Shown: one piece after another, positions 1 to 64,000 of the stretch
Layout of the letters: the number at the start of each line of letters is the position of its first letter
Position numbering within the stretch: the first letter of the stretch is position 1
From: Rebecca billardiae RCC1528
Taxonomy: Eukaryota; Protista; Haptophyta
DNA: 64,000 nucleotides
Assembly (NCBI GenBank): GCA_965240325.2
Contig: OZ251236.1
Span: forward strand, 744,001-808,000
Direction: 5' to 3'
Translations under genes and position numbers: made by a program
The notes under the pieces: generated by a model
Database searches by the model: none
Told to the model about the DNA's origin: nothing
Seen by the model: the letters and a program-made list of their open reading frames with translations, nothing else

Positions 1-361
1 TCTGCACAGTTGGCAGCCTGCTGGCGGTGGCATGGACTGAAACTAGACTGTACATAACCGACGGCGCAAGGCTTTGCCTTCTGGGGACCGATCCGCTGAC
101 ACTGTCGTTCTGTCCGCTGTCGCTGACGACTGTCGCCTTGGCAGTTGGCTGCGCTCGCCTTGGCTTGCAGCCAAGGCGGCACAAGTAGTCGCTCGCCACG
201 GCGGCGGACGCCATCGTGCGCGGAGAAATCGGGGTTATTTCTATTTCTTTGATTTCACTTATTCTCTCAAACGCTTTCGTCAGCAGCCCGACTGCAGCGC
301 ACCGAGCCGCGCCAAGCGCGTCGCCGACGAGAGCGCAGGAGACGAGGTGCGCTCCGGAGTG

Positions 362-1745
362 ATGGTGTCGGCGCTGTGGATCACGGTGGCGTACGTGGCC
401 ATCGTGGGCTTCGGCTGCATGCTGCTGCTCCTCGGCCCCCAATCCTCGGGCCCCATCGGTCGCGTACACCGCTGCGTGTGCAGCTGCCTCGGCTCGTCGC
501 GCGAGCGGCTTCGGAAGCTGCTGGGCAACAGCTGCTGCGATCGCTTCGAGGCGGCGGAGGAGTACGCGTGCTGGCATCCGAACCCGATCATCGCCAGCGT
601 GTACGTCATCATCATGCTCGGCTTCGCCTTCTCCATCGTGCGCTACCTCTTCCCGCTCGTGCCCAACGCGCGCATCCCGTGGCTGCACCGGCCGCTGTCG
701 CTGACGATCGTCGGCGTCGGCATGGCGCTGCACCAGTGGTGCTGCTACGCGGACCCGGGGACGATCACGCAGGAGAACGTCGACGAGTACGCCGACGGCT
801 TCCCGTACGACGGCATCATGTACATCCCCAAGTTCTGCACGACGTGTCAGATCGTGCGGCCCGCGCGTGCCAAGCACTGTGCCATCTGCGACCGCTGCGT
901 CGCCAAGTTCGACCACCACTGCCCGTGGCTGAACAACTGCACGGGCGAGCGGAACTACCGGCTGTTCCTCGCCTTCCTCGCGTACCACACCTTCGTCTGC
1001 GCCTACGGCGCCGTGATGCTCGTGCGCCTCGGCGCGTTCCTCGCGTTTGATCAGCACAAGTTGCACGAGGCTTTCTACGTGCTGCCCGACGGCACGCACG
1101 TGCGCGTCTCGCTGATGATCGGGCTGCAGTACATGATCGCGACGCACCCGGCGCTGTGCGCGATGCTCTTCTTCGCCTGCGTGATGGGCGTCGTGATCGC
1201 GTGCTTCTTCGGTGCGCGGCGCCGCGCGGGTCGCTCGCGCGCACGCGCCGCGCGCCCGCTGCCACTCATTGCGCGCCTGCCTGCCCCCGCCCGCTCCCTC
1301 CTGCCCGGCCGCACGCGCCGCAGGCTACCACCTCTACCTCGTCGCCACGGGCTTCACCACGAACGAGACGTACAAGTGGACCGACCTGCACGCGGAGAAA
1401 CGCCGACACCGCAGGGCGCGCGACGCCGAGCGCGCGCGGCTGGCGGAAGTGGCTGCTGCGCCGGCGGAGGAGCAGTGGTTGAGCGCCGCCGACGCGCGCC
1501 CTGGCGCAGTGTACATGCTGGCAGACGCGACGCTGGTGCACATGTACAGCCGCGGCTTCTGGCGCAACCTGTGCGAGGTGCTCTACCCGCCGTCGCTGTA
1601 CCCGCCTTCGCGCGGCGCGCTCGTCCCTGACTGCGCGGCGGGTGCCGGCTCTGTGCCCAATCATGCGCAGGGCGCGGCCGCCGGCACCTCGGAGCCGGTG
1701 CGATCTGCCAAGCGCCGCGGCGCCGGCAGCAAGAAGAGCCGGTGA
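362..1745 (+). CDS. DHHC-type palmitoyltransferase (SWF1/ZDHHC4-like), 2 exons: 362-1211, 1324-1745, ~423 aa
   Basis: DPG motif, Cys-rich domain [35 protein letters not shown], several TM segments. A GT-AG intron at 1212-1323 joins FFG to [18 protein letters not shown], restoring the TTxE motif. Spliced length 1272 nt is in frame to TGA 1743-1745. Confidence 0.95.
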
Positions 1746-1973
1746 CGGCCCAGAGCAGCGCCCGTGCGAGGCTGCAGCGCACGGAGACTCGCCGCCGGCG
1801 TTGGCGGTAGTTGTGCTCGGCCACACGATCGACCGATAGTAACGGCCGGCGCCCGGCGGCCCGCCGCCCCAGGCGGCAGGCCCTGGGCCTGGGCCTGATG
1901 GCTCCAGCTGCTCGGACGGAAGTAGAAGTCCCGCGGCGCCAGCATCATGCGACGACGACATATTGGCATGCGC

Positions 1974-1975
<2 letters not shown>

Positions 1976-2045
<70 letters not shown>
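1976..2045. repeat. (TA)n microsatellite, ~35 units
   Basis: Perfect dinucleotide run seen directly. Confidence 0.99.
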
Positions 2046-2046
<1 letters not shown>

Positions 2047-3073
2047 TCTCTACTAATAGTAATACTAGCCGAGTCGTGAACACTGCTGCGGTGACGACTG
2101 CTCTGATGGTCGAGTGCTGATGCTGATGAGTGACGAATCACAGTGCAGGATTGGAATTTTCCGTGACGCTTCGGACGGTCCGCAGCTCGAGTCAGCGAAT
2201 CCGGTCTCGGCCGGACAGTGGAACTCGGGTGGAAGCCGCGACTTCGCGGCGGACGGAGCCTCAAACGAGCGGTGCCTCGGCTCGCGGCGCGATCTACTCG
2301 GCGAAGACCGACGAGGCTGCTCGCGGGCCCGACTATGCGTCGACGCGGGCTGGGGTCGTCTTCCGCGTGGCGCTGGGCAAGTTCCTCGCCGCCCTGACGG
2401 GTGCTCTCCTTTCGCCCTCACGGCGCGCGCGGTGCGTTTCGCGAGCTTCTTGCATGCGCCGCCCGCGGTTGCGCCCGAGCCTGATGCTTCAGTCGACACG
2501 GCAGGTGGCTCGCGCAGGGTGGGATTGTGTGCGGGTGCCGCTGGCGGTGCGTCTCACCCTCCTGAAATTGTGTGGGAGGCTGTGACATTGCACGCGTACA
2601 CCCCGCCACGCCCGCGGCCCGCCCGCGCAAACGCCGCGCCGCGCAGTTGTCTTTGACCTCGAGCGAGCCTGAGGCGTGGAGGCGACCGACGGCGGGGTGC
2701 GACTTGCCCACCGACCCGAGCCGCATCACCCAGCGCAGCCTCGCCCGCGACGACGCTTCGCCTGGCTGCCACTGCTCAGCCGCGTGCAAGGCGGGCTGGG
2801 CGACGTCTTTGCCGAGCGCGGCTGCAGCGCAGCACGCGAGAGGCTGGAGCGCCATGACGCGGATGGCGGAGCGGGCTTTGGGCTGGCTGGCATGAGCCGC
2901 CAGGCTGTACCGTCCGCGCAGATCGCGCTCGGCCCGGCCGCAGCCCTCCTGAGCGCGCGCCTCAGAGCTGAGACTGATCACGTGCACGCGCACAAGCCAC
3001 ACTGCCGTGGCTGTGTCGAGCAGCTGCGTGTGCTCGAGGCGCGGCGCTCGCACGGGCCACGCGGGCGCAGCGG

Positions 3074-3705
3074 GTGCGCGCAGCTGGCGCACGCAGTGCC
3101 ACGTCCTGCCGCGCCAGTTTGGCGGCCGTCCGCCCCCCCGAGCTCGAGTTCTGCGCGCTTTGCGACGGCGCGGCCGGCCGCGCCCATCTTCATGCTTGGG
3201 CACGCCAGCATGGCCGCCGCCGGGCCTGCTGCGCGCGCCGAAGCTGGAGGGCGGAGGAGGGCGCTGGGCTGCTCCTACGGCGTGCTGCAGCCCGGGCAGG
3301 CTTTTCCGCGGCGCGGCGAGGCCGTCGCGCCTGCTCGCCGCCGTCGAGTCGCCCGTGCTGAGTGACCGTCGGCCGCATGTGCTCGGCGGCACCGCAGGCA
3401 GGCGTCCCATACCAGTGTGCTCGAGCCGCTGCGCGCACCCAAGGCGAGCTGCTCGAGCGGGCTAGGTGGGCCCACGGAGTGCGCGCAGCTGGCGCACGCA
3501 GCCCCGCGTCATGGGGTGTCGGTTTGACGGTCGCCAGCCCCCGTGGGCTCGAGCTCTGTGCGCTTCACCACGGAGGTGCCGACGGCGCCCCGCGGCGCGC
3601 AACGGCGTGGCAGCATGGCCGCCGCCGGCGCCGCCGCACATGCCGCCGCTTACGGGCAGTCGAGAGCTTGGGGCAGCACCTACGGCATGCTGCAGCTCGG
3701 GCGGG
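3074..3705. repeat. Degenerate duplication with 405-bp offset (3074-3300 vs 3479-3705)
   Basis: Three anchors (gtgcgcgcagctggcgcacgcag at 3074/3479; cagcatggccgccgccgg at 3206/3611; cctacggcRtgctgcagc at 3274/3679) are all offset by exactly 405 nt. Confidence 0.8.
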
Positions 3706-6043
3706 CTCTGCCAGCCTGCTGTGGCGTGATCGCGCATTTTCCAGACCGTCGACTCGCCCGCGCTGCATATTTGTTTGCTGCGCGTGCTCGACGGCGCCGC
3801 TGCTGCCGCTACGGCCGCGCGTTGCTGCGTCGCGAGCCAGCCCGATGCGAGCTGAACGGCGGCGTGCTCATCGCTGCTGGCGCAGATGGGCGCGTCATGG
3901 TGGCCACGCACGATGCTGAGTGCTCGCGCGTGCCAGACGAGGCGCGTGCTCGCGCTGTGGCTCAATGTCCGGCAGTGCGCGTGGCAGGCCGCAGCTGCTC
4001 GACAACAGAACCAGCAGGCAGTGATCGGGCTGCGCACGCGCAGCTGATGGCGGCGAACGAGCGAGCCCGCACCGCCGCGCAAGGGCTGGGCGACTGGCGC
4101 CGAGGTGGCGCGCACGTCGTCCGCTGCCGTTGGCATCGCGGCGGACGCTTCAAGCTCGTTCGGCCGGCGTGTTTTCTCCGACGCCCACCTGCGAGCGCTG
4201 CCGGCACCGTGCTCGGGCGTCAGTATCGGTGGGCTCGAGCACGCGTGGTGAGGCGCTCGGAGCGGTCGACGGCCATGATCGGGCAGCGCACGGTGGGCGC
4301 AGGCCACGCGCACGCCAGCGCCCCGCGTGGCGTGGCTTCACGGGGCGCAGCCACCAGGAGACTGTGCTGCGACGAGCTCGGGCGCGCTCGGGCGCCGCTG
4401 CTCTGCATTTTCCCGAAAAATCGGTTTTCGTGCCCTCGACCGGCGGTATGCCGCCGGGGTGGCCGCAGCTGCGCTCGGAGCAGCGCGCACGCGCACCGCC
4501 GTGTGCGCCCGCCCGCTTTCGCCGCCGCCGAGCTCGAGCACAGCGCTGCGCGGGGCTGCGTAATGCCAACGGCGCATGATTTTTTGCCCGCGCCGAGCGC
4601 GCGTCGGCGCGCGCAGCGCGCTCAGGTGTGGCCTGCTACCAAGGTCTGTGCCACGATTCGACGCGCCTATGGTGCGCCGAATTTAGGCGCACCGCTTCAG
4701 AATTGTCCGATGATTCGACTAGTGGTGCGGACAACTTAAAACGTCACCCTGAGCAGTTTTCCGGCACTGTGATCATCATGCAGCATATATCAGCGCAGTG
4801 ATTCGCGACGATGTGCGGCGACCCCACAGGGCGGGGCTGGGCTTCCGAGTAGGAGCCGCGGCCCCGCCCCCAGCGCCCCGGCCCGCGGGCCGGTCCCACC
4901 TCGCAAGGGGGGGGGCAGCCACGCCAGCCTCTGGTGTGCCTGGTGCTGCGAAGAGGTCCAAGTGTTGGAAGAAGAAGCACCGCGCGGATGGCTCGCTGAA
5001 GCCGGCTGCGCGTGCGCGGCGGGACAAACGCGCTGCCGAGGCGAGTGATGGCCCGACGCCGCAGCTTCCCAACTCTGGCCCCTTCCGTGAGCTCGCGCCT
5101 TCGGCATCGTCGGACCCGTCGTCGCGGCCGTCCCGCATGTCTTCGGACCGCCAAGAGGCAGGGGGCTGCCATCACCCTCTGGGTGATGGCGCCCCGGCTG
5201 CGGCGTCTGGGCATGAGGGCGCGGCGTCGGCGACGACCGACGAGGTCGTGGGCGCGCTCTTCGCGGGCCCACTCGTCCCGATGGGGCGTGGGGCCGCGCC
5301 TGGCCCCTGTTCACAAGGTGTTTGTGTTCGGGGCAGGCGAAGGCTCTGTGCCACAACCGGGGTAGGTGGGCAGACAGGGGCTGGCGGCAGCCGAGAGGGG
5401 CCGCTTTCCCCCGCCCCCGCTGCTGCGAAGGCGGCGGGGGTGCGCTGCTTGCCTCCGCAGGCGAGCAGCGCGCAGTTTACGCCGGGCATGTGGACCTGCC
5501 CACCCTTCATCTTCCAGTTCTTCCCTTCGGCTGGGGCTCGATCAGTCGACGTGGCGTCGCTCACAGCGCAGGCAGGTGTTTGGCGCGGCTGCACTCTCGA
5601 GGTGGCTGGGATACAACATCCAGGTGCAGCACCCTCCCCGTGTGGTGTCAGAGCGCGCTCCCGAGCGCGTGCCTCCGAGCGCGGGGCGGCCGCTTGCTGC
5701 AATGGCCGCCTCGATGAGGTGCGGCAACGCGCCCCTCACCTGCCTGCGCTGGTCTGTTTTGTGGCGGTGTCTTTGTGCAGTGTTGGATGGCGTCAATCAC
5801 GCCTTAACCAAGTGTGCACGTTAAAACATAGTAAACTGTATGCTGCGCGGTATAGTGCCACTGTCAGATCGCGATTCTGGACTGTGATGATCATCGCCCG
5901 GCCCGCGCATATCTGATCGGCGCGGACGACAACGATCAGCGCATGCATATGCGATGACGAATCGTCGTGCGTCGAGTGATGCCACTGATGATGACGACGG
6001 TGAGAGCGTTCTGATGCTGTATCCTGGTCACGCAACAACCTAT

Positions 6044-7220
6044 CTACACAGCGTTAGCGCCGGTCGGCATTCGCGCTCCCGCGCGCGACGGCGTGATCGT
6101 GTTCATGTCGCCGGCGCCGCCGTACGGCGCCGCGTAGGGGCGCGGCGCGCCTCCGCTCGGGGTGCTCGCGCCACCTGCGCCGGAGAAGAGGCGGAAGGGG
6201 GCGGCGAAGGCGTCGGCCACGCTGTCGAGGAGTGACGGCTGCGGCGCCGTCTCGTGCCTGCTCGACGGCTCCTCGGGCACCGACGGCGGCCTTGGCCGCT
6301 CCTGCGGCCGCGCGGCGCTCATTCCGAGCAGCGAGTTCGCCGCGGCCTCGAGCACCGAGGGTCTGTTGTAGTTGGCCGAGCCGTCCGAGCTGCGCGAATT
6401 CTTGCGCACCTGGTGGCCACGCATGGCGGCCTGGATCCGGGCCGCCGCTAGCTCTTCTTTCTGGTGGTCCGCCTGCGGATGCACGGCGCGCGCGCGGGGT
6501 GGGCGCGGGGCTCAGGTGAGCGCGAGCACGAGCGAGCGAGAGCGTGCAGGCGTGGTCGCGCGCGCGCCGGCGTGCGCGCGGCGCGGGCAGGCACGCACCA
6601 AGTACATCGACCTGAGGAACACGAACGTGCCGATGCAGAGCAGCATGAGCACAGCGGAGCCCGCCGCCACGCCGATACCGATGACAAGCGGGCGATCGAC
6701 CGCCCCAACTGCCGAGCTGTCGACTGTCGGGTCCGCAGCTGCGCCGCTGCGGCCGCTGCCGTCGCCGTCGTCGTCGTCGTCGTCGCCAGACGTATCAGAC
6801 CCGCCCACGCTGCTCGCACTCGCGGCGGAGTCGTCGGGTGGCGGCGAGGGCGAGGGCGGCGGCGGCGATGGCGGCGAGGGCGGCGAGGGCGGCGGCGAGG
6901 GCTGCGGCGGCGGGCTCGGCGGCGGCGGCGGGCTGGGCGAAGGCGGCGACGGCGGCGGTGAGGGCGGCGGCGGCGGTGTCGGGCTGGGCGGCGGCGGCAG
7001 TGGCGAGGGTGGTGGTGGCGGCGGCGGCGAGGGCGGCGGTGGCGGTGGCGGCGAGGGCGGTGGCGGCGGGCTAGGCGGCGGGCTGGGTGGCCCGCTCGGC
7101 GGCGGGCGCGGCGGCGGCGGGCTGGGCGGCGGGCTGGGCGGCGGGCTGGGCGGCGGCGGGCTGGGCGGCGGCGGGCTGGGCGGCGGGCTGGGCGGCGGCG
7201 GGCTGGGCGGCGGCGGGCTG

Positions 7221-7253
<33 letters not shown>

Positions 7254-10200
7254 GGCGGAGGCGAGGGCGGCGGCGGCGGCGGCGGGCTTGGCGGCGGCGG
7301 GCTCGGCGGTGGGCTCGGCGGCGGGCTCGGCGGCGTGCTGGGCGGCGGCGGCGGTGGGCTTGGCGGCGGGCTGGGCGGCTTGTTCGGCGGCGGGCTCGGC
7401 GGCGGCGGGCTCGGCGGCGGGTTGGGCGGCGGGCTGGGCGGCGGCGGGTAGGTGCAGTCCGAGCTGTCCAGCGTGGCGCGGGAGTTGTAGTTGGTCGCGA
7501 TGCTGTCCGTGCAGCCGGGGACCACGCACGTGCCGCTGTCTACGTCCGCCTCCGAGTCGTAGTTGAGCGCGTCGGTCGCCGTGCAGCCACGAATGGGGAG
7601 CACGCAGCTGAAGTCGTCCGTGTTGGCGCTCGAGTCGAAGTTGGTCGCGGCCGTATCCGTGCAGCCGGGAAAGACGCACGTGCCGTCGTCCGTGTCCGCG
7701 TTGGGCACGAAGTTGGTCGCGTACGAGCTGGTGCAGCCGAGGCGCGGGTAGGTGCACGTGCCGTCGTTCGAGGTGGCCGTCGGGTTGAAGTTGGTCGCGG
7801 CCGTGTCCGTGCAGCCCTGGTACACGCAGCTGCCGTCGTCCACGGTCGCGGCGGAGAGGTAGTTGGCCGCTGCCGAGCTCATGCAGCCGCGCACGGCGAA
7901 GACGCAGCTGCCCGGCTGGTTCAGCCCCGCCGTCGAGTCGTAGTTCTCCGCGGCAGTCTTGGTGCAGCCCGCGTACACGCACGAGCCGTCGTCGAGCGTC
8001 GCGGCGGCGTTGAAGTTGGCTGCCGCCGTGTCGGTGCAGCCCGAGACGTCGAACACGCAGCTGCTGTCGTCGACGGTGGCGCCCGAGTCGAAGTTGTTCG
8101 CGCTGGGCGAGGTGCAGCCGACCACGGGCTCGATGCACTCGCCGCTGTCCACGTTCGCCGCCGACAGGTAGTTGATCGCCGTGCTGCTCGTGCAGCCGAC
8201 CACGTCGAACGTGCAGCTGCCGTCGTCCAGCTCGGCGACCGAGTCGTAGTTGGCCGCGGCCGAGACGGTGCAGCCGGGGACGGGGAAGACGCACGAGCCG
8301 TCGTCGACGGTGGCCTTGACGTTGTAGTTCGTGGCGCTCGAGGCGGTGCACCCCTCGACGGCGCACGTGCCGTCGTCCACCACCGCCTCCGAATCGAAGT
8401 TGGACGCGCTCGCGTCCGTGCAGCCGAGCGGCGCGGGCACGCCCGTCGCCGCCTCCAGACCACCGAGGCCGGACTGCGCGGCACTCACACCCTTGCTGCG
8501 GCTCGGCGTGTCCGGCTCGCGCGTGCCGTCCACCACCGCGGTGCGGAAGCTTGCGCTCGTGGCGACGGCGTCGCTCGCGGCGCTCGCTCGCGCGGCGGCC
8601 CCGGGGTCGGCCAGCCCTGGATCCGCCGCCAGCATGTCCGCCATCAGCGCCTCGAGCTGAGATGCGTCGTACACGGCGTCGGCGCCGTCGAGCGCGCCGA
8701 GCGCGGCGATCGTCGACTCGGCCGTCGCGCCGCCGAGCGTGGAGGTGACGGTGGCGACGGCGTTGCTGATGGCGCTGTGCGCAGCGAGCACGTGTGCGGC
8801 GAGCTCCTCGCCGGCGATCAGCCCGGCCATCGCGTTGTACGTCGTCACGTCCACCTCGACCGCCGGGTCGACGCCGTTGAGGAACACGCGGCGCGCGCGC
8901 TCGCTCGCAGCGCTGAGGTCAGCACTCTCGAGCTCGCTCGCGCGCCGCGCTCGCGCGCCGCTCGCGCCCGCGGCAGCGCCGAGGCCGTGCACCTCGACCA
9001 TCGCCGTGAGCACGGTGGTGAGCGGCGTGATCACGGTCGAGCCCGCGGGCGCGCTCAGGTCGAATCCGAGCGGCGCATCCGTGTAACGGTCCGTGCAGCC
9101 CGCGCCCGAGCGCAGCTCAAAGGAGGCGGTGGTCGTGTATGTGAGCGCGTACGCGCCGTTGTCGCTCGTCGTGTCGCGCACCTCGGCGTCGGCGAGCGCG
9201 TCGCAGCCGCCGAGGTAGCCGAGCACGAACGCGCGGCCCGAGGCGCGCGTGAACGTGCAGCTCGAGTCGAGCAGCGTCGCGCTCGGGTCGTAGTTCACAG
9301 CGAGGCTGTTGGTGCAGCCCGCGTACTGGCAGCTGACAGTGGCCGGCTGGCGCGTGGCCGCGGCGATGTAGTTGACGGCTGTCGAGTCGACGCAGCCGTC
9401 GACGTGCGCGACGCACGAGAAGTCGGTGCGCGTGGCGCTGGGGTCGAAGTTGACGGCATCGGAGTCGGTGCAGCCGGGGTACTCGCAGCTGCCGTCGTCA
9501 GTGTTCGCCGTGGGCGAGTAGCTCGGGCTGAGCGAGTCGGTGCAGCCGAGCACCGTGAAGACGCAGCCGCCGTCGTCGAGCGTCGCGGCCGAGTTGTAGT
9601 TGAGCGCGCTGAGCGCCGTGCAGCCGGGCACGGTCGGGATGCAGCCGCCGTCATCCGTGTTCGCCGCCGCGTTGTAGTTGATCGCGCTCGGGTCGGTGCA
9701 GCCGAGCACCGGGTACACGCAGCTGCCGTCCTCCACGTTGGCCGTCGAGAGGAAGTTGAGCGCGACCGCGGCGGTGCAGCCCGGGACGGGCTGGACGCAG
9801 CTGCCGTCGTCCGTGTTCGCGACCGAGTTAAAGTTGAGCGCGGCCGAGTCGGTGCAGCCGAGGATGGCGTACGTGCAGCTGCCGTCGTCCGTGTTCGCCG
9901 ACGCGTCGTAGTTGGTCGCGCGGCTCGCCGTGCAGCCGCGGACGAACGGCACGCACGAGCCGTCGTCCGTGTTGGCGGCCGCGCGGTAGTTCTTGGCGGT
10001 CGAGTCGGTGCAGCCCAGGACGGCGTAGAAGCACTCGCCCGGCGCGAGCACGACGGCGAGCGAGTCGTAGTTGTCGGCGGACGGGTCGGTGCAGCCCATG
10101 CGCGGGGGTGGCGGGCTCGGCGGCGGGCTCGGCGGCGGCGGTGGTGGCCAGCTTGGAGATGGGCTTGGCGGCGGCAGCGGCGGCGGGCTCGGTGGCGGTG

Positions 10201-12706
10201 ATGGCGGCGGGCTCGGTGGTGGCGGCGGCGGCGAGCTCGGTGGCAGTGATGGCGGCGGGCTCGGTGGTGGCGGCGGCGGCGAGCTCGGTGGCGGTGATGG
10301 CGGCGGGCTCGGCGGTGGCGGCGGCGGCGGCGAGCTCGGGGGCGGCGGGCTTGGAGGTGGCGAGGGCGGCGAGGGTGGCGGGAGCGGCTCGGCTCGCGGC
10401 GGAGGCGGTGCGGCTGGTGGTGGGCTCGGCGGCGGTGGCGGGCTCGGCGGCGGCGGCGGTGGCGAGCTGGGCGGCGGGCTCGGTGGTGGCGGCGGCGGCG
10501 AGCTGGGTGGCGGGCTCGGCGGCGGTGGCGGTGGCGAGCTCGGCGGTGGACTCGGCGGCGGCGGCGGTGGCGAGCTGGGTGGCGGGCTCGGCGGCGGCGG
10601 CGGCGGCGAGCTCGGCGGCGGGCTCGGCGGTGGCGGTGGTGGCGAGCTCGGCGGCGGGCTCGGTGGTGGCGGCGGCGGCGAGCTGGGTGGCAGGCTCGGC
10701 GGCGGCGGCGGTGGCGAGCTGGGCGGCGGGCTCGGTGGTGGCGGCGGCGGCGAGCTGGGTGGCGGGCTCGGCGGCGGCGGCGGTGGCGAGCTGGGCGGCG
10801 GGCTCGGTGGTGGCGGCGGCGGCGAGCTGGGTGGCGGGCTCGGCGGCGGTGGCGGTGGCGAGCTCGGCGGCGGGCTCGGCGGCGGCGGCGGTGGCGAGCT
10901 GGGAGGCGGGCTCGGCGGCGGCGGCGGTGGCGAGCTGGGTGGCGGGCTCGGCGGCGGCGGCGGTGGCGAGCTGGGCGGCGGGCTCGGTGGTGGCGGCGGC
11001 GGCGAGCTGGGTGGCGGGCTCGGCGGCGGCGGCGGTGGCGAGCTGGGCGGCGGGCTCGGTGGTGGCGGCGGCGGCGAGCTGGGTGGCGGGCTCGGCGGCG
11101 GCGGCGGTGGCGAGCTGGGTGGCGGGCTCGGCGGCGGCGGCGGTGGCGAGCTAGGCGGCGGGCTCGGCGGCGGCGGCGGCGGCGAGCTTGGCGGCGGGCT
11201 CGGCGGCGGCGGCGGCGGTGAGCTGGGTGGCGGGCTCGGCGGCGGCGGTGGCGGCGAGCTCGGCGGCGGCATCGGCGGCGACAGTGGTGGCGGGCTCGGC
11301 GGCGGCATCGGCGGCGGCGGCGGTGGAGGGCTCGGTGGCGGCATCGGCGGCGGCGGTGGTGGCGGACTCGGCGGCGGCATCGGCGGTGGCGGTGGCGGCG
11401 GGCTCGGCGGCGGTATCGGCGGCGACAGTGGTGGCTGGCTCGGCGGCGGCATCGGCGGCGGCGGCGGCGGAGGGCTCGGCGGCGGCATCGGCGGCGGCGG
11501 TGGTGGAGGGCTCGGCGGCGGCATCGGCGGCGGTGGCGGCGGAGGGCTCGGCGGCGGCATGGGCGGCGGCGGTGGTGGCGGACTTGGCGGCGGCCTCGGC
11601 GGCGGCGGCGGCGGAGGGCTCGGCGGTGGCATCGGTGGCGGCGGTGGCGGCGGGCTCGGCGGCGGCATCGGCGGCGGCGGCGGCGGAGGGCTCGGCGGCG
11701 GCATGGGCGGCGGCGGTGGTGGCGGGCTTGGCGGCGGGCTCGGCGGTGGCATCGGTGGCGGCGGCGGTGGAGGGCTCGGCGGCGGCATCGGTGGCGGCGG
11801 TGGTGGAGGGCTCGGTGGTGGGCTCGGCGGCGGGCTCGGCGGTGGCGGTGGCGGGCTTGGTGGCGGACTGTACCGCAAGCTCAGACTCGGCGGCGGCGGG
11901 CTCGGCGGTGGTGGGCTCGGTGGCGGCGGCATTGGCGGCGGCGGGCTCGTGTCCAGCTGGACTGGCGGCGGGCTCGGCGGCGGCATCGGCGGCGGCGGTG
12001 GCGGCGGGCTTGGCGGCGGCATCGGCGGCGGCGGCGGCGGAGGGCTCGGAGGCGGCATCGGCGGCGGCGGCGGTGGAGGGCTCGGCGGCGGCATCGGTGG
12101 CGGCGGTGGCGGCGGGCTTGGCGGCGGCATCGGCGGCGGCGGGCTCGTGTCCAGCTGGACTGGCGGCGGGCTCGGCGGCGGCATCGGCGGCGGCGGCGGT
12201 GGAGGGCTCGGCGGCGGCATCGGCGGCGGCGGCGGCGGCGGGCTCGGCGGCGGCATCGGCGGTGGCGGCGGCGGCGGGCTCGGTGGCGGCATCGGCGGCG
12301 GCGGCGGCGGAGGGCTCGGTGGGGGGCTCGGCGGCGGGCTCGGCGGTGGCGGTGGCGGGCTTGGTGGCGGACTGTACCGCAAGCTCAGACTCGGCGGCGG
12401 CGGGCTCGGCGGTGGTGGGCTCGGTGGCGGCGGCATTGGCGGCGGCGGGCTCGTGTCCAGCTGGACTGGCGGCGGGCTCGGCGGCGGCATCGGCGGCGGC
12501 GGCGGCGGTGGCGGGCTCGGCGGCGGGCTCGGTGAGGGCTGGGGCGCGATCGCAGCGTTGGCGGAGCACAGATGTCCAACGATTGCGCAGAGCGCCAGAA
12601 GAAGGTGCCCTCCGCCGCCTCGGCACACCTTCCCCGGCGAGCGCGATGGGGCGGTTGCGCGCCGCTGCTGCGGTGCGAGCATGCTCGTGACGAGGGAAGC
12701 GGCCAT
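6044..12706 (-). CDS. Giant type-I membrane protein: signal peptide, extensin-like Pro-rich stalk, GCTD Cys repeats, adhesin-like domain, TM, cytosolic IQ motif. Exons 12706-6599 and 6472-6044, ~2178 aa
   Basis: Long ORF 6512-13090. Probable ATG 12706 is followed by hydrophobic HLLLALCAIVGHLCSANA. TM is PLVIGIGVAAGSAVLMLLCIGTFVFL. A phase-0 GT-AG intron at 6598-6473 joins it to ADHQKEELAAARIQAAMRGHQVRK (IQ motif). Start codon uncertain. Confidence 0.88.
7447..8425 (-). repeat. 13 tandem GCT(D)xxAxN(Y/F)xxxAxxDDGSC coding repeats (24-27 aa)
   Basis: Counted in the translation from GCTDASASNF to GCTDSIATNY. Confidence 0.95.
9250..10096 (-). repeat. 11 tandem GCT(D)xxAxN(Y/F)xxxAxxDDGSC coding repeats
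   Basis: Counted in the translation from GCTDPSADNY to GCTNSLAVNY. Confidence 0.95.
10100..12545 (-). repeat. Pro-rich coding minisatellite (30-nt units: PPPSSPPPPP / PPPMPPPSPP) with a ~504-bp internal duplication
   Basis: A 30-nt period is visible at 10440-11270. The SLSLRYS marker (gtaccgcaagctcagactc) occurs at ~11870 and ~12374; VQLDTS occurs three times. Confidence 0.93.
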
Positions 12707-14974
12707 CAGCACGGGCGTGTCCGGTGCACGGCGAGGCTCGTGACACTCGGAGGCGTCCTTGCGGCGCACGAAGGCGCAAGAAGCAGCCTGCGTCCGACCC
12801 GAGGATTCGCGCGCACGCGCGGTCGAGATGTCAGTCAGTGCCGCAGTACGCCACGCGCGCAGTCGCGCATATGCGGGCGTGCACTCGCAAGCTGAAGATG
12901 AAAGCCGAGGCGTGCGCGGCCGGATGCTGCCAACCGACGCGCACACGCAACATGGACGCGACCCGGGGATTCGCACGCACCTCGATCGTCGCCGCGAGCG
13001 CGTCGCGGATACGACGAGCACGCGCTGTCCCTGGCTTGATGAGGCAGGCAGCCGGTTCTGGGCTCTGTGAATCTGGCCAGCGGAATCCACGTGCGACGCA
13101 GGGCTCCAACTTCGCGTCGAGCCGCTGGCTCAAACCTGGTTGCAGCGCGGATCCCCACGGGACGAGCTCCTCGGATGGAATCTCTGCACGTGCACGACGA
13201 CTTCGGGAATCATTCCCTCTGTGGCACACGTGTGTATGATGGACCTTGAGAAGGTGCGCGTTGATGAGCTCAATTGAGCTGTGACCCCGTGATTTTTGGT
13301 CTCTTCGTCGATCTGAGAAATCTCCAATGATTTCGTCATAATACCGTATTCATCATCAACAATCCTACCTCAATTAAAGGGATATCTTGCTTCCCGTTTT
13401 TTTTCAATAGTAATCGGACAATGTCGATACCCTCTAAGAGTACTGATGTGTGTTTCGTCGTCCATGGGCTCGATGCACGGAACTTTAGATACTTGCGTGG
13501 CGTTGTCATCAATTAAGGCAATCAACTGAGCGCATCAAAATATTTAAAGAAGCACTTTCGCCCCGAGGGTGCAGGCGCGGATGACCGTGGATCTGACGAA
13601 TCGACGAATATGTTATGTGCGCTGTGCATGTGTCATACCGCCCGCGGGCGGTACGCTCTACCGCCGTACTCTGAACTCGTCCGGACGCACCCGCGTGTCG
13701 ACTGCGCATCCGTCGCACGTCGCAGGATCGGCAGGATCGCATCACGAACGGCTTGCCTGATGCCCGCTCCAGCCGACGTGACCTCTACCCAGCCCTGCAA
13801 AGCACGCTGCACGCGCGACCACCGCTGCCAAGTCTCGTCTGGCCCGTCAAGTGCTCCAGCGCGTGTCACGTCCGCGTCGAGCGCGCCGCCTCGCGTGAGG
13901 CCGCGCATGCGGCGCTCGGGCAGCACGGTCGGCATCCGCGCATTGCACCCTCGCCGCGCGCAGGGGCGAGCACGAGCGTGCGCGTTATCCTCTCCGGCGC
14001 GGCGACCATGCAGAGTTGGTGAAGCGCAGCTGCCGACCGAGCGCCAAGTGGACGCCGCGCCGCCGCATGCCGCTTTTCTCGCGCGGTGCGCCCGTGCCCC
14101 ACTGCTTGGCGATGTATTTTCGGCGATATACTCGAGACGAGTCTCGGAAGACGACGCCGTGCACGGCCTACTATGCATACGGGTTGACCGCGCGCCCGAC
14201 GTGGCCAGCCAGCATCATGATCTTAGGTTTGCTGAGCGTGTTTGTGTGTCTGATCAGCCTCGGAGATCATTCTCCGAAGCTGACCCGATCGAAGAGATGC
14301 CAGCGACAACCTGAACCAAGCCGATAGATCGGTGCACATCGCAGCATTGAGCACGTTATCGTCGGGCAGACTAACTCACGTTTACTGCTGTACTTCTAAT
14401 TATTCTCATTCATGAGACATGACATGCGCCCGATCCAATGCGATGCCAACTGACTCGTCGTCATGACATCTGACCGAACAAACTACACTCGAAATATAAC
14501 AGCCAGCAACGACGACATTGATGAGTACTGATGTCACAGGCCATCACGCCACAACTACAGTACTCTGCGCGAGGCCGCAGCCCGTCTTGTACGAGCGTTC
14601 CGGAGGGGAGAGCTACCGCGGGAGACGTCCGGGCAGTACGGACCGATGAGTCAGATACATGTGACGATGGACGCACCAGACCGGAGTGACCGGACGGTCC
14701 GCGACCGCACCGGGTAGTCACCGCAGTACGAGTCTAACCATCTTACCATGCGAGCCCGCCGCTCCTGGATGCCACCGTCGATTGGACGCGCCTCGCCACC
14801 AAGTGTCAGGTCCTAAGCTCGCGCGGCGGCGGTGCTGGCCACGTACGGTACCGATTAAGCTCCCGCACGTTGGCATCCACCCCCTCCGCACCGCCCGAGC
14901 CGGTGGTTGCTCGCGACTTCTCAATTGAAAAGAACGAGGCCGCGAGGAAAAGAAGAAAAGAAAGATTTAATGAG

Positions 14975-15748
14975 TTTTTAAAATTCCCCTTTATAATAAC
15001 GGGCGGCTCCGGGTGATCAGACTGGCGGCCGAAGCCTCCAGCCCTACCCTCACCCTGGCCAGCCCCCAACCAACCACCACCCTCACCCAACCTCAAACCA
15101 CTGACCGAGACACCAAGTGCCTTGACACCACTCCACTGTGGACAGCCCGCCTCCAGAGGGGGCGGGGGTATGCCATTGCCAACAGCATGGCAAGCCCAAC
15201 ACTGTGGAGTGTGCGGGGTGGTCCCAGGTACCAGCAGTGCACTGCCTTGCAATTCGAGATCATCGAGTGTGAGCCGAGTCGGCAGACTGGGCACCCCCTA
15301 GGGTGCCCCAGTGTGGGCAGAGGGCCAGCCACTAGCAGCCGATCCCTGCGCGGGGAAGGGGACGCGGAGGGGGCTGTCAGCGAGCCCAGTAGCTGGGCCG
15401 GGGTCTGGGCCACTGGTCCTGGCCGTGAGGCGCCTGTATTTCACTCGTGCGGCTATGGAGGCAGAGGGTGTCATGTCAGACATGTGTGCGATATCGGGCA
15501 TCAAGTCAGGGCGTGGGCCGCTGTAGGACGCAAGCAGAGTGGTGGCGATGGCTAATACCGAATACGCCTGGGGAGGTGTCGTTTGCGCGCCTCTTTTGAC
15601 TGCTGCTCTTTGCAGGGGGTTGCGTGCTCCGCTGCGCAGGCTGAGCCTGCCTGCCAGTTGGTGTTAGGATAGGCACATTTGCCTGGCGGGGTGGGCAGTG
15701 TCGTTTGGGCGGGGGGCTGTCTTTCTGAGCTTGACTAGGAGGAGGCAG
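14975..15748 (-). mobile_element. 3' fragment of a non-LTR retroelement (possibly RTE-like), copy A
   Basis: Starts (+) TTTTT-aaaattcccctttata...ggctccgggtgatcag and is co-linear with 47836-48550 up to ctaggaggaggcag. The T-run is an A-tail on the minus strand. Confidence 0.75.
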
Positions 15749-15912
15749 TGTGCGCCGGTGCTGGCGACGACGAATCAGGAGACCTGCGCCGTCCTATTGT
15801 ACCTGTGTCGTTATGGGGGTAAATCATAGAATGAGTGTGCATCACGGCCGGAGCATCAGGGCTTGAGGCGAGGATGGAGGTCGCGAACTGCGACGAGTAG
15901 ATCGCGGGCAGC

Positions 15913-18216
15913 ATGGTGCCTTCAGGGCAGGTGCAGACGCGAGCGATCGACAGCGCCGAGCGTGCCGAGGCTCAGCGCACTCTGAATCAGCTGCACCGCG
16001 CCGGGATCGTCCAACGGCTCAGGGCAGACAGCGTGATTTCCATGGCCGCCGCGTTGGCGGTCACTTGCGATTGGGGCAACCTCAGCGTCGACGAAGCGTC
16101 TGAACGCTACGGCGTGACGAAGGGGACCTTGCTGCGGCAGCTGAAGAACCTGCGCAGCCTCAGGAACGCCTGCGATGGCGGCCCACGCGCTCAGCCCCGC
16201 GCCGCCGCGGGCGCGGGCTCGCAGCTAGAGCAAAGCGAGATGCTCGCCGCGGGCGTGGCCTCGGAGGCGCGCGCAGCGCACGCCGAGCCCATCGACGGCG
16301 GCGGCGCTTGGCCGCACGGCGCGCCAGCTCTCACTGCCGACATGCCCGAGGGGTGGCCGGCGAGCGAGGCGATCGGCCCGCGGCTCGGCGTCAAGCAGCA
16401 CACGTACTCGGACCGGCTTCATGTCGAGACGGTGCACACGGACGACGGGCGCTCGTACCAGGAGTACGTGCTCGCGCTCTCGCCGACGGGCGGCGAGTCG
16501 CAGGACGCGCGGAACAAGCGGCTCAAGTACAACCGCAACCTCTCCTACGCCGCCAAGCAGAAGGTCGAGAAGCTGAACCAGCTGCGCGATTGCAGCATGC
16601 CGCAGCTGGCGGAGCGCGGCCGCCAGCACGCGCCACCGCCGCCGGCCGAGGGCGCGCGCGCAGAGCACGCCGAGCCCATCGACGGCGGCGGCGCTTGGCC
16701 GCACGGCGCGCCAGCTCTCACCGCCGACATGCCCGGCGTGTCGCGCGCCGACGGCGCGGATGCGGAGGGCTGGCCGGCGAGCGAGCCGATCGGCCCGCGG
16801 CTCGGCGTCAAGCAGCACACGTACTCGGACCGGCTTCATGTCGAGACGGTGCACACGGACGACGGGCGCTCGTACCAGGAGTACGTGCTCGCGCTCTCGC
16901 CGACGGGCGGCGAGTCGCAGGACGCGCGGAACAGGCGGCTCAAGAGCAACCGCAACACCTCCTACTTCGCCAAGCAGAAGGTCGAGAAGCTGAACCAGCT
17001 GCGCGATTGCAGCATACCGCAGCTGGAGGAGCGCGGCCATCTACAAGCGCCACCGCCGCCGGCCGAGGGCGCGCCCGCGGCGGGCGGCGGGCGGGTGGAG
17101 GTGATGCCGAGCGCGCCTGCGTGCCCGATCGACGCCGGCTCGCCGCTCGAGCCCGCGGGCGTTGTCCACAAGCAGCAGCTCGTGCTCGCCGTGCCCGGCC
17201 GCTCGGTCTCGGACGCCGACGCGCACGATGGGAGCGGCGCGAGCGCGCGCGCCGTCAGCGGCGAGCCCCTCGGCACGATTCGGTACGCGCAGCGCGCGGA
17301 CTCGGACCGCCTCGAGGTGGAGACGTACTTCACGGAGGACCGGCGGCAGTACCAGCAGGCGGTCATCGCGCACACGCCGACGGGAGGCGACCCGTCCCGC
17401 GACGCGCGGCACAAGCGCATGCACAAAAACCGCGAAGCGCGCTACAACTGCAAGAAGGCGGTGGCACAGGCGAATCACAACGGCTCTGCCGAGCAGCCGC
17501 AGGCCGAGCGGGCGAGCTGGCCGCTTGAGGGCGCGCTCGCCCAAGACGACGTCGTCCTCGCGCACCCCGTGGAGGGCTGCGATGAGACGATGCCGAGGGC
17601 AGTCGTGCTGGCCTCTGTGCAGCCGGCCGCGCCATCGGCGGGCGCGCACGTGGCTGGGGCAGAGGGGGTGCCGCCGCTGCCGCCCATGGATGCCTTCCTG
17701 GACACGGAGGACGAAGCTGAGAGCACGGCCGCCGCGAGGGCCGCGCCGACCGTGCCGACGGCCGCCGTGCCCGAGCTCGCGCGCGGGGCTCCCAGGCCGC
17801 CCGCGGGGACTGCGCTGGGGCATGTCGTCCCGCCTGTCGACGAGTGGATTGGCGGGCTCGCGGGTGGCGCCCTGCCGCACTTCGTGTGCTCCGCAGTTGT
17901 CGAGGAGGGTCGGCGGAATCATCGTCGGAATCGTCGCGCGCGCGCGCGCGCTGCTGCTGCAGGCGCCCTCCCCGGCGATGCGGCGGCGTCCGCTCGACGT
18001 CGCCCTCGTCGCCCGGTCGCGGAGGGCGGTGCGCATCTCGACGAGTTGCCGCTTCCAGGCGTGGTACTGGGCACTGTGACGAGCTGCGCGGGGCCTCCGC
18101 CTGCGGGTGCAGTCCATCACGACCATCACGAGGTCGAGGTGCGCGCACGGAGTGGGAGCAGTGGCATCCGTGTCGAGGGCGCATCAACAGACGACGACAG
18201 CATGTCGTCAGCGTAG
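15913..18216 (+). CDS. 767-aa putative DNA-binding protein: N-terminal psq/CENP-B-type HTH plus three copies of an unrecognised ~70-aa domain ending in a basic helix
   Basis: Single ORF with coding-like codon usage. AAALAVTCDWGNLSVDEASERYGVTKGTLLRQLK fits the HTH_psq pattern. The SDRLxVETxxTxDxRxYQ...PTGG...DARxKR...NR module occurs three times. Confidence 0.75.
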   Translation: MVPSGQVQTRAIDSAERAEAQRTLNQLHRAGIVQRLRADSVISMAAALAVTCDWGNLSVDEASERYGVTKGTLLRQLKNLRSLRNACDGGPRAQPRAAAGAGSQLEQSEMLAAGVASEARAAHAEPIDGGGAWPHGAPALTADMPEGWPASEAIGPRLGVKQHTYSDRLHVETVHTDDGRSYQEYVLALSPTGGESQDARNKRLKYNRNLSYAAKQKVEKLNQLRDCSMPQLAERGRQHAPPPPAEGARAEHAEPIDGGGAWPHGAPALTADMPGVSRADGADAEGWPASEPIGPRLGVKQHTYSDRLHVETVHTDDGRSYQEYVLALSPTGGESQDARNRRLKSNRNTSYFAKQKVEKLNQLRDCSIPQLEERGHLQAPPPPAEGAPAAGGGRVEVMPSAPACPIDAGSPLEPAGVVHKQQLVLAVPGRSVSDADAHDGSGASARAVSGEPLGTIRYAQRADSDRLEVETYFTEDRRQYQQAVIAHTPTGGDPSRDARHKRMHKNREARYNCKKAVAQANHNGSAEQPQAERASWPLEGALAQDDVVLAHPVEGCDETMPRAVVLASVQPAAPSAGAHVAGAEGVPPLPPMDAFLDTEDEAESTAAARAAPTVPTAAVPELARGAPRPPAGTALGHVVPPVDEWIGGLAGGALPHFVCSAVVEEGRRNHRRNRRARARAAAAGALPGDAAASARRRPRRPVAEGGAHLDELPLPGVVLGTVTSCAGPPPAGAVHHDHHEVEVRARSGSSGIRVEGASTDDDSMSSA
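16264..17073 (+). repeat. Recent in-frame tandem duplication (offset 387/417 bp) inside the HTH gene
   Basis: Near-identical copies, e.g. cggctcggcgtcaagcag at 16381 and 16798. The second copy carries a 30-nt insertion (GVSRADGADA). Confidence 0.95.
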
Positions 18217-18289
18217 GACTGACGATCATATCTTGACGAGGCTTCGCCTACGAGGCTGGTATGCGCATCCATCATATCGTCATCATCTG

Positions 18290-18293
<4 letters not shown>

Positions 18294-18341
<48 letters not shown>
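18294..18341. repeat. (AT)n microsatellite, ~24 units
   Basis: Seen directly. Confidence 0.98.
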
Positions 18342-18347
<6 letters not shown>

Positions 18348-18465
18348 TCTGCTGCTACTCTACTTCATTCTATGATTTAACGACACAGGGCCATATCATC
18401 TGCAGTCATCTGGAGCATTAAATTGCACTTAGCAGTCGTATGTATCCCCTCCGCGGACTATAAAT

Positions 18466-18604
18466 AAATTCCCCTTTATAACGGGCTCCGGGTGATCAGG
18501 CTGGCCTGATCACGGCCGCCAGCCCATGTACCCCGAGCAGTGCACTGGGACAAGCAGTGCACTGGCCTTGCAATTCGAGATCATCGAGTGTGAGCCGAGT
18601 CGGC
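18466..18604 (-). mobile_element. Rearranged, internally deleted copy B of the retroelement 3' end
   Basis: aaattcccctttataacgggctccgggtgatcaggctggc is followed by inverted pieces (cctgatcac, ggccgccagcc) and then an internal segment ccttgcaattcgagatcatcgagtgtgagccgagtcggc that matches ~15246-15283. Confidence 0.8.
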
Positions 18605-18651
18605 TCCGCAGCAGGTTGCTGATTCCGGCATTCCGCTAGCAGTTATACGAC

Positions 18652-18755
18652 CAAAGGACCATCGGAAAGGTATCTCGCCTGCCTGAGCTGTGTGCGTCTC
18701 TTATTCTTAGAGACGCACACAGCTCAGGCAGGCGAGATTATTTGATGGTCCTTTG
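18652..18755. other. Long hairpin / inverted repeat (30-bp perfect stem plus 12-bp outer stem)
   Basis: 18672-18701 is the exact reverse complement of 18709-18738 (7-nt loop). 18652-18663 pairs exactly with 18744-18755. Confidence 0.95.
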
Positions 18756-19013
18756 ATACTGCGACGACGATGAATTAAATAAGATGGGCGGTGATGCGCC
18801 CCGCCCGCGCGGGTGCGTGCTCGGCGGGCAGGTGGACCCCGCGAGAGGGCGCGCGATGGCTGAGAGGCATCTTCGTGAGCATCTTCGTGGGCCACCCGAG
18901 CCTCATCGCCGCCGCCCTCCCCCTGCTCCGGTGCCACGGCGTCCAAACGGAGTGCCAAACGAGTGTTCGAACACGCCCCGAAGCAATGTTTTGAGGGGTG
19001 CTCACTAACCGCC

Positions 19014-20409
19014 TCTGAGGTGTTCGTATCACTGCGGCATGGGGGTGGAATTCCCATTTTCTGGCGCACTTCCGCACTGGGGAGGCGGAAAAGCGGCATT
19101 TAATACGCGCGAATAAGGAATAAAATAATAATGGGAATAAAGCGCACGCAGTGCGAAGAAATTTTTTCGGGTAGTAGTATCAGCGCGTAGTTATTATGCG
19201 AAGCACCAAGTGCTGCGAGGCGGCCTGCTTGCGCACGCGGCGTCCCGAGCACCCTCGGGGCTCAGCTGCGGCTCGGCCTGCGCACGCTCAGAAAGCTCGC
19301 GTGCGGCCTGCACCTTGCCCGCCGCCTCGACTCGAGAGCAAGAGGATCGACGTATGAGTGAGTGAGCGTGTGCCGCCGAGCTGCTGTCCGGCAGCTACCC
19401 GCGACTGCAGCCGCTGGCCGCGGTGCCTGGCCTCGGCGCGGCCCCACAGGCTCAGCGCTGGGAGCTCATCCTCCTCCTGCGCTCCTCCTCCAGGCGTTTG
19501 AGCCGCCGCCGCCTTGGCCGCCTCGTCCTCGTCGATCAGCTGAACGGCGGGAGTGATGTCTCTGCTCAGCTGAGTGTGACGTGACAAGCGAGGCGACGAG
19601 CGACAGCAGCCCGATGACCAAGCCGACGAGCTCATCGTACGAGCCGTCACGCGTGCGCTCGTGCCGTGTCTGAGCTGGCTCGCGCTCGTACGCCGACCAG
19701 GCTTTGCTCGGACTGAACGCGTGTGCTCAGGCGTCCTTGCGTGTGCGCTTGGACGGCCGCGGGCCGTCATCTGGTCCGACCGCGCGCAGCTCGATCTCGG
19801 AAGCGTTGAGCTGCTCCGCGGTTGACTTACCCTCTGCCTCAGGCTCGACCACGGCAGCAGGCCCCGCAGCAGCCGCCAGGTAGCATCGGCAGGAGCCCCT
19901 GCGCCACCCGACGCCGTCCGCACATCGGCCAGCTTGCCGCACACGCGCTGGACCACGGCCTCGCCGCGCTTGACGCGGATGTGGTGCCAGGTCGTCGTGC
20001 CAATCGTTTGGCTATCGACAACGGGCACGGGCACCTCGATCACGACAACGCCTGTCGCGTAGGCTGTGTAGCGATGTCCGTCCACGACTCCGTCGTGGGT
20101 GGACGGCGCACGCCATCGCGGCCGTGGGCGCAAGTGTCTCGTGAATTGTTTTTTTTAATTCACTAATTCGCCCAGCCGCTACATCGAACTCGACAACGGT
20201 TGCTTTTACACCCGCGGTCTTTTGACTGTGCAAATGGGGCGCCGCCCCATGCTCAAATCCGAAGAGAACGAAGATGTAAAAGTGTCTGGTCCCTAGATAC
20301 TGTGCTGTCCGGGTCCCGGTCCGGTCAGATCTGAGCAGCCGGATTTTCCGCCCGGACAGGCCAGAAAATGGGATTTTCACCCATGGTGCCACATGCGGTA
20401 CCACATCAG
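19014..20409. mobile_element. Possible decayed TIR element bounded by imperfect inverted repeats
   Basis: tcccattttctggc (19052-19065) is the reverse complement of 20360-20373. Flanking catggg..tg and ggcggaaaa blocks also match in inverted orientation. No TSD found. Confidence 0.4.
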
Positions 20410-21654
20410 GTGGGATGAAGGACGTCACCCGCCGGCCGGCTGTCGGGCTGCCAGCCAATGCCAGTACTGCTCGGACGCTGCTCTCCGAGCTCGAGATCCA
20501 TCATGCGGGCTTCCTGTGTGACGTTGGCAATGAGGAGCGTGTACTTGCGCAGCGGGGCGCGCGCGTCGCGCATGCGATCGACACCGAAACAGACGACGAA
20601 ACATGGCCGCCCCTCCCGCCGAGCTCCTGGCTGACTTGCACTCGGCAATCACGCCGCGCCGCGGCCTGCCGCGTGCAGCGTGCTGACTGCTGCAATGAGC
20701 CTGCGAGCTGCCAAGCGTGTCCACGCGACTGGCAGGTGAGTGAGTTCAGCGCGACGAGTCAGGTGAACGCGCGCAGACCAGCGCGTGCAGTACGTACACC
20801 GCCTACAACCATCTCGACCGACCGCCTACCTGCCTGAAGCAGCTGCAAGGCGTGCAGCCGGGTGTCGCGGGCACACGGCCAGCCTTGAGCCTAGCCGGCA
20901 CGCCACGCCCACGCCGGCAGCTCGGCGCGCTGCCGCGCGATGCCATCGTGGAGGCGTTGTAGCTGAAGGGGCTAGGCTGGCGGCTGTCTGAGGGTAGCTA
21001 GACCATGCCTGCACAGTATCACGATGTGTTCAGCGCCCAGAGGCGCGTGGACTGGCCGCAAGGCGCGCTCAGCCCGGATTGAGGGTGACGGTAGTCTCCA
21101 CGATGGAATCAGCGCGATTACGGTAATCCTTCATCCGACGGTACCTTTCGGTACCGGCTTGGGTACTTTTCTTATATTCGTCCCGTACACGAGATGGCAT
21201 CTTGAACGAGAGCCAATACTCTTTTCAACCATCAACGGTTGACTCATTGGCTGAGCCAAATATGACCTCCATTGAGAAGATCGAGAAGATTCACCCTTGA
21301 TTGGTCGTAGTCAGGCTTTATGAGGTTGGGAGCCTAAGTTATTCTTCTACATCATACATTTCACTACACATCCAAGTCTATGGGTATCGTTCCGCCGGTA
21401 ATTTTACGGCTCAACCCCCATGTAGTATCTCCCTTGCAGTTGGTTTACGACGATTCCGACCAATACAAGCGAGAGCTTCTGGTGATGTCGATCGGTACTT
21501 ATTACAATACGGAGCGGTATTAGCTACTCACCACCTAGTGGCGACATTGACGAAGGTGCGCAAGCCAGCAGCGCATCCAACCTGGTCAGGAGCGCAACAC
21601 ACACAACCACAAGCGCTCTCGCGCGGCGAACGCAATTACACAAGCCACGCAGCC

Positions 21655-24600
21655 ATGCGCCAGCACAAACGCAAAGAGGGCCGTACCGGCGAGTCGCACG
21701 ATGCGACGCGGTCATTGCCAAACGCCAGCGACCCGAGCCGGCTCTCATGGCCCCGCCTCTCGCCTCGGCTCGCGAGTGCGATCGCGACGAGCGCGAGCGA
21801 GGCCGCCTGGAGTCGGGGCGCAACGTCATCGCCCAACACGCCTGCGTGGTGGCGGTGGACCGGGCGGCTACCTCGCGCAGCATTTTTCTCGTGGCTACGG
21901 CTGCTGTTCCTCGCCGTCGTGTTCGCTCCGCGCACGTGCGGCGTCGAACTCCAAACGTCCGGCATGTACAATTTGTGCCTCAACGATGCTGCTTGCCAGT
22001 CCCTCGTCCTGCGCAACGAGTCACTCAGCGGGACGATCCCGAGTACAATCGGCTCGATCACGACGCTACTCGTCATGTGCGTGGCTGCGCGCGGCTCGCA
22101 AACGCGGCCGCCCGTGCCGGCAGCGACCCCGTGTGCGCGATGTGGGCAGCTGCTGCACGGCGCCTCGTGACGATTGTCGTTGTTGTTGTTGTGCCCAGCC
22201 GTGCGAGTGCTCAACCCCAACACCCTCACGCCCTCCGCCATCGACTGACGCCCCGCCGCGCGCCGCAGTGATTTCGGCGTCAACGACCTCACGGGCCCCA
22301 TGCCGACGGAGCTGGGCTCGCTCACGGCGCTCGAGTATCTGTGCGCGCTGTCGCGCCCGGCGTTGGCGGGAGGTTTTTCGTCGTGTGCAAATCACGCGCG
22401 CGTACCAGCAATTGGACCCGACGCACTCTGACCACGCCATCGCTCCGTGCACCCGGCCTTGCGGCGCGGCTTTGCTCGCGACCGGCCGTACCCGCGCACG
22501 CCCCGCCTCACGACGCCAACAGGAAGCTCGACTCCAACCAGCTGAGCGGGACGATCCCCTCTGAGTTGGGCCTGTCCACCCAGCTTGCACTCATGTGCGC
22601 GCAGGCTGCATTGTGTCACAGCGACAGCGCGCCGCGCGCGCGGCGCACACCCGGCGCGGGTGTGCATCCGCCAATCGCACCGCCACGCCAACCTTGCGTC
22701 AATCGAGCAAGCGCACTCATGGATGCGCCTCCTCCTCCCTCCTCCTGCCTGCCCCGCGTGCAGATCGGTGACAAACAATCTGCTCCGCGGTCCGATCCCA
22801 CTCGAGGTGCAGACGCTTCCCTCGCTGTTCGAGCCTTTGTTCACGCCCAACCCTGGCCTCTGCAACGCCGAATCGACGATGGAGACCTACTTCACCGCTG
22901 CGCAGCAGTTTCTGCCGCTGCCCACGTGCTCGTCGCCGCCCTCGCCACCGCCCTCGCCACCGCCCTCGCCTCCGCCATCGCCACCGCCCTCGCCGCCACC
23001 ATCGCCGCCCACGCCACCGCCCTCGCCGCCGCCCTCGCCGCCGCCCTCGCCGCCGCCCTCGCCGCCCAGACCGCCGCCTGCTCCGCCGCCGTCACCACCG
23101 CCGGTGCCGCCACCTTCGCCACCACCTTCGCCGCCAGCACACCCGCCATATCCACCGCCATCACCACCGCCCTCGTCACCGCCCTCGCAGCCGCCCTCGC
23201 CGCCGCCCTCGCCGCCGCCCTCACCGCCACCCTCGCCACCCTTCCCACCACCCTCACCGCCGCCCTCGCCGCCGCCCTCGCCGCCGCCCTCGCCGCCCCC
23301 CTCGCCGCCGCCCTCGCCACCGCCCTCGCCGCCGCCGTCGCCGCCACCGCCGTGCTGCACGATGCAGAGACATCCCGTCGCCGAGCAGTGCTACGGCTGG
23401 TACGCACTCGGCCTCTACGGGCCATGCACCAACCTCACCATCAGCGGCGAGTCGCTGACCGGCACGCTGCCCACAGAGTTGGGCCTCATGACCAACCTGA
23501 CCAGCATCGACTTGTCAGACAACTCGCTCATCGGGACGATCCCGACCGAGCTCGGCCGGCTGTCCCTGCTCGGCTCACTCGAGCTGCAGCGGAACCGTGA
23601 GGACCTTCCGAGCAGTGGCCTCACGGGCTCTCTACCCACCGAGCTCGGCAGCATGAGCGCGCTCACCAGGCTCGACCTGTCTACGAACTGGCTCTGGGGC
23701 GCCTTCCCCGATCCGGCCGAGAGCCCGGTCACGCAGACGCGCGCGCTGCCACCGACCCTCCAGTTCCTCGAGCTCGGGGGCAACCCGAGCATCCACGGCA
23801 CGCTGCCCACGGCGCTCGGCGAGCTGAGCGAGCTGCGCATACTGCGGCTCGGAGGCACGGGGGCTTCGGGCCTGATCCCCACAGAGCTCGCACGGCTGAG
23901 CGGCTCTCTCAGACGGCTCAGTGTCGCCGGCTCGGCCAGCTCGTCAGGCGGCTCGACCGGCGGTGCGACCGGGGGTCAGGCTTCGCTGAACGGCCCGCTG
24001 CCGAGCGCGCTCGGCGCGCTGACGCGCCTCGTGGCCATCGACTTGTCGAACCACGAGCTCGAGGGCACCGTGCCGACCGAGTACGGCCGCTGGACGGGCG
24101 TGGGCGGCGTGAACCTCGCGGCCAACGTGCTGAGTGGCCTGCTGCCGACGGAGCTGTCGGCAATGACCGCGATGACGAGACTGGACCTCTTCGAGAACGT
24201 CCCCGGCGTGTGCGGCGCGACGCCACAGGGCCTGGAGGCTGTGGTGGTGCCGGAGACGCGACCTGATTGCAGCCCGCCGCCTGGACCGCCGCCGTCGCCG
24301 CCGCCATCGCCCCCCCCCAGCCCACCGCCGTCGCCACCACCCAGCCCGCCGCCGCCGAGCCCGCCACCATCACCGCCGCCCTCGCCGCCACCAAGCCGAC
24401 CGCCGAGCCCACCGCCCAGCCCGCCGCCATCACCGCCGCCGAGCCCGCCACCTTCGCAACCGCCATCGCCACCGCATTCACCACCGCCGCCCGCACCACC
24501 GCCGCGCCCGCCGCCGTCGCCACCACCGAGCCCACCACCACCGTCGCCACCGCCGAGCCCACCACCGTCGCCGCCACCATCACCACCGCCCTCGCCACCG

Positions 24601-27600
24601 CCACCAGTGCCACCACCGAGCCCACCACCGAGCCCACCGCCGAGCCCACCGCCGAGCCCACCGCCCAGCCCGCCACCGTCAGCGCCGCCAAAGCCACCGC
24701 CTAGCCCGCCACCGAGCCCGCCACCGCCCACCCCACCGCCAAGCCCGCCACCGATACCACCGCCCAGCCCGCCGCCGTCGCCACCACCGCCGTCGACACC
24801 TCCGAGCCCACCACCCTCGCCACCGCCGAGCCCACCGCCCTCGCCGCCACCGCCGAGCCCGCCACCGTCGCCACCGCCATCGCCACCGCCCAGTCCGCCA
24901 CCGGCGCCTCCACCAAGCCCGCCGCCGAGCCCGCCACCATCACCACCGCCAAGCCCGCCACCGCCGTTACCACCTCCGAGCCCGCCGCCCTCGCCACCGC
25001 CAAAAGCGCCGCCGAGCCCACCGCCGAGCCCACCACCGACTCCGCCACCCAGCACACCGCCATCACCGCCACCAAGCCCACCGCCGGCGCCACCACCGTC
25101 ACCACCGCCGTCACCACCGCCACCCTCGCTACCGCCAAGCCCGCCACCGAGCCCGCCGCCGAGCCCGCCGCCGCCGAGTCCGCCGCCAAGCCCACCTCCC
25201 AGCCCGCCGCCGAGCCCGCCGCCGAGCCCGCCGCCGCCGAGCCCGCCACCTTCGCCACCGCCCTTACCGTCGCCGAGCCCGCCGCCTCAACCGCCGCCGT
25301 CACCACCACCATCGCCACCACCATCGCCACCGCCGAGCCCGCCGCCCCCTGCGCCACCACCAAGCCCGCCGCCGAGCCCGCCGCCGAGCCCGCCGCCACC
25401 GAGCCCACCACCATCGCCACCACCATCGCCTCCGCCGAGCCCGCCGCCGTCATCGCCGCCCAGGCCACCACCAAGCCCTCCGCCGTCACCGCCGCCGTCA
25501 CCACCACCGCCCTTGCCGCCACCGAGCCCACCTCCGTCACCGCCGCCGTCGCCACCGCCCTCACCGCCACCGCCCTCGCCGCCGCCGAGCCCGCCGCCCA
25601 GTCCACCGCCGAGCCCGCCGCCGAGCCCGTCGCCGCCGAGCCCGCCGCCCAGCCCACCTCCCAACCCGCCACCCAGCCCGCCGCCGAGCCCGCCGCCGCC
25701 AAGCCCACCACCATCGCCACCGCCCGCACCGCCGCCGAGCCCGCCGCCGCAACCGCCGCCGTCACCACCGCCGTCTCCACCACCATCGCCACCGCCGAGC
25801 CCGCCGCCGAGCCCGCCACCGCCGAGCCCACCACCGCCGAGCCCGCCACCAGCGCCGCCGCCTAAGCCTCCGCCAAGCCCACCGCCATCACCGCCGCCGA
25901 GCCCACCGCCGTCCCCGCCACCGTCCCCGCCACCGAGCCCGCCACCGCCCTCGCCGCCGCCGAGCCCGCCGCCCAGTCCACCGCCGAGCCCGCCGCCGAG
26001 CCCGCCGCCGCCGAGTCCGACGCCGAGCCCACCTCCCAGCCCGCCGCCGAGCCCGCCGCCGAGCCCGCCGCCGCCGAGCCCGCCACCTTCGCCACCGCCC
26101 TCACCGCCGCCGAGCCCGCCGCCGCAACCGCCGCCGTCACCACCACCATCGCCACCACCATCGCCACCGCCGAGCCCGCCGCCCCCTGCGCCGCCGCCAA
26201 GCCCGCCGCCGAGCCCGCCGCCGAGCCCGCCGCCAAGCCCGCCACCTTCGCCACCGCCCTCACCGCCGCCAAGCCCGCCGCCGTCACCACCGCCGTCTCC
26301 ACCACCATCGCCACCGCCGAGCCCGCCGCCCCCTGCGCCACCGCCAAGCCCGCCGCCGAGCCCACCGCCGAGCCCGCCGCCGCCGAGCCCACCACCTTCG
26401 CCACCACCGTCGCCTCCGCCGAGCCCGCCGCCGTCATCGCCGCCCAGGCCACCACCAAGCCCTCCGCCGTCACCGCCGCCATCACCACCACCGCCCTTGC
26501 CGCCACCGAGCCCACCTCCGTCACCGCCGCCGTCGCCACCGCCCTCACCGCCACCGCCCTTGCCGCCGCCGAGCCCGCCGCCCAGTCCACCGCCGAGCCC
26601 GCCGCCGAGCCCGCCGCCGCCGAGCCCGCCGCCCAGCCCACCTCCCAACCCGCCACCCAGCCCGCCGCCGAGCCCGCCGCCGCCAAGCCCACCACCATCG
26701 CCACCGCCCGCACCGCCGCCGAGCCCGCCGCCGCAACCGCCGCCGTCACCACCGCCGTCTCCACCACCATCGCCACCGCCGAGCCCGCCGCCGAGCCCGC
26801 CACCGCCGAGCCCGCCACCGCCGAGCCCGCCACCGGCGCCGCCGCCTACGCCTCCGCCAAGCCCACCGCCATCACCGCCGCCGAGCCCACCGCCGTCCCC
26901 GCCACCGTCCCCGCCGCCGTCCCCGCCACCGCCCTCGCCGCCGCCGAGCCCGCCGCCCAGTCCACCGCCGAGCCCGCCGCCGAGCCCGCCGCCGCCGAGT
27001 CCTCCACCGAGCCCACCTCCCAGCCCGCCGCCGAGCCCGCCGCCGAGCCCGCCGCCACCGAGCCCGCCACCTTCGCCACCGCCCTCACCGCCGCCGAGCC
27101 CGCCGCCGTCACCACCGCCGTCTCCACCACCATCGCCACCGCCGAGCCCGCCGCCCCCTGCGCCACCGCCAAGCCCACCGCCGAGCCCGCCGCCGAGCCC
27201 GCCGCCGCCGAGCCCGCCACCTTCGCCACCGCCCTCACCGCCGCCGAGCCCGCCGCCGTCATCACCGCCGTCTCCACCACCATCGCCACCGCCGAGCCCG
27301 CCGCCCCCTGCGCCACCGCCAAGCCCGCCACCGAGCCCGCCGCCGAGCCCGCCGCCGCCGAGCCCGCCACCTTCGCCACCGCCCTCACAGCCGCCGAGCC
27401 CGCCGCCGTCATCGCCGCCCAGGCCACCACCAAGCCCTCCGCCGTCACCGCCGCCGTCACCACCACCGCCCTTGCCGCCACCGAGCCCACCTCCGTCACC
27501 GCCGCCGTCGCCACCGCCCTCACCGCCACCGCCCTCGCCGCCGCCGAGCCCGCCGCCCAGTCCACCGCCGAGCCCGCCGCCGAGCCTGCCGCCGCCGAGC

Positions 27601-30600
27601 CCGCCGCCCAGCCCACCTCCCAACCCGCCACCCAGCCCGCCGCCGAGCCCGCCGCCGCCAAGCCCACCACCATCGCCACCGCCCGCACCGCCGCCGAGCC
27701 CGCCGCCGCAACCGCCGCCGTCACCACCGCCGTCTCCACCACCATCGCCACCGCCGAGCCCGCCGTCGAGCCCGCCGCCGAGCCCGCCGCCGCCGAGCCC
27801 GCCACCTTCGCCACCGCCCTCACCGCCGCCGAGCCCGCCGCCATCACCGCCGCCGAGCCCACCACCATCGCCACCGCCGAGCCCGCCGCCCCCTGCGCCA
27901 CCACCAAGCCCGCCGCCGAGCCCGCCGCCGAGCCCGCCGCCACCGAGCCCGCCACCATCACCACCACCGTTGCCTCCGCCGAGCCCGCCACCGTCATCGC
28001 CGCCCAGGCCACCACCAAGCCCTCCGCCGTCACCGCCGCCATCACCACCACCGCCCTTGCCGCCACCGAGCCCGCCACCAAGCCCCCCGCCGTCACCGCC
28101 GCCGTCACCACCACCGCCCTCGCCGCCACCGAGCCCACCGCCGTCCCCGCCGCCGTCGCCACCGCCGTCCCCGCCACCGCCCTTGCCGCCACCGAGCCCG
28201 CCACCAAGCCCCCCGCCGTCACCGCCGCCGTCACCACCACCGCCCTCGCCGCCGCCGAGCCCACCGCCGTCCCCGCCGCCGTCGCCACCGCCGTCCCCGC
28301 CACCGCCCTTGCGGCCACCGAGCCCGCCACCGAGCCCCCCGCCGTCACCGCCGCCGTCACCACCACCGCCCTCGCCGCCACCGAGCCCACCGCCGTCCCC
28401 GCCGCCGTCGCCACCGCCGTCACCGCCACCGCCCTCGCCGCCGCCGAGCCCGCCGCCCAGTCCACCGCCGAGCCCGCCACCGAGCCCACCGCCGCCAAGC
28501 CCACCACCGTCACCGCCACCATCGCCTCCGCCCAGGCCGCCGCCGTCTCCGCCGCCAAGCCCACCACCAAGCCCTCCGCCCTCGCCACCGCCCTCACCAC
28601 CACCACCCTCGCCGCCGCCGAACCCACCACCCAGCCCACCGCCGAGCCCGCCGCCGAGCCCGCCACCGCCAAGCCCGCCTCCGTCGCCACCGCCCTCGCC
28701 GCCTCCCAGTCCACCGCCATCACCGCCACCAAGCCCACCGCCGTCCCCTCCACCATCACCACCGCCGTCTCCACCGCCACCTTCGCCGCCGCCCAGTCCA
28801 CCGCCGAGCCCGCCACCGAGCCCACCGCCGCCGAGCCCACCACCGTCACCGCCACCATCGCCTCCGCCCAGGCCGCCGCCGTCTCCGCCGCCAAGCCCAC
28901 CACCAAGCCCTCCGCCCTCGCCACCGCCCTCGCCACCACCACCATCGCCGCCGCCGAGCCCACCACCCAGCCCGCCACCGAGTCCACCGCCGAGCCCGCC
29001 ACCGCCGAGCCCACCACCGTCGCCACCGCCCGCACCGCCGCCGAGCCCGCCGCCGCAACCGCCTCCAAGCCCGCCACCAAGCCCTCCGCCCTCGCCACCG
29101 CCATCGCCACCACCGCCCTCGCCGCCGCCGAGCCCACCGCCGTCCCCGCCGCCGTCGCCACCGCCGTCCCCGCCACCGCCCTTGCCGCCACCGAGCCCGC
29201 CACCGAGCCCCCCGCCGTCACCGCCGCCGTCACCACCACCGCCCTCGCCGCCGCCGAGCCCACCGCCGTCCCCGCCGCCGTCGCCACCGCCGTCCCCGCC
29301 ACCGCCCTTGCGGCCACCGAGCCCGCCACCGAGCCCCCCGCCGTCACCGCCGCCGTCACCACCACCGCCCTCGCCGCCACCGAGCCCACCGCCGTCCCCG
29401 CCGCCGTCGCCACCGCCGTCACCGCCACCGCCCTCGCCGCCGCCGAGCCCGCCGCCCAGTCCACCGCCGAGCCCGCCACCGAGCCCACCGCCGCCGAGCC
29501 CACCACCGTCACCGCCACCATCGCCTCCGCCCAGGCCGCCGCCGTCTCCGCCGCCAAGCCCACCACCAAGCCCTCCGCCCTCGCCACCGCCCTCACCACC
29601 ACCACCCTCGCCGCCGCCGAACCCACCACCCAGCCCACCGCCGAGCCCGCCGCCGAGCCCGCCACCGCCAAGCCCGCCTCCGTCGCCACCGCCCTCGCCG
29701 CCTCCCAGTCCACCGCCATCACCGCCACCAAGCCCACCGCCGTCCCCTCCACCATCACCACCGCCGTCTCCGCCGCCACCTTCGCCGCCGCCCAGTCCAC
29801 CGCCGAGCCCGCCACCGAGCCCGCCACTGCCGAGCCCACCACCGTCGCCACCGCCCGCACCGCCGCCGAGCCCGCCGCCGCAACCGCCTCCAAGCCCACC
29901 ACCAAGCCCTCCGCCCTCGCCACCGCCCTCGCCACCACCACCCTCGCCGCCGCCGAGCCCACCACCCAGCCCGCCACCGAGTCCACCGCCGAGCCCGCCA
30001 CCGCCGAGCCCACCTCCATCGCCACCGCCCGCACCGCCGCCGAGCCCGCCGCCGCAACGGCCTCCAAGCCCGCCACCAAGCCCTCCGCCCTCGCCACCGC
30101 CATCGCCACCACCGCCCTCGCCGCCGCCGAGCCCGCCGCCCAGCCCTCCGCCGAGCCCGCCGCCGAGCCCACCGCCTCCGAGCCCACCACCATCGCCACC
30201 GCCCTCGCCACCGCCCTTGCCGCCACCGGCACCGCCGCCGAGCCCTCCGCCGAGCCCGCCGCCATCGCCACCGCCGAGCCCGCCGCCCCCACGCCCACCG
30301 CCCAGCCCACCGCCGAGCCCGCCACCGAGCCTGCCGCCCAGCCCGCCGCCCAGCCCGCCGCCCTCATTGCCACCGCACCCACCGCCATCACCGCCACCGA
30401 CGCCTCCACCGGCGCCACCGCCCTCTCCGCCGCCGTCGCCTCCGCCGCCACCGCCACCGCCGAGTCCACCTCCCAGCCCGCCGCCCAGCCCGCCGCCGAG
30501 CCCGCCGCCGCCAAGCCCGCCCCCTTTGCCACCTCCCTCACCGCCGCCGAGCCCGCCGCCGCAACCGCCACCGTCCCCACCACCGTCCCCACCACCTTCG

Positions 30601-33600
30601 CCACCGCCGTCCCCGCCGCCACCTTCGCTGCCGCCGAGCCCGCCGCCAAGCCCGCCGCCGAGCCCGCCGCCGAGCCCGCCGCCGCCGAGCCCACCACCGG
30701 CGCCACCACCATCGCCTCCGCCGAGCCCGCCACCAGCACCGCCGCCGATCCCACCTCCGAGCCCGCCACCAAGCCCACCGCCGTCACCGCCACCGTTGCC
30801 ACCCCCAACCCCGCCGCCCTCGCCTCCGCCGAGCCCCCGGCCACCCTTGCCACCGCCAAGTCCACCGCCGAGTCCACCACCGAGCCGGCCGCCGAGCCCA
30901 CCGCCGTTTCCGCCACCATCGCCACCGCCGTCACCTCCACCAAGCCCGCCACCGAGCCCGCCCCCTTCACAACCGCCGTTGCCTCCACCAAGCCCGCCGC
31001 CGCCAAGCCCACCGCCGAGCCCACCGCCCAGCCCGCCTCCACACCCGCCGCCATCGCCTCCGCCATCACCCCCTCCGAGCCAGCCACCCTCACCGCCACC
31101 GAGTCCGCCGCCGCCCTTGCCGCCACCAAGCCCACCACCGAGCTCGCCGCCGAGCCCACCACCGAGCCCGCCACCGAGCCCACCACCCTCGCCACCGCCC
31201 GGCCCGCCGCCCAGCCCGCCGCCGAGCCCGCCGCCCAGCCCGCCTCCACGCCCGCCACCGTTGCCGCCGCCCTCGCCACCGCCACACCCGCCGCCGCCGC
31301 AACCGCCGCCGTCGCCACCACCGTCCCCACCGCCATCGCCGCCGCCTTCGCCGCCGCCGAGCCCGCCGCCGAGCCCGCCGCCGCTGCTACCGCCGAGCTC
31401 ACCACCACCACTACCGCCGCCGAGCCCGCCGCCGGTCTCGCCGCCCATGCCGCCGCCGAGCCCACCGCCCAGCCCTCCGCCGCGCCCACCCCCTTCGCCG
31501 CCACCGAGCCCGCCACCGCCGTTGCCACCGCCGAGCCCACCGCCGAGCCCACCGCCGCTTCCGCCGCCGAGCCCGCCACCCAGCCCGCCGCCCAGCCCGC
31601 CGCCCAGCCCGCCGCCGCCATTGTCACCGCCCAGCCCTCCTCCAAGCCCGCCGCCGAGCCCGCCGCCCTCGGCGCCACCTGGGCCGCCACCCAGCCCGCC
31701 GCCTTTCCCACCGCCGTCGCCGCCACCACCGCGCCCCCCGCCGTCGCCGCCGCCGTCACAGCCACCAAGCCCGCCGCCATCGCCACCGCCGGCCGCACCG
31801 CCCACGCCACCGCCTCAGCCGCCGCCGAGCCCACCACCATCGCCGCCACCATCGCCGCCACCATCGCCGCCACCGTTGCCGCCGCCGAGCCCGCCTCCGC
31901 CGTCGCCACCGCCGTCACCTCCACCATCGTCGCCGCCAGCTCTGCCACCGCGCCGGCCGCCGCCGTCGTCGCCACCGCGCCCGCCGCCAAGCCCGCCGCC
32001 CACACCACCGCCACAGCCGCCACCGCCCTCGCCGCCGCCAAGTCTGCCGCCCTCGCCGCCGCCCGGCCTACCACCCAGCCCGCCGCCCTCGCCGCCGCCC
32101 GGCACACCGCCGTCCCCGCCCCCGAGCCACCCTCCGCGGTCACCGCCACGCCCGCCACCGCCATCGCCCCCACCGAGCCCGCCACCTGCCTCACCGCCGC
32201 GTCCACCGCCGAGCCCACCGCCGAGCCCACCGCCATTCTCGCCACCAGCCATGCCGCCCTCGCAGCCGCCCAGCCCGCCGCCGAGCCCGCCACCGTCATC
32301 ACCGCCAAGCCTGCCGCCGAGCCGGCCGCCGGCCACTCCGCCACCGAGTCCACCGCCGATGCGGCCACCCGGCCCGCCCCCATCGGTCCCTCCGCTGCCA
32401 CCACCGCCTCCGCGTGTGCAGCCGTTCCCGCCGCCGTCGCCACCGGCACCGCCGCCATCGCCGCCGCCCTCACCGCCGCCCGCGCCACCGCCAAGCCCGC
32501 CGCTGAGCCCGCCGCCCACACAACCACCGCCCAGCGTGCCACCGCCCTCGCCGCCACCGAGCCCGCCACCGTCGCCGCCTCCGACGCCGCCGGCGTCGGT
32601 ACCGCCGCGCGCGCCTCCGCGCGCACCGCCACCATCGGCGCCGCCAAGCCTCCCGCCGCCACAGCCGCCGCTGGCGCCCCCGAGCGGGCCGCCGCCGAGC
32701 CCATCGCTCCAGCCGCCTCCGCCCTCGCCGCCCCTCGTCGCGTCAGTGACGGCCGAGCTGAGCGTCAGCACCGAGCCCGCCGCACTGAGCGGGGCGGCGC
32801 AGACAGCCGTTGAGTTGAGCGTCGCCCACCTCGTCGGCTCCGACCCGTCGGATGTCGAGATGACGGCGGTGCTGGCGGCGAGCGCGCTCGCGCACGTGCG
32901 CGTGCGTGCAGACGACGCAGCGCACGCTGCACAGGTTCAGGCGGCGCTTGACGCGCCTGGCGCCGCGGCGGCGCTGACGGAGCACCTCGCAGCGGAGCCA
33001 GGCGGTGCCGGCTTCGTCGTCGAGTCGGTGAGTAATGTGCAAGTACACGCGCCGCACGTGGCGCCGAGTGCTCCGCCCGCGGCGCCGCCGTCACCACCGC
33101 CCGCCATGCCGCCGTCGCCACTGCCCACGCCGCCGCCGTCGCTACCGCCCAGTCGGCCGCCGCCACCGCCGCCGCCGCCGTCACAGCCTCCACCCTCGCC
33201 TCCCTCGCCGCCGCCCTCCCCGCCGCCCTCGCCGCTGCCACCGCCGCCGAAGCCGTCACAGCCTCCACCCTCGCCTCCCTCGCCGCCGCCCTCCCCGCCG
33301 CCCTCGCCGCTGCCACCGCCGCCGAAGCCGTCACAGCCTCCACCCTCGCCTCCCTCGCCGCCGCCCTCCCCGCTGCCACCGCCGCCGTCCCCGCCGCCTT
33401 CCAGCCCACCTGCGCCGCCACAGCCGCCTCGCGTCGAGCCGTGGCCGCCGCCTTCGCCGCCGAGCGCGCCGCCGAGCTCGCCGCCCAGCTCGCCGCCGAG
33501 CGCGCCGCCGAGTGCGCCGCCGAGCTCGCCGCCGGGCGCGCCGCCGCCACCGCCCGCGCTCCGCGCCGCCCTCGCCACGGTCTCGCCCACCGCGCTGCCC

Positions 33601-36600
33601 CTCGCCGCCGAGCCGACCGCGGGCCGCGCCGACGCGCGTGCCAACGACACCGCGGCTGGGTTTGTGCTGGCGGGCGTTGGCTTCGACGCTCGGCGCGGCG
33701 GCGCGCTCTGCGCGTTCACGCGCGCGGGCGAGCTCGCGCCGAGGGCGACGGTGACGGCGACCGTCGTCAGCGAGACCGAGGCACGCTGCGCCGCGCCCAC
33801 CGCCGCCGACGCGCGCAACGCGAGCCTCGACGCGGGCGCGTACACTCTCTCCCTCCTCCTCGGCGGCGGCGCGCACGCGGTCCCTCGCCTCTTCGCAGCC
33901 GACGGCGCGGGCGCGGCCGTTCTGCTGTACAACGCGACGGCCGTGCTGGTGTCCGCGGTGCATCCGCGCGCCGGGCCGGTGGACGGCGGCACGGTGGTGA
34001 CGGTGGAGGGCGCCGGCTTCGCGCACGGCGGGCAGGGGCTCGGGCTGTGCTGCGTGCTGCGCGGCGCGCCTGGCTGCGCGGCGCCCGCGGCGCTTCTCTC
34101 GCCACACCCAGACTCGGGCGCGCAGCGCGTGCGCTGCGCGCTGCCGCCGGCGCCCGCGGGTGCGCCGGCCGTGCGCGAGATTGCAATCTCGCTCGGCGGC
34201 GGGGCGGCGGGCACCGTGAGCGCGCAGGGCGTGCGCTTCGCCTACTACGAGGAGCCCACGCTGCTCGCGCTGAGCCCGGCCAACGGCAGCGCCGCCGGCG
34301 GCACGCTCGTCACCCTCTCCGGCGCGGGCTTTGGCGCCGTCGGCTCACTGCTCGGAGGCAGCGATGGCGGCGGCGCGGCGGGCGGCCTGCCGTGGTGGGC
34401 GGGTCTCGTGCGCGTCGCCTTTGGCGAGCCGACGGCCGCGGCGGCGCCGAGCGCCGCGAGCGCGCACGCGCTGAGCGTGCTCACGCCGTACGGCGCTGCG
34501 GGCTCGACCGCGCAGGTGCGTGTGGCGCTGAACGGGCAGCAGTTTGCGCCGGCGGCCTCCGCGCATGCCGCGCCCGCATTCAGTTTCGGCCCGGAGCTCC
34601 GGCCGCCTCGGCTGGTCGAGGCGCGGCTGGGCACGGCGCTGACGACGCTCGAGCTGCGCTTCGACGCGCAGCCGACCGACCGCGGCGGGATGGGCCTCGG
34701 CACGCTCGGCCCGTGCGCCGCCGTCCTCGACGACGCGAGCGTCGCCCTGCTGCAGGCGGCCGCGTCCGCGCCCCCGCAAGAGGAGCAGCAGCAGCAGCAG
34801 CAGCACGAGGTGCCGCAGTGCTACTGGCCGGGCGAGACGCTGCTGGTCGCGCGGCTGGGCGCGCGCGCCGCGCTCCGGCCGGGGGACACCGTGCGCCTGC
34901 GCGAGGGCGCCGTCCGCCCCGCGGCGTGCGCCCAGCCTGGCGTGGCCACCGCCGAGCCGCGCTGCGCGGCCGACGCCGACGCCGCCGACGCCGGGAGTCT
35001 GTTTGCGAGCGGCGGCGCCCGCCTCGACCCAGACGCGCCGTGCGGCGCGGGCCGCGCGTGCGCGCCGCCGCTCGCGCGGCTGAGCGGGCCGTCGACGCTG
35101 CCGGCGTGCCTCGGGACCGAGAGCGGTGTGCCGTCGCACGGCTCAACACTCGCGCTCGACGGCACGGCCTCGGAGGGCGGCGGCGTCTTCGGCCTCCGCT
35201 TTGTCTGGGGCGTCGAGCCGAGCGCCTCCGCGTCCGCGGCCGCGCTGAGTGCCGCGTGGGCTGAGCGGCCGCCCTCGGCCGCGGCGGCCACCGTCGAGCT
35301 GGGCTCGGAGCTCGCAGAGGCGCACGCGCCCGGCGCGGCGTACACGTTTGCGCTGCGTGTGGGTGACGCGCTCGGTCAGCTCTCGGCACCCGCGCTCTGG
35401 CACGTGGAGCCGCCCGCAGGCGACGGCGCGCCCGCGCTGGCGCTCTCGGGCCCCGCCGAGCGCGGCGCGTACCCGGACCAGCCGCTGCTGCTGCAGGCGA
35501 CCGCCGAGGCCCCGGCGTGCGGCGGCGCGCGGCAGCGGCGCCGCCGCGCGTCCGAGGCCGCGGGCGGCGGCGCCGACGCCGACGCCGCCGCGATCGCCTA
35601 CGCGTGGCGCGTTGTCAGCGTGAGCGCACGCGACGGTCGAGCCGTCTCGGCCGCGTCCGTCGGCGCCCCCGCGCTCGACGGCACCGCGCCGGAATCGGCG
35701 CAGCCGGCGGGCGGCGCGCTGCGGCTGTCGCCGTGGGCGCTGCGCGCGGGCCACACTTACGAGCTCGAGGTGCTCGCGACGTCGGTGCGATCCAACGCGA
35801 CGAGCGTCGCGCGCGTGCGCGTGCGCGTGCTCCGACGGCCGCTGCGCGCGAGCATCGGCGGCGGCGACCGGGACGCGCCGGCCGCGCGCGCCCTCACCAT
35901 CGACGCCTCCGCCTCGGGCGACCCCAACCTGCCGCCGCCGGCGGGGGCGGGCGCAGCGGCGGCGGCGAGTGCCGCGCTCGCGGACGGCGCCGGTGCGCTG
36001 CGCTACGAGTGGAATCTAAGCTCGATCGACGGCTCGGACGCGCTGGGCGAGGCGGCGGCCGCGGCCGTGCGCAACGCGAGCGGCGTCGCGCTGCTGCGGC
36101 TGCCGCCCGCCGCGCTCGCGCCCGGGGCGTACCGCGTCACGCTGGCGGTGAGCAAGGCCGGGCACGCGAGCGCGCACGCGACCGTGACACTGCGCGTGCT
36201 CGCCGACGCGGGCGCGCCTTTGCTCACGCTCGCGCCACTCGCCCGCGCGGTGCAGCCCCACGCTTGGGTGGCGCCCGCGCGGCGGCTCGCGCTGAGCGCG
36301 ACGCTCGACGCCGAGAGCCGCGCGCAGCTCGAGGCGGGCGAGCGCGCGTTCGCGTACGCGTGGCGAGCGGCCGTGCTCAGCGGCGGCGGCGACGGCACCG
36401 AGGGTGTTGAGCTGGGCGGCGCCGGCGCGAGATACGGACGAGATCACGCGCTCGAGCTGGGAGATACGGACGAGATCACGACGACCGGCGCGGACCGTCC
36501 GACGCTCGCGCTGCGCTCGGGCGCGCTCGCTCCTGGCGCCACCTACCTCTTCGAGCTGACGGTGACCGACCTGAGCGCGGCGTCGCCGGGCGGCGGCGGC

Positions 36601-36786
36601 GTGGGGAGCACGGCGCTGCGCCCGGCGTCGTCGTCGCCCTCGCCCTCAGCCGTGCGTGCGACGGTGCTGGTGCGCGTCGGCCGGCCACCAATCCGCGGCA
36701 CGCTCGCGGTGCAGCCCGCCGCGGGCGTGGCCCTCAGCACCCCGTTCGCTCTGCGCGCGGCCGGCTGGGCGGCGGACCCGTCCTCC

Positions 36787-36818
<32 letters not shown>

Positions 36819-39800
36819 CGCGGAGGAGGCAAGCCTGCTCCCTCTGAGCTACGCGTTCGGCCACGCCGAGCGATCGCCTGGAGGCGTGGGCGCCGCGCCC
36901 GCCGTCGCCACTGCCGACGGGCAGCGGCAGGAGTCCCTTGGACCGGCTGGCGCGTCCGCCGCGCTGCTCGGCGTCGTGCTGCCGCCGGGCAACCGGACCG
37001 TGGTCGTGCGAGTCACCGACTCCCTCGGCGCGCACGCGAGCGCGAGCGCGGATGTCGAGGTGCGGCGAGCGTCGGCGGCCGACGCGGCGCTCGTCGCGGC
37101 GCTGAGCGCGGCGCGAGACGCGGCGGCGGCGGGCGCGGCGGGCGCGGCGCTTCGGCTCGTCCGGGCGCTCGCCGATTCGCTCGCGCCGACGACGCCGCCC
37201 AACGCCTCTGCCGCCGGCTCGACGCCGGCCGTCGCGCAGCTGCTGGAGATCACAGAGGCGATCACGGCGTCCGGCGCAGCGGACGTCTCGGCCGAGGCGC
37301 GCGCACACGCGGCGAGCACACTTGCAGCCGTGCTCGAGTCACCCGGCGCGGCCGAGCTGCCGGGCGCCGCGCGCGCGAGCGCGCTTCGCCAGGTGGCGAG
37401 TCTCGCGCTCGGCTCGGCGGAGAGTGGCCTCGAGCGCTCGACCGCGCTCGCGCTCGTCCGCTCCATCGACCGCGCCACCACCGCCACGCCCGCTGACGAC
37501 GGCGGCGCTGGGGCGGACGACGGGCCTGCGGAGGCGGAGGCAGGCGCGCAGGCGCTCGCGGCCGTGAGCGCGCTCGGGGCGGCCATGCTGGTTGGCGCTG
37601 CGATCGGCGAGCCCGCCTTCACGCTCGGCGGCGCGGCTGTGAACATCTCCGCCGCGCGCTTCGACCCGCTGGCGCTGCGCAACGCAACGGTACAGAACGC
37701 GGGCGGCGCGGGCTCGGTGTACGTCCCCGCCGCCGCGCTCGGCGCGCTCGAGGGCGGCGCGGCCGCGCTCTCGACAGGCGTCGACGTTGTGCTCTGGGCG
37801 CTCTCGCGCTCGCCGTACGTGGGCGCCGGCCTCGCGTCGGCGTCGGCGACGGCGCCGGGGGCCGAGCCGGCGGCGCCGAACGGCACGGCGGCGGTGGCGG
37901 CCGTGCGCACAGCGACGTTCTCTGTGGCGCTCTTCCCGCCGCGAGCCGCGGCGGGCGCGCTCGTCGAGCCCATAGCCGTGACGGGCGTCGAGCCACCGCT
38001 GCTCCTCGCGCTGCCCCCGGGCGGCGGCGGCGGTGGGAGCGGCGCGGACGGCGCGGGGGCGGGCGGCGGCGGCGGCGGCGCTCCGCTGTGTCACTTCTGG
38101 GACGAGGCGCTGCGCGCGTGGAGTGACGAGGGCTGCGTGACGGTGATGGGCGGGTCGACTTCCGCCGCGCTCGGCGAGGGCGGAGGCGCCGACGCGTCGG
38201 GCGCTGCGCTGCTGTGCGCGTGCTCGCACCTCACGGACTTCGCCGGGATTGTCGTGCCGGCGTCTGCGGACGAGGCGTCCGAGCAGGCCTCCGCCGTCGG
38301 CGTCAACACGTTCAGCACGCAGGACACGGCGGACGCGCTCTCTGCCGCGCCGGTGCGAACGTCGGAGTTTGGGGACAGCGGCGCGCCCACGATGCGCGCC
38401 ATCATCATCGCCCTCTCCGCCGCGAACGTGCTCGCGCTCGCACTCGCGCACGCGGCGGACGTGCGCTCGGCGAGGCGGCACCGCGCGTGGCGCGCCGCGG
38501 AGCTGCAGCGCCTCAGCAGCGGCGCGGGCGCGGACGGCTCGCGCAGGGGCAGTGCGGATGCGTCCGCGCGCGCCTCGGCCGCGCGGCAGGCCGCGGTCGC
38601 GCGCCAGTCTGTGCGCCGCCGCGGCTCGCTCTCCTCGTTCTCGGCGACGTCGGGCGGGTCCTACCACTGCAGCGGCGGCGGGGCGGGCGGCGGCGCGGAC
38701 GGCTTGACGACCGTGCAGCGCGTGCGCGCCAAGAAGCAAGAGGCGGCTGAGGCCGCGGCGGCTGAGGCCGCGGCGGCTGAGTCCGCGGCCGAGCGTGGCC
38801 TCCCAGCCGAGTGCGGAGGGAGTGACGGCCTCGGCTTGGCGCCGCCGACGCCGTGCTCGGCCGCTCTGGCGTACGAGCCGGGCCATTGCGACCTGAACCT
38901 CGCCACCATGGAGGGCATGACGACCGTGCAGCGCGTCCGAGCGCGCAAGCAAGCGGAGGCCGCGTATGCCGCCGCGGCCGCGTCCGCCGCGTCGGCCGCC
39001 GCGAGCGGCGGCACGCTGATGCCGCCGTCGGCGCCGCTGAGCCCTCCGCCGCCGTCGCCGCCACCGGCGCCGCCACCGCCACCGCCGCCGGGCGCGCCCG
39101 CCGGAGCGGCCGACCGCGTCCTCCCCGTCCGCCGCTCCCCGGCCAGCCTTGGCGAGCGCAGCGCCGCGCTCGGCGAGGGCGTGCGCGCTGTGGAGGAGGA
39201 GGAGGAGGAGGAGGACGATCAGAGCGACGCGGGCTATAGCTCCTTCTCGTTCCGCGCGCGCGTGCTCGCCACGGGCGCCTTCGAGGCCATCCGGGAGCAG
39301 CACGTCCTGACCTCCGCGCTCTCGCAGCCAGACCCGTCGGCCAGGCGCACCGAGGCGGTGCAGTCGCTGTTCTGCATGCTCGCTCTCGAGGTGTGCCTCG
39401 AAGCTTTGCTGTACGGCCAGCCAGGCGCGTCGCTCGGCCGCTCAGACCTCTCCAGGGCCGCCGAGTCCGGCGACGATTACCACAGCGACGACCAGGCCGT
39501 GGGCCTACTCACAATACTCCTCACCGCGCTGCTCGTCTCCGCCGTCTGCGGCCCGGCGCTCGGGCTGTTCAGAGTCGTGTGGCGGTACGGCCGCGGACCG
39601 GACCGGCCCGCGCCGACGGAGGTGCTGTACACCGTTCTCAAGCGCACACTGAGCAGCTCGAGCCGCTCGGCCTCGACGCTTGCGTCGCGCGTCACCTCGC
39701 GCAAGTCGTCCGTGCTCTCCGATAGCGTGCTGAGCAGCGCCGCGCTGCGCTTGGCCGTGCGCGGGCGCGCGGACTCGAGCGGCGGGCGCGCCGCCGACGC

Positions 39801-41985
39801 GGACGGCGCCGGCGCGGGCGCCAGCTCTCGCGTGCAGCCGGTGCGCTCGGTCGGCGGCGGCGCGTCCGCCGCGGCGGACCGGCCGGCCCTCAGCCGGCCG
39901 CGCAGCGCGGGCTCGAGAGGCGCGGGCATCGTCATTCCGCCCACGCCATCCACGCCGCACGGCACGGGCGCGCTGCACGCGCCGGCGCGCGAAGGGCTCG
40001 CGGCCAAGGCGTGCGCGCCCGCCGCCGCCGAGGCCGACGCGCGGCGCGGCGCGGTGAACGACGCGCTGGAAGGCTCGGCCGCGGCCGTCTTTGCCCGGCC
40101 CTCGTCGGCGAGCCTGCCCTCGTCCTCGCGGGCGTCGGCCGCGCGCCCCAGGTCCGCCGCACACCCGCTCTCCCGAGCTTCCACCGCCTCCCTGGCGGAG
40201 CGACCGTCGGCATCGGCGGGTCCGCCGCGCCGACCCGTCTCGGCTCGGCCGTGCACGTCGCCCGCCTCGACGGCCGGCTGGTCGTCCACGCTGCCGCTGT
40301 GCTCCACCGAGTCCTCGAGCCTCGCGTCGCGCTCGGCCACGCCCGAGGACTCGCTCGACGCGGCCGGCGCCGCGCACGCCGCTGCGCCCGCCGGCTCGGC
40401 GCCAGCGCCCGCCTCTGACGAGGCTGTGCCCGGGGGCGCCATCGACGGCGCGCCCGCCGCGCTCGATGGCGGGGCGCCCGCAGCCGCCGACGGTCGGCGC
40501 TCTCGCCCGCTCGCACCGCCGAGCCCCCCCAGGGGCCGGGTGCACTACGCGCCCGCGGCCAAGGTGCTGGGCGCGCGCGCGCGCACGCTCGCGCCCGCCA
40601 CGCCGCACGCCAGCCCGCTGCGCTCCGCACTCCGCCCGGCGGCGCTCGGCGTGATCGCGTCGCCGCCAGCAAGTCCCGCGCGCTCGGCGCTGCGCAAGCC
40701 CGGGGCGCTCGGCGGCGCGGCGCCGGGCTCGCCTGCGACCTCGAGCCGCTCGGTGCAGCTCCACGCGCCGGCGGAGGGCGCGCCTGCCATCACGCCTGTC
40801 GTCGTCGTCACGCCACCGGCCAGCCCGGCGCAGCCGCCACGCGAGTCGTCCGCTACCGCCTCCTCCTCCGCGCTGGCGCAGGCGGCGGCGGCGGAGGCGC
40901 CGTGTCTGTTTGAGGGATTCACAGACTCGGAGCTGGCAACCATCAGGCAGGTGGTCTCGGACGAAGAGGCGGTGGCGATGCGCTGGGCGTTCAATCGGCA
41001 CGCGCGGGCGCGCGTGCGCACCGTTGGGTTTGTCGCGCGGCTGCTCTCACCCGCCGGACGCCTCAGCCGACTGAGCCGCCTGTCGGGCGCCGACAGCCTG
41101 GGCGGCTCGCGCGGCGGGACGCCGAGCCGGCCGAGCCGCGTCGGCGGGCGGCTCACGGGCAGCGAGTCGGCCGGCTCGCGCGCCACCTCGCCGACGCCGA
41201 GCAACCGGTTCAGCTCGCCGGCGCCCGCCGACCGCTCCTACTCCTATGGCTCGCCGACGGCCGGAAATCGCTTCGCCGCCGCGTGCGCCAACTCGGCCGC
41301 GCCCGGCGGCAACCGGTTCAACTCGCCGGCGCGCTCGGCCTCGGGCGGGAGCGGCCGCTTCAGCGCGCGCGCGGCGCCGAGCCCCACGCGCTCCGCGCCC
41401 ATCGCGCCCGCGGGACTGCGCGGCCCCGCGCGTGGCTCGGCCGCGCCGTCGCGCAGCTTTGGCGGCGCGCGCCGGCTGCGGCCAGACGGGCTGCGCGCGC
41501 TGATGGCCGAGCACGCCGAGCCCGTGACGCCGCGCGTCTCGCGGCTGCTCGTGCGCCAGCTGGACTCGGATCTCGATGGTGCCGTCGCGCTGCGCGAGCT
41601 GCTCGCGTGGTACGCGCGGCAGAAGCAAGCGGCGCAGCTGCGCGCGCGGCTAGGCTGCGCGCTGCTCGCGCGCTGCGCGCCGCCGCCGCGCGTGCGCGCG
41701 CCGCTCGCGTGGCTGCTGATGCTGAGCACCTACGTCGGCCTCTGCATCTTCGCGCTCACGCTCGGCCAGGCGCTCGGCCAGGCGCGCGTAGACGCGATGC
41801 TCCGCTCGTGGCTCATCGCGCTCACGCACACCCTCGCGGTGCAGGAGCCCATCATGCTCGGCGCCGGCCACGTCGCGCGCGCTGGCGGCAAGGCGTGCGC
41901 CGGCCTGCTCGCGCTCGGAGCGGGCGAGGCGATCATGAGCGCGCTGGACGCGGTCGAGGGCGCGATGCGCTTCTTCTTCCAGTAG
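21655..41985 (+). CDS. Giant polycystin-1/REJ-GPS-like adhesion receptor (LRR, SPPP stalk, IPT, REJ, GPS, 5 TM, EF-hand). Exons 21655-22076, 22269-22340, 22523-22594, 22764-41985, ~6595 aa
   Basis: Three phase-2 GT-AG introns splice LRR units in frame (total 19788 nt). Plant-type LRRs; IPT motifs (PRAGPVDGGTVVTVEGAGF); REJ motifs (LTIDASASGDPN, PPIRGTLAVQPAAGVALSTPF); GPS CHFWD...WSDEGC...CACSHLTDFA; PKD1-like TM motifs (SWLIALTHTLAVQEP); EF loop DSDLDGAVALRE. Start codon uncertain. Confidence 0.9.
24271..32733 (+). repeat. ~8.5-kb (SPPP/SPPPP)n coding array, ~2820 aa, with ~1-kb higher-order repeats
   Basis: The PPSSPPRPPPSPP marker lies at ~25447, 26431, 27406 and 27991; the PPLRPPS marker at 28311 and 29310 (999 nt apart). 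Confidence 0.97.
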
Positions 41986-43107
41986 CGCCGCGGCGACCTC
42001 GCGTTCAGCGCGCGTGGCGGTCATTGCTGGCGGCCGCCTGAGTGGCGGTGACGCGGTCCAGTGAAGCTGCTGCATCGGCGGCGTGTCATCGCGGTGCTGA
42101 CACATCACAGCACCACTGGGTGGCTCCGCGCCCTGGCCGGCTTCAGAGGCTCGCTCAGCTGCTCGCAACGCATGCTGCATGTGTAGAACCATCATCATCG
42201 CGCCACGGACTGGCCATGTCGAAAGTGGCGCCGCAGCTGTCCTGACGGCACGATCAGATCTGACCAGTGTGAGGGCCCGAGTGTCGGGCTCGCGTGGCTG
42301 CCGTGGGCGTGCACGCTTAGCGGCGGCCGCTGTTCCGATTTGCACCCGAGTGTCAGAACGAGTAAGTGCGGTCGGACGCGGAAGCACGTGATAGCATACT
42401 GTACTGTACCCGCAGAAGCCATTGCTCTGACCCGTACACCTGCCTCGGCGCAGCCACACTCGTCGTAGGCGCTGCCGTCAGCTTGCACCGAGCGCGTTCG
42501 TCGCGTCTCGCCATCTTGATCTCCGCGGAGGCACCGCGGACGGTGCCGACGGACAAACGAGAATCACGCCAGCGCTGAGCTCCCGGACCCGTCCGGCGCT
42601 TCGACTACAGCCCGGACCCGGGACCACCCAGCAGGCCACGGCACGCCCCGGCACACGAGGACCCGTTGCACAGTCGCGAGCGCCACCCTGATGACGATAC
42701 GCGATGATGATGGCGACGACCGCGATCACAGGACAGCACAGGCACAGCAGTGCCACAGCACGTTCACTTGACACTTTCAGCCGCGGCCAGGCCGGGGCGG
42801 GGCGCAATCGCTGATCGCATGATCAGATTCGTCAGGCCGCAGCATTGCACTGACACTGATGCTATCGTCCGATCGTCATCACTCATCAGCTATACTATGG
42901 CGTCGATACGTACTCAATTAATGAGTTATAACGTAACAGTACGTACTCCGCCATTCCGCCCATTCGGACTGCGAGCAAGAGTCAAGCTGATGTAGTATAT
43001 CAGCAATATGATATATATACTGCTGTCGTAGTATTACTACAGGCGTAGTCGTATATACACTGATGCCGTGCGCGCGCTAGCTCATCGCTCGTCAGACTCA
43101 TCAGCAG

Positions 43108-45615
43108 TCAGATATGCCAGCTCTCCGCCGCGAGCGCCTCTCGGATGGCGGCTCGCGTGCGCGCGTTGAACGCCTCGATGCCGTCGTCGTCGCCGCGCTC
43201 GGCGCCCGCGCCGCGCGGGTCGGCCGCCGACCCGCCCCTGCGGCGCGAGCGGTGGCGCGGCGAGCCGTACCGCGCGCGCACCTCGTGCAGGATCACGTCC
43301 CGGTCCGCGTCGCGCGGCACGCCCGCCGTGCGCACGTCGTACTGCCCGAGCTGGTCGAGCACGCGCGGCCGGTTCGCGGCGAGTGCCGAGATGAGCCGCG
43401 CGCGCTCGGCGGGCGCGATCGCGACCGAGAGCCCCGCGGGGCCGAGCGGCCCGCCGCCGTCGACGGTGCGCAGCAGCGGCAGGTCGAGCGCGTGCATCAG
43501 CTCCCACAGGCACCACGCGCGCGTGAGCGCCACGGGCTTGTCCCAGGGGTCGAGGACGAGGACGACCCGCCCGACCCGGCGCTCGAGCGCGCCCAGATAG
43601 ATCAGGTCGGCCTCCTGCGCAAACTGGCGGAGGCAGACGAGGTCGAGCCAGTAGAAGATGGAGGAGGTGTCGAGGTCGTGCAGCGCCGCGTGCGCGTGCA
43701 GCGCCTCGACCATCTTGCGGAAGTCGCACGCGTGCGCGTGCGAGACGAAGTGCGTCGCGAGCCCGACCGCCTGCGCGCCCGACTCGCTCAGCGTGCCGAC
43801 GTGCTGCTCGGCAAGCGAGCTGCGCAGCCGCTGCCGGAAGAGGTGCTCCCAGAGGCGCTCGGAGACCTCGTACGCGGTCTCGCCCGGCCGGACGCGGAGC
43901 ATGCGGCACAGGTCGTCGAGGAAGTCCGGGCTCACGCCGAGCAGCAGGTGCGGCGGCAGCGGGCCCATCGCGAGCCGGCGCAGCTGCCACGGAATCGGAA
44001 GCCGCAACGGCCGCTCCCAGATCGAGGGCAGTACCCGCTTCGAGCCCGGCCGCGCCTCCGCGCCCGCCGCGGCGCAGCCAGCGCACGGGTGGCTGAGCCC
44101 GAGCGCGCGGAGCAGCGCGCGCGCACACACGCCGAGCAGCGCGTGCAGCGGGCCCGGCGCGGACGCGCGCTCGCCGCCGGCGCGCAGCGTCGCGCCCGGC
44201 GGCGCGCGCAGCGCCGCGCAGTGAGCGTAGGATCGGCAGTTGAGAGCGCTCAGCATGCACAGCCCGCCGCCTAGCCGGCCGCGCGGGCGGAGGGCCCACC
44301 ACGGCGCGCTGAGCGCGCACGCGAGGGCGAGCGCGCCGCTCGCCAGCGCGACGCGCAGGTGCGCGCGCACGCGCGAGAGCACCGGCCCCGCGATCGCGCG
44401 GTGCCGGCGCGCGCGCTGCACGCCCGCGGTCGCGCGCGCGCTGAACGCGAGCGCGGCGCTCGGCAGCACTACCCAGCTCAGGCCGAGCCTGCCGAGCTGC
44501 GCGCGCGCGCCGGGCGCGGCGGTGGCCGAGGCGAGGGCGGCGGAGAGCTCGAACGCGACCGCCGCGCCGCTCGCGCCGAGCACGCCACGCCGCGCGCGGA
44601 GCGAGAGCGCGAGGGACGGGAGGCCGCCGGCGGCGGCCGCGTCGAAAAAGGCGACGGCGAAGGTGCATGCAGCGACCGCGCCGCAGCCCGCCGGCATGGC
44701 GACGAGCGTGAGCGCGAGCGGCGACGGGAGGAGCGGCTGCGCGCCGCCGCCGTCGAGGAGCGCGTGCAGCAGCCGCTCCACGCACACCACGCCCTCCAGC
44801 GCCAGCGTGAGCCCGGGCGCGCCCAGCACCCAGGCCCAGCGCACAGACCACGGAGCGGCCGCGCCGCCGCCGGCGGCCCCGTGCGCGGCCGGCGCGGCCG
44901 CCGCCGCCTGATGGCTCATCGCGGCGCGTTGGAAGGCGAGGATGCGCGAGACGAGCAGCTCGAGCGTGAGCAGCGCCTGCAGCGCGACGAGCACGCGCGC
45001 GCACATCCACGCGCCACCGTCCCACGCCGCTGCCCACGCGCCGCCCACTCTCGCGGGCGCGAGCGCGGCGCGCACAGCCGCGCGGCTGCGGGCCAGCGCG
45101 TCGAGCAGGGGCGCGGCGTCGGCGGCGAAGAGGTCGACGGCGGGCGCGCGCGGGCGCAGAGAGCGCGCGTCGCCGCGCTCCCACGCGCGCGTCTGCCCGC
45201 CCGGCACGGGCTGCAGCGCGCGCGCGAGCGCCGCGCCGCCCGTTGGCACGTGCGCCCAGCCGGCCGCGCCGTGCGCCTCGATGGCGGCGCGCGCGAGCTG
45301 CTCGGCAGAGCACGCGCCGCGGGCGGGCGGCTCGGCGATGACAATGGCGCGTGCCAGCACGCGCGCGTCCGCGCCCACGTACCGCGGCGGGCACCCCGCC
45401 GACGCGTCCCAATCGGCGGCGGGGGCCCAGACGATTGGCGCGGCCGCCACGCGCTCCGCGCCCGCCGCAAACGCGTAGCTCGGCGCGGCGAGCCGCAGGC
45501 CGACGAGCTCGGCCGGGCCGGCGATGATGGTCAGCTCAGCGCGTACCAGACCGGCAGCGGCCGCGGCGAAGACGAGCGCCTCGCGGCGCGCCCGCCGCCC
45601 GCCGCGGACGCGCAT
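43108..45615 (-). CDS. Signal peptide, PA-like ectodomain, 7TM, C-terminal HET/TIR-like domain; ~835 aa
   Basis: Single ORF, ATG at 45615. Seven hydrophobic segments at ~45009-44210. C-terminal motifs ATHFVSHAH, FYWLDLVCLRQ and LVLDPWDKPVALTRAWCLWEL. Confidence 0.85.
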   Translation of the reverse strand: MRVRGGRRARREALVFAAAAAGLVRAELTIIAGPAELVGLRLAAPSYAFAAGAERVAAAPIVWAPAADWDASAGCPPRYVGADARVLARAIVIAEPPARGACSAEQLARAAIEAHGAAGWAHVPTGGAALARALQPVPGGQTRAWERGDARSLRPRAPAVDLFAADAAPLLDALARSRAAVRAALAPARVGGAWAAAWDGGAWMCARVLVALQALLTLELLVSRILAFQRAAMSHQAAAAAPAAHGAAGGGAAAPWSVRWAWVLGAPGLTLALEGVVCVERLLHALLDGGGAQPLLPSPLALTLVAMPAGCGAVAACTFAVAFFDAAAAGGLPSLALSLRARRGVLGASGAAVAFELSAALASATAAPGARAQLGRLGLSWVVLPSAALAFSARATAGVQRARRHRAIAGPVLSRVRAHLRVALASGALALACALSAPWWALRPRGRLGGGLCMLSALNCRSYAHCAALRAPPGATLRAGGERASAPGPLHALLGVCARALLRALGLSHPCAGCAAAGAEARPGSKRVLPSIWERPLRLPIPWQLRRLAMGPLPPHLLLGVSPDFLDDLCRMLRVRPGETAYEVSERLWEHLFRQRLRSSLAEQHVGTLSESGAQAVGLATHFVSHAHACDFRKMVEALHAHAALHDLDTSSIFYWLDLVCLRQFAQEADLIYLGALERRVGRVVLVLDPWDKPVALTRAWCLWELMHALDLPLLRTVDGGGPLGPAGLSVAIAPAERARLISALAANRPRVLDQLGQYDVRTAGVPRDADRDVILHEVRARYGSPRHRSRRRGGSAADPRGAGAERGDDDGIEAFNARTRAAIREALAAESWHI

Positions 45616-46671
45616 CGGACAGCCGCCCCCTCCGCTCCAAGTCGGGTCGCTCGGAGCGAGAGAAGCGTGGCGTGGTGTTTCGGGCCGGCGGCTCGCGAGA
45701 TACAATCACCAACCACGGCTTAGGGATTCTGTCATAGCGATCCGGCGTCAGGCGGTTCATTGATCAGAGAGTGGTTTACCCACGTATGTCCTTGTACCCT
45801 TGGCCGGGCCGCCCTGCGCCACCCAGCCGCCTTGACCACCTCTCGACGCGCGTCGCCACCCAGCCGCGCATCGTCGCGGCGTGCGCCTCCATCGCCCTAT
45901 CCCCGACGCACCTCAGCAGTCGGCGTATCCGCCCGATCCGGACATCTTCAGGGCGCGGAGCGGGATCTGCGCGACGAGCCACCACCAGCGCCTCGAGCGT
46001 GGCAGCGCGTCAGCCCCCGTCATTACGTGTCCCCCCAGCATCATCACGCTCAACTTGTGCCCGTGCGCGCCTGACTGCGCGCAGCCAACGCCCGCGGGTC
46101 CATATCACTCGCGCGCGAGTGCGTCACGGGATCGATGCGCAGGTCGCGCATCTCGCGCTCGACGGACGCGACGATCGCTCGGAGCGCCGCGCCGTCCACG
46201 CGGCTGTTGAAGTGTGCTCGTCGAGCAGGTTCCTCGGCCAGAGTAACGAGCTTGATTGAACAAGCGGCTGTGAGCGCATGTGCCGACGAGCAATGTCGGA
46301 CGCATTCGGATCTCGCGAGCTATCAAACGATGACTAGTGTCCGTATCACCGCACGGTATGCGCATGTCTATCGCGTTTCGTTGGGCACACCTCAGTCCTG
46401 CGATCATCATTCGTCAGTTGTCAGTATTCTCAACCTTAAGCACACTCGAGTCTCGACAGCCTGAAACTGCGCGCGCGCGCCGATCCATGTGCACAGGCAC
46501 CAGCTTGGTCGGCGTGAGGCGGCCTGGCGCGGGACAGCCATATGCGGATCTTCATCCCGGACTGAATCGCCACGGGCGAGCGCCAGACTCGGCCCCGGTG
46601 CCGACTGTTCCGCGCACCACACGCACGTGCTCGAGGCGGGGGCGCGGCCACGGCTACTGTACGGTACTGGC

Positions 46672-46780
46672 CAGGGATGGGCGGATTCGCCGAATGGCCT
46701 CAGCGCGCGAATTCGCCGAATTCGCCGAATTCGCGGAAATTCGCCGAATAATATATGGCGAATTTCCGGGAATCGAATTT
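46672..46780. mobile_element. hAT-like terminus remnant with (GA)ATTCGCC subterminal repeats
   Basis: Begins CAGGGATGGG (the Ac TIR begins CAGGGATG), followed by ~6 ATTCGC(C/G) motifs, one inverted. No convincing partner end or TSD. Confidence 0.4.
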
Positions 46781-47708
46781 GTTTGCGCCATGTATCACCC
46801 CAACAAGAGGCTACGAGTGTCAGTATGACGTGTGGCACAGCCCGTATACTACCAGGGACCATGCCCAATCTGTGGCGCCTCTGTGCAGCCTAGCTCTGGG
46901 ACGCGTGCGGCTTGGGTCAGACTTGCGCGCCTCACCGGTGTGGACTGTGACGCGTGACTCGGGCTGACCGACGGACCTCAGCCGCCAGCTCCTCGGTCTT
47001 CGCTAAGTTTGCGGCGTTTCTCACTGCATGCGTGCCATGAAGCAATGTGCTGGAGTCTGCCGCGCCCCCCGGCGAACACCAGCCTCGCCGACCCCACCAC
47101 CAATGCCGGCGCGCAGCTGTCCGTCGACCTTGATTCTGACGCTGCTCGGCACGCCGGGAGTGTGCACGCAACGCCCGCGCCAGAAGTCGTCTCGCCGCTC
47201 GCCTGAGGCCTCGTCAGAGTGCACGTCGGTGCCCTCGTAGTGGGCATGCGCTACGTTACCCTGAGCGTCACCGACGCGTGCAAGGCCGAGCTGCTCGCAG
47301 CCGCCTAGTTCAACGCAGCCGCCGGCGCCGAGCGGGGACGCGCCCTCTCCGCGCTGGACGGCTGGCTGCTGCCGCCACTGCGGAGGCATGCAAGCGCCGA
47401 GCGCATCATATTCTGCAGCCCGCTTGGCGAGTTCGCGTCGTACGCCGCTCGCCTCGGCGCGGCGGGCGCGCACGCGGCGGCGCGCAGGTCGCATGCGCCG
47501 ATCGGCGGCCGTCGGCCGTCGCGCCGGCCGGGAAGATACTGAGTCCGGCAAGGGCAATACCGACCGGATCGGGGCATCGCCCAGCGTTCGCGAATTCACA
47601 TCAATTCGGGCGTGCCGCGCCCTGCAGCGCGATCTCCCTGTTGATCTCGAAACGGGGGTCTCGAATGATCGAATCTCGATCGATGAATCAGAATTCTTAA
47701 CCAAAACC

Positions 47709-47835
47709 TTTTTAAATTCCCCTTTATAACGGGCTCCGGGTGATCAGACTGGCGGCCGAAGCCTCCAGCCCTACCCTGGCCAGCCCCCAACCAACCACCA
47801 CCCTCACCCAACCTCGAACCACTGACCGATACACC
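47709..47835 (-). mobile_element. Short 3' fragment of the retroelement, copy C (head-to-tail with copy D)
   Basis: TTTTT-aaattcccctttataacgggctcc...actgaccgatacacc, nearly identical to the start of copy D. Confidence 0.85.
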
Positions 47836-48550
47836 TTTTTTTTTTTTAAATTCCCCTTTATAACGGGCTCCGGGTGATCAGGCTGGCGGCCGAAGCCTCC
47901 AGCCCTACCCTGGCCAGCCCCCAACCAACCACCACCCTCACCCAACCTCAAACCACTGACCGAGACACCTAGTGTCTTGACACCACTCCACTGTGGACAG
48001 CCCGCCTCCAGAGGGGGCGGGGGTATGCCATTGCCAACAGCATACGAGCCCAACACTGTGGGGTGGTCCCAGGTACAAGCAGTGTACGGCCTTGCAATTC
48101 AAGATCATCGAGTTTGAGCCGAGTCGGCAGCAGGGGCACCCCCTAGGGTGCCCCAGTGTGCCCGTGTGGGCAGAGGGCCAGCCACTAGCCGATCCCTGCG
48201 CGGGGAAGGGAGCTGAGGGGACTGTCATCGAGCCCAGTAGCTGGGCAGGGGTCTGGGCCACTGGCCCTGGCAGCGAGGCGCCTGTATTTCACTCGTGCAG
48301 CTATGGAGGCAGAGGGGGTCATGTCAGACATGTGTGCTACATCGGGCATCAAGTCCGGGCGTGGGCCGCTGTAGGAAGCAAGCAAAGTGGTGGCGATGGC
48401 TAATACGCCTGGGGAGGTGTCGTTCGCTCGCCTCTTCCTGCTGCGCTGTGCAGGGGGTAGCGTGCTCCGCTGCGGCACATTTGCCTGGCGGGGTGGGCAG
48501 TGTCGTTTGGGCGGGGGGCTGTCCTGCTGCGCTTGACTAGGAGGAGGCAG
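47836..48550 (-). mobile_element. 3' fragment of the non-LTR retroelement with a 12-nt A-tail, copy D
   Basis: T12 at 47836-47847, then ~700 bp co-linear with 14980-15748. A minus frame reads LDDLELQG...CWARMLLAMAYPRPLWRRAVHSGVV, reminiscent of RTE-clade ORF ends. Confidence 0.8.
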
Positions 48551-48718
48551 CCCGCGCCTGAAGACCCGAAAGTTCGAGCGAGGGCCGAAACCATCTAATG
48601 AGCAAGATTATCATTGTCCATGGTTTGTGCGCCTAGATCATCATAGGATTGATTGAGTGATCGAGTATGGGGGTACAGTATTATCTACTCTACTTAATCG
48701 TGTAAAGTGGATCCGCGG

Positions 48719-48898
48719 CACAGATGTCGGGTTAGTTACGAAAATGCCCACAATTCGGAGTTTTCTCTATGAAAAACCATCGGTTCGGCTGTTTTTACTC
48801 GCTAAACCAACGGTTCGACGGATGTTACTCCGAAAAACCATCGGTTCGCCGGGTTTTACTTGACCAAACAATCGTTTCGACGAGTTTTACCCACTGTG
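48719..48898. repeat. Five 30-31-bp AT-rich tandem units bounded by CACAG...CACTGTG ends (MITE-like)
   Basis: Core cggttcg/cgtttcg/caattcg at 48751, 48781, 48811, 48842 and 48873. Ends are CACAGATG (48719) and CACTGTG (48892-48898). Confidence 0.75.
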
Positions 48899-49289
48899 CC
48901 TGCAGTTGGGACAGTCCTCGCACGTAGTGGCCTCGAAAGAAAAGATTCGGAGTACGCTTTTGTCGAGTGATGGCTGCGCGATGTATTATGTTTTCCGCTC
49001 GAGTTGCCGTTCGTCCGAAGGAAAATTCTTCTCGACGAAACATGGAGGGCCAATCAGGGTCCGTCGATCGATTACAGTTTACTATGTTTTAACGTGCACA
49101 CTTGTCGACGCGACTCAAGTTAGGCGGCTCATTTGAACAGCAACCGCCGGATGATACTCGCTCGTCAAGTAGAGGGGCCCGCTCGGGCCAGGCTGACCGC
49201 CGTGACGGGAGGTCGAGATGCCACCGCGGGCGCCGCGGGGCTGCGACCGAGGGTGTGGACCGTCGGGGTGATGTGTGAGCAGGATGCTC

Positions 49290-50024
49290 ACGCCCTGTCG
49301 CCTGCAACTGTCGACGGCCGCCCTCCACCTGCACCTCGCCTGCACCTCGCGACCGTGCGGCCGATGACCGATCTGTAACGCTCGACGATTGATCCGACGG
49401 CTCGACGAGTGATCGAGTGATCCGCACGACGGGCGTCGCCTGCAACTGATAACGGCCGCTCTCATGTCCGGTGCTCAGGAGGCGCACGCTTGACGCGTGT
49501 CCTGCGCGGTTGTCACCTGCCCCGGCGGTTGCAACTCTCTACATCTCTCCTCCGGACGGAGTGGCGCGCCGGTCCGTGTTGCGACGGCGTTGCTCGACTG
49601 GATCTGCGCACCGGGCCTCGCCTGTAACTGTTTTGATGCGTGCCGTGCCCTGCGCGGCTGGCACCTGGCTGCCTGCCCCTGCTGCTGCAACTCTCGGCGG
49701 CGGCGCGCAGATCAGTGTTGCTCGACTGGATCTGCGCACCGGGCGTCGCCTGCAAGTGTTTGCGGCCGTCCACCAGCCCTACAGCCCGAGGCCAGTGGGA
49801 GCACGCGCTTGATGCGTGCCGTGCCCTGCGCGGTTGTCACCTGGCTGCCTGCCCCTGCTGCTGCAACTCTCGACGGCGGTGCGCAGATCAGTGCTGCTCT
49901 ACTGGATCTGCGCCCCGGGCCTCGCCTGCAGCTGTTTATTTACGGCCGTCCACCAGCCTTACACGGTCCGAGGCTCAGTAGACAGTAGGGGCGCGCGCTT
50001 GATGCGTGCCCTGCGCAGTTGTCA
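49290..50024. repeat. Degenerate tandem repeat, 143-190-bp units (3-4 copies plus partials)
   Basis: The ttgaYgcgtg anchor occurs at ~49490, 49633, 49809 and 49999; the actggatctgcgc block occurs three times. Confidence 0.88.
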
Positions 50025-50194
50025 ACGCAGGCTGTAGCGCTGTCCGCACCGCTACCGGTATACGAACCAAGCGAACGTCTGAAGGTGGTCGTGAAGCTGC
50101 CGCTGCCGGCGTGCAGCGGCGGCTGCAACTCACTCTCTAGTCATACATAATGTCATTTGGGCAATAATGGCGTTTGGGATACGACACACACGTG

Positions 50195-50233
50195 TTTTAA
50201 AATTCCCCTTTATAACGAACGGGCTCCGGGTGA
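50195..50233 (-). mobile_element. Extreme 3' stub of the retroelement, copy E
   Basis: tttt-aaaattcccctttataacg(aacg)ggctccgggtga, about 150 bp upstream of the next ATG. Confidence 0.8.
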
Positions 50234-50384
50234 GCACCGTCGCGTTTCCATGATGATACGAACCGCCACAAGACTCCTCATTCATTATGAATCAGGTTCA
50301 GGGACGACTCTACGAGTGAATCATGTGGAATCACGAGTAAAGGTGCAGGGGCGAACCGCGAGATTTATTCTGCCCACGACGACG

Positions 50385-52175
50385 ATGACGAATCCTCCCC
50401 GGCGCGGGTGGGTCCTCGCCCTGGCGGCGTGCGCGCAGCTCGGTGCGCGCGCCGACCTCGTCGTCCTGCGGTCGCCAGACGCCCCTGAGCTCGTCAACTA
50501 CTCCGCGCCGTTCTGCCGCCACTTCTACCCCAACTCGGACCGCACTGACTACAGCTTTGACGCGGACGTCGTCGCGATCAAGACCTCAGACATCGATTGG
50601 ACCGGGTGCAAGCTGCGCTACACGGGCGACGAGGACCTGGAGGGCAAGGTCGCCATCTGGGTCCAGCCCCTCTCGTACAAGTGCGGAACCACGACAATCC
50701 TCAGGTATGGGCGCACGTGGGGCCTCGCCGGCCAGCTGACGTACTACCCGGACGTCATCAACACGGGGCTCCGGCACATCTCCGTCGGCTACTGGCGCAA
50801 CGTGTGGCGCACAAGGGCTCCGCGCGCCGACGACCCCTACGTCGGGCCCAGCGGCGAGTTCACGGCGCGCGCCTCCATCCCGATTGTCGAGGCGCTGCTC
50901 GCCGGCCAGAAGATCAGGGCGCGGATGGCGCGCACGGAGGTGCTGTGGGAGGCGTTTGAGCACGGCGCGCTCTTTGCGCTCTGGCGGGCGTTCATCATCC
51001 TCCTCGCCGCCTTCTGCATCGAGATGGCCGCGACGCGGCTCTACGCCTTCATCAAGCAGGACGGCGGCAAGGTCCACCTCACCGTGCCCAACCTCGTGAT
51101 GATGGGCAGCATCGTCGCCAACACGGTGCGCATCCTGTACATCGGCCTGGGCCCGATCTTCACGACGCCCACGCTCTCGGTGCCGGCGAGCAACGCCATG
51201 ATGGTGCTGTCGGCATCGACGGAGTACTGGACGTCGGCGGTCTTCGTGAGCTACGTCTGGCTCGGCCTCGCCAAGGGCGGCCTCGCTCAGCCCAACCTGC
51301 AGCGCGTCACAGCGCGCACTCTCCTCGCGATCGTGACGTGCGCCTTCGTCGTGGACATTCTGGGTGCGACGATGTACATGTTCGTCTACGGCCTGGTGCG
51401 GGCGCTGCGCGGCGCGGGTGGGCGGTGTGCACGCCGAGCCCGCGTCGGCATCCCACGCGCGCCCTCCCGCGCGCGTGCTCACTCGCCCCCTGCCCCCGCA
51501 CCCCTCGTCGCGCCCTGCGCACCCCGCGCACCCGCACCGAGCAGTATCAGGTGCGTGTGCGGGCGGTTCGCAACGCGGATGGGCGCAGGGCACGCCGGGG
51601 CGCCGAGCGCCATCGTCATCCCGCGCGCGCCCGGCCGCGCGCGCGCGCTCACTCGGCCCCTGCCCTCACGCCGTCGCACCCGCACCTCGCGGCAGGCCAT
51701 GACTGCCAACTCGTGCGTCTTCCCCGGCCTCATTGCGATCTTCTGCATCCGCGCAGACATGAAGCTGCAGAAGCTCGCCGGGCACCTTCCATCCGTGCCG
51801 CTGATGAAGCGCATCCGCTTCAAGCTGCGCGCGTCCATCCTCCTCTCGCTCGCCTTCGTGCCGGTGCCGCCCCTCACGTTCATCCTCATGTTCAACCCGT
51901 ACACGGTGGTCCTCATCTTCACGTACGGCATGTGTGTGCTCACGGCCACGTCGCTCGTGCAGATGACCACGTTCTGGCCGACAGCGACCAAGGTGCCGCG
52001 CGGGCCGCTCCTCTACTGCCTGGAGACGCTGGCTGGTCGCCGCATCTTCACCTCACTCATCGGCCCCAACTCGGCGCTGCCTGTCAACGAGATCGAGCCA
52101 GCCACGGAGGAGCAGAAGGCAGCTGAGGAGGCGTCCCGCGTGCCGGCGCAATTCATCGAGATCACGCGCCTCTGA
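50385..52175 (+). CDS. Signal peptide, PA-like ectodomain, 7TM receptor (paralog of 43108-45615, no HET domain). Exons 50385-51395, probable 51545-51550, 51696-52175; ~498 aa
   Basis: Signal GWVLALAACAQLGARA; PA pattern GC...DLEGKVAI...C...GLAG...IVEALLAGQKIRARM; seven TM segments once the non-coding-looking 51396-51695 (GT...AG) is removed. Confidence 0.87.
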   Translation: MTNPPRRGWVLALAACAQLGARADLVVLRSPDAPELVNYSAPFCRHFYPNSDRTDYSFDADVVAIKTSDIDWTGCKLRYTGDEDLEGKVAIWVQPLSYKCGTTTILRYGRTWGLAGQLTYYPDVINTGLRHISVGYWRNVWRTRAPRADDPYVGPSGEFTARASIPIVEALLAGQKIRARMARTEVLWEAFEHGALFALWRAFIILLAAFCIEMAATRLYAFIKQDGGKVHLTVPNLVMMGSIVANTVRILYIGLGPIFTTPTLSVPASNAMMVLSASTEYWTSAVFVSYVWLGLAKGGLAQPNLQRVTARTLLAIVTCAFVVDILGATMYMFVYGLVRALRGAGGRCARRARVGIPRAPSRARAHSPPAPAPLVAPCAPRAPAPSSIRCVCGRFATRMGAGHAGAPSAIVIPRAPGRARALTRPLPSRRRTRTSRQAMTANSCVFPGLIAIFCIRADMKLQKLAGHLPSVPLMKRIRFKLRASILLSLAFVPVPPLTFILMFNPYTVVLIFTYGMCVLTATSLVQMTTFWPTATKVPRGPLLYCLETLAGRRIFTSLIGPNSALPVNEIEPATEEQKAAEEASRVPAQFIEITRL

Positions 52176-52556
52176 ACGTCGTCCGAAAGGATGATGATCT
52201 GATGAGTTACATGGGTGCCATGCGCAGCAGATCTACGCGATGACCTGCACTCTGCAGCTGCCAGTGGACCGCACCACAGCGCAGCTGCACAACTATCAGC
52301 CATCACCGGGCCGTCAGGCTGAATCACTATAGTCATCGTGCCAACTACCGTACTCAATTATATATATATAACAGTTTGACACGACCACGTGACAGACGTG
52401 ACTCACGAGTCACGTCATCAGCGCAGCGCAGTACGGACGACATCAGATATGTCTCACTCACACACGTCATCGTCAGCAAAAATCTGCAATAGAGAAGAGA
52501 GTCATCGAGACGATGCTGAGAGAGATCGAGACGAGAGCAGACGACGAGTAGAGTAT

Positions 52557-52569
52557 AGAGAGAGAGAGC

Positions 52570-52600
<31 letters not shown>

Positions 52601-52630
52601 CAGTGAGAGAGAGACTGAGAGAGACGAGAG

Positions 52631-52661
<31 letters not shown>

Positions 52662-52670
52662 CGAGTAGAG
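52557..52670. repeat. Interrupted (GA)n microsatellite
   Basis: Seen directly. Confidence 0.95.
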
Positions 52671-52922
52671 AATGCGTCCGCGCCTCACTCCTCAGTCGCC
52701 TGCGACCATGGGCATGGCCATGCTGAGACTGAGTCCATGTCAGGGCAGCCTGCGCCACTCGGACCGCCAGTCTAGCCCCGTGGCCCGTGCCCCCCGCTAC
52801 GCCTACGGGCACGGCGGAGCGGGGCCGTGGGATGGAGCACCACCTCCGGGCCTTTATTGGCACGCGGCGGCGACGGCAGATGCCGCCACGGCCGAGCAGC
52901 GCGTTCCGGAGCACTTGGGTGA

Positions 52923-53182
52923 GGGTGAGGTCGTAGTCGATGTCGCCGCCCGCCGACCTAGTGGCCCCGAGCGGCGAGCAGCTGCGGGAGGCGACAGCCG
53001 CGGCTGTCGCTCCTGGGCGTCCGCGTGGGCGCCCGGATGAGGATGAGGTCGTAGTGCGCGTCGCCGCGCGCCGCCCTAGCGCCGCGCAGCTGCATAAAAG
53101 GGGCTTGGAGAGTGAGCGCGCCGCCTAGTGCGCTCTGGGCGATGAAGCGGATGAGGTTGTAGTCGACGTCGCAGCCCGGCCC
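52923..53182 (-). repeat. Three degenerate ~33-bp motifs (108-118-bp spacing); possible decayed repeat-protein fragment
   Basis: ggRtgaggtYgtagt...gtcgc at ~52923, 53041 and 53149. The minus strand translates as GDIDYDLTL, GDAHYDLIL and CDVDYNLIR. Confidence 0.55.
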
Positions 53183-53868
53183 GCCGGCGGGCTGCTGTAG
53201 TAGATGACGTAGATATATTAGTAGCCGCGTCGGCGGGCCGCTCGAGCCTCAGAGCGAATAGTATGGGGGTAGTGAGTCGCTGAGTCAATCGAGCGGTGCG
53301 TCACGGCGGCGTGGCGCGGCGCTTCTAGACGGTGCTCGAACTGATGCCGTGGCGGGGCTCGTGCTGCTGATGGCTGGCGTGCACGCCAAGCGAGCTGGCA
53401 CAGTCCCGCGCGGCTTCATGATAGCCTCGCGCGCCGCAGCGCACCGCGCGCCTTCCCCGGCTACGCCCTTCTCTCGCCTCGGCCGCCGTGCACGCTTGCG
53501 CCGCCAAACCGCAGCCTCGGCGCACCTCTCAGCGGTCTCATAAGCGGAGCGTGCACGTGCCTAGTGTGCGACGCGAAGAGGACATTGCCGCCGGGCGATG
53601 TAGCCATCATGTGAGCGCGCGCCACGGCACCGCCGTGGAACTAGTTGGCTTGCAGACTGACCACCCTTCGGCGCACCGGCAGGCCTGGAGGCCCTTCTGG
53701 CGAGCGCGCGCGCGACAAGGCGGCCAGCAAGGACGTCGGTCGCCGCATCGTGATCGGCGCATTGTGCATGCGCCCTGACGGCCGACGACGAGACCCAACT
53801 CACTCACGACCATCCCGACCAAACAGTGCCACTGTCACTCTGCTTGGAGGCACCAACACTCAGCAGCC

Positions 53869-56800
53869 ATGGCGGCGGCGTCGACGCACTTCACGTTTGG
53901 CTTTTTCGACGGGGACCCAGGCCGCACCGCCGGGCTCTCGTCGGGCGACGGCGCGCAGCCTGCCGCCCAGCCGGCGCTAGCGCAGCTCTTCACGCCCGCC
54001 GCCGCTGCCCCGCGCGCGGGCGCCGCCGCGGAGGACGGCGGCGTCGAGGTGGCGCCTGGCCGCGCCGCCGTGCGCCCGCCACCCGAGCGCTTGCTCGCCC
54101 ACGTGCGCGCCGAGCACGCGCGCGTGCGCGTGGTCGACGATGCGCGTGGCGGCGTGCGCCTCGTCGCCGCGTGCCGCGTGCGCAAGGGCGACGTGCTCGC
54201 CGAGGCCAGCCCGGTCCTGTGCATTCGGACGCTCGAGGACACCGAGCGCGGCGCCGCTGTCGTCTGCTCGCGCTGCTGCGCGCACATCGGCGGCGCCGCG
54301 GAGCAGCTGGGCGCGCAGCTGGGCGCGTGGACGCGCGAGGCGGCGCTCGCGCCCGAGGCGCTCGCCGAGCCCCTGCCGAGCGTGGGCGGCGCGCCAACCG
54401 CCTCCGCGGAGGGCGCGCGGGCGGTGCGGTGCGCGAGAGGGTGCCGTCAGCTCTACTGCGGGACCGTGTGCGCGCGCGCGGACTGGCGCGGCGGGCACGC
54501 GCTGCTGTGCACGGGCGGCGAGCTGAGCGCGGCGCACCCGCTGCGCGAGCACGCGCGGCACGCGCGGCGCACCTCCGAGACCTTCCTCCTCGGCGCGCGC
54601 TGCTTTGCGGCCGCGCTCGCGCGGCGCGCGCCGGGCGCGCTCGGCGCTGCTGCGGCCGACGCCGACGCCGACGAGGCCGGCGCCGAGGCGGAGGACGAGG
54701 CGGAGGGCGAGGCGCTCGAGGACGAGCTCGCGCTCATCGAGGCGTGCCTCGGCCTGCCCGAGCCCGCCGCGCTCTCGCGCGACTCGCACGAGCCGCCGCT
54801 GCCGCTGCCGTGGTGGGCTGTGCGCGCGCGCGCGCACGCGGGCGCGGCCGAGGCGCGCGCCGCGCGCGCCGAGGCGCATTTCCGCGAGCAGGCGGCGGAC
54901 AGCTTCGAGCTGCTGAGCGCCGGGGTGTCGCTGCGCGCGCGCGAGCTCGGGCTCGCGCCGCCGCGCGCGTGGGCCGCGCTCCTTGAGCCCGAGCGCGGGC
55001 TGCGCTGGTATGGAGGTGCGCTGGCCGCGCTCGAGCGCTGCGTGGTGCCGATGGAGGCCGAGCCCCCGGACCTTTTGCACCTCGCCCGGACTCTGGGCCA
55101 CGCGCGCCCGCGGACGGCGCTGCCGGCGGCGGAGGCGTCCGAGCCAGCTGGCGGCGCCGGCATCCCGGGCGGCGGCCGCGCAGACGACGACCGCCGGAGC
55201 GGCGGCCACCACCAATCGACGGGCGCGTGGCTCGCGGCGGTGCGTCGGCTGCGCCCGTTGCTGGACCGCGCGCTGCCCGCGCCGCCGCGGCCGCCGGGCG
55301 CGGCCGCGCACGGCGCGGAGGGCGGCGTGTCGGCGGACGCGACGCGTGGAGCGGTGCTCGCCGACGCCGAGGCCGCCCGCGGCGGCGCGGAGGCGCAGGA
55401 GGCCGCCCGGCCGCCCAAGCGCGCGCGCCCCTCCGGCGCCACCGCAGCAGCCATGTCTCCCCCGGCCGCGGCGCGCGGCACCGCGGCTGCGGCTGCGGCG
55501 CACACCGCCGCCGCAGGCGAGACCACCGCCGCCATGCGCATCGCTGAGCTCGTCGAGGCGGAGCGCGACGCGGCGCTGCTCGCAGCGCTCGCGAGCAGCG
55601 CGCCAGCCGAGCTCGTCGCCCCGGCGCGCGCGCTTGCGCTCCTGCCCCTGGCGTGTGCGCTACCGCACTCATGCGCGCCCTGCGCGCATCTCGAGGCAAT
55701 CTCGGCGCATCTCGAGGCGATCTCGGCGCCGCTGCCGCCGATTAGGGCGCCGACTGCCGCCGCCGCCCCTGCCGCCGTGCCGGCGGACGGTGCTCCGGCA
55801 CCGGCGCCGCTCGCCCGCACGGCGGGCCGGCTCGGCCGCGCGCGGGGCGTGCGCGCGCGCCTGGTCGCACTGCAGGACCTTTTGCCTGGGCAGGAGCTCA
55901 CAGTGGCCAAGGTCTCGGCTGCCGAGGCGGAGGCGGCGCGGCGCGCCGCACTGCGCGAGCGGGACCCGGGCGCGCCGTGCTGCGCGTGCGCACGCTGCGC
56001 CTTCGAGCGCGCCGGCGCGCTGCCCGCGGGCGCGGCGCGGCCCGCCGACGACGCGGACGGCGGGGTGTGCTCTGCCGCGGCCGCGACGGCGCGCGACCTC
56101 GCGCGCGCCGCGCTCGCCGACGGCCGCTTCGACGACGCCGAGGCGTGCATGGCAGCATGGCTGGCTCTCGAGCCTCAGAACGGCGACGCCCACTACGCGC
56201 TCGGCGCGCAGCGCGTCGCGGCGGGGCGGTGGCGCGCCGCGCGCGCCGCGTGGCGCGACGGGCTGCGCGCGGCGCCGGCGCACCCGAACCTCCGCGCCGC
56301 CGCCGAGCGCGACCGCCTTTACCTGGCACCGCCAGAGGAGCCAGCCCCCTCCGAGCCGCGCGGCGGGCCGGCGCCGACGGCCGTGGCGTGCACGCGCCTC
56401 TGGCCGGACGCGACGCCTGTCAGCAGCAGCCTCGCGCGCGCGCACGGCCGCGCGGCTGCGCCGCGCCGTCGGCCCGGCGCTCTCAGCTCGCGCGAGCCAG
56501 CCGTCGCCGCCGAGGCCGAGGCCGGCTCGGTGGGCGGCGGCCGCGTGCTCCTGACGGCGGAGCCCGTCGCCTCCGCCGCCGAGTGCGGCTGGCTGATTGC
56601 GCAGGCGGAGGCGGCCGCGGCCGCGGCGGGCGGCTGGACGACCGCGCGCCACTACGCCGTGCCTACCACCGACCTGCCGCTGCACACGCTGCGAGAGCCG
56701 TGCGGCTGGTTCGCGCGCCGCTGCCGCGACACTCTCTTTCCCCTCCTCGCCGCACACTTTGGCGTGCGCGCGTCCGACATGCGCGTGCACGACGCGTTCG

Positions 56801-57081
56801 TCGTCAAGTACACCGCGGCCGCGCAGCGGCTGCTCCCGCTGCACACGGACGAGGCGCAGATCTCGCTCACGCTCGCGCTCAACCCGAGCCGCGAGTACGA
56901 CGGCGGCGGCACCTACTTTGCGCACGCGCGCGCCGCGCTCGCGCCCGAGCTCGGGCACGCGCTGCTCTTCGACTCGGCGCTGCTCCACGGCGGCGACCCG
57001 GTCGTGCGCGGCGTGCGCTACATCATCGCCGCCTTCCTCTGCGTCGATGACGATGACGGCGAGGGCGCGCGTGCACGATGA
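53869..57081 (+). CDS. SMYD-like split SET/MYND domain, TPR-like helices, Fe(II)/2OG oxygenase (PLOD/P4Hc-like); 1070 aa
   Basis: CSRC...CARGCRQLYCGTVC...HALLC zinc finger; PHSC; DLLPGQELTV; post-SET CACARC; LALEPQNGDAHYALG; DAFVVKY...LPLHTD...YDGGGTYF...HGG...GVRYI with the HxD...H...R residues intact. Confidence 0.88.
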   Translation: MAAASTHFTFGFFDGDPGRTAGLSSGDGAQPAAQPALAQLFTPAAAAPRAGAAAEDGGVEVAPGRAAVRPPPERLLAHVRAEHARVRVVDDARGGVRLVAACRVRKGDVLAEASPVLCIRTLEDTERGAAVVCSRCCAHIGGAAEQLGAQLGAWTREAALAPEALAEPLPSVGGAPTASAEGARAVRCARGCRQLYCGTVCARADWRGGHALLCTGGELSAAHPLREHARHARRTSETFLLGARCFAAALARRAPGALGAAAADADADEAGAEAEDEAEGEALEDELALIEACLGLPEPAALSRDSHEPPLPLPWWAVRARAHAGAAEARAARAEAHFREQAADSFELLSAGVSLRARELGLAPPRAWAALLEPERGLRWYGGALAALERCVVPMEAEPPDLLHLARTLGHARPRTALPAAEASEPAGGAGIPGGGRADDDRRSGGHHQSTGAWLAAVRRLRPLLDRALPAPPRPPGAAAHGAEGGVSADATRGAVLADAEAARGGAEAQEAARPPKRARPSGATAAAMSPPAAARGTAAAAAAHTAAAGETTAAMRIAELVEAERDAALLAALASSAPAELVAPARALALLPLACALPHSCAPCAHLEAISAHLEAISAPLPPIRAPTAAAAPAAVPADGAPAPAPLARTAGRLGRARGVRARLVALQDLLPGQELTVAKVSAAEAEAARRAALRERDPGAPCCACARCAFERAGALPAGAARPADDADGGVCSAAAATARDLARAALADGRFDDAEACMAAWLALEPQNGDAHYALGAQRVAAGRWRAARAAWRDGLRAAPAHPNLRAAAERDRLYLAPPEEPAPSEPRGGPAPTAVACTRLWPDATPVSSSLARAHGRAAAPRRRPGALSSREPAVAAEAEAGSVGGGRVLLTAEPVASAAECGWLIAQAEAAAAAAGGWTTARHYAVPTTDLPLHTLREPCGWFARRCRDTLFPLLAAHFGVRASDMRVHDAFVVKYTAAAQRLLPLHTDEAQISLTLALNPSREYDGGGTYFAHARAALAPELGHALLFDSALLHGGDPVVRGVRYIIAAFLCVDDDDGEGARAR

Positions 57082-58105
57082 TCGGATATCCCGCCGCCGA
57101 CTGACCAGCCACCAAAGGATCGTCCGACGATCGACGCCGATTCACTGCTGCTGGCCGGCCCATATCCGCCGACTACACCGTACACGACGACCGCCGATGT
57201 CACACAGACACACTCCGAAGATGCGAGCGAGCAGATGGAGAGCGGCGCGCGGCGGCGCGCGGCCGCGCGCGCGTCACGTGCGAGTCATCACGGCTCCTCG
57301 TCATCATCGCGTCATCGTCATTTAATAAGAATTAAGAGCGCGGCGGCAGCTCTGATAGAATGAGCTGCGGATTCCGAGGTATATAGAAAATAGTATATAT
57401 ATATATATAGATTATAGTCACTCAGCATCAGCAGTGATTACTAGCTAGGCGTTCGACGTCGAGCGTAGTCGGCGGCCATGTCAGTCACTACGACGACGAC
57501 GATACCGCTCACGTGGCTCCGACGCGGTCGTGCAGATCGTCGCCCGCTGGCGCCGAGTCAGCCGCGGCTTCGGATATGCGGGCCGAATCTGATGTTGGCG
57601 TTATCCGCCGCGCCGTGTGCGCATCTGCGCCATCCCAGCTGACTGGCCCAATAACAGCAGAAACGTCATCGCCAGCATCGTGGCCCAGCAGCCATCATGC
57701 GGTCCAAGGAGAACCGGGTAGAAGCCGCAGAAGGAAGAGCTCAAGCAGGGCCACAGCCCGCGGCCGCATCCGCGGCCGGCGGCTGCCGGCGGCAGCTGTC
57801 GTGTCGCGGCCTCAGCCTCGTCAATGGTCACGGCGGGCGGCGCGGCGCGGAGGACGCGCCGCAGCAGCCCTCTGAGTGCTCGCGGGTCACGATGCCACCG
57901 CAGCGCTTGCCACTTGGGGCCAGGGGTGGCGCGCAGACTGTCCAGGGCTGGAGGGTGGGGAGAGTGTACATGCCAGCAACTGCTGGCCGCGATGCGCCCT
58001 GCGCGTGAGCACCGGCGACGGGCGGCCGATGGCGCACCGCCGCCCGGCACGGCGTGCTGCACGCCGGCGCACATGCGACGCGCGTCAACGCACCAGCGCC
58101 AGCGC

Positions 58106-59431
58106 TCACGCGGACGCCGCCTGGTCGCGATCCCCGAAGGAGTGCTTGTCCAGCCGGTTGACCGCCTCGGTCAGATCCTCGTCCGACTTGCAGAACGCGA
58201 AGCGCAGCGTGGTGTCCGAGTGATGCCGGTTCTCGGGTGAGTAGAAGCCGGCGGTCGGGATGCCGGTGATACCGACCTCGGTGGTGAGATAGGAGCACGC
58301 GGCGAAGTCGCGGCGCTCGCCGAGCTTGGTGTCGGGCTGCGTGGGCGGCATGTCGAGCGGCAGCGTCGAGGTGTCGCACATCAGGAAGTACCCGCCGCCG
58401 CTCACCATCGGCCGCAGCCCCGCGCGCAGCAGCCCGTTGGCGATGATGTCGCGCTTGGCGGCGAGCAGCGCGGGCAGCTCGTCAAAGTAGCCGTTCTCGA
58501 GGGCGAGCGGGAACGCGCGCGCGATGGCGAGCTCCATCGGCGTGGCGTTCGAGTGCGCGACGATCGACTGCGCCTTGAGGAGCGGCGTCGACAGGTCCTC
58601 CGGCGCGATGATGTACCCGATCCGCCAGCCCGTGCACGAGAAGGTCTTGCCGGCCGAGTGCACCGACACCGTCTGCCTCCACATGCCGTCGAGCGTGGCG
58701 AACCGCACGTGCTCGAGGCCGGCGGAGACGGTGAACTCGTACACGTCGTCCGAGACGACGATGAGGTTGGGGTGCTTCCGCACGATCTGCGCCACCGCCT
58801 CGTACTCCGCGCGCGAGAACACCTTGCCCGTCGGGTTGTGCGGCGTATTCAAGATGAGCATGCGCGTGCTCGGCTTGATCGCTGCGTCGAGGTCGGCCAT
58901 CGAGAGCTGCAGGTCCTGGGCGCTCGACGGCGGCGGGCCGGGCGGCGGTTTGAGCGGGACGCCGGTCAGGCGCAGCCCGTTCACGATGCCCATCTTCTTG
59001 TACGCGTCGTACGCCGGGTCGATGCACACCACCTCGTCGCCCGGGTCGCAGAACGCCGACATGATCGTGAAGAGCGCGCCGGTCGCGCCCGCCGTCGCGG
59101 TGACCTGCGTCATGCCGTCGAGCTGGCGGCCAAAGAGCGGGGTGTACGCCTTGGCGATCGCGTTCACGAAGTCCGGGTGCCCGCCGGGCCGCGAGTACTG
59201 GTTCAGCCCGTTGGCGATATTCTCGCGCGCGAGCTCGCTCACGAACGGCGGCGTCTCCCACGAGGGGAAGCCCTGGCCGAGGTTGACGGCGTTGGACTTC
59301 ATGGCGAGCTGCGTGCACATCGCGAAGACATTCTCGCCCTCGATGGACCCGAGCCTTTTTGAGGACCAGTGCGCGCTGCGCCGCGCGGACGCGCAGAGGC
59401 GGCCGCGCGAAGAGAAGTGGCCGCGCAGCAT
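58106..59431 (-). CDS. KYAT: Kynurenine-oxoglutarate / glutamine transaminase (class I/II PLP aminotransferase), probably mitochondrial; ~441 aa
   Basis: NLGQGFP, NQY, LNTPHNPTGKVF, SDDVYE, SAGKTFSCTGWRIG (PLP Lys), LRFAFCK. The Arg/Ser-rich acid-free N-terminus from ATG 59431 looks like a transit peptide. Confidence 0.93.
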   Translation of the reverse strand: MLRGHFSSRGRLCASARRSAHWSSKRLGSIEGENVFAMCTQLAMKSNAVNLGQGFPSWETPPFVSELARENIANGLNQYSRPGGHPDFVNAIAKAYTPLFGRQLDGMTQVTATAGATGALFTIMSAFCDPGDEVVCIDPAYDAYKKMGIVNGLRLTGVPLKPPPGPPPSSAQDLQLSMADLDAAIKPSTRMLILNTPHNPTGKVFSRAEYEAVAQIVRKHPNLIVVSDDVYEFTVSAGLEHVRFATLDGMWRQTVSVHSAGKTFSCTGWRIGYIIAPEDLSTPLLKAQSIVAHSNATPMELAIARAFPLALENGYFDELPALLAAKRDIIANGLLRAGLRPMVSGGGYFLMCDTSTLPLDMPPTQPDTKLGERRDFAACSYLTTEVGITGIPTAGFYSPENRHHSDTTLRFAFCKSDEDLTEAVNRLDKHSFGDRDQAASA

Positions 59432-59629
59432 TGCCCTTCCGCCTCCCGTGATGACGCTTGACGTCGCCACGCGCCTAAGTACTAAGCCAGGCGGGTAAAT
59501 TCGATCCGGAATGACGAAGTTCATCATCGCGAAGGTTTCAGAAAAGATGGCCGCCGCTCCGACGTCGACGACACGGTCGGTGACGTCGTCCACCAACCTC
59601 TAGCCCTTCCGCTCGTCCCATGCACGCCA

Positions 59630-62350
59630 TCACCGCCTGGCGACGTGCCGGAGGAAGTACGCGTCCCACAGCCGCAGCTGGCGCGCCGCCGAGGTCGGGT
59701 AGATCGCCGGGCGCGCCACGCCCGACGACGAGACGAGCGCCGCTGTCGCGCCGCCGGCCGCCGAGACGAACTCGGGCTTCGCGCCGCGCACCTCGCCGTC
59801 CGCGCCGATCTGCAGCACCTCGCACCAGACGGACGGCACGCGGCAGTGCACCTCGAGCGCCAGCTCGGCGCGCTCGCGCTGGCTGTTGCACAGGAAGGTG
59901 CCGAACCGCCCGGAGCGCACCGCGTCCGCTAGGAAGAGAAGCAACCGAGAATCGAACTCGAACTCGGCGGGGAACTGCTGCACGCACTGCCACACCGCGT
60001 CGAGCCACTGCAGGAAGATGGGCGACTCGTCCTCCGCCGACGGGCCGTACCCGCACCGGTCTCGAAAGCGGTAGCCCAGCTCGCACCACTCGCGCTCGAC
60101 GAGCGCGGCGAAGCCGACGACCGTGCGGCAGCGGCCGTCCACAAGCAGCTGCGCGAGTGAGACGACCTGGCTGGTGCGGTCCCAGCCGTCGGAGCAGTGG
60201 ACGAGCACGCTCGCGCCCGCCTCGAGCAGCTGCCCCGCGCGCGTTGCCGCGCGCATGATCGCGCCCACGTGCGCGAGCCAGCCCGTCGAGTGCACGCGCA
60301 GCTCCCACGCCGACGAGGCGCGTGCGACCGGAGGCGGCGCCGCGCCGCCCGCCGCGCCGCCCGCCGCGCCGCCCGAGCTGAGGCCCGCGCCGCCGGCGGC
60401 GCCGGACGCCGCCGAGCCCACGGCGGAGGCGAACGAGTCGTCGCACGAGGGCGGGCTCGGCGGCGGGCCGGGCGCGCCGGCGCCCTCGTCGGGCGCGTGC
60501 TCCACGCCGCCGTCCGTGCAGAGCTGGCGCAGCCGCTCGTAAGCCGCGCGCACCGCCTGCAGGTTGGGAATGTCGCAAAACTCGATTTCGGCGAAATGGT
60601 AGCGGCGCTGGTCCTCCGAGCCGCCGCCGCGCACGCGGTTGGCCGACGCGGCGAGCTGCCCGCGCAGGTCGAGGATGTACAGCATCTCGAGCGGCGAGAG
60701 CCGCCGCACCGCGTCGAGCAGCTGCTCGTCTTCGTGCGAGTGCGCGCCGCCCTCCGCCGTCCCAACCAGCGGCTGCGCGCAGCGCGCGAGCGCGGGCGCG
60801 CGCACGCCGCGGCCGGCGCGCGCGGCCGTCCAGCAGAGCACCGGCACGCGCGCGCGCGAGCGGAAGGTTGCGGCGCCGTCGAGCAGCGCGTCGCTGACGG
60901 TGGCGGGCACGGCGATGCGCTGCGGGTACGTCGGGCACTTGGCGTGCTCCCGATTCCACGCGCTCACGCGCCACAGCGCGCCGTCGCCGAGCGCGCCGCC
61001 GGCCGCGGCCACCGCGCCGTGCGCGCCCGCCGAGGCCGCGGGCAGGCCGGCGGCGCTGGGCGCGACGCCGCGCCGCGCGAGCTCCGCGTCCAGAAGCGCG
61101 CCCAGCGCGCGCTCCACACCCTCCGCGCTCGCGCGCGCCACGCCGCCGCCCTCGCACGCGAACGCGCCGTGCGGCGTCGCGCTCAGGCCGCGCAACTGCT
61201 CGCGAGTCCAACTCATCACTGCCTCGAGCCGCGCCAGCGCGTCCGGCTCGGCGGCGGCGGCGGGGTCGGCGCCCGCGCTGGGCTGCAGCAGCGGGGAGGG
61301 CGGCTCGGAGCGCGCCGCGCCGGGCAGCCCCGAACGGCCGGCCGGCAGCGCGGCCGGCAGGGCGATGGGCGTTGCCGGCGGCACTGCCGCCGTCGCGCGC
61401 ACCGGCGCGGAGGCCGCGCCCCCGGCGGCTGATCCGGCTGCGCCCGCGCCCGCGGCGGCTGCACGATCCGCCGCGCCCAGGGCGGCAGAGCCGCTGACGC
61501 TGCAGCTGAGAATGCCAGGCGGCATCACGACCGCGCCAGCGCACGCGGCTTGCTGCGCAGCGTCCGCCCCAGCGGCGCTTGCTGCCGGCGTGCTCGCCGC
61601 GGCCGCCGCCGCCGCGGCCGCCGCCGCCGCCGCGCCCGGCCCGCCGCGGTGGAAGTCGAGCACGAGCTTCCATGGCGCGTGGCACTTGATGCGCACGTGC
61701 AGCGTGCGCCGGTCTGCGCGGATCGAGCGCACCTCGCCGATCGGCACGCTCAGCAGCGCCGGCACGGACGGCTCGGCGGCCGCTGCCGCCGTCGGCGCCT
61801 GCCCCTTGGCGCCGCCGCCCGCGGCCGCGGCGTTGGAGCACCGGCTCGGCGCGGCCGCCTCGGCGAGCGCGCCGCGCGTCGACTTGACGGCGAGGCCGAT
61901 CACGCCCTTGCCGATCCCCTTGACCAGGCCGAACACGCCCTCGTCCTTCAGCCCGACGATCGGCTTGTTCATTAGGCCCTCGAGCCCCTCCTTCAGTCCG
62001 CGGCCCATGCCCTTGCCCACGCGGACGGCGTGCGCGGGCAGGAAGGCCTCCATGCCGTCGGCGAGCTGGCCGCGCGCGGGGACGGGCGCGTTATCCGGCC
62101 CGCGCGTGTCCGCGATGAGCAGCAGGCGGTACAGCGTCACGACGACCACGCCCGAGGCGCCGCGCGCGTGCGACGTCGAAGCAAAGTCGCAGCCGACCGG
62201 CCCGAACACAACTCGCTCTGCGGTGTAGAGCAGCTCGGCGATCGAGGCGGGCAGGTCGTGCGGGGGCGGCGGCGGCGGGAGAGGACTCAGCGGGTCGTTC
62301 TCGAACGGGAAGTTCCCGTCGTCCGCCTCGCGGCCCGCCGGCGACGACAT
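59630..62350 (-). CDS. Myotubularin-family phosphoinositide 3-phosphatase, 906 aa
   Basis: Active site VLVHCSDGWDRT; WRVSAWN...CPTYP, FRSRARVP, ANRVRGGGSE and SPIFLQWLDAVWQ...QFP.EFEF motifs; N-terminal GRAM-like strands. Confidence 0.96.
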   Translation of the reverse strand: MSSPAGREADDGNFPFENDPLSPLPPPPPPHDLPASIAELLYTAERVVFGPVGCDFASTSHARGASGVVVVTLYRLLLIADTRGPDNAPVPARGQLADGMEAFLPAHAVRVGKGMGRGLKEGLEGLMNKPIVGLKDEGVFGLVKGIGKGVIGLAVKSTRGALAEAAAPSRCSNAAAAGGGAKGQAPTAAAAAEPSVPALLSVPIGEVRSIRADRRTLHVRIKCHAPWKLVLDFHRGGPGAAAAAAAAAAAAASTPAASAAGADAAQQAACAGAVVMPPGILSCSVSGSAALGAADRAAAAGAGAAGSAAGGAASAPVRATAAVPPATPIALPAALPAGRSGLPGAARSEPPSPLLQPSAGADPAAAAEPDALARLEAVMSWTREQLRGLSATPHGAFACEGGGVARASAEGVERALGALLDAELARRGVAPSAAGLPAASAGAHGAVAAAGGALGDGALWRVSAWNREHAKCPTYPQRIAVPATVSDALLDGAATFRSRARVPVLCWTAARAGRGVRAPALARCAQPLVGTAEGGAHSHEDEQLLDAVRRLSPLEMLYILDLRGQLAASANRVRGGGSEDQRRYHFAEIEFCDIPNLQAVRAAYERLRQLCTDGGVEHAPDEGAGAPGPPPSPPSCDDSFASAVGSAASGAAGGAGLSSGGAAGGAAGGAAPPPVARASSAWELRVHSTGWLAHVGAIMRAATRAGQLLEAGASVLVHCSDGWDRTSQVVSLAQLLVDGRCRTVVGFAALVEREWCELGYRFRDRCGYGPSAEDESPIFLQWLDAVWQCVQQFPAEFEFDSRLLLFLADAVRSGRFGTFLCNSQRERAELALEVHCRVPSVWCEVLQIGADGEVRGAKPEFVSAAGGATAALVSSSGVARPAIYPTSAARQLRLWDAYFLRHVARR

Positions 62351-62603
62351 GGTCGACGACGCCCGCGGCTTGCGCCGGCCGTCGCGAGTGCGCGGCCTTT
62401 GGACTGCTGGCCCTTCACCGAAGACTCAGACGAGTAGTTTGTGTGGGCCAGTCCGGGCAAGTTGAAAGTATGTCGTCCGGGGAAGGGGGTTTCCAATCGT
62501 CCGGGCAAGGGCGCAAGCTCTTGTTAGCCCTTGGCTTGGTCCGGGCCGCGTTTTGCGGAACCGTACCGCTTGGGCAAGGCTGCTTGATGCGGCCGGGCGC
62601 GTC
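62351..62603. promoter_or_regulatory. Probable compact bidirectional promoter with repeated GTCCGGGCAAG motif
   Basis: 253 bp between divergent ATGs (62350 minus, 62604 plus). Motif at 62451, 62475 (one mismatch), 62499; partial at 62539 and 62572. Confidence 0.5.
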
Positions 62604-64000
62604 ATGCGCGATGCCTGGCGGGTTGGTGGTGTGGCACACGCTCTTGCTCTTGCCCTTGCTGTCATGGCGGCCCATACTGTAACAGCAAGAGCGTGGGCCG
62701 GCGCGGCAGGCAAGGACGCTGCCGTGCGCAAGCCTTCGAGGCAAGCACGCAAGGCGCGCGCGACGGCGCACGCGTGTGCGTGCTCAAGCGTGTGTGACGT
62801 GGAGGCCACTCTCAAGGACGCTTCCGCCTGCTTCGACCCGATCGCGCGGTGCGTCCCGCGGGTGCGGTGGTACACGCCGCCGCGTGACGTCGGGCGGCCC
62901 GCCGACGCGCTCAACTATTCGCTCGCCCTCCTCGACTGGAACACCGTGTATCGCATCTCCGACCTCGCGCGCGCGCGCGGCGAGCGCTTCCGACTCGACT
63001 CGATGATCATTCTCTGCGAGCCCCGCTACCGCGGCACGCTGCTGCGCGACGCGCTCGCGCGGGTCTCTCGGCTGAATGGGACCTCGATGAGCTCGCTCGA
63101 CCACGCCGCCGTGGAGGCGGCCGTCGCCGCCTCCACCGAGGGCGGCGGCCAGCTCGGCCATGTGCGACTGCTGGGCAAGACGGGACCGAACGGGGTGACC
63201 ATCCAGCACGGGCTGATGGCGCGCGCGCTCGTCGAGCTCATGCGCGACCGGCTGGAGCGGGGGCAGTGCGAGGCGGCGCCGGCGCACGCCGTCGTCGTGT
63301 ACACGCGGCTGGGCGATGCCGTCGACGCCAACTACATCGAGCCGCTGCTCGAGCGGCTCGATCTCGAGCTGGAGGCCACCCGGACAGACGGGGCGCACGA
63401 CGCGCTCGTACAGCCGCTGCTGCCCCATCATCATCATCATCATCATGTTGATCGAGGCGGCGGGCGGAAGAGCGCCGCCGCCGCCACCGCCACCGCCACG
63501 CCAGTGCGGGAGGTGGTGATCAGCGGCGTGCTCAACTACGCGACGAACCCGCTGCGCGTGCGCGGGGACAGCACGCTCGCGTACGCGCACAGGGCGGAAA
63601 TGGACCGGCTCTCCGCGGACGTGGTCGACAGGCTCGTGCAGCGCGCCCACGCGCGCGGGCTGCGCGCCAGCGTGCGCTCCGAGCCGGACGCGGACCGCGA
63701 CCTGTGCTACTACGTGCTCTCGCCGCACGTGGTGACGGGCACGCACGGCGGGTTCCCGCTGTTCGTGCAGCTGCTGCGCCGCACGGCGGGGCTGCCCATC
63801 CCCGCCTGGGAGGGCAAGGGGCTGTACTCCACTCTGCCCAAGCACGCGTGCGCGTGCGCGCGCGCGTGCGCGCCGTGGGAGCGCGCGACGGTGGCGCGCT
63901 GCGTCGACCCGCTCCGTCGCTGCGGCACGGCGGCAATCAGGTGGTGGTCCTCGCCGAAGCGCAACGCGAGCACGCAGCTCGGGTACCAGCTCGCCGTCGT
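62604..64000 (+). CDS. Partial (runs off window) secreted or type-II membrane glycosyltransferase-like protein with a tandem duplicated domain
   Basis: Manually translated open frame absent from the track (no stop in window): MRDAWRVGGVAHALALALAVMAA...YRISDL...VVVYTRLGD...DADRDLCYYVLSPHVVTGTHGGF, resembling HxRxGD-type (GT11-like) fucosyltransferase folds. His7 at 63426-63446. Confidence 0.72.
   Translation, partial: MRDAWRVGGVAHALALALAVMAAHTVTARAWAGAAGKDAAVRKPSRQARKARATAHACACSSVCDVEATLKDASACFDPIARCVPRVRWYTPPRDVGRPADALNYSLALLDWNTVYRISDLARARGERFRLDSMIILCEPRYRGTLLRDALARVSRLNGTSMSSLDHAAVEAAVAASTEGGGQLGHVRLLGKTGPNGVTIQHGLMARALVELMRDRLERGQCEAAPAHAVVVYTRLGDAVDANYIEPLLERLDLELEATRTDGAHDALVQPLLPHHHHHHHVDRGGGRKSAAAATATATPVREVVISGVLNYATNPLRVRGDSTLAYAHRAEMDRLSADVVDRLVQRAHARGLRASVRSEPDADRDLCYYVLSPHVVTGTHGGFPLFVQLLRRTAGLPIPAWEGKGLYSTLPKHACACARACAPWERATVARCVDPLRRCGTAAIRWWSSPKRNASTQLGYQLAV

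Follow-up and report, generated by a model that had tools for sequence, protein, structure and literature searches.

A predicted seven-helix receptor of Rebecca billardiae RCC1528 with a PA-like ectodomain and a TIR/HET-like C-terminal domain on one chain

Our analysis of 64,000 nucleotides of Rebecca billardiae RCC1528 (contig OZ251236.1, positions 744,001 to 808,000; hereafter the window) has shown that one complete single-exon gene encodes a one-chain protein, P0001, for which sequence features and structural models predict a signal peptide, a PA-like ectodomain, a seven-transmembrane (7TM) core of the GPCR fold, a linker and a cytosolic TIR/HET-like domain. The gene is not a one-off, but belongs to a diversified family of fused receptors. 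The combination of PA, GPCR-fold 7TM and TIR/HET-like parts was found in no curated family or paper. The gene and the predicted parts of its product are located as follows:

43108..45615, minus strand: complete single-exon coding sequence of P0001, 835 aa plus stop (ORF list and translation)
45538..45615, minus strand: predicted signal peptide, residues 1-26 (basic n-region and hydrophobic core; helix 7-21 in the AF2 model)
45046..45537, minus strand: PA-like alpha/beta ectodomain, residues 27-190 (AF2 pLDDT mostly >85)
44206..45024, minus strand: seven-helix membrane core of the GPCR fold, residues 198-470 (AF2 model)
43981..44205, minus strand: juxtamembrane helix (489-504) and disordered linker (~505-545; pLDDT 34-55 over 509-542)
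43111..43980, minus strand: extended TIR/HET-like domain, residues 546-835 (HMMER homologues, AF2, VIA-align and Foldseek)

The AF2 model of full-length P0001 has a pLDDT of 83 and a pTM of 0.78. The signal peptide was read from sequence features, VRA preceding the mature end, and a hydrophobic N-terminal leader is also a feature of the neighbouring paralogue and of the 20 full-length relatives that were aligned (21-sequence family alignment). The ectodomain contains two family-conserved cysteines, in GCPPRY (45379-45396) and GACSAEQ (45298-45318). Foldseek matched it to the ZNRF3/RNF43 ectodomains and to VSR1, subtilase and M28 PA domains with probabilities of ~1.0 and TM-scores by target of 0.45-0.61, but with E-values of only 0.02-0.1, and its nearest structural neighbours in the Atlas are annotated as PF02225. 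P0001 has this fold in common with ZNRF3/RNF43, the vacuolar sorting receptor and SPPL2; these proteins, however, are E3 ligases with a single membrane pass, sorting receptors or proteases of the 9-TM type, and at the sequence level the Pfam PA profile matched neither P0001 nor ten full-length relatives.

The seven membrane helices were taken from the AF2 model. With alanine making up 23% of the residues of P0001, TM4-TM7 stand out only weakly in a plain hydropathy analysis. The modelled bundle has the topology of a GPCR, with the N-terminus outside and the C-terminus inside, and lysine and arginine residues number 16 in the inside loops and tail versus 5 in the outside loops. None of the Pfam 7tm families matched P0001 or ten full-length relatives. 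The linker, of ~40 residues, varies in length and sequence between relatives. The signal peptide, PA-like ectodomain and seven hydrophobic segments noticed in the preliminary description are all recovered here: the first as a prediction from residues 1-26 and from the leader kept across relatives, the second at the fold level, the third as a modelled GPCR-fold 7TM core. The C-terminus, which that description expected to be cytosolic, is predicted to lie inside from the signal peptide, the seven helices and the K+R bias.

Among the 7TM-enzyme fusions of protists and fungi, rhodopsin-guanylyl cyclase, 7TM-RGS proteins and oomycete GPCR-bigrams likewise carry their own cytosolic effector on the chain of a seven-helix receptor. 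Unlike P0001, these fusions are not known to have an effector of the TIR/HET type, and a full-text literature search found no paper treating GPCR-bigrams and TIR together. Toll-like and IL-1 receptors share the predicted logic of P0001, a single chain that joins a binding domain outside the cell, through a membrane span, to a TIR-type domain in the cytosol. TLRs, however, cross the membrane once, their ectodomains are of the LRR or Ig type and their TIRs are scaffolds, whereas P0001 would join a PA-like ectodomain to a GPCR-fold 7TM core.

The C-terminal domain (AF2 pLDDT 90, pTM 0.88) is modelled as an alpha/beta core (~617-745) flanked by one helical lobe on its N-terminal side and another on its C-terminal side. 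It contains the following motifs, read from the translation and, for the three blocks, from an alignment of 165 instances:

43930-43941, minus strand: LGVS, residues 559-562
43732-43767, minus strand: VGLATHFVSHAH, residues 617-628
43732..43749, minus strand: block 1, FVSHAH (623-628), predicted strand beta-A
43624..43653, minus strand: block 2, YWLDLVCLRQ (655-664), predicted strand beta-B and following residues
43498..43548, minus strand: block 3, PWDKPVALTRAWCLWEL (690-706), placed by the model after strand beta-C (683-687) and into helix 700-710
43501-43503, minus strand: candidate catalytic Glu705 of WCLWE (motif and secondary-structure order)

Over the 165 instances, block 1 has F in 131, S in 134, H in 126 and A in 120, its last position being W in 83, Q in 31 and H in 23. 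The corresponding counts in block 2 are 143 for W656, 138 for D658 and 121 for Q664, and in block 3 148 for P690, 144 for W691, 153 for P694, 155 for R699, 153 for W701 and 143 for C702; position 705 is glutamate in 144 of the 147 instances without a gap. An exhaustive HMMER search with the C-terminal 296 aa found 1791 proteins at E<=1e-3, 186 of them at E<=1e-10. Since there are so many homologues and the motif residues are the most conserved positions of the family, the three motifs pointed out earlier in this ~280-aa domain are not chance strings; all are present at nearly invariant positions, and P0001 retains every nearly invariant residue, Glu705 included. The suggestion that FVSHAH in place of FVSHAW may alter activity did not hold. 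In the subfamily fused to the PA-7TM module the last position is Q in 16, H in 9 and W in none, and we rejected the interpretation of FVSHAH as a degenerate active site.

Bacteria, plants and animals all use TIR-type domains in immune and cell-death signalling, and the fungal HET domain is a long-suspected TIR relative. The modelled core of the C-terminal domain is flavodoxin-like alpha/beta, that is, of the TIR-type fold. TIR domains lead both VIA-align searches, and in the Foldseek-seeded one the top 34 rows are all TIR; the best structural matches include the scaffold TIRs MyD88, MAL, TRIF and TRAM. Foldseek itself gave TIR-enriched results against PDB and Swiss-Prot, but without significance, the VIA-align re-scoring being more informative.

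At the sequence level, Pfam assigned no family at E<=1 to P0001 or its C-terminal domain. PDB sequence searches with the single domain and with full-domain, core and block-3 profiles found nothing significant, the PdTIR structure 3h16 giving a weak in-register match (E 0.89). TIR_2 appeared below threshold in one of 41 family members (E 0.048) and in P0015 (E 0.071). The only recurrent sub-threshold match was HET, seen in seven of 41 relatives with a best E-value of 0.0026; the best relative, P0026, scores 16.8 bits, the Pfam gathering cut-off being 22.5 bits. The HET alignments cover blocks 1-2 in P0026 (386-425 on profile positions 25-63) and block 2 in P0008 (608-635 on 45-75). The blocks FVSHA[WQH], W-x-D-x2-C-x2-Q and R-x-W-C-L-x-E are strongly conserved in the family, and we take fungal HET (PF06985) to have them in the same order, as S-aromatic/His-x-W, W-x-D-x2-C-x2-Q and R-x-W-x3-E, with a block spacing that we likewise presume. 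The proposed HET/TIR relationship is supported by the TIR-like fold and the HET-like motifs, although the domain stays below the Pfam cut-offs for both HET and TIR.

Like the C-terminal domain of P0001, fungal HET (HET-E/D/R, TOL, HET-6, PIN-C) is an end module on sensor proteins. It is N-terminal to NACHT-WD40 or standalone, whereas the HET-like domain of P0001 is C-terminal to a 7TM receptor and has extra conserved helical lobes, which include the LGVS..FL block. According to reviews, fungal HET is sufficient for cell death, and its biochemical activity is given as 'ND' in a 2025 review. Dyrka et al. (2014) reported 3h16 as the best HHpred match of fungal HET and listed HET homologues in haptophytes, choanoflagellates, stramenopiles and green algae. 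The TIR NAD+ hydrolases (SARM1, plant RUN1/RPP1/RPS4, AbTir, ThsB, SPARTA) have no significant sequence match to P0001, and its C-terminal domain is roughly twice as large as a TIR. A precedent for such an extended domain is TeTIR of TEP1/NWD (bioRxiv 10.64898/2026.09.21.753143), which has 200-350 residues and is missed by standard TIR profiles; TeTIR with the conserved glutamate is a proven NADase and causes cell death (same preprint). Unlike the domain of P0001, TeTIR immediately precedes NACHT and carries an RWG loop, and we found no evidence of a specific relationship between the two families.

The best 150 cluster representatives of the C-terminal domain include 27 with the same PA-7TM module. 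The C-terminal domains of these fusions form one subtree, separate from the TPR-linked forms, and some of the fusions lie on contigs whose GC content is only 58%. The same sequencing run also yielded a second fused paralogue, P0024. Word-indexed homologue searches with the protein and with N-part and C-domain profiles gave essentially self or few matches, because their prefilter is overwhelmed by Ala-rich words of low complexity. No viral relative turned up in searches with P0001 and P0004. A phage-like contig matching a degenerate DNA pattern of block 3 was discarded as a chance hit, the match being on the opposite strand to the sole long ORF, with ~0.4 matches expected.

The whole fold of the C-terminal domain recurs in protist TPR and receptor-like proteins (Foldseek E 1e-12 to 1e-8). 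The HET-like-TPR proteins, such as the choanoflagellate 'Mbre TPR repeat protein' and TPR proteins of oomycetes, chytrids and green algae, have this 280-residue domain in common with P0001, both helical lobes included (E 1e-12 to 1e-9, TM-score by query 0.56-0.70), and the N-terminal location noted for it in protist TPR proteins was confirmed, with TPR_10 and TPR_12 identified. These proteins are soluble and have FVSHAW, whereas the receptor forms have FVSHAQ/H. The domain also occurs in other multi-pass proteins and in dinoflagellate EGF/Apple/ephrin-receptor-like proteins. The statement that such domains normally sit on cytosolic NLR/TPR sensors needs correcting in that the domain is not limited to them, as these proteins and the 27 PA-7TM fusions show. 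The joining of one domain to TPR sensors, multi-pass proteins and EGF/Apple/ephrin-receptor-like proteins suggests that it behaves as an effector module.

In TIR NADases the catalytic glutamate is at the start of helix alphaC, which follows strand beta-C. Glu705 is in the modelled helix 700-710, right after strand 683-687, its presumed equivalence to the TIR glutamate being based on the motif and the secondary-structure order. Its near-invariance and this placement make catalysis by the C-terminal domain via Glu705 plausible; against this counts that many TIR domains are pure scaffolds. On balance we lean towards P0001 being a single-chain receptor in which ligand-driven clustering of the C-terminal domains leads, through cleavage of NAD+ or a nucleotide at Glu705, to defence or death. 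The ligand, which by comparison with other PA domains would probably be a peptide or protein, would bind the ectodomain or the 7TM core and alter the conformation or clustering of the receptor. The tethered C-terminal domains would be brought together, as TIR domains require for activity, and the assembled domains might cleave the N-glycosidic bond of NAD+ or a related nucleotide via Glu705. Signalling nucleotides or NAD+ depletion could then cause a defence or cell-death response, a scheme that would represent Toll-like receptor logic on a 7TM scaffold. Of the surface-receptor and Toll-like reading in the preliminary description, the PA, 7TM and TIR/HET-like architecture and the predicted cytosolic tail stood up to the analysis; as for the function, the protein may have an NADase or cell-death role, sense a ligand and be located in the plasma membrane.

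We regard it as rather unlikely that the C-terminal domain is instead a non-enzymatic homotypic adaptor which, like the TIRs of TLRs and MyD88, recruits soluble HET-like-TPR proteins that pass the signal on. Homotypic partners do exist, since many soluble TPR proteins begin with this domain; the scaffold TIRs named above are among the best structural matches, and HET was originally proposed to act as an adaptor (Dyrka et al., 2014). The near-invariance of Glu705, R699, W701 and C702 over ~150 divergent representatives, however, suggests an active site more than a surface for interactions, and the two roles are not exclusive, as TIR enzymes need assembly too.

Still less probable is an endomembrane housekeeping or trafficking 7TM protein, whose C-terminal domain has another substrate, for instance a nucleoside or nucleotide like the related enzymes of the 2'-deoxyribosyltransferase/DNPH type, or a regulatory role outside immunity and death. 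The motif pattern is nearer to HET/TIR than to deoxyribosyltransferases. Moreover, the family has expanded in a lineage-specific manner and diverged rapidly, paralogues of one organism being ~30% identical, and its domain partners are shuffled (TPR, EGF, Apple), features that seem typical of immune or recognition gene families.

It is possible, if doubtful, that haptophyte-type algae hold a class of G-protein-independent GPCR-fold receptors, each with its own TIR/HET-type NAD+-cleaving effector, in which an outside ligand directly triggers immune or death signalling. Such a class would be the 7TM equivalent of Toll-like receptors, and a HET-type domain would for the first time have an enzymatic activity assigned to it. 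The family appears to have a TIR/HET-like module wired straight to a GPCR-fold receptor, and its members are candidate receptors for recognition of viruses, bacteria or self/non-self in an ecologically important algal group. The C-terminal domain of P0001, compact, intron-free and well modelled, is suited to a first NADase test of HET-type domains.

The gene itself is very GC-rich, in DNA of 78% GC. On the minus strand the ORF runs from the ATG at 45615 to the TGA at 43108-43110 through 835 uninterrupted codons, and a public contig collinear with positions 45875-42680 of the window encodes an 835-aa protein identical to P0001. GC by codon position is 0.81/0.61/0.95 across the whole coding sequence, and the flanks have a GC of 0.66 and 0.53. 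In the linker the values are 0.81/0.69/0.93, and because its GC3 is 0.93 the linker is still coding. The direct fusion of 7TM and HET/TIR-like parts in one ORF, as first described, is thus borne out by the continuous frame and a GC3 of ~95%. An artefact, whether a pseudogene, two neighbouring genes taken for one or a chance long ORF in DNA of this composition, is extremely improbable: GC-rich DNA does yield long ORFs in several frames, including here an overlapping one of 776 aa, but both halves match real protein families in frame (E 1e-34 for the N-terminal and 4e-40 for the C-terminal part), the GC3 periodicity is unbroken, every conserved residue is intact, the fused architecture recurs in the 27 representatives, lower-GC contigs among them, and several relatives are on gene-sized contigs (2.3-3.4 kb) that look transcript-like, an origin kept tentative because none retains a poly(A) tail.

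The window contains one further member of the family, 4.8 kb from the P0001 gene:

50385..52175, plus strand: divergently transcribed paralogue with the PA-7TM module only (family profile)

This paralogue is split by an intron region of ~300 nt (~51393-51695). A search of the six frames of the window with the C-domain profile gave a single matching place, and a hidden C-domain exon of the paralogue within the window was thereby ruled out. The family profile matches 50400-51398 with an E-value of 3e-94, this stretch having itself been part of the profile, and 51696-52037, independent of the profile, with an E-value of 2e-14. The N-terminal part of P0004 matches the paralogue with an E-value of 1e-26.

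The protein P0001, which combines a PA-like ectodomain, a seven-helix membrane part (together, the PA-7TM module) and a TIR/HET-like C-terminal domain (C-domain, residues ~546-835), is encoded by the following frame:

45705-43108, minus strand: ORF with the first ATG at 45615 and the stop codon TGA at 43108-43110, protein of 835 aa.

The window is extremely GC-rich eukaryotic DNA (GC content of 0.61-0.83 per 2 kb), and since long ORFs also occur in other frames over this stretch, length alone is no proof of coding. The GC content by codon position is 0.81/0.61/0.95 in the whole coding sequence, namely 0.86/0.69/0.92 in residues 1-200, 0.80/0.64/0.95 in the 7TM region, 0.81/0.69/0.93 in the linker and 0.79/0.50/0.98 in the C-domain; the GC content of the flanks is 0.66 and 0.53. 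Both the N- and the C-terminal halves have homology to protein families in this frame, and an identical 835-aa protein is encoded by a public 3213-nt contig (L001), which is collinear with window positions 45875-42680 except for a small indel in the 3' flank. These three lines of evidence demonstrate that the frame is coding from end to end; the gene has no introns. All four strings quoted in the preliminary description were found by translation where it had placed them. The indel (~14 nt; window ~42715, L001 3161-3176) lies in a short repeated stretch, and outside it the two sequences are 99.97% identical over 3161 nt.

Neither P0001 nor its last 280 residues matched any Pfam family at E<=1, and a sequence search of the PDB with the C-domain yielded no match. 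When 1.84 billion cluster representatives were searched exhaustively by HMMER with residues 540-835, 1791 homologous proteins passed E<=1e-3, of which 186 also passed E<=1e-10 and nine E<=1e-30, showing that the C-domain represents a large family missed by Pfam. Among 165 C-domain instances drawn from the best 150 representatives, the most conserved positions are F623, S625, H626, A627, W656, D658, Q664, G682, P690, W691, P694, R699, W701, C702 and E705, that is, the residues of the motifs singled out earlier; P0001 retains every one of them, and E705, the glutamate of WCLWE, is conserved in 144 of the 147 non-gap instances.

The AlphaFold2 model of the C-domain (41-sequence alignment) is confident (pLDDT 90.2, pTM 0.88) and has a helical lobe at both the N- and the C-terminus and, between them, a beta-alpha core that begins near domain residue 80. 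Foldseek matches of this model in the PDB and Swiss-Prot were not significant (E>0.03), yet TIR domains head the lists, with all their alignments beginning at the FVSHAH strand (residues 623-628); re-scoring with VIA-align gave a clearer result, and the fold scores of the TIR-like core are middling. Three signs at the sequence level, weak but consistent, also suggest kinship with TIR and HET. HET (PF06985) is the only recurring Pfam family among the 41 C-domain members (seven sub-threshold matches, best E 0.0026), TIR_2 being matched once; the sub-threshold HET alignments of the relatives P0026 and P0008 span the FVSHAQ and W-x-D-x2-C-x-R-Q blocks; and the sole TIR match of the family profile among solved structures is PdTIR 3h16 (a weak E 0.89), with FISHAW and VWYDDF in register. 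Dyrka et al. (2014) reported PdTIR among the top HHpred hits of fungal HET, as well as HET homologues from stramenopiles, haptophytes, choanoflagellates, green algae and bryophytes. Based on these observations, the most fitting name for the C-domain is an extended HET-like, TIR-related domain; formally, it belongs to neither the Pfam HET nor the Pfam TIR family.

The AlphaFold2 model of the full-length protein (42 sequences; pLDDT 83.1, pTM 0.78) has the following parts, by residues of P0001:

7-21: leader helix.
27-186: alpha/beta domain.
between 201 and 468: seven long helices.
489-504: short helix.
509-542: disordered stretch, followed by the C-domain.

Lysines and arginines number 16 in the inside loops and tail versus five in the outside loops; this bias and the signal peptide predict a cytosolic C-domain, in agreement with the preliminary description. 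The Pfam PA and 7tm families were not matched, and the neighbours of the PA-7TM part found by language-model and structure searches are unnamed PA-7TM clusters from Endomyxa and Zoopagomycota, so that the module itself is an unnamed protist family. Its last membrane helix (~455-475 in the family alignment) has a conserved N-x2-S-Y and, after it, F-x-P-x-G...GPL, in a position that recalls the NPxxY/helix-8 region of class A GPCRs; a DRY-like motif following TM3 was not seen in this alignment.

The fusion is a family trait. A profile search found the same N-terminal module in 27 of the 150 best C-domain representatives, for example, in P0004, P0008, P0013, P0019, P0023, P0024, P0029, P0038, P0041, P0054, P0062 and P0089 (750-890 aa); the N-terminal parts matched at E 1e-13 to 1e-67, with 4-7 hydrophobic peaks per protein. 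Extension of ORFs driven by high GC content does not explain the fusion, as one fused relative is encoded by a contig with a GC content of only 58%. In a maximum likelihood tree of 132 C-domains (built by a quick method and rooted at the midpoint, with many forks open), all 23 fused proteins fall into one 48-row subtree (SH-aLRT 93), the other rows of which are short proteins, probably fragments, and 30 of 35 proteins with a long, TPR-type C-terminal extension fall into a separate 68-row subtree. One or a few fusions with later diversification would account for this. A subfamily signature agrees with the tree: residue 628 is Q (16) or H (9) in the fused proteins and W in most of the remaining family members; hence FVSHAH, previously regarded as a departure that may alter activity, is normal for this subfamily. 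The sequencing run that yielded L001 also contains

L004, 123-2471: gene of P0024, a second PA-7TM-TIR/HET-like protein of 782 aa, ~30% identical to P0001,

so that several fused paralogues, well diverged from each other, are present in the organism. The contigs of this run have the size of single genes (2.7-3.2 kb), a hint that the run is a transcriptome, but none of them retains a poly(A) tail.

The whole 280-residue fold recurs in other proteins (E 1e-12 to 1e-8, TM by query 0.52-0.70). It is N-terminal in TPR proteins of choanoflagellates, oomycetes, chytrids and green algae, as had been proposed for protists, with TPR_10/TPR_12 repeats confirmed in six long relatives, and C-terminal in dinoflagellate proteins annotated with EGF-like, Apple or ephrin-receptor-like domains. 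In P0108 (634 aa) and P0142 (605 aa), which form a well-supported pair adjoining the receptor subtree, it follows another type of membrane part, with 4-5 helices, and the PA-7TM module is absent; this is a second, independent membrane tethering. Being shuffled onto many kinds of sensor scaffolds, the C-domain probably acts as a signalling or effector module. The only match on a viral contig to a degenerate DNA pattern of block 3 (residues 690-706 of P0001), at 12714-12761 of IMGVR_UViG_3300042323_000977, falls within a structural gene region resembling that of tailed phages; it is not on the strand of the sole long ORF there but on the other one, and was rejected as a chance match.

The analysis establishes the architecture, a predicted topology, a conserved candidate active-site glutamate and the conservation of the fusion across the family. 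The ligands of the PA domains in ZNRF3/RNF43 and VSR are proteins or peptides, and TIR enzymes become active on self-association of their domains, a glutamate at the start of alphaC cleaving the nicotinamide-ribose bond. Moreover, an "extended", profile-invisible TIR-like domain, TeTIR, is a true Glu-dependent NADase that kills cells (bioRxiv 10.64898/2026.09.21.753143). By analogy with these systems, the most likely mechanism is that a ligand would make the 7TM receptor cluster or change conformation, that the tethered C-domains would thereby come into proximity, and that nucleotide cleavage by them would lead to defence or death signalling. The main rival explanation is a purely adaptor C-domain, which would recruit soluble HET-like-TPR proteins. 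The enzymatic step is the weakest link of the cleavage mechanism, since what HET does biochemically is still given as "not determined" in a 2025 review. The C-domain family was noted outside fungi already in 2014 (Dyrka et al. 2014), and no description of the PA-7TM-HET/TIR architecture was found in open-access full text on HET/TIR/NADase, HET in haptophytes, 7TM-TIR fusions, GPCR-bigrams with TIR and TIR-like/TPR proteins of protists; it is a new architecture built from known kinds of parts.

In the window, the C-domain profile matches only the gene of P0001, and the PA-7TM profile also matches a neighbour (50400-51398 and 51696-52037) that has no C-domain at its end. Two neighbouring features are:

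50385-52175, plus strand: unfused PA-7TM paralogue, divergently oriented, 4.8 kb from the P0001 gene.
22585-41985, plus strand: giant ORF of 6466 aa.

The 7TM region of the paralogue is broken by ~300 nt of non-coding sequence (~51393-51695). The giant ORF has LRR-like repeats at the N-terminus, over 3000 residues of extensin-like repeats of the SPPP type, a long region rich in Ala and Gly in which Ig/PKD-like segments recur and, just ahead of hydrophobic segments, the string CxCSHLTDF, a look-alike of the GPS/GAIN autoproteolysis motif. If this likeness holds, the ORF would encode an adhesion-GPCR- or polycystin-like surface giant.

Follow-up and report, generated by a model that had tools for sequence, protein, structure and literature searches.

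Two divergently oriented genes, here called L and R, lie side by side in the window (the whole 64,000-nucleotide stretch of DNA that was analysed) and are probably members, long diverged from each other, of an expanded PA-7TM family of pavlovophytes, adjacent by history and without a partner-specific function. Both carry a probable PA domain and a GPCR-fold 7TM module, and only L continues into a tail with a TIR fold and a conserved glutamate.

L and R are immediate neighbours with no gene between them; their start codons lie at 45615 (minus) and 50385 (plus), at a distance of 4,770 bp, in agreement with the sequence-only reading, which had described a divergent head-to-head pair 4.77 kb apart. 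L (43108..45615, minus) is a single-exon ORF of 835 aa encoding a signal peptide, a PA domain, 7TM and a TIR/HET-like tail, and its protein is identical on Logan contigs from two runs. R (50385-52175, plus) encodes approximately 497 aa once spliced, and the next gene after it starts at 53869. The surroundings on the R side include genes for a MYND-TPR-2OG oxygenase, an aminotransferase and a myotubularin. Both genes look coding because GC3 is 0.95 in L and 0.93 and 0.90 in the R exons, compared with 0.55-0.73 in the spacer ORFs.

That L and R are paralogous PA-7TM receptors had been proposed from the letters alone, with pairwise and profile alignment as the suggested check, and these alignments, now run, show a direct similarity that is weak but real. 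BLASTP aligns the two proteins with an E value of 0.002 at 21% identity, and their Smith-Waterman score of 90 compares with 40.5 ± 6.0 for shuffled sequences, of which none of 2,000 reached 90. A leave-out family profile, built without L and R, matches L at 220 bits, R exon 1 at 167 bits and R exon 3 at 50 bits, and each of the four motif pairs picked out earlier by eye occupies corresponding columns in the family alignment.

The two genes show no special kinship within the family. In L's 20 comparisons no identity is lower than the 20.1% that it shares with R, a value that ranks 17th among R's 20, and far closer relatives were found for each: R exon 1 matches P0018 at 83 bits and L matches P0059 at 113 bits, compared with only 5.8 bits between L and R. 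P0018 and P0059 probably come from the same genome as L, as they were found in the same sequencing runs. An L+R clade appears in 0% of bootstrap trees, and an AU test leaves L+R sisterhood unrejected (p 0.485); the family tree is star-like and neither shows nor rejects this sisterhood. L shows no excess of the rare residues of R, sharing 27 where 21 are expected, with six other rows equal or higher. For trees and identities, gappy columns were dropped, which removed the intron-derived columns from the R row. A recent local duplication was rejected, since L and R share 20% identity whereas cross-species family homologues share 38-59%; the earlier fallback of a simple old local duplication is thus tenable only if the event was very old.

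The PA and 7TM module of L (residues 12-523; 44046..45582, minus) was delimited by its match to the family profile. L has kept its signal peptide, the two PA cysteines and the ectodomain motif PG..W..GD.R, together with 46 of the 63 family-conserved columns, and seven hydrophobic segments align, TM7 being weak. With 29% alanine, the membrane module is the most alanine-rich among the 21 family rows. The tail (approximately residues 544-835; 43110..43986, minus), identified by alignment and a structure model with a pLDDT of 87.6, carries the aligned motifs FVSH, WLD and RAWCLWE, the last of which holds the putative catalytic Glu705 (43501-43503) in a column conserved in at least 90% of rows. TIR domains make up 9 of its 11 top structural matches, with moderate scores (Z 5.2-6.0), and the best is the SARM1 TIR domain (Z 6.0, rmsd 3.2 Å over 114 residues). 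The Pfam TIR models (PF01582/PF13676) have no match in L and one among 38 homologues (E 0.047), and Pfam HET (PF06985) is absent from L and weakly matched in five of the 38 (best E 0.0038). The L tail is nearer to an unnamed HET-like branch and lacks a match to the Pfam TIR models. The assignment of a HET/TIR-like domain to the left gene alone is upheld, as the tail profile is blank in and near R.

R exon 1 (337 codons; 50385..51395, plus) encodes the signal peptide, the PA domain and TM1-TM4, as indicated by the leave-out profile and by the PA and GPCR fold matches of the structure model, and the last exon (51696..52175, plus) encodes TM5-TM7, an RGPL motif, a helix-8-like segment and a short cytosolic end, as placed by the same profile and the alignment. 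The region between them (51396..51695, plus) consists, judging from splice sites and intron similarity, either of two similar GT-AG introns (149 and 145 nt) flanking a possible microexon of 6 nt (51545-51550, plus), predicted from its splice sites, or of one 300-nt intron. These 300 nt of intron sequence interrupting R were absent from the earlier description of the locus. In the family alignment they form an insertion of approximately 100 residues which is missing from all 20 other rows. No intron position common to R and a tailed subfamily was seen, two fragments spanning TM4-TM5 unbroken. The searches used the R exons singly, or the natural open frame of R with the intron sequence left in, rather than a joined model.

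The R stop codon precedes the aligned position where the tail of its relatives starts. With the tail profile, the spacer, R and the interval up to the gene at 53869 are all blank (1.5 bits at best), and an overlooked tail exon near R, or what is left of one, was rejected for lack of any tail match downstream. R is also the longest branch in the family tree, and no close relative of it was found in homologue and locus searches, as would be expected if R were a decaying copy or if its gene model were wrong and the tail lay in exons farther downstream. This is very unlikely, as the R frame is open, its splice sites are canonical, its GC3 is 0.90-0.93, its structure model has seven long helices, and tail-like sequence is absent in any frame up to the next gene and elsewhere in the window.

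R retains 36 of the 63 family-conserved columns, the fewest of the 21 rows. Much of the PG..W..GD.R motif is lost from its ectodomain, suggesting that R binds a different ligand. A decoy should preserve the ligand site of the receptors with which it competes, and the few conserved columns of R speak against a role as a general decoy or as a dominant-negative co-receptor that damps many tailed members with no special tie to L. Such a role, for which IL-1R2 as the decoy for IL-1R1 is the model, might explain why R stops just before the tail start and why the proteins that match it best carry tails but do not include L, and we consider it distinctly unlikely.

Neither L nor R has any Pfam match, and neither has an NB-ARC or LRR architecture. 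The Pfam PA model (PF02225), without a match in L or R, is weakly matched in three of the 21 family rows (best E 0.005); a PA fold is suggested by repeated Foldseek hits on different PA domains (TM 0.5-0.6 by target, E 0.03-0.06), and 10% of the members of the nearest Atlas cluster carry PA (score 0.84). The GPCR fold matches of the R model reach TM scores of approximately 0.5-0.63 by target, with E values of 0.013 and above, none below 0.001, at 8-14% identity and with no Pfam 7TM match. One family member from Diacronema lutheri is labelled as RGS-domain-containing, a lead which suggests that the family may take part in G-protein signalling. Word-based homologue searches returned nothing with R exon 1 or the family alignment and only distant TPR/ankyrin proteins with the L tail; these blanks reflect the method, because an exhaustive search did find the family. 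Among metagenome, viral and prokaryotic contigs, the locus searches turned up one short tail contig but no relative of R, and homologue and locus searches found no orthologues of L and R.

A gene inside the 4,769-bp spacer (45616..50384) was rejected: none is recognisable, GC3 is low in all ORFs, the six ORFs scanned have no Pfam match, and neither the family nor the tail is matched. The spacer has no Rfam match either. It contains a dispersed multi-copy repeat with a 134-bp local duplication (47709..48558), which is 85% identical to 14975-15756 and has more pieces near 18465 and 18547. No public RNA run was found to contain the stretch. In the one public run that does contain it, which looks like low-coverage DNA, the summed depth of this repeat is 28-46 versus approximately 3 for single-copy pieces, i.e., about tenfold. 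A short further repeat piece lies at 50195-50236, and a 176-bp tandem duplication (49589..50024) is probably also multi-copy. The spacer had been described as full of transposon debris, which is borne out as far as multi-copy repeats are concerned, with no named transposon class assigned.

The arrangement had suggested a sensor/executor or receptor/decoy pair. If L and R were a dedicated pair, R would be the sensor or repressor and L the executor, the spacer would serve as a shared promoter, and a ligand on R would release or trigger the L tail within a 7TM heteromer. A tail-less 7TM protein controlling the TIR-like enzyme of its linked GPCR-fold neighbour would follow the logic of paired NLRs with an independent algal origin, and this we regard as unlikely. 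The immediate divergent adjacency across a gene-free spacer, the complementary architectures with the catalytic motif intact in L, and the unrejected sisterhood speak for it, and the most alanine-rich module (L) and the longest branch (R) could reflect specialisation. The low chance expectation also favours it: assuming 12-20 thousand genes with 20-50 tailed and 5-50 tail-less members, at least one tailed/tail-less neighbour pair arises with a chance of 1-34%, and 0.003-0.125 divergent ones are expected, so random adjacency alone is unlikely.

Against a dedicated pair, a second family gene was found beside none of eight other tail-bearing loci (flanks of 1-10 kb), a small survey in which 10 kb upstream was covered at three loci only and all eight were chosen via the tail; the idea that tail-bearing members recurrently neighbour effector-less ones thus gained no second case. 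Divergent neighbours are common here, since at five of these loci an ORF of another kind was called in divergent orientation at a distance of 53-436 bp, compared with 4.77 kb and repeats between L and R. A shared conserved partner upstream of the other family genes was rejected, as these neighbours show no relationship with one another or with R, with the exception of two syntenic orthologous loci. The L ectodomain is complete by itself, so that no separate sensor is needed. Non-sisterhood alone is no argument against pairing, because the sensor and executor of plant paired NLRs sit in separate subclades (PMC13725568). With no paired loci among the eight, no special L-R kinship, an ectodomain of L's own and a large family, the proposed pair has no positive support beyond the arrangement and is, as it stands, a hypothesis rather than a result.

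Under the preferred reading of historical adjacency, the two genes would have come to lie side by side either by an old local duplication in inverted orientation or by rearrangement at a later time. L would act as a self-contained receptor: a ligand bound by the PA domain would cluster or rearrange the 7TM core and so activate the tail, which is probably an enzyme that cleaves NAD+ or makes a nucleotide signal. More tentatively, R might bind another ligand and signal without a fused effector, e.g., via a G protein or a different partner in the cytosol.

Each part of the design has known counterparts. The probable PA fold of the ectodomain is matched by ZNRF3/RNF43 and the plant vacuolar sorting receptor VSR1, which are single-pass proteins with RING or EGF modules and lack a 7TM core or TIR-like tail, and the seven-helix bundle of the R model by GPCRs (class T TAS2R and class A structures), from which it differs in its low identity and missing Pfam 7TM match. 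Fungal HET (PF06985) and SARM1-type TIR NADases resemble the L tail in their TIR-like fold and in the FVSH and WC-x-x-E motifs, the activity in L being putative, whereas L itself lacks a Pfam match. Toll-like and IL-1 receptors likewise unite an ectodomain, a membrane span and a cytosolic TIR fold in a single protein and have TIR-less decoys (IL-1R2, RP105), as a tail-less paralogue exists here, but they combine LRR or Ig domains with one helix, in contrast to the PA ectodomain and seven helices of L. In Emiliania huxleyi, TIR genes are induced in virus-resistant cells, and one encoded protein resembles L in having an extracellular region and an intracellular TIR with the conserved glutamate, in a haptophyte; as far as the portion consulted describes them, these genes are defined by Pfam TIR, without PA, GPCR, HET or gene pairing (bioRxiv 10.1101/2025.04.29.650402). 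Plant paired NLRs (RPS4/RRS1, CSA1/CHS3; PMC13725568) are, like L and R, adjacent divergent paralogues of which one has the TIR-fold catalytic glutamate and the other lacks that function; L and R differ as membrane 7TM proteins without NB-ARC or LRR, in that R lacks a TIR-like domain altogether, and in that no repeated pairs were seen at the eight other tailed loci. If the pair were nevertheless functional, paired-receptor immunity would extend to 7TM proteins. The locus adds a tail-less family member as a natural control or regulator for experiments on L. In the family, a PA domain for ligand binding and a core with the GPCR fold are fused directly to a TIR-like enzyme domain, a design new to the literature searched and a candidate haptophyte sensor of viruses, grazers or neighbours.

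The divergent arrangement is real, and its two genes belong to a receptor family, apparently undescribed, that combines a PA domain with seven transmembrane helices (PA-7TM). The left gene, L (43108-45615, minus strand), is a single open frame of 835 codons. In the right gene, R (50385-52175, plus strand), exon 1 has 337 codons and the last exon runs to 52175; the 300 nt of intron sequence between them (51396-51695) are bounded by GT-AG and include a candidate 6-nt microexon. Both start codons, at 45615 and 50385, were found where the sequence-only reading had placed them. GC3 is 0.90-0.95 in the exons of L and R, versus 0.55-0.73 in all ORFs of at least 100 codons in the spacer between the start codons (45616-50384). 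The two candidate introns of R, on either side of the 6-nt TATCAG (Tyr-Gln), resemble one another across about 135 nt; the 300 nt are in frame and stop-free throughout, and one or two introns are both candidate models. L is also represented by a further sequence piece (L001, 261-2768), from another allele or strain, that departs from it at four bases over 3.2 kb, with a Gln-to-His substitution at residue 229.

L and R exon 1 align weakly when compared directly (E 0.002, 21% identity) but score above shuffled sequences (90 against 40.5 ± 6.0), and a Pfam search named neither protein, R being queried as single exons or as its natural unspliced frame. An exhaustive protein search with the C-terminal 315 residues of L matched 1,769 proteins; among the best 150, about 20 are complete in the N-terminal half, and these halves match R and L far better than L matches R. 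All four motif pairs previously matched by eye are aligned in the family alignment, and a family profile that leaves out L and R gives L 220 bits, R exon 1 167 bits and R exon 3 50 bits, which upholds the claim that both genes belong to one family. R's intron region forms an insertion of about 100 residues missing in all other rows, giving the splice model support from homology.

The family members with names come from the pavlovophyte haptophyte Diacronema lutheri, where they are annotated as hypothetical proteins. Two runs, ERR14847148 and ERR14847151, both have contigs carrying L and two relatives; these are therefore probably paralogues of one genome. Micro-synteny is visible between species at family loci. 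Orthologous members of about 1,070 aa (L007 10001-13210 and L012 3757-6978), one of them named RGS-domain-containing, have the same upstream neighbours in two species, and P0059, a member from the same runs as L, clusters with them (support 100/98). In D. lutheri, KFE25_004352 (L002 18047-19000; 317 aa), 4.6 kb downstream of family member KFE25_004345, shares the latter's cluster at 90% and hits the end of the profile for L's C-terminal tail, a local partial duplication. The ESM Atlas clusters nearest R exon 1 (50385-51395) hold unnamed eukaryotic proteins of 461-607 aa from Endomyxa and Zoopagomycota (score 0.84), hinting, as a lead only, at tail-less PA-7TM proteins outside haptophytes.

Modelled from its unspliced frame, R shows a beta-rich domain at the N-terminus and then seven long helices; mean pLDDT is 73, and the part from the intron is unstructured. 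Its fold matches are PA domains (ZNRF3, RNF43, VSR1) and GPCRs, with E never below 0.001 and consistent through the list. For the modelled tail of L (pLDDT 87.6), structural matches begin with TIR domains, the best being SARM1 at a moderate score (Z 6.0, rmsd 3.2 Å, 114 residues); TIR rows in Foldseek were weak only, and 5 of 38 tail homologues weakly match Pfam HET. The FVSH, WLD and RAWCLWE motifs are kept in L, Glu705 included. A search of R and its surroundings with the tail profile gave no match; to the extent that sequence can tell, R has no tail, and the tail belongs to the left gene alone, as proposed. Architecture, paralogy, orientation and the presence of the tail in L and its absence in R are established for this locus.

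L-R identity is 20.1%, the lowest among L's 20 comparisons, versus 38-59% for cross-species homologues within the family, so a recent duplication giving rise to L and R is out. After column trimming, which removed the intron-derived columns from the R row, the family tree is star-like, with long terminal branches. No bootstrap tree (0%) recovers an L+R clade, yet the grouping is not rejected by the AU test (p 0.485), and R's rare residues show no excess shared by L; an old duplication at the family's radiation is therefore a possible origin. By sequence, L and R are not special to each other. Pairing is nevertheless compatible with such non-sisterhood: in plants, sensors and executors occupy separate subclades (PMC13725568).

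Recurrence was surveyed around eight other tail-bearing genes. For three D. lutheri genes the survey covered 10 kb on each side; for two that share L's runs the upstream flank was 2.4 and 3.8 kb, and for three in run SRR30664515 it was 1-3 kb. The family profile, which easily detects R, found a second PA-7TM gene at none of the eight (flanks 1-10 kb); at five of them a divergent ORF of a different kind was called at a distance of 53-436 bp. Homologue searches found no orthologues of L or R with genomic context, and the locus was found in no RNA run. The chance of such an adjacency somewhere in the genome is 1-34%, with family and gene counts assumed, which is low, not negligible, and any scan of all families in a genome will meet such cases. 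The sequence-only reading described the arrangement correctly, with a sensor/executor pairing that these eight loci and the L-R identity neither support nor refute. A dedicated pair, consistent with the head-to-head orientation, is rather unlikely.

The spacer holds no gene by ORF and domain checks and no Rfam family. A stretch at 47709-48558 is 85% identical to 14975-15756, and has a summed depth of 28-46 versus about 3 for unique pieces (one low-coverage public run). The spacer also contains tandem units of 134 bp, 31 bp and 176 bp. What had been called transposon debris is repeat debris; a transposon class was not borne out. The dispersed repeat (47709-48558, 14975-15756, 18465-18604, 50195-50236) opens with a T-run and a shared 23-nt word. 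One short piece lies about 150 bp upstream of the R ATG, and the repeat may represent a retroelement 3' end. At 46708-46773, a 9-nt tandem unit (CGAATTCGC) adjoins a 22-nt near-perfect inverted repeat. Downstream of R, a (GA)n tract (52518-52671) precedes three diverged copies of a 59-nt unit (52917-53201), and the next gene (53869-57081) encodes a 1,070-aa protein matching MYND, TPR and 2OG-Fe(II) oxygenase. Tail to tail with L lies a 6,466-codon open frame (22585-41985) with LRR-like segments, a very long Pro-Ser stalk and a C-terminal membrane part.

We favor, with fair confidence, that L and R function independently. L retains its own ectodomain motifs and should therefore be able to work alone. 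Ligand binding at the PA domain would cluster the receptor and switch on the TIR-like enzyme, and the active tail could cleave NAD+ or make a nucleotide signal, as do SARM1 and plant TIRs. R keeps 36 of 63 family-conserved columns and has largely lost the PG..W..GD.R motif, which suggests that it probably binds a different ligand from L and signals through a separate partner; the RGS-labelled family member points, as a lead, towards G proteins. That the tail-less R, with these losses, is instead a general decoy seems improbable, and a decayed or mis-modelled R very improbable.

In arrangement the locus resembles a paired NLR; however, paired NLRs have NB-ARC/LRR, which this locus lacks, so it is not one. 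The PA-7TM-TIR/HET-like design was absent from the literature found by targeted searching. The nearest report describes a haptophyte membrane protein whose TIR domain is intracellular, in virus-resistant E. huxleyi (10.1101/2025.04.29.650402).
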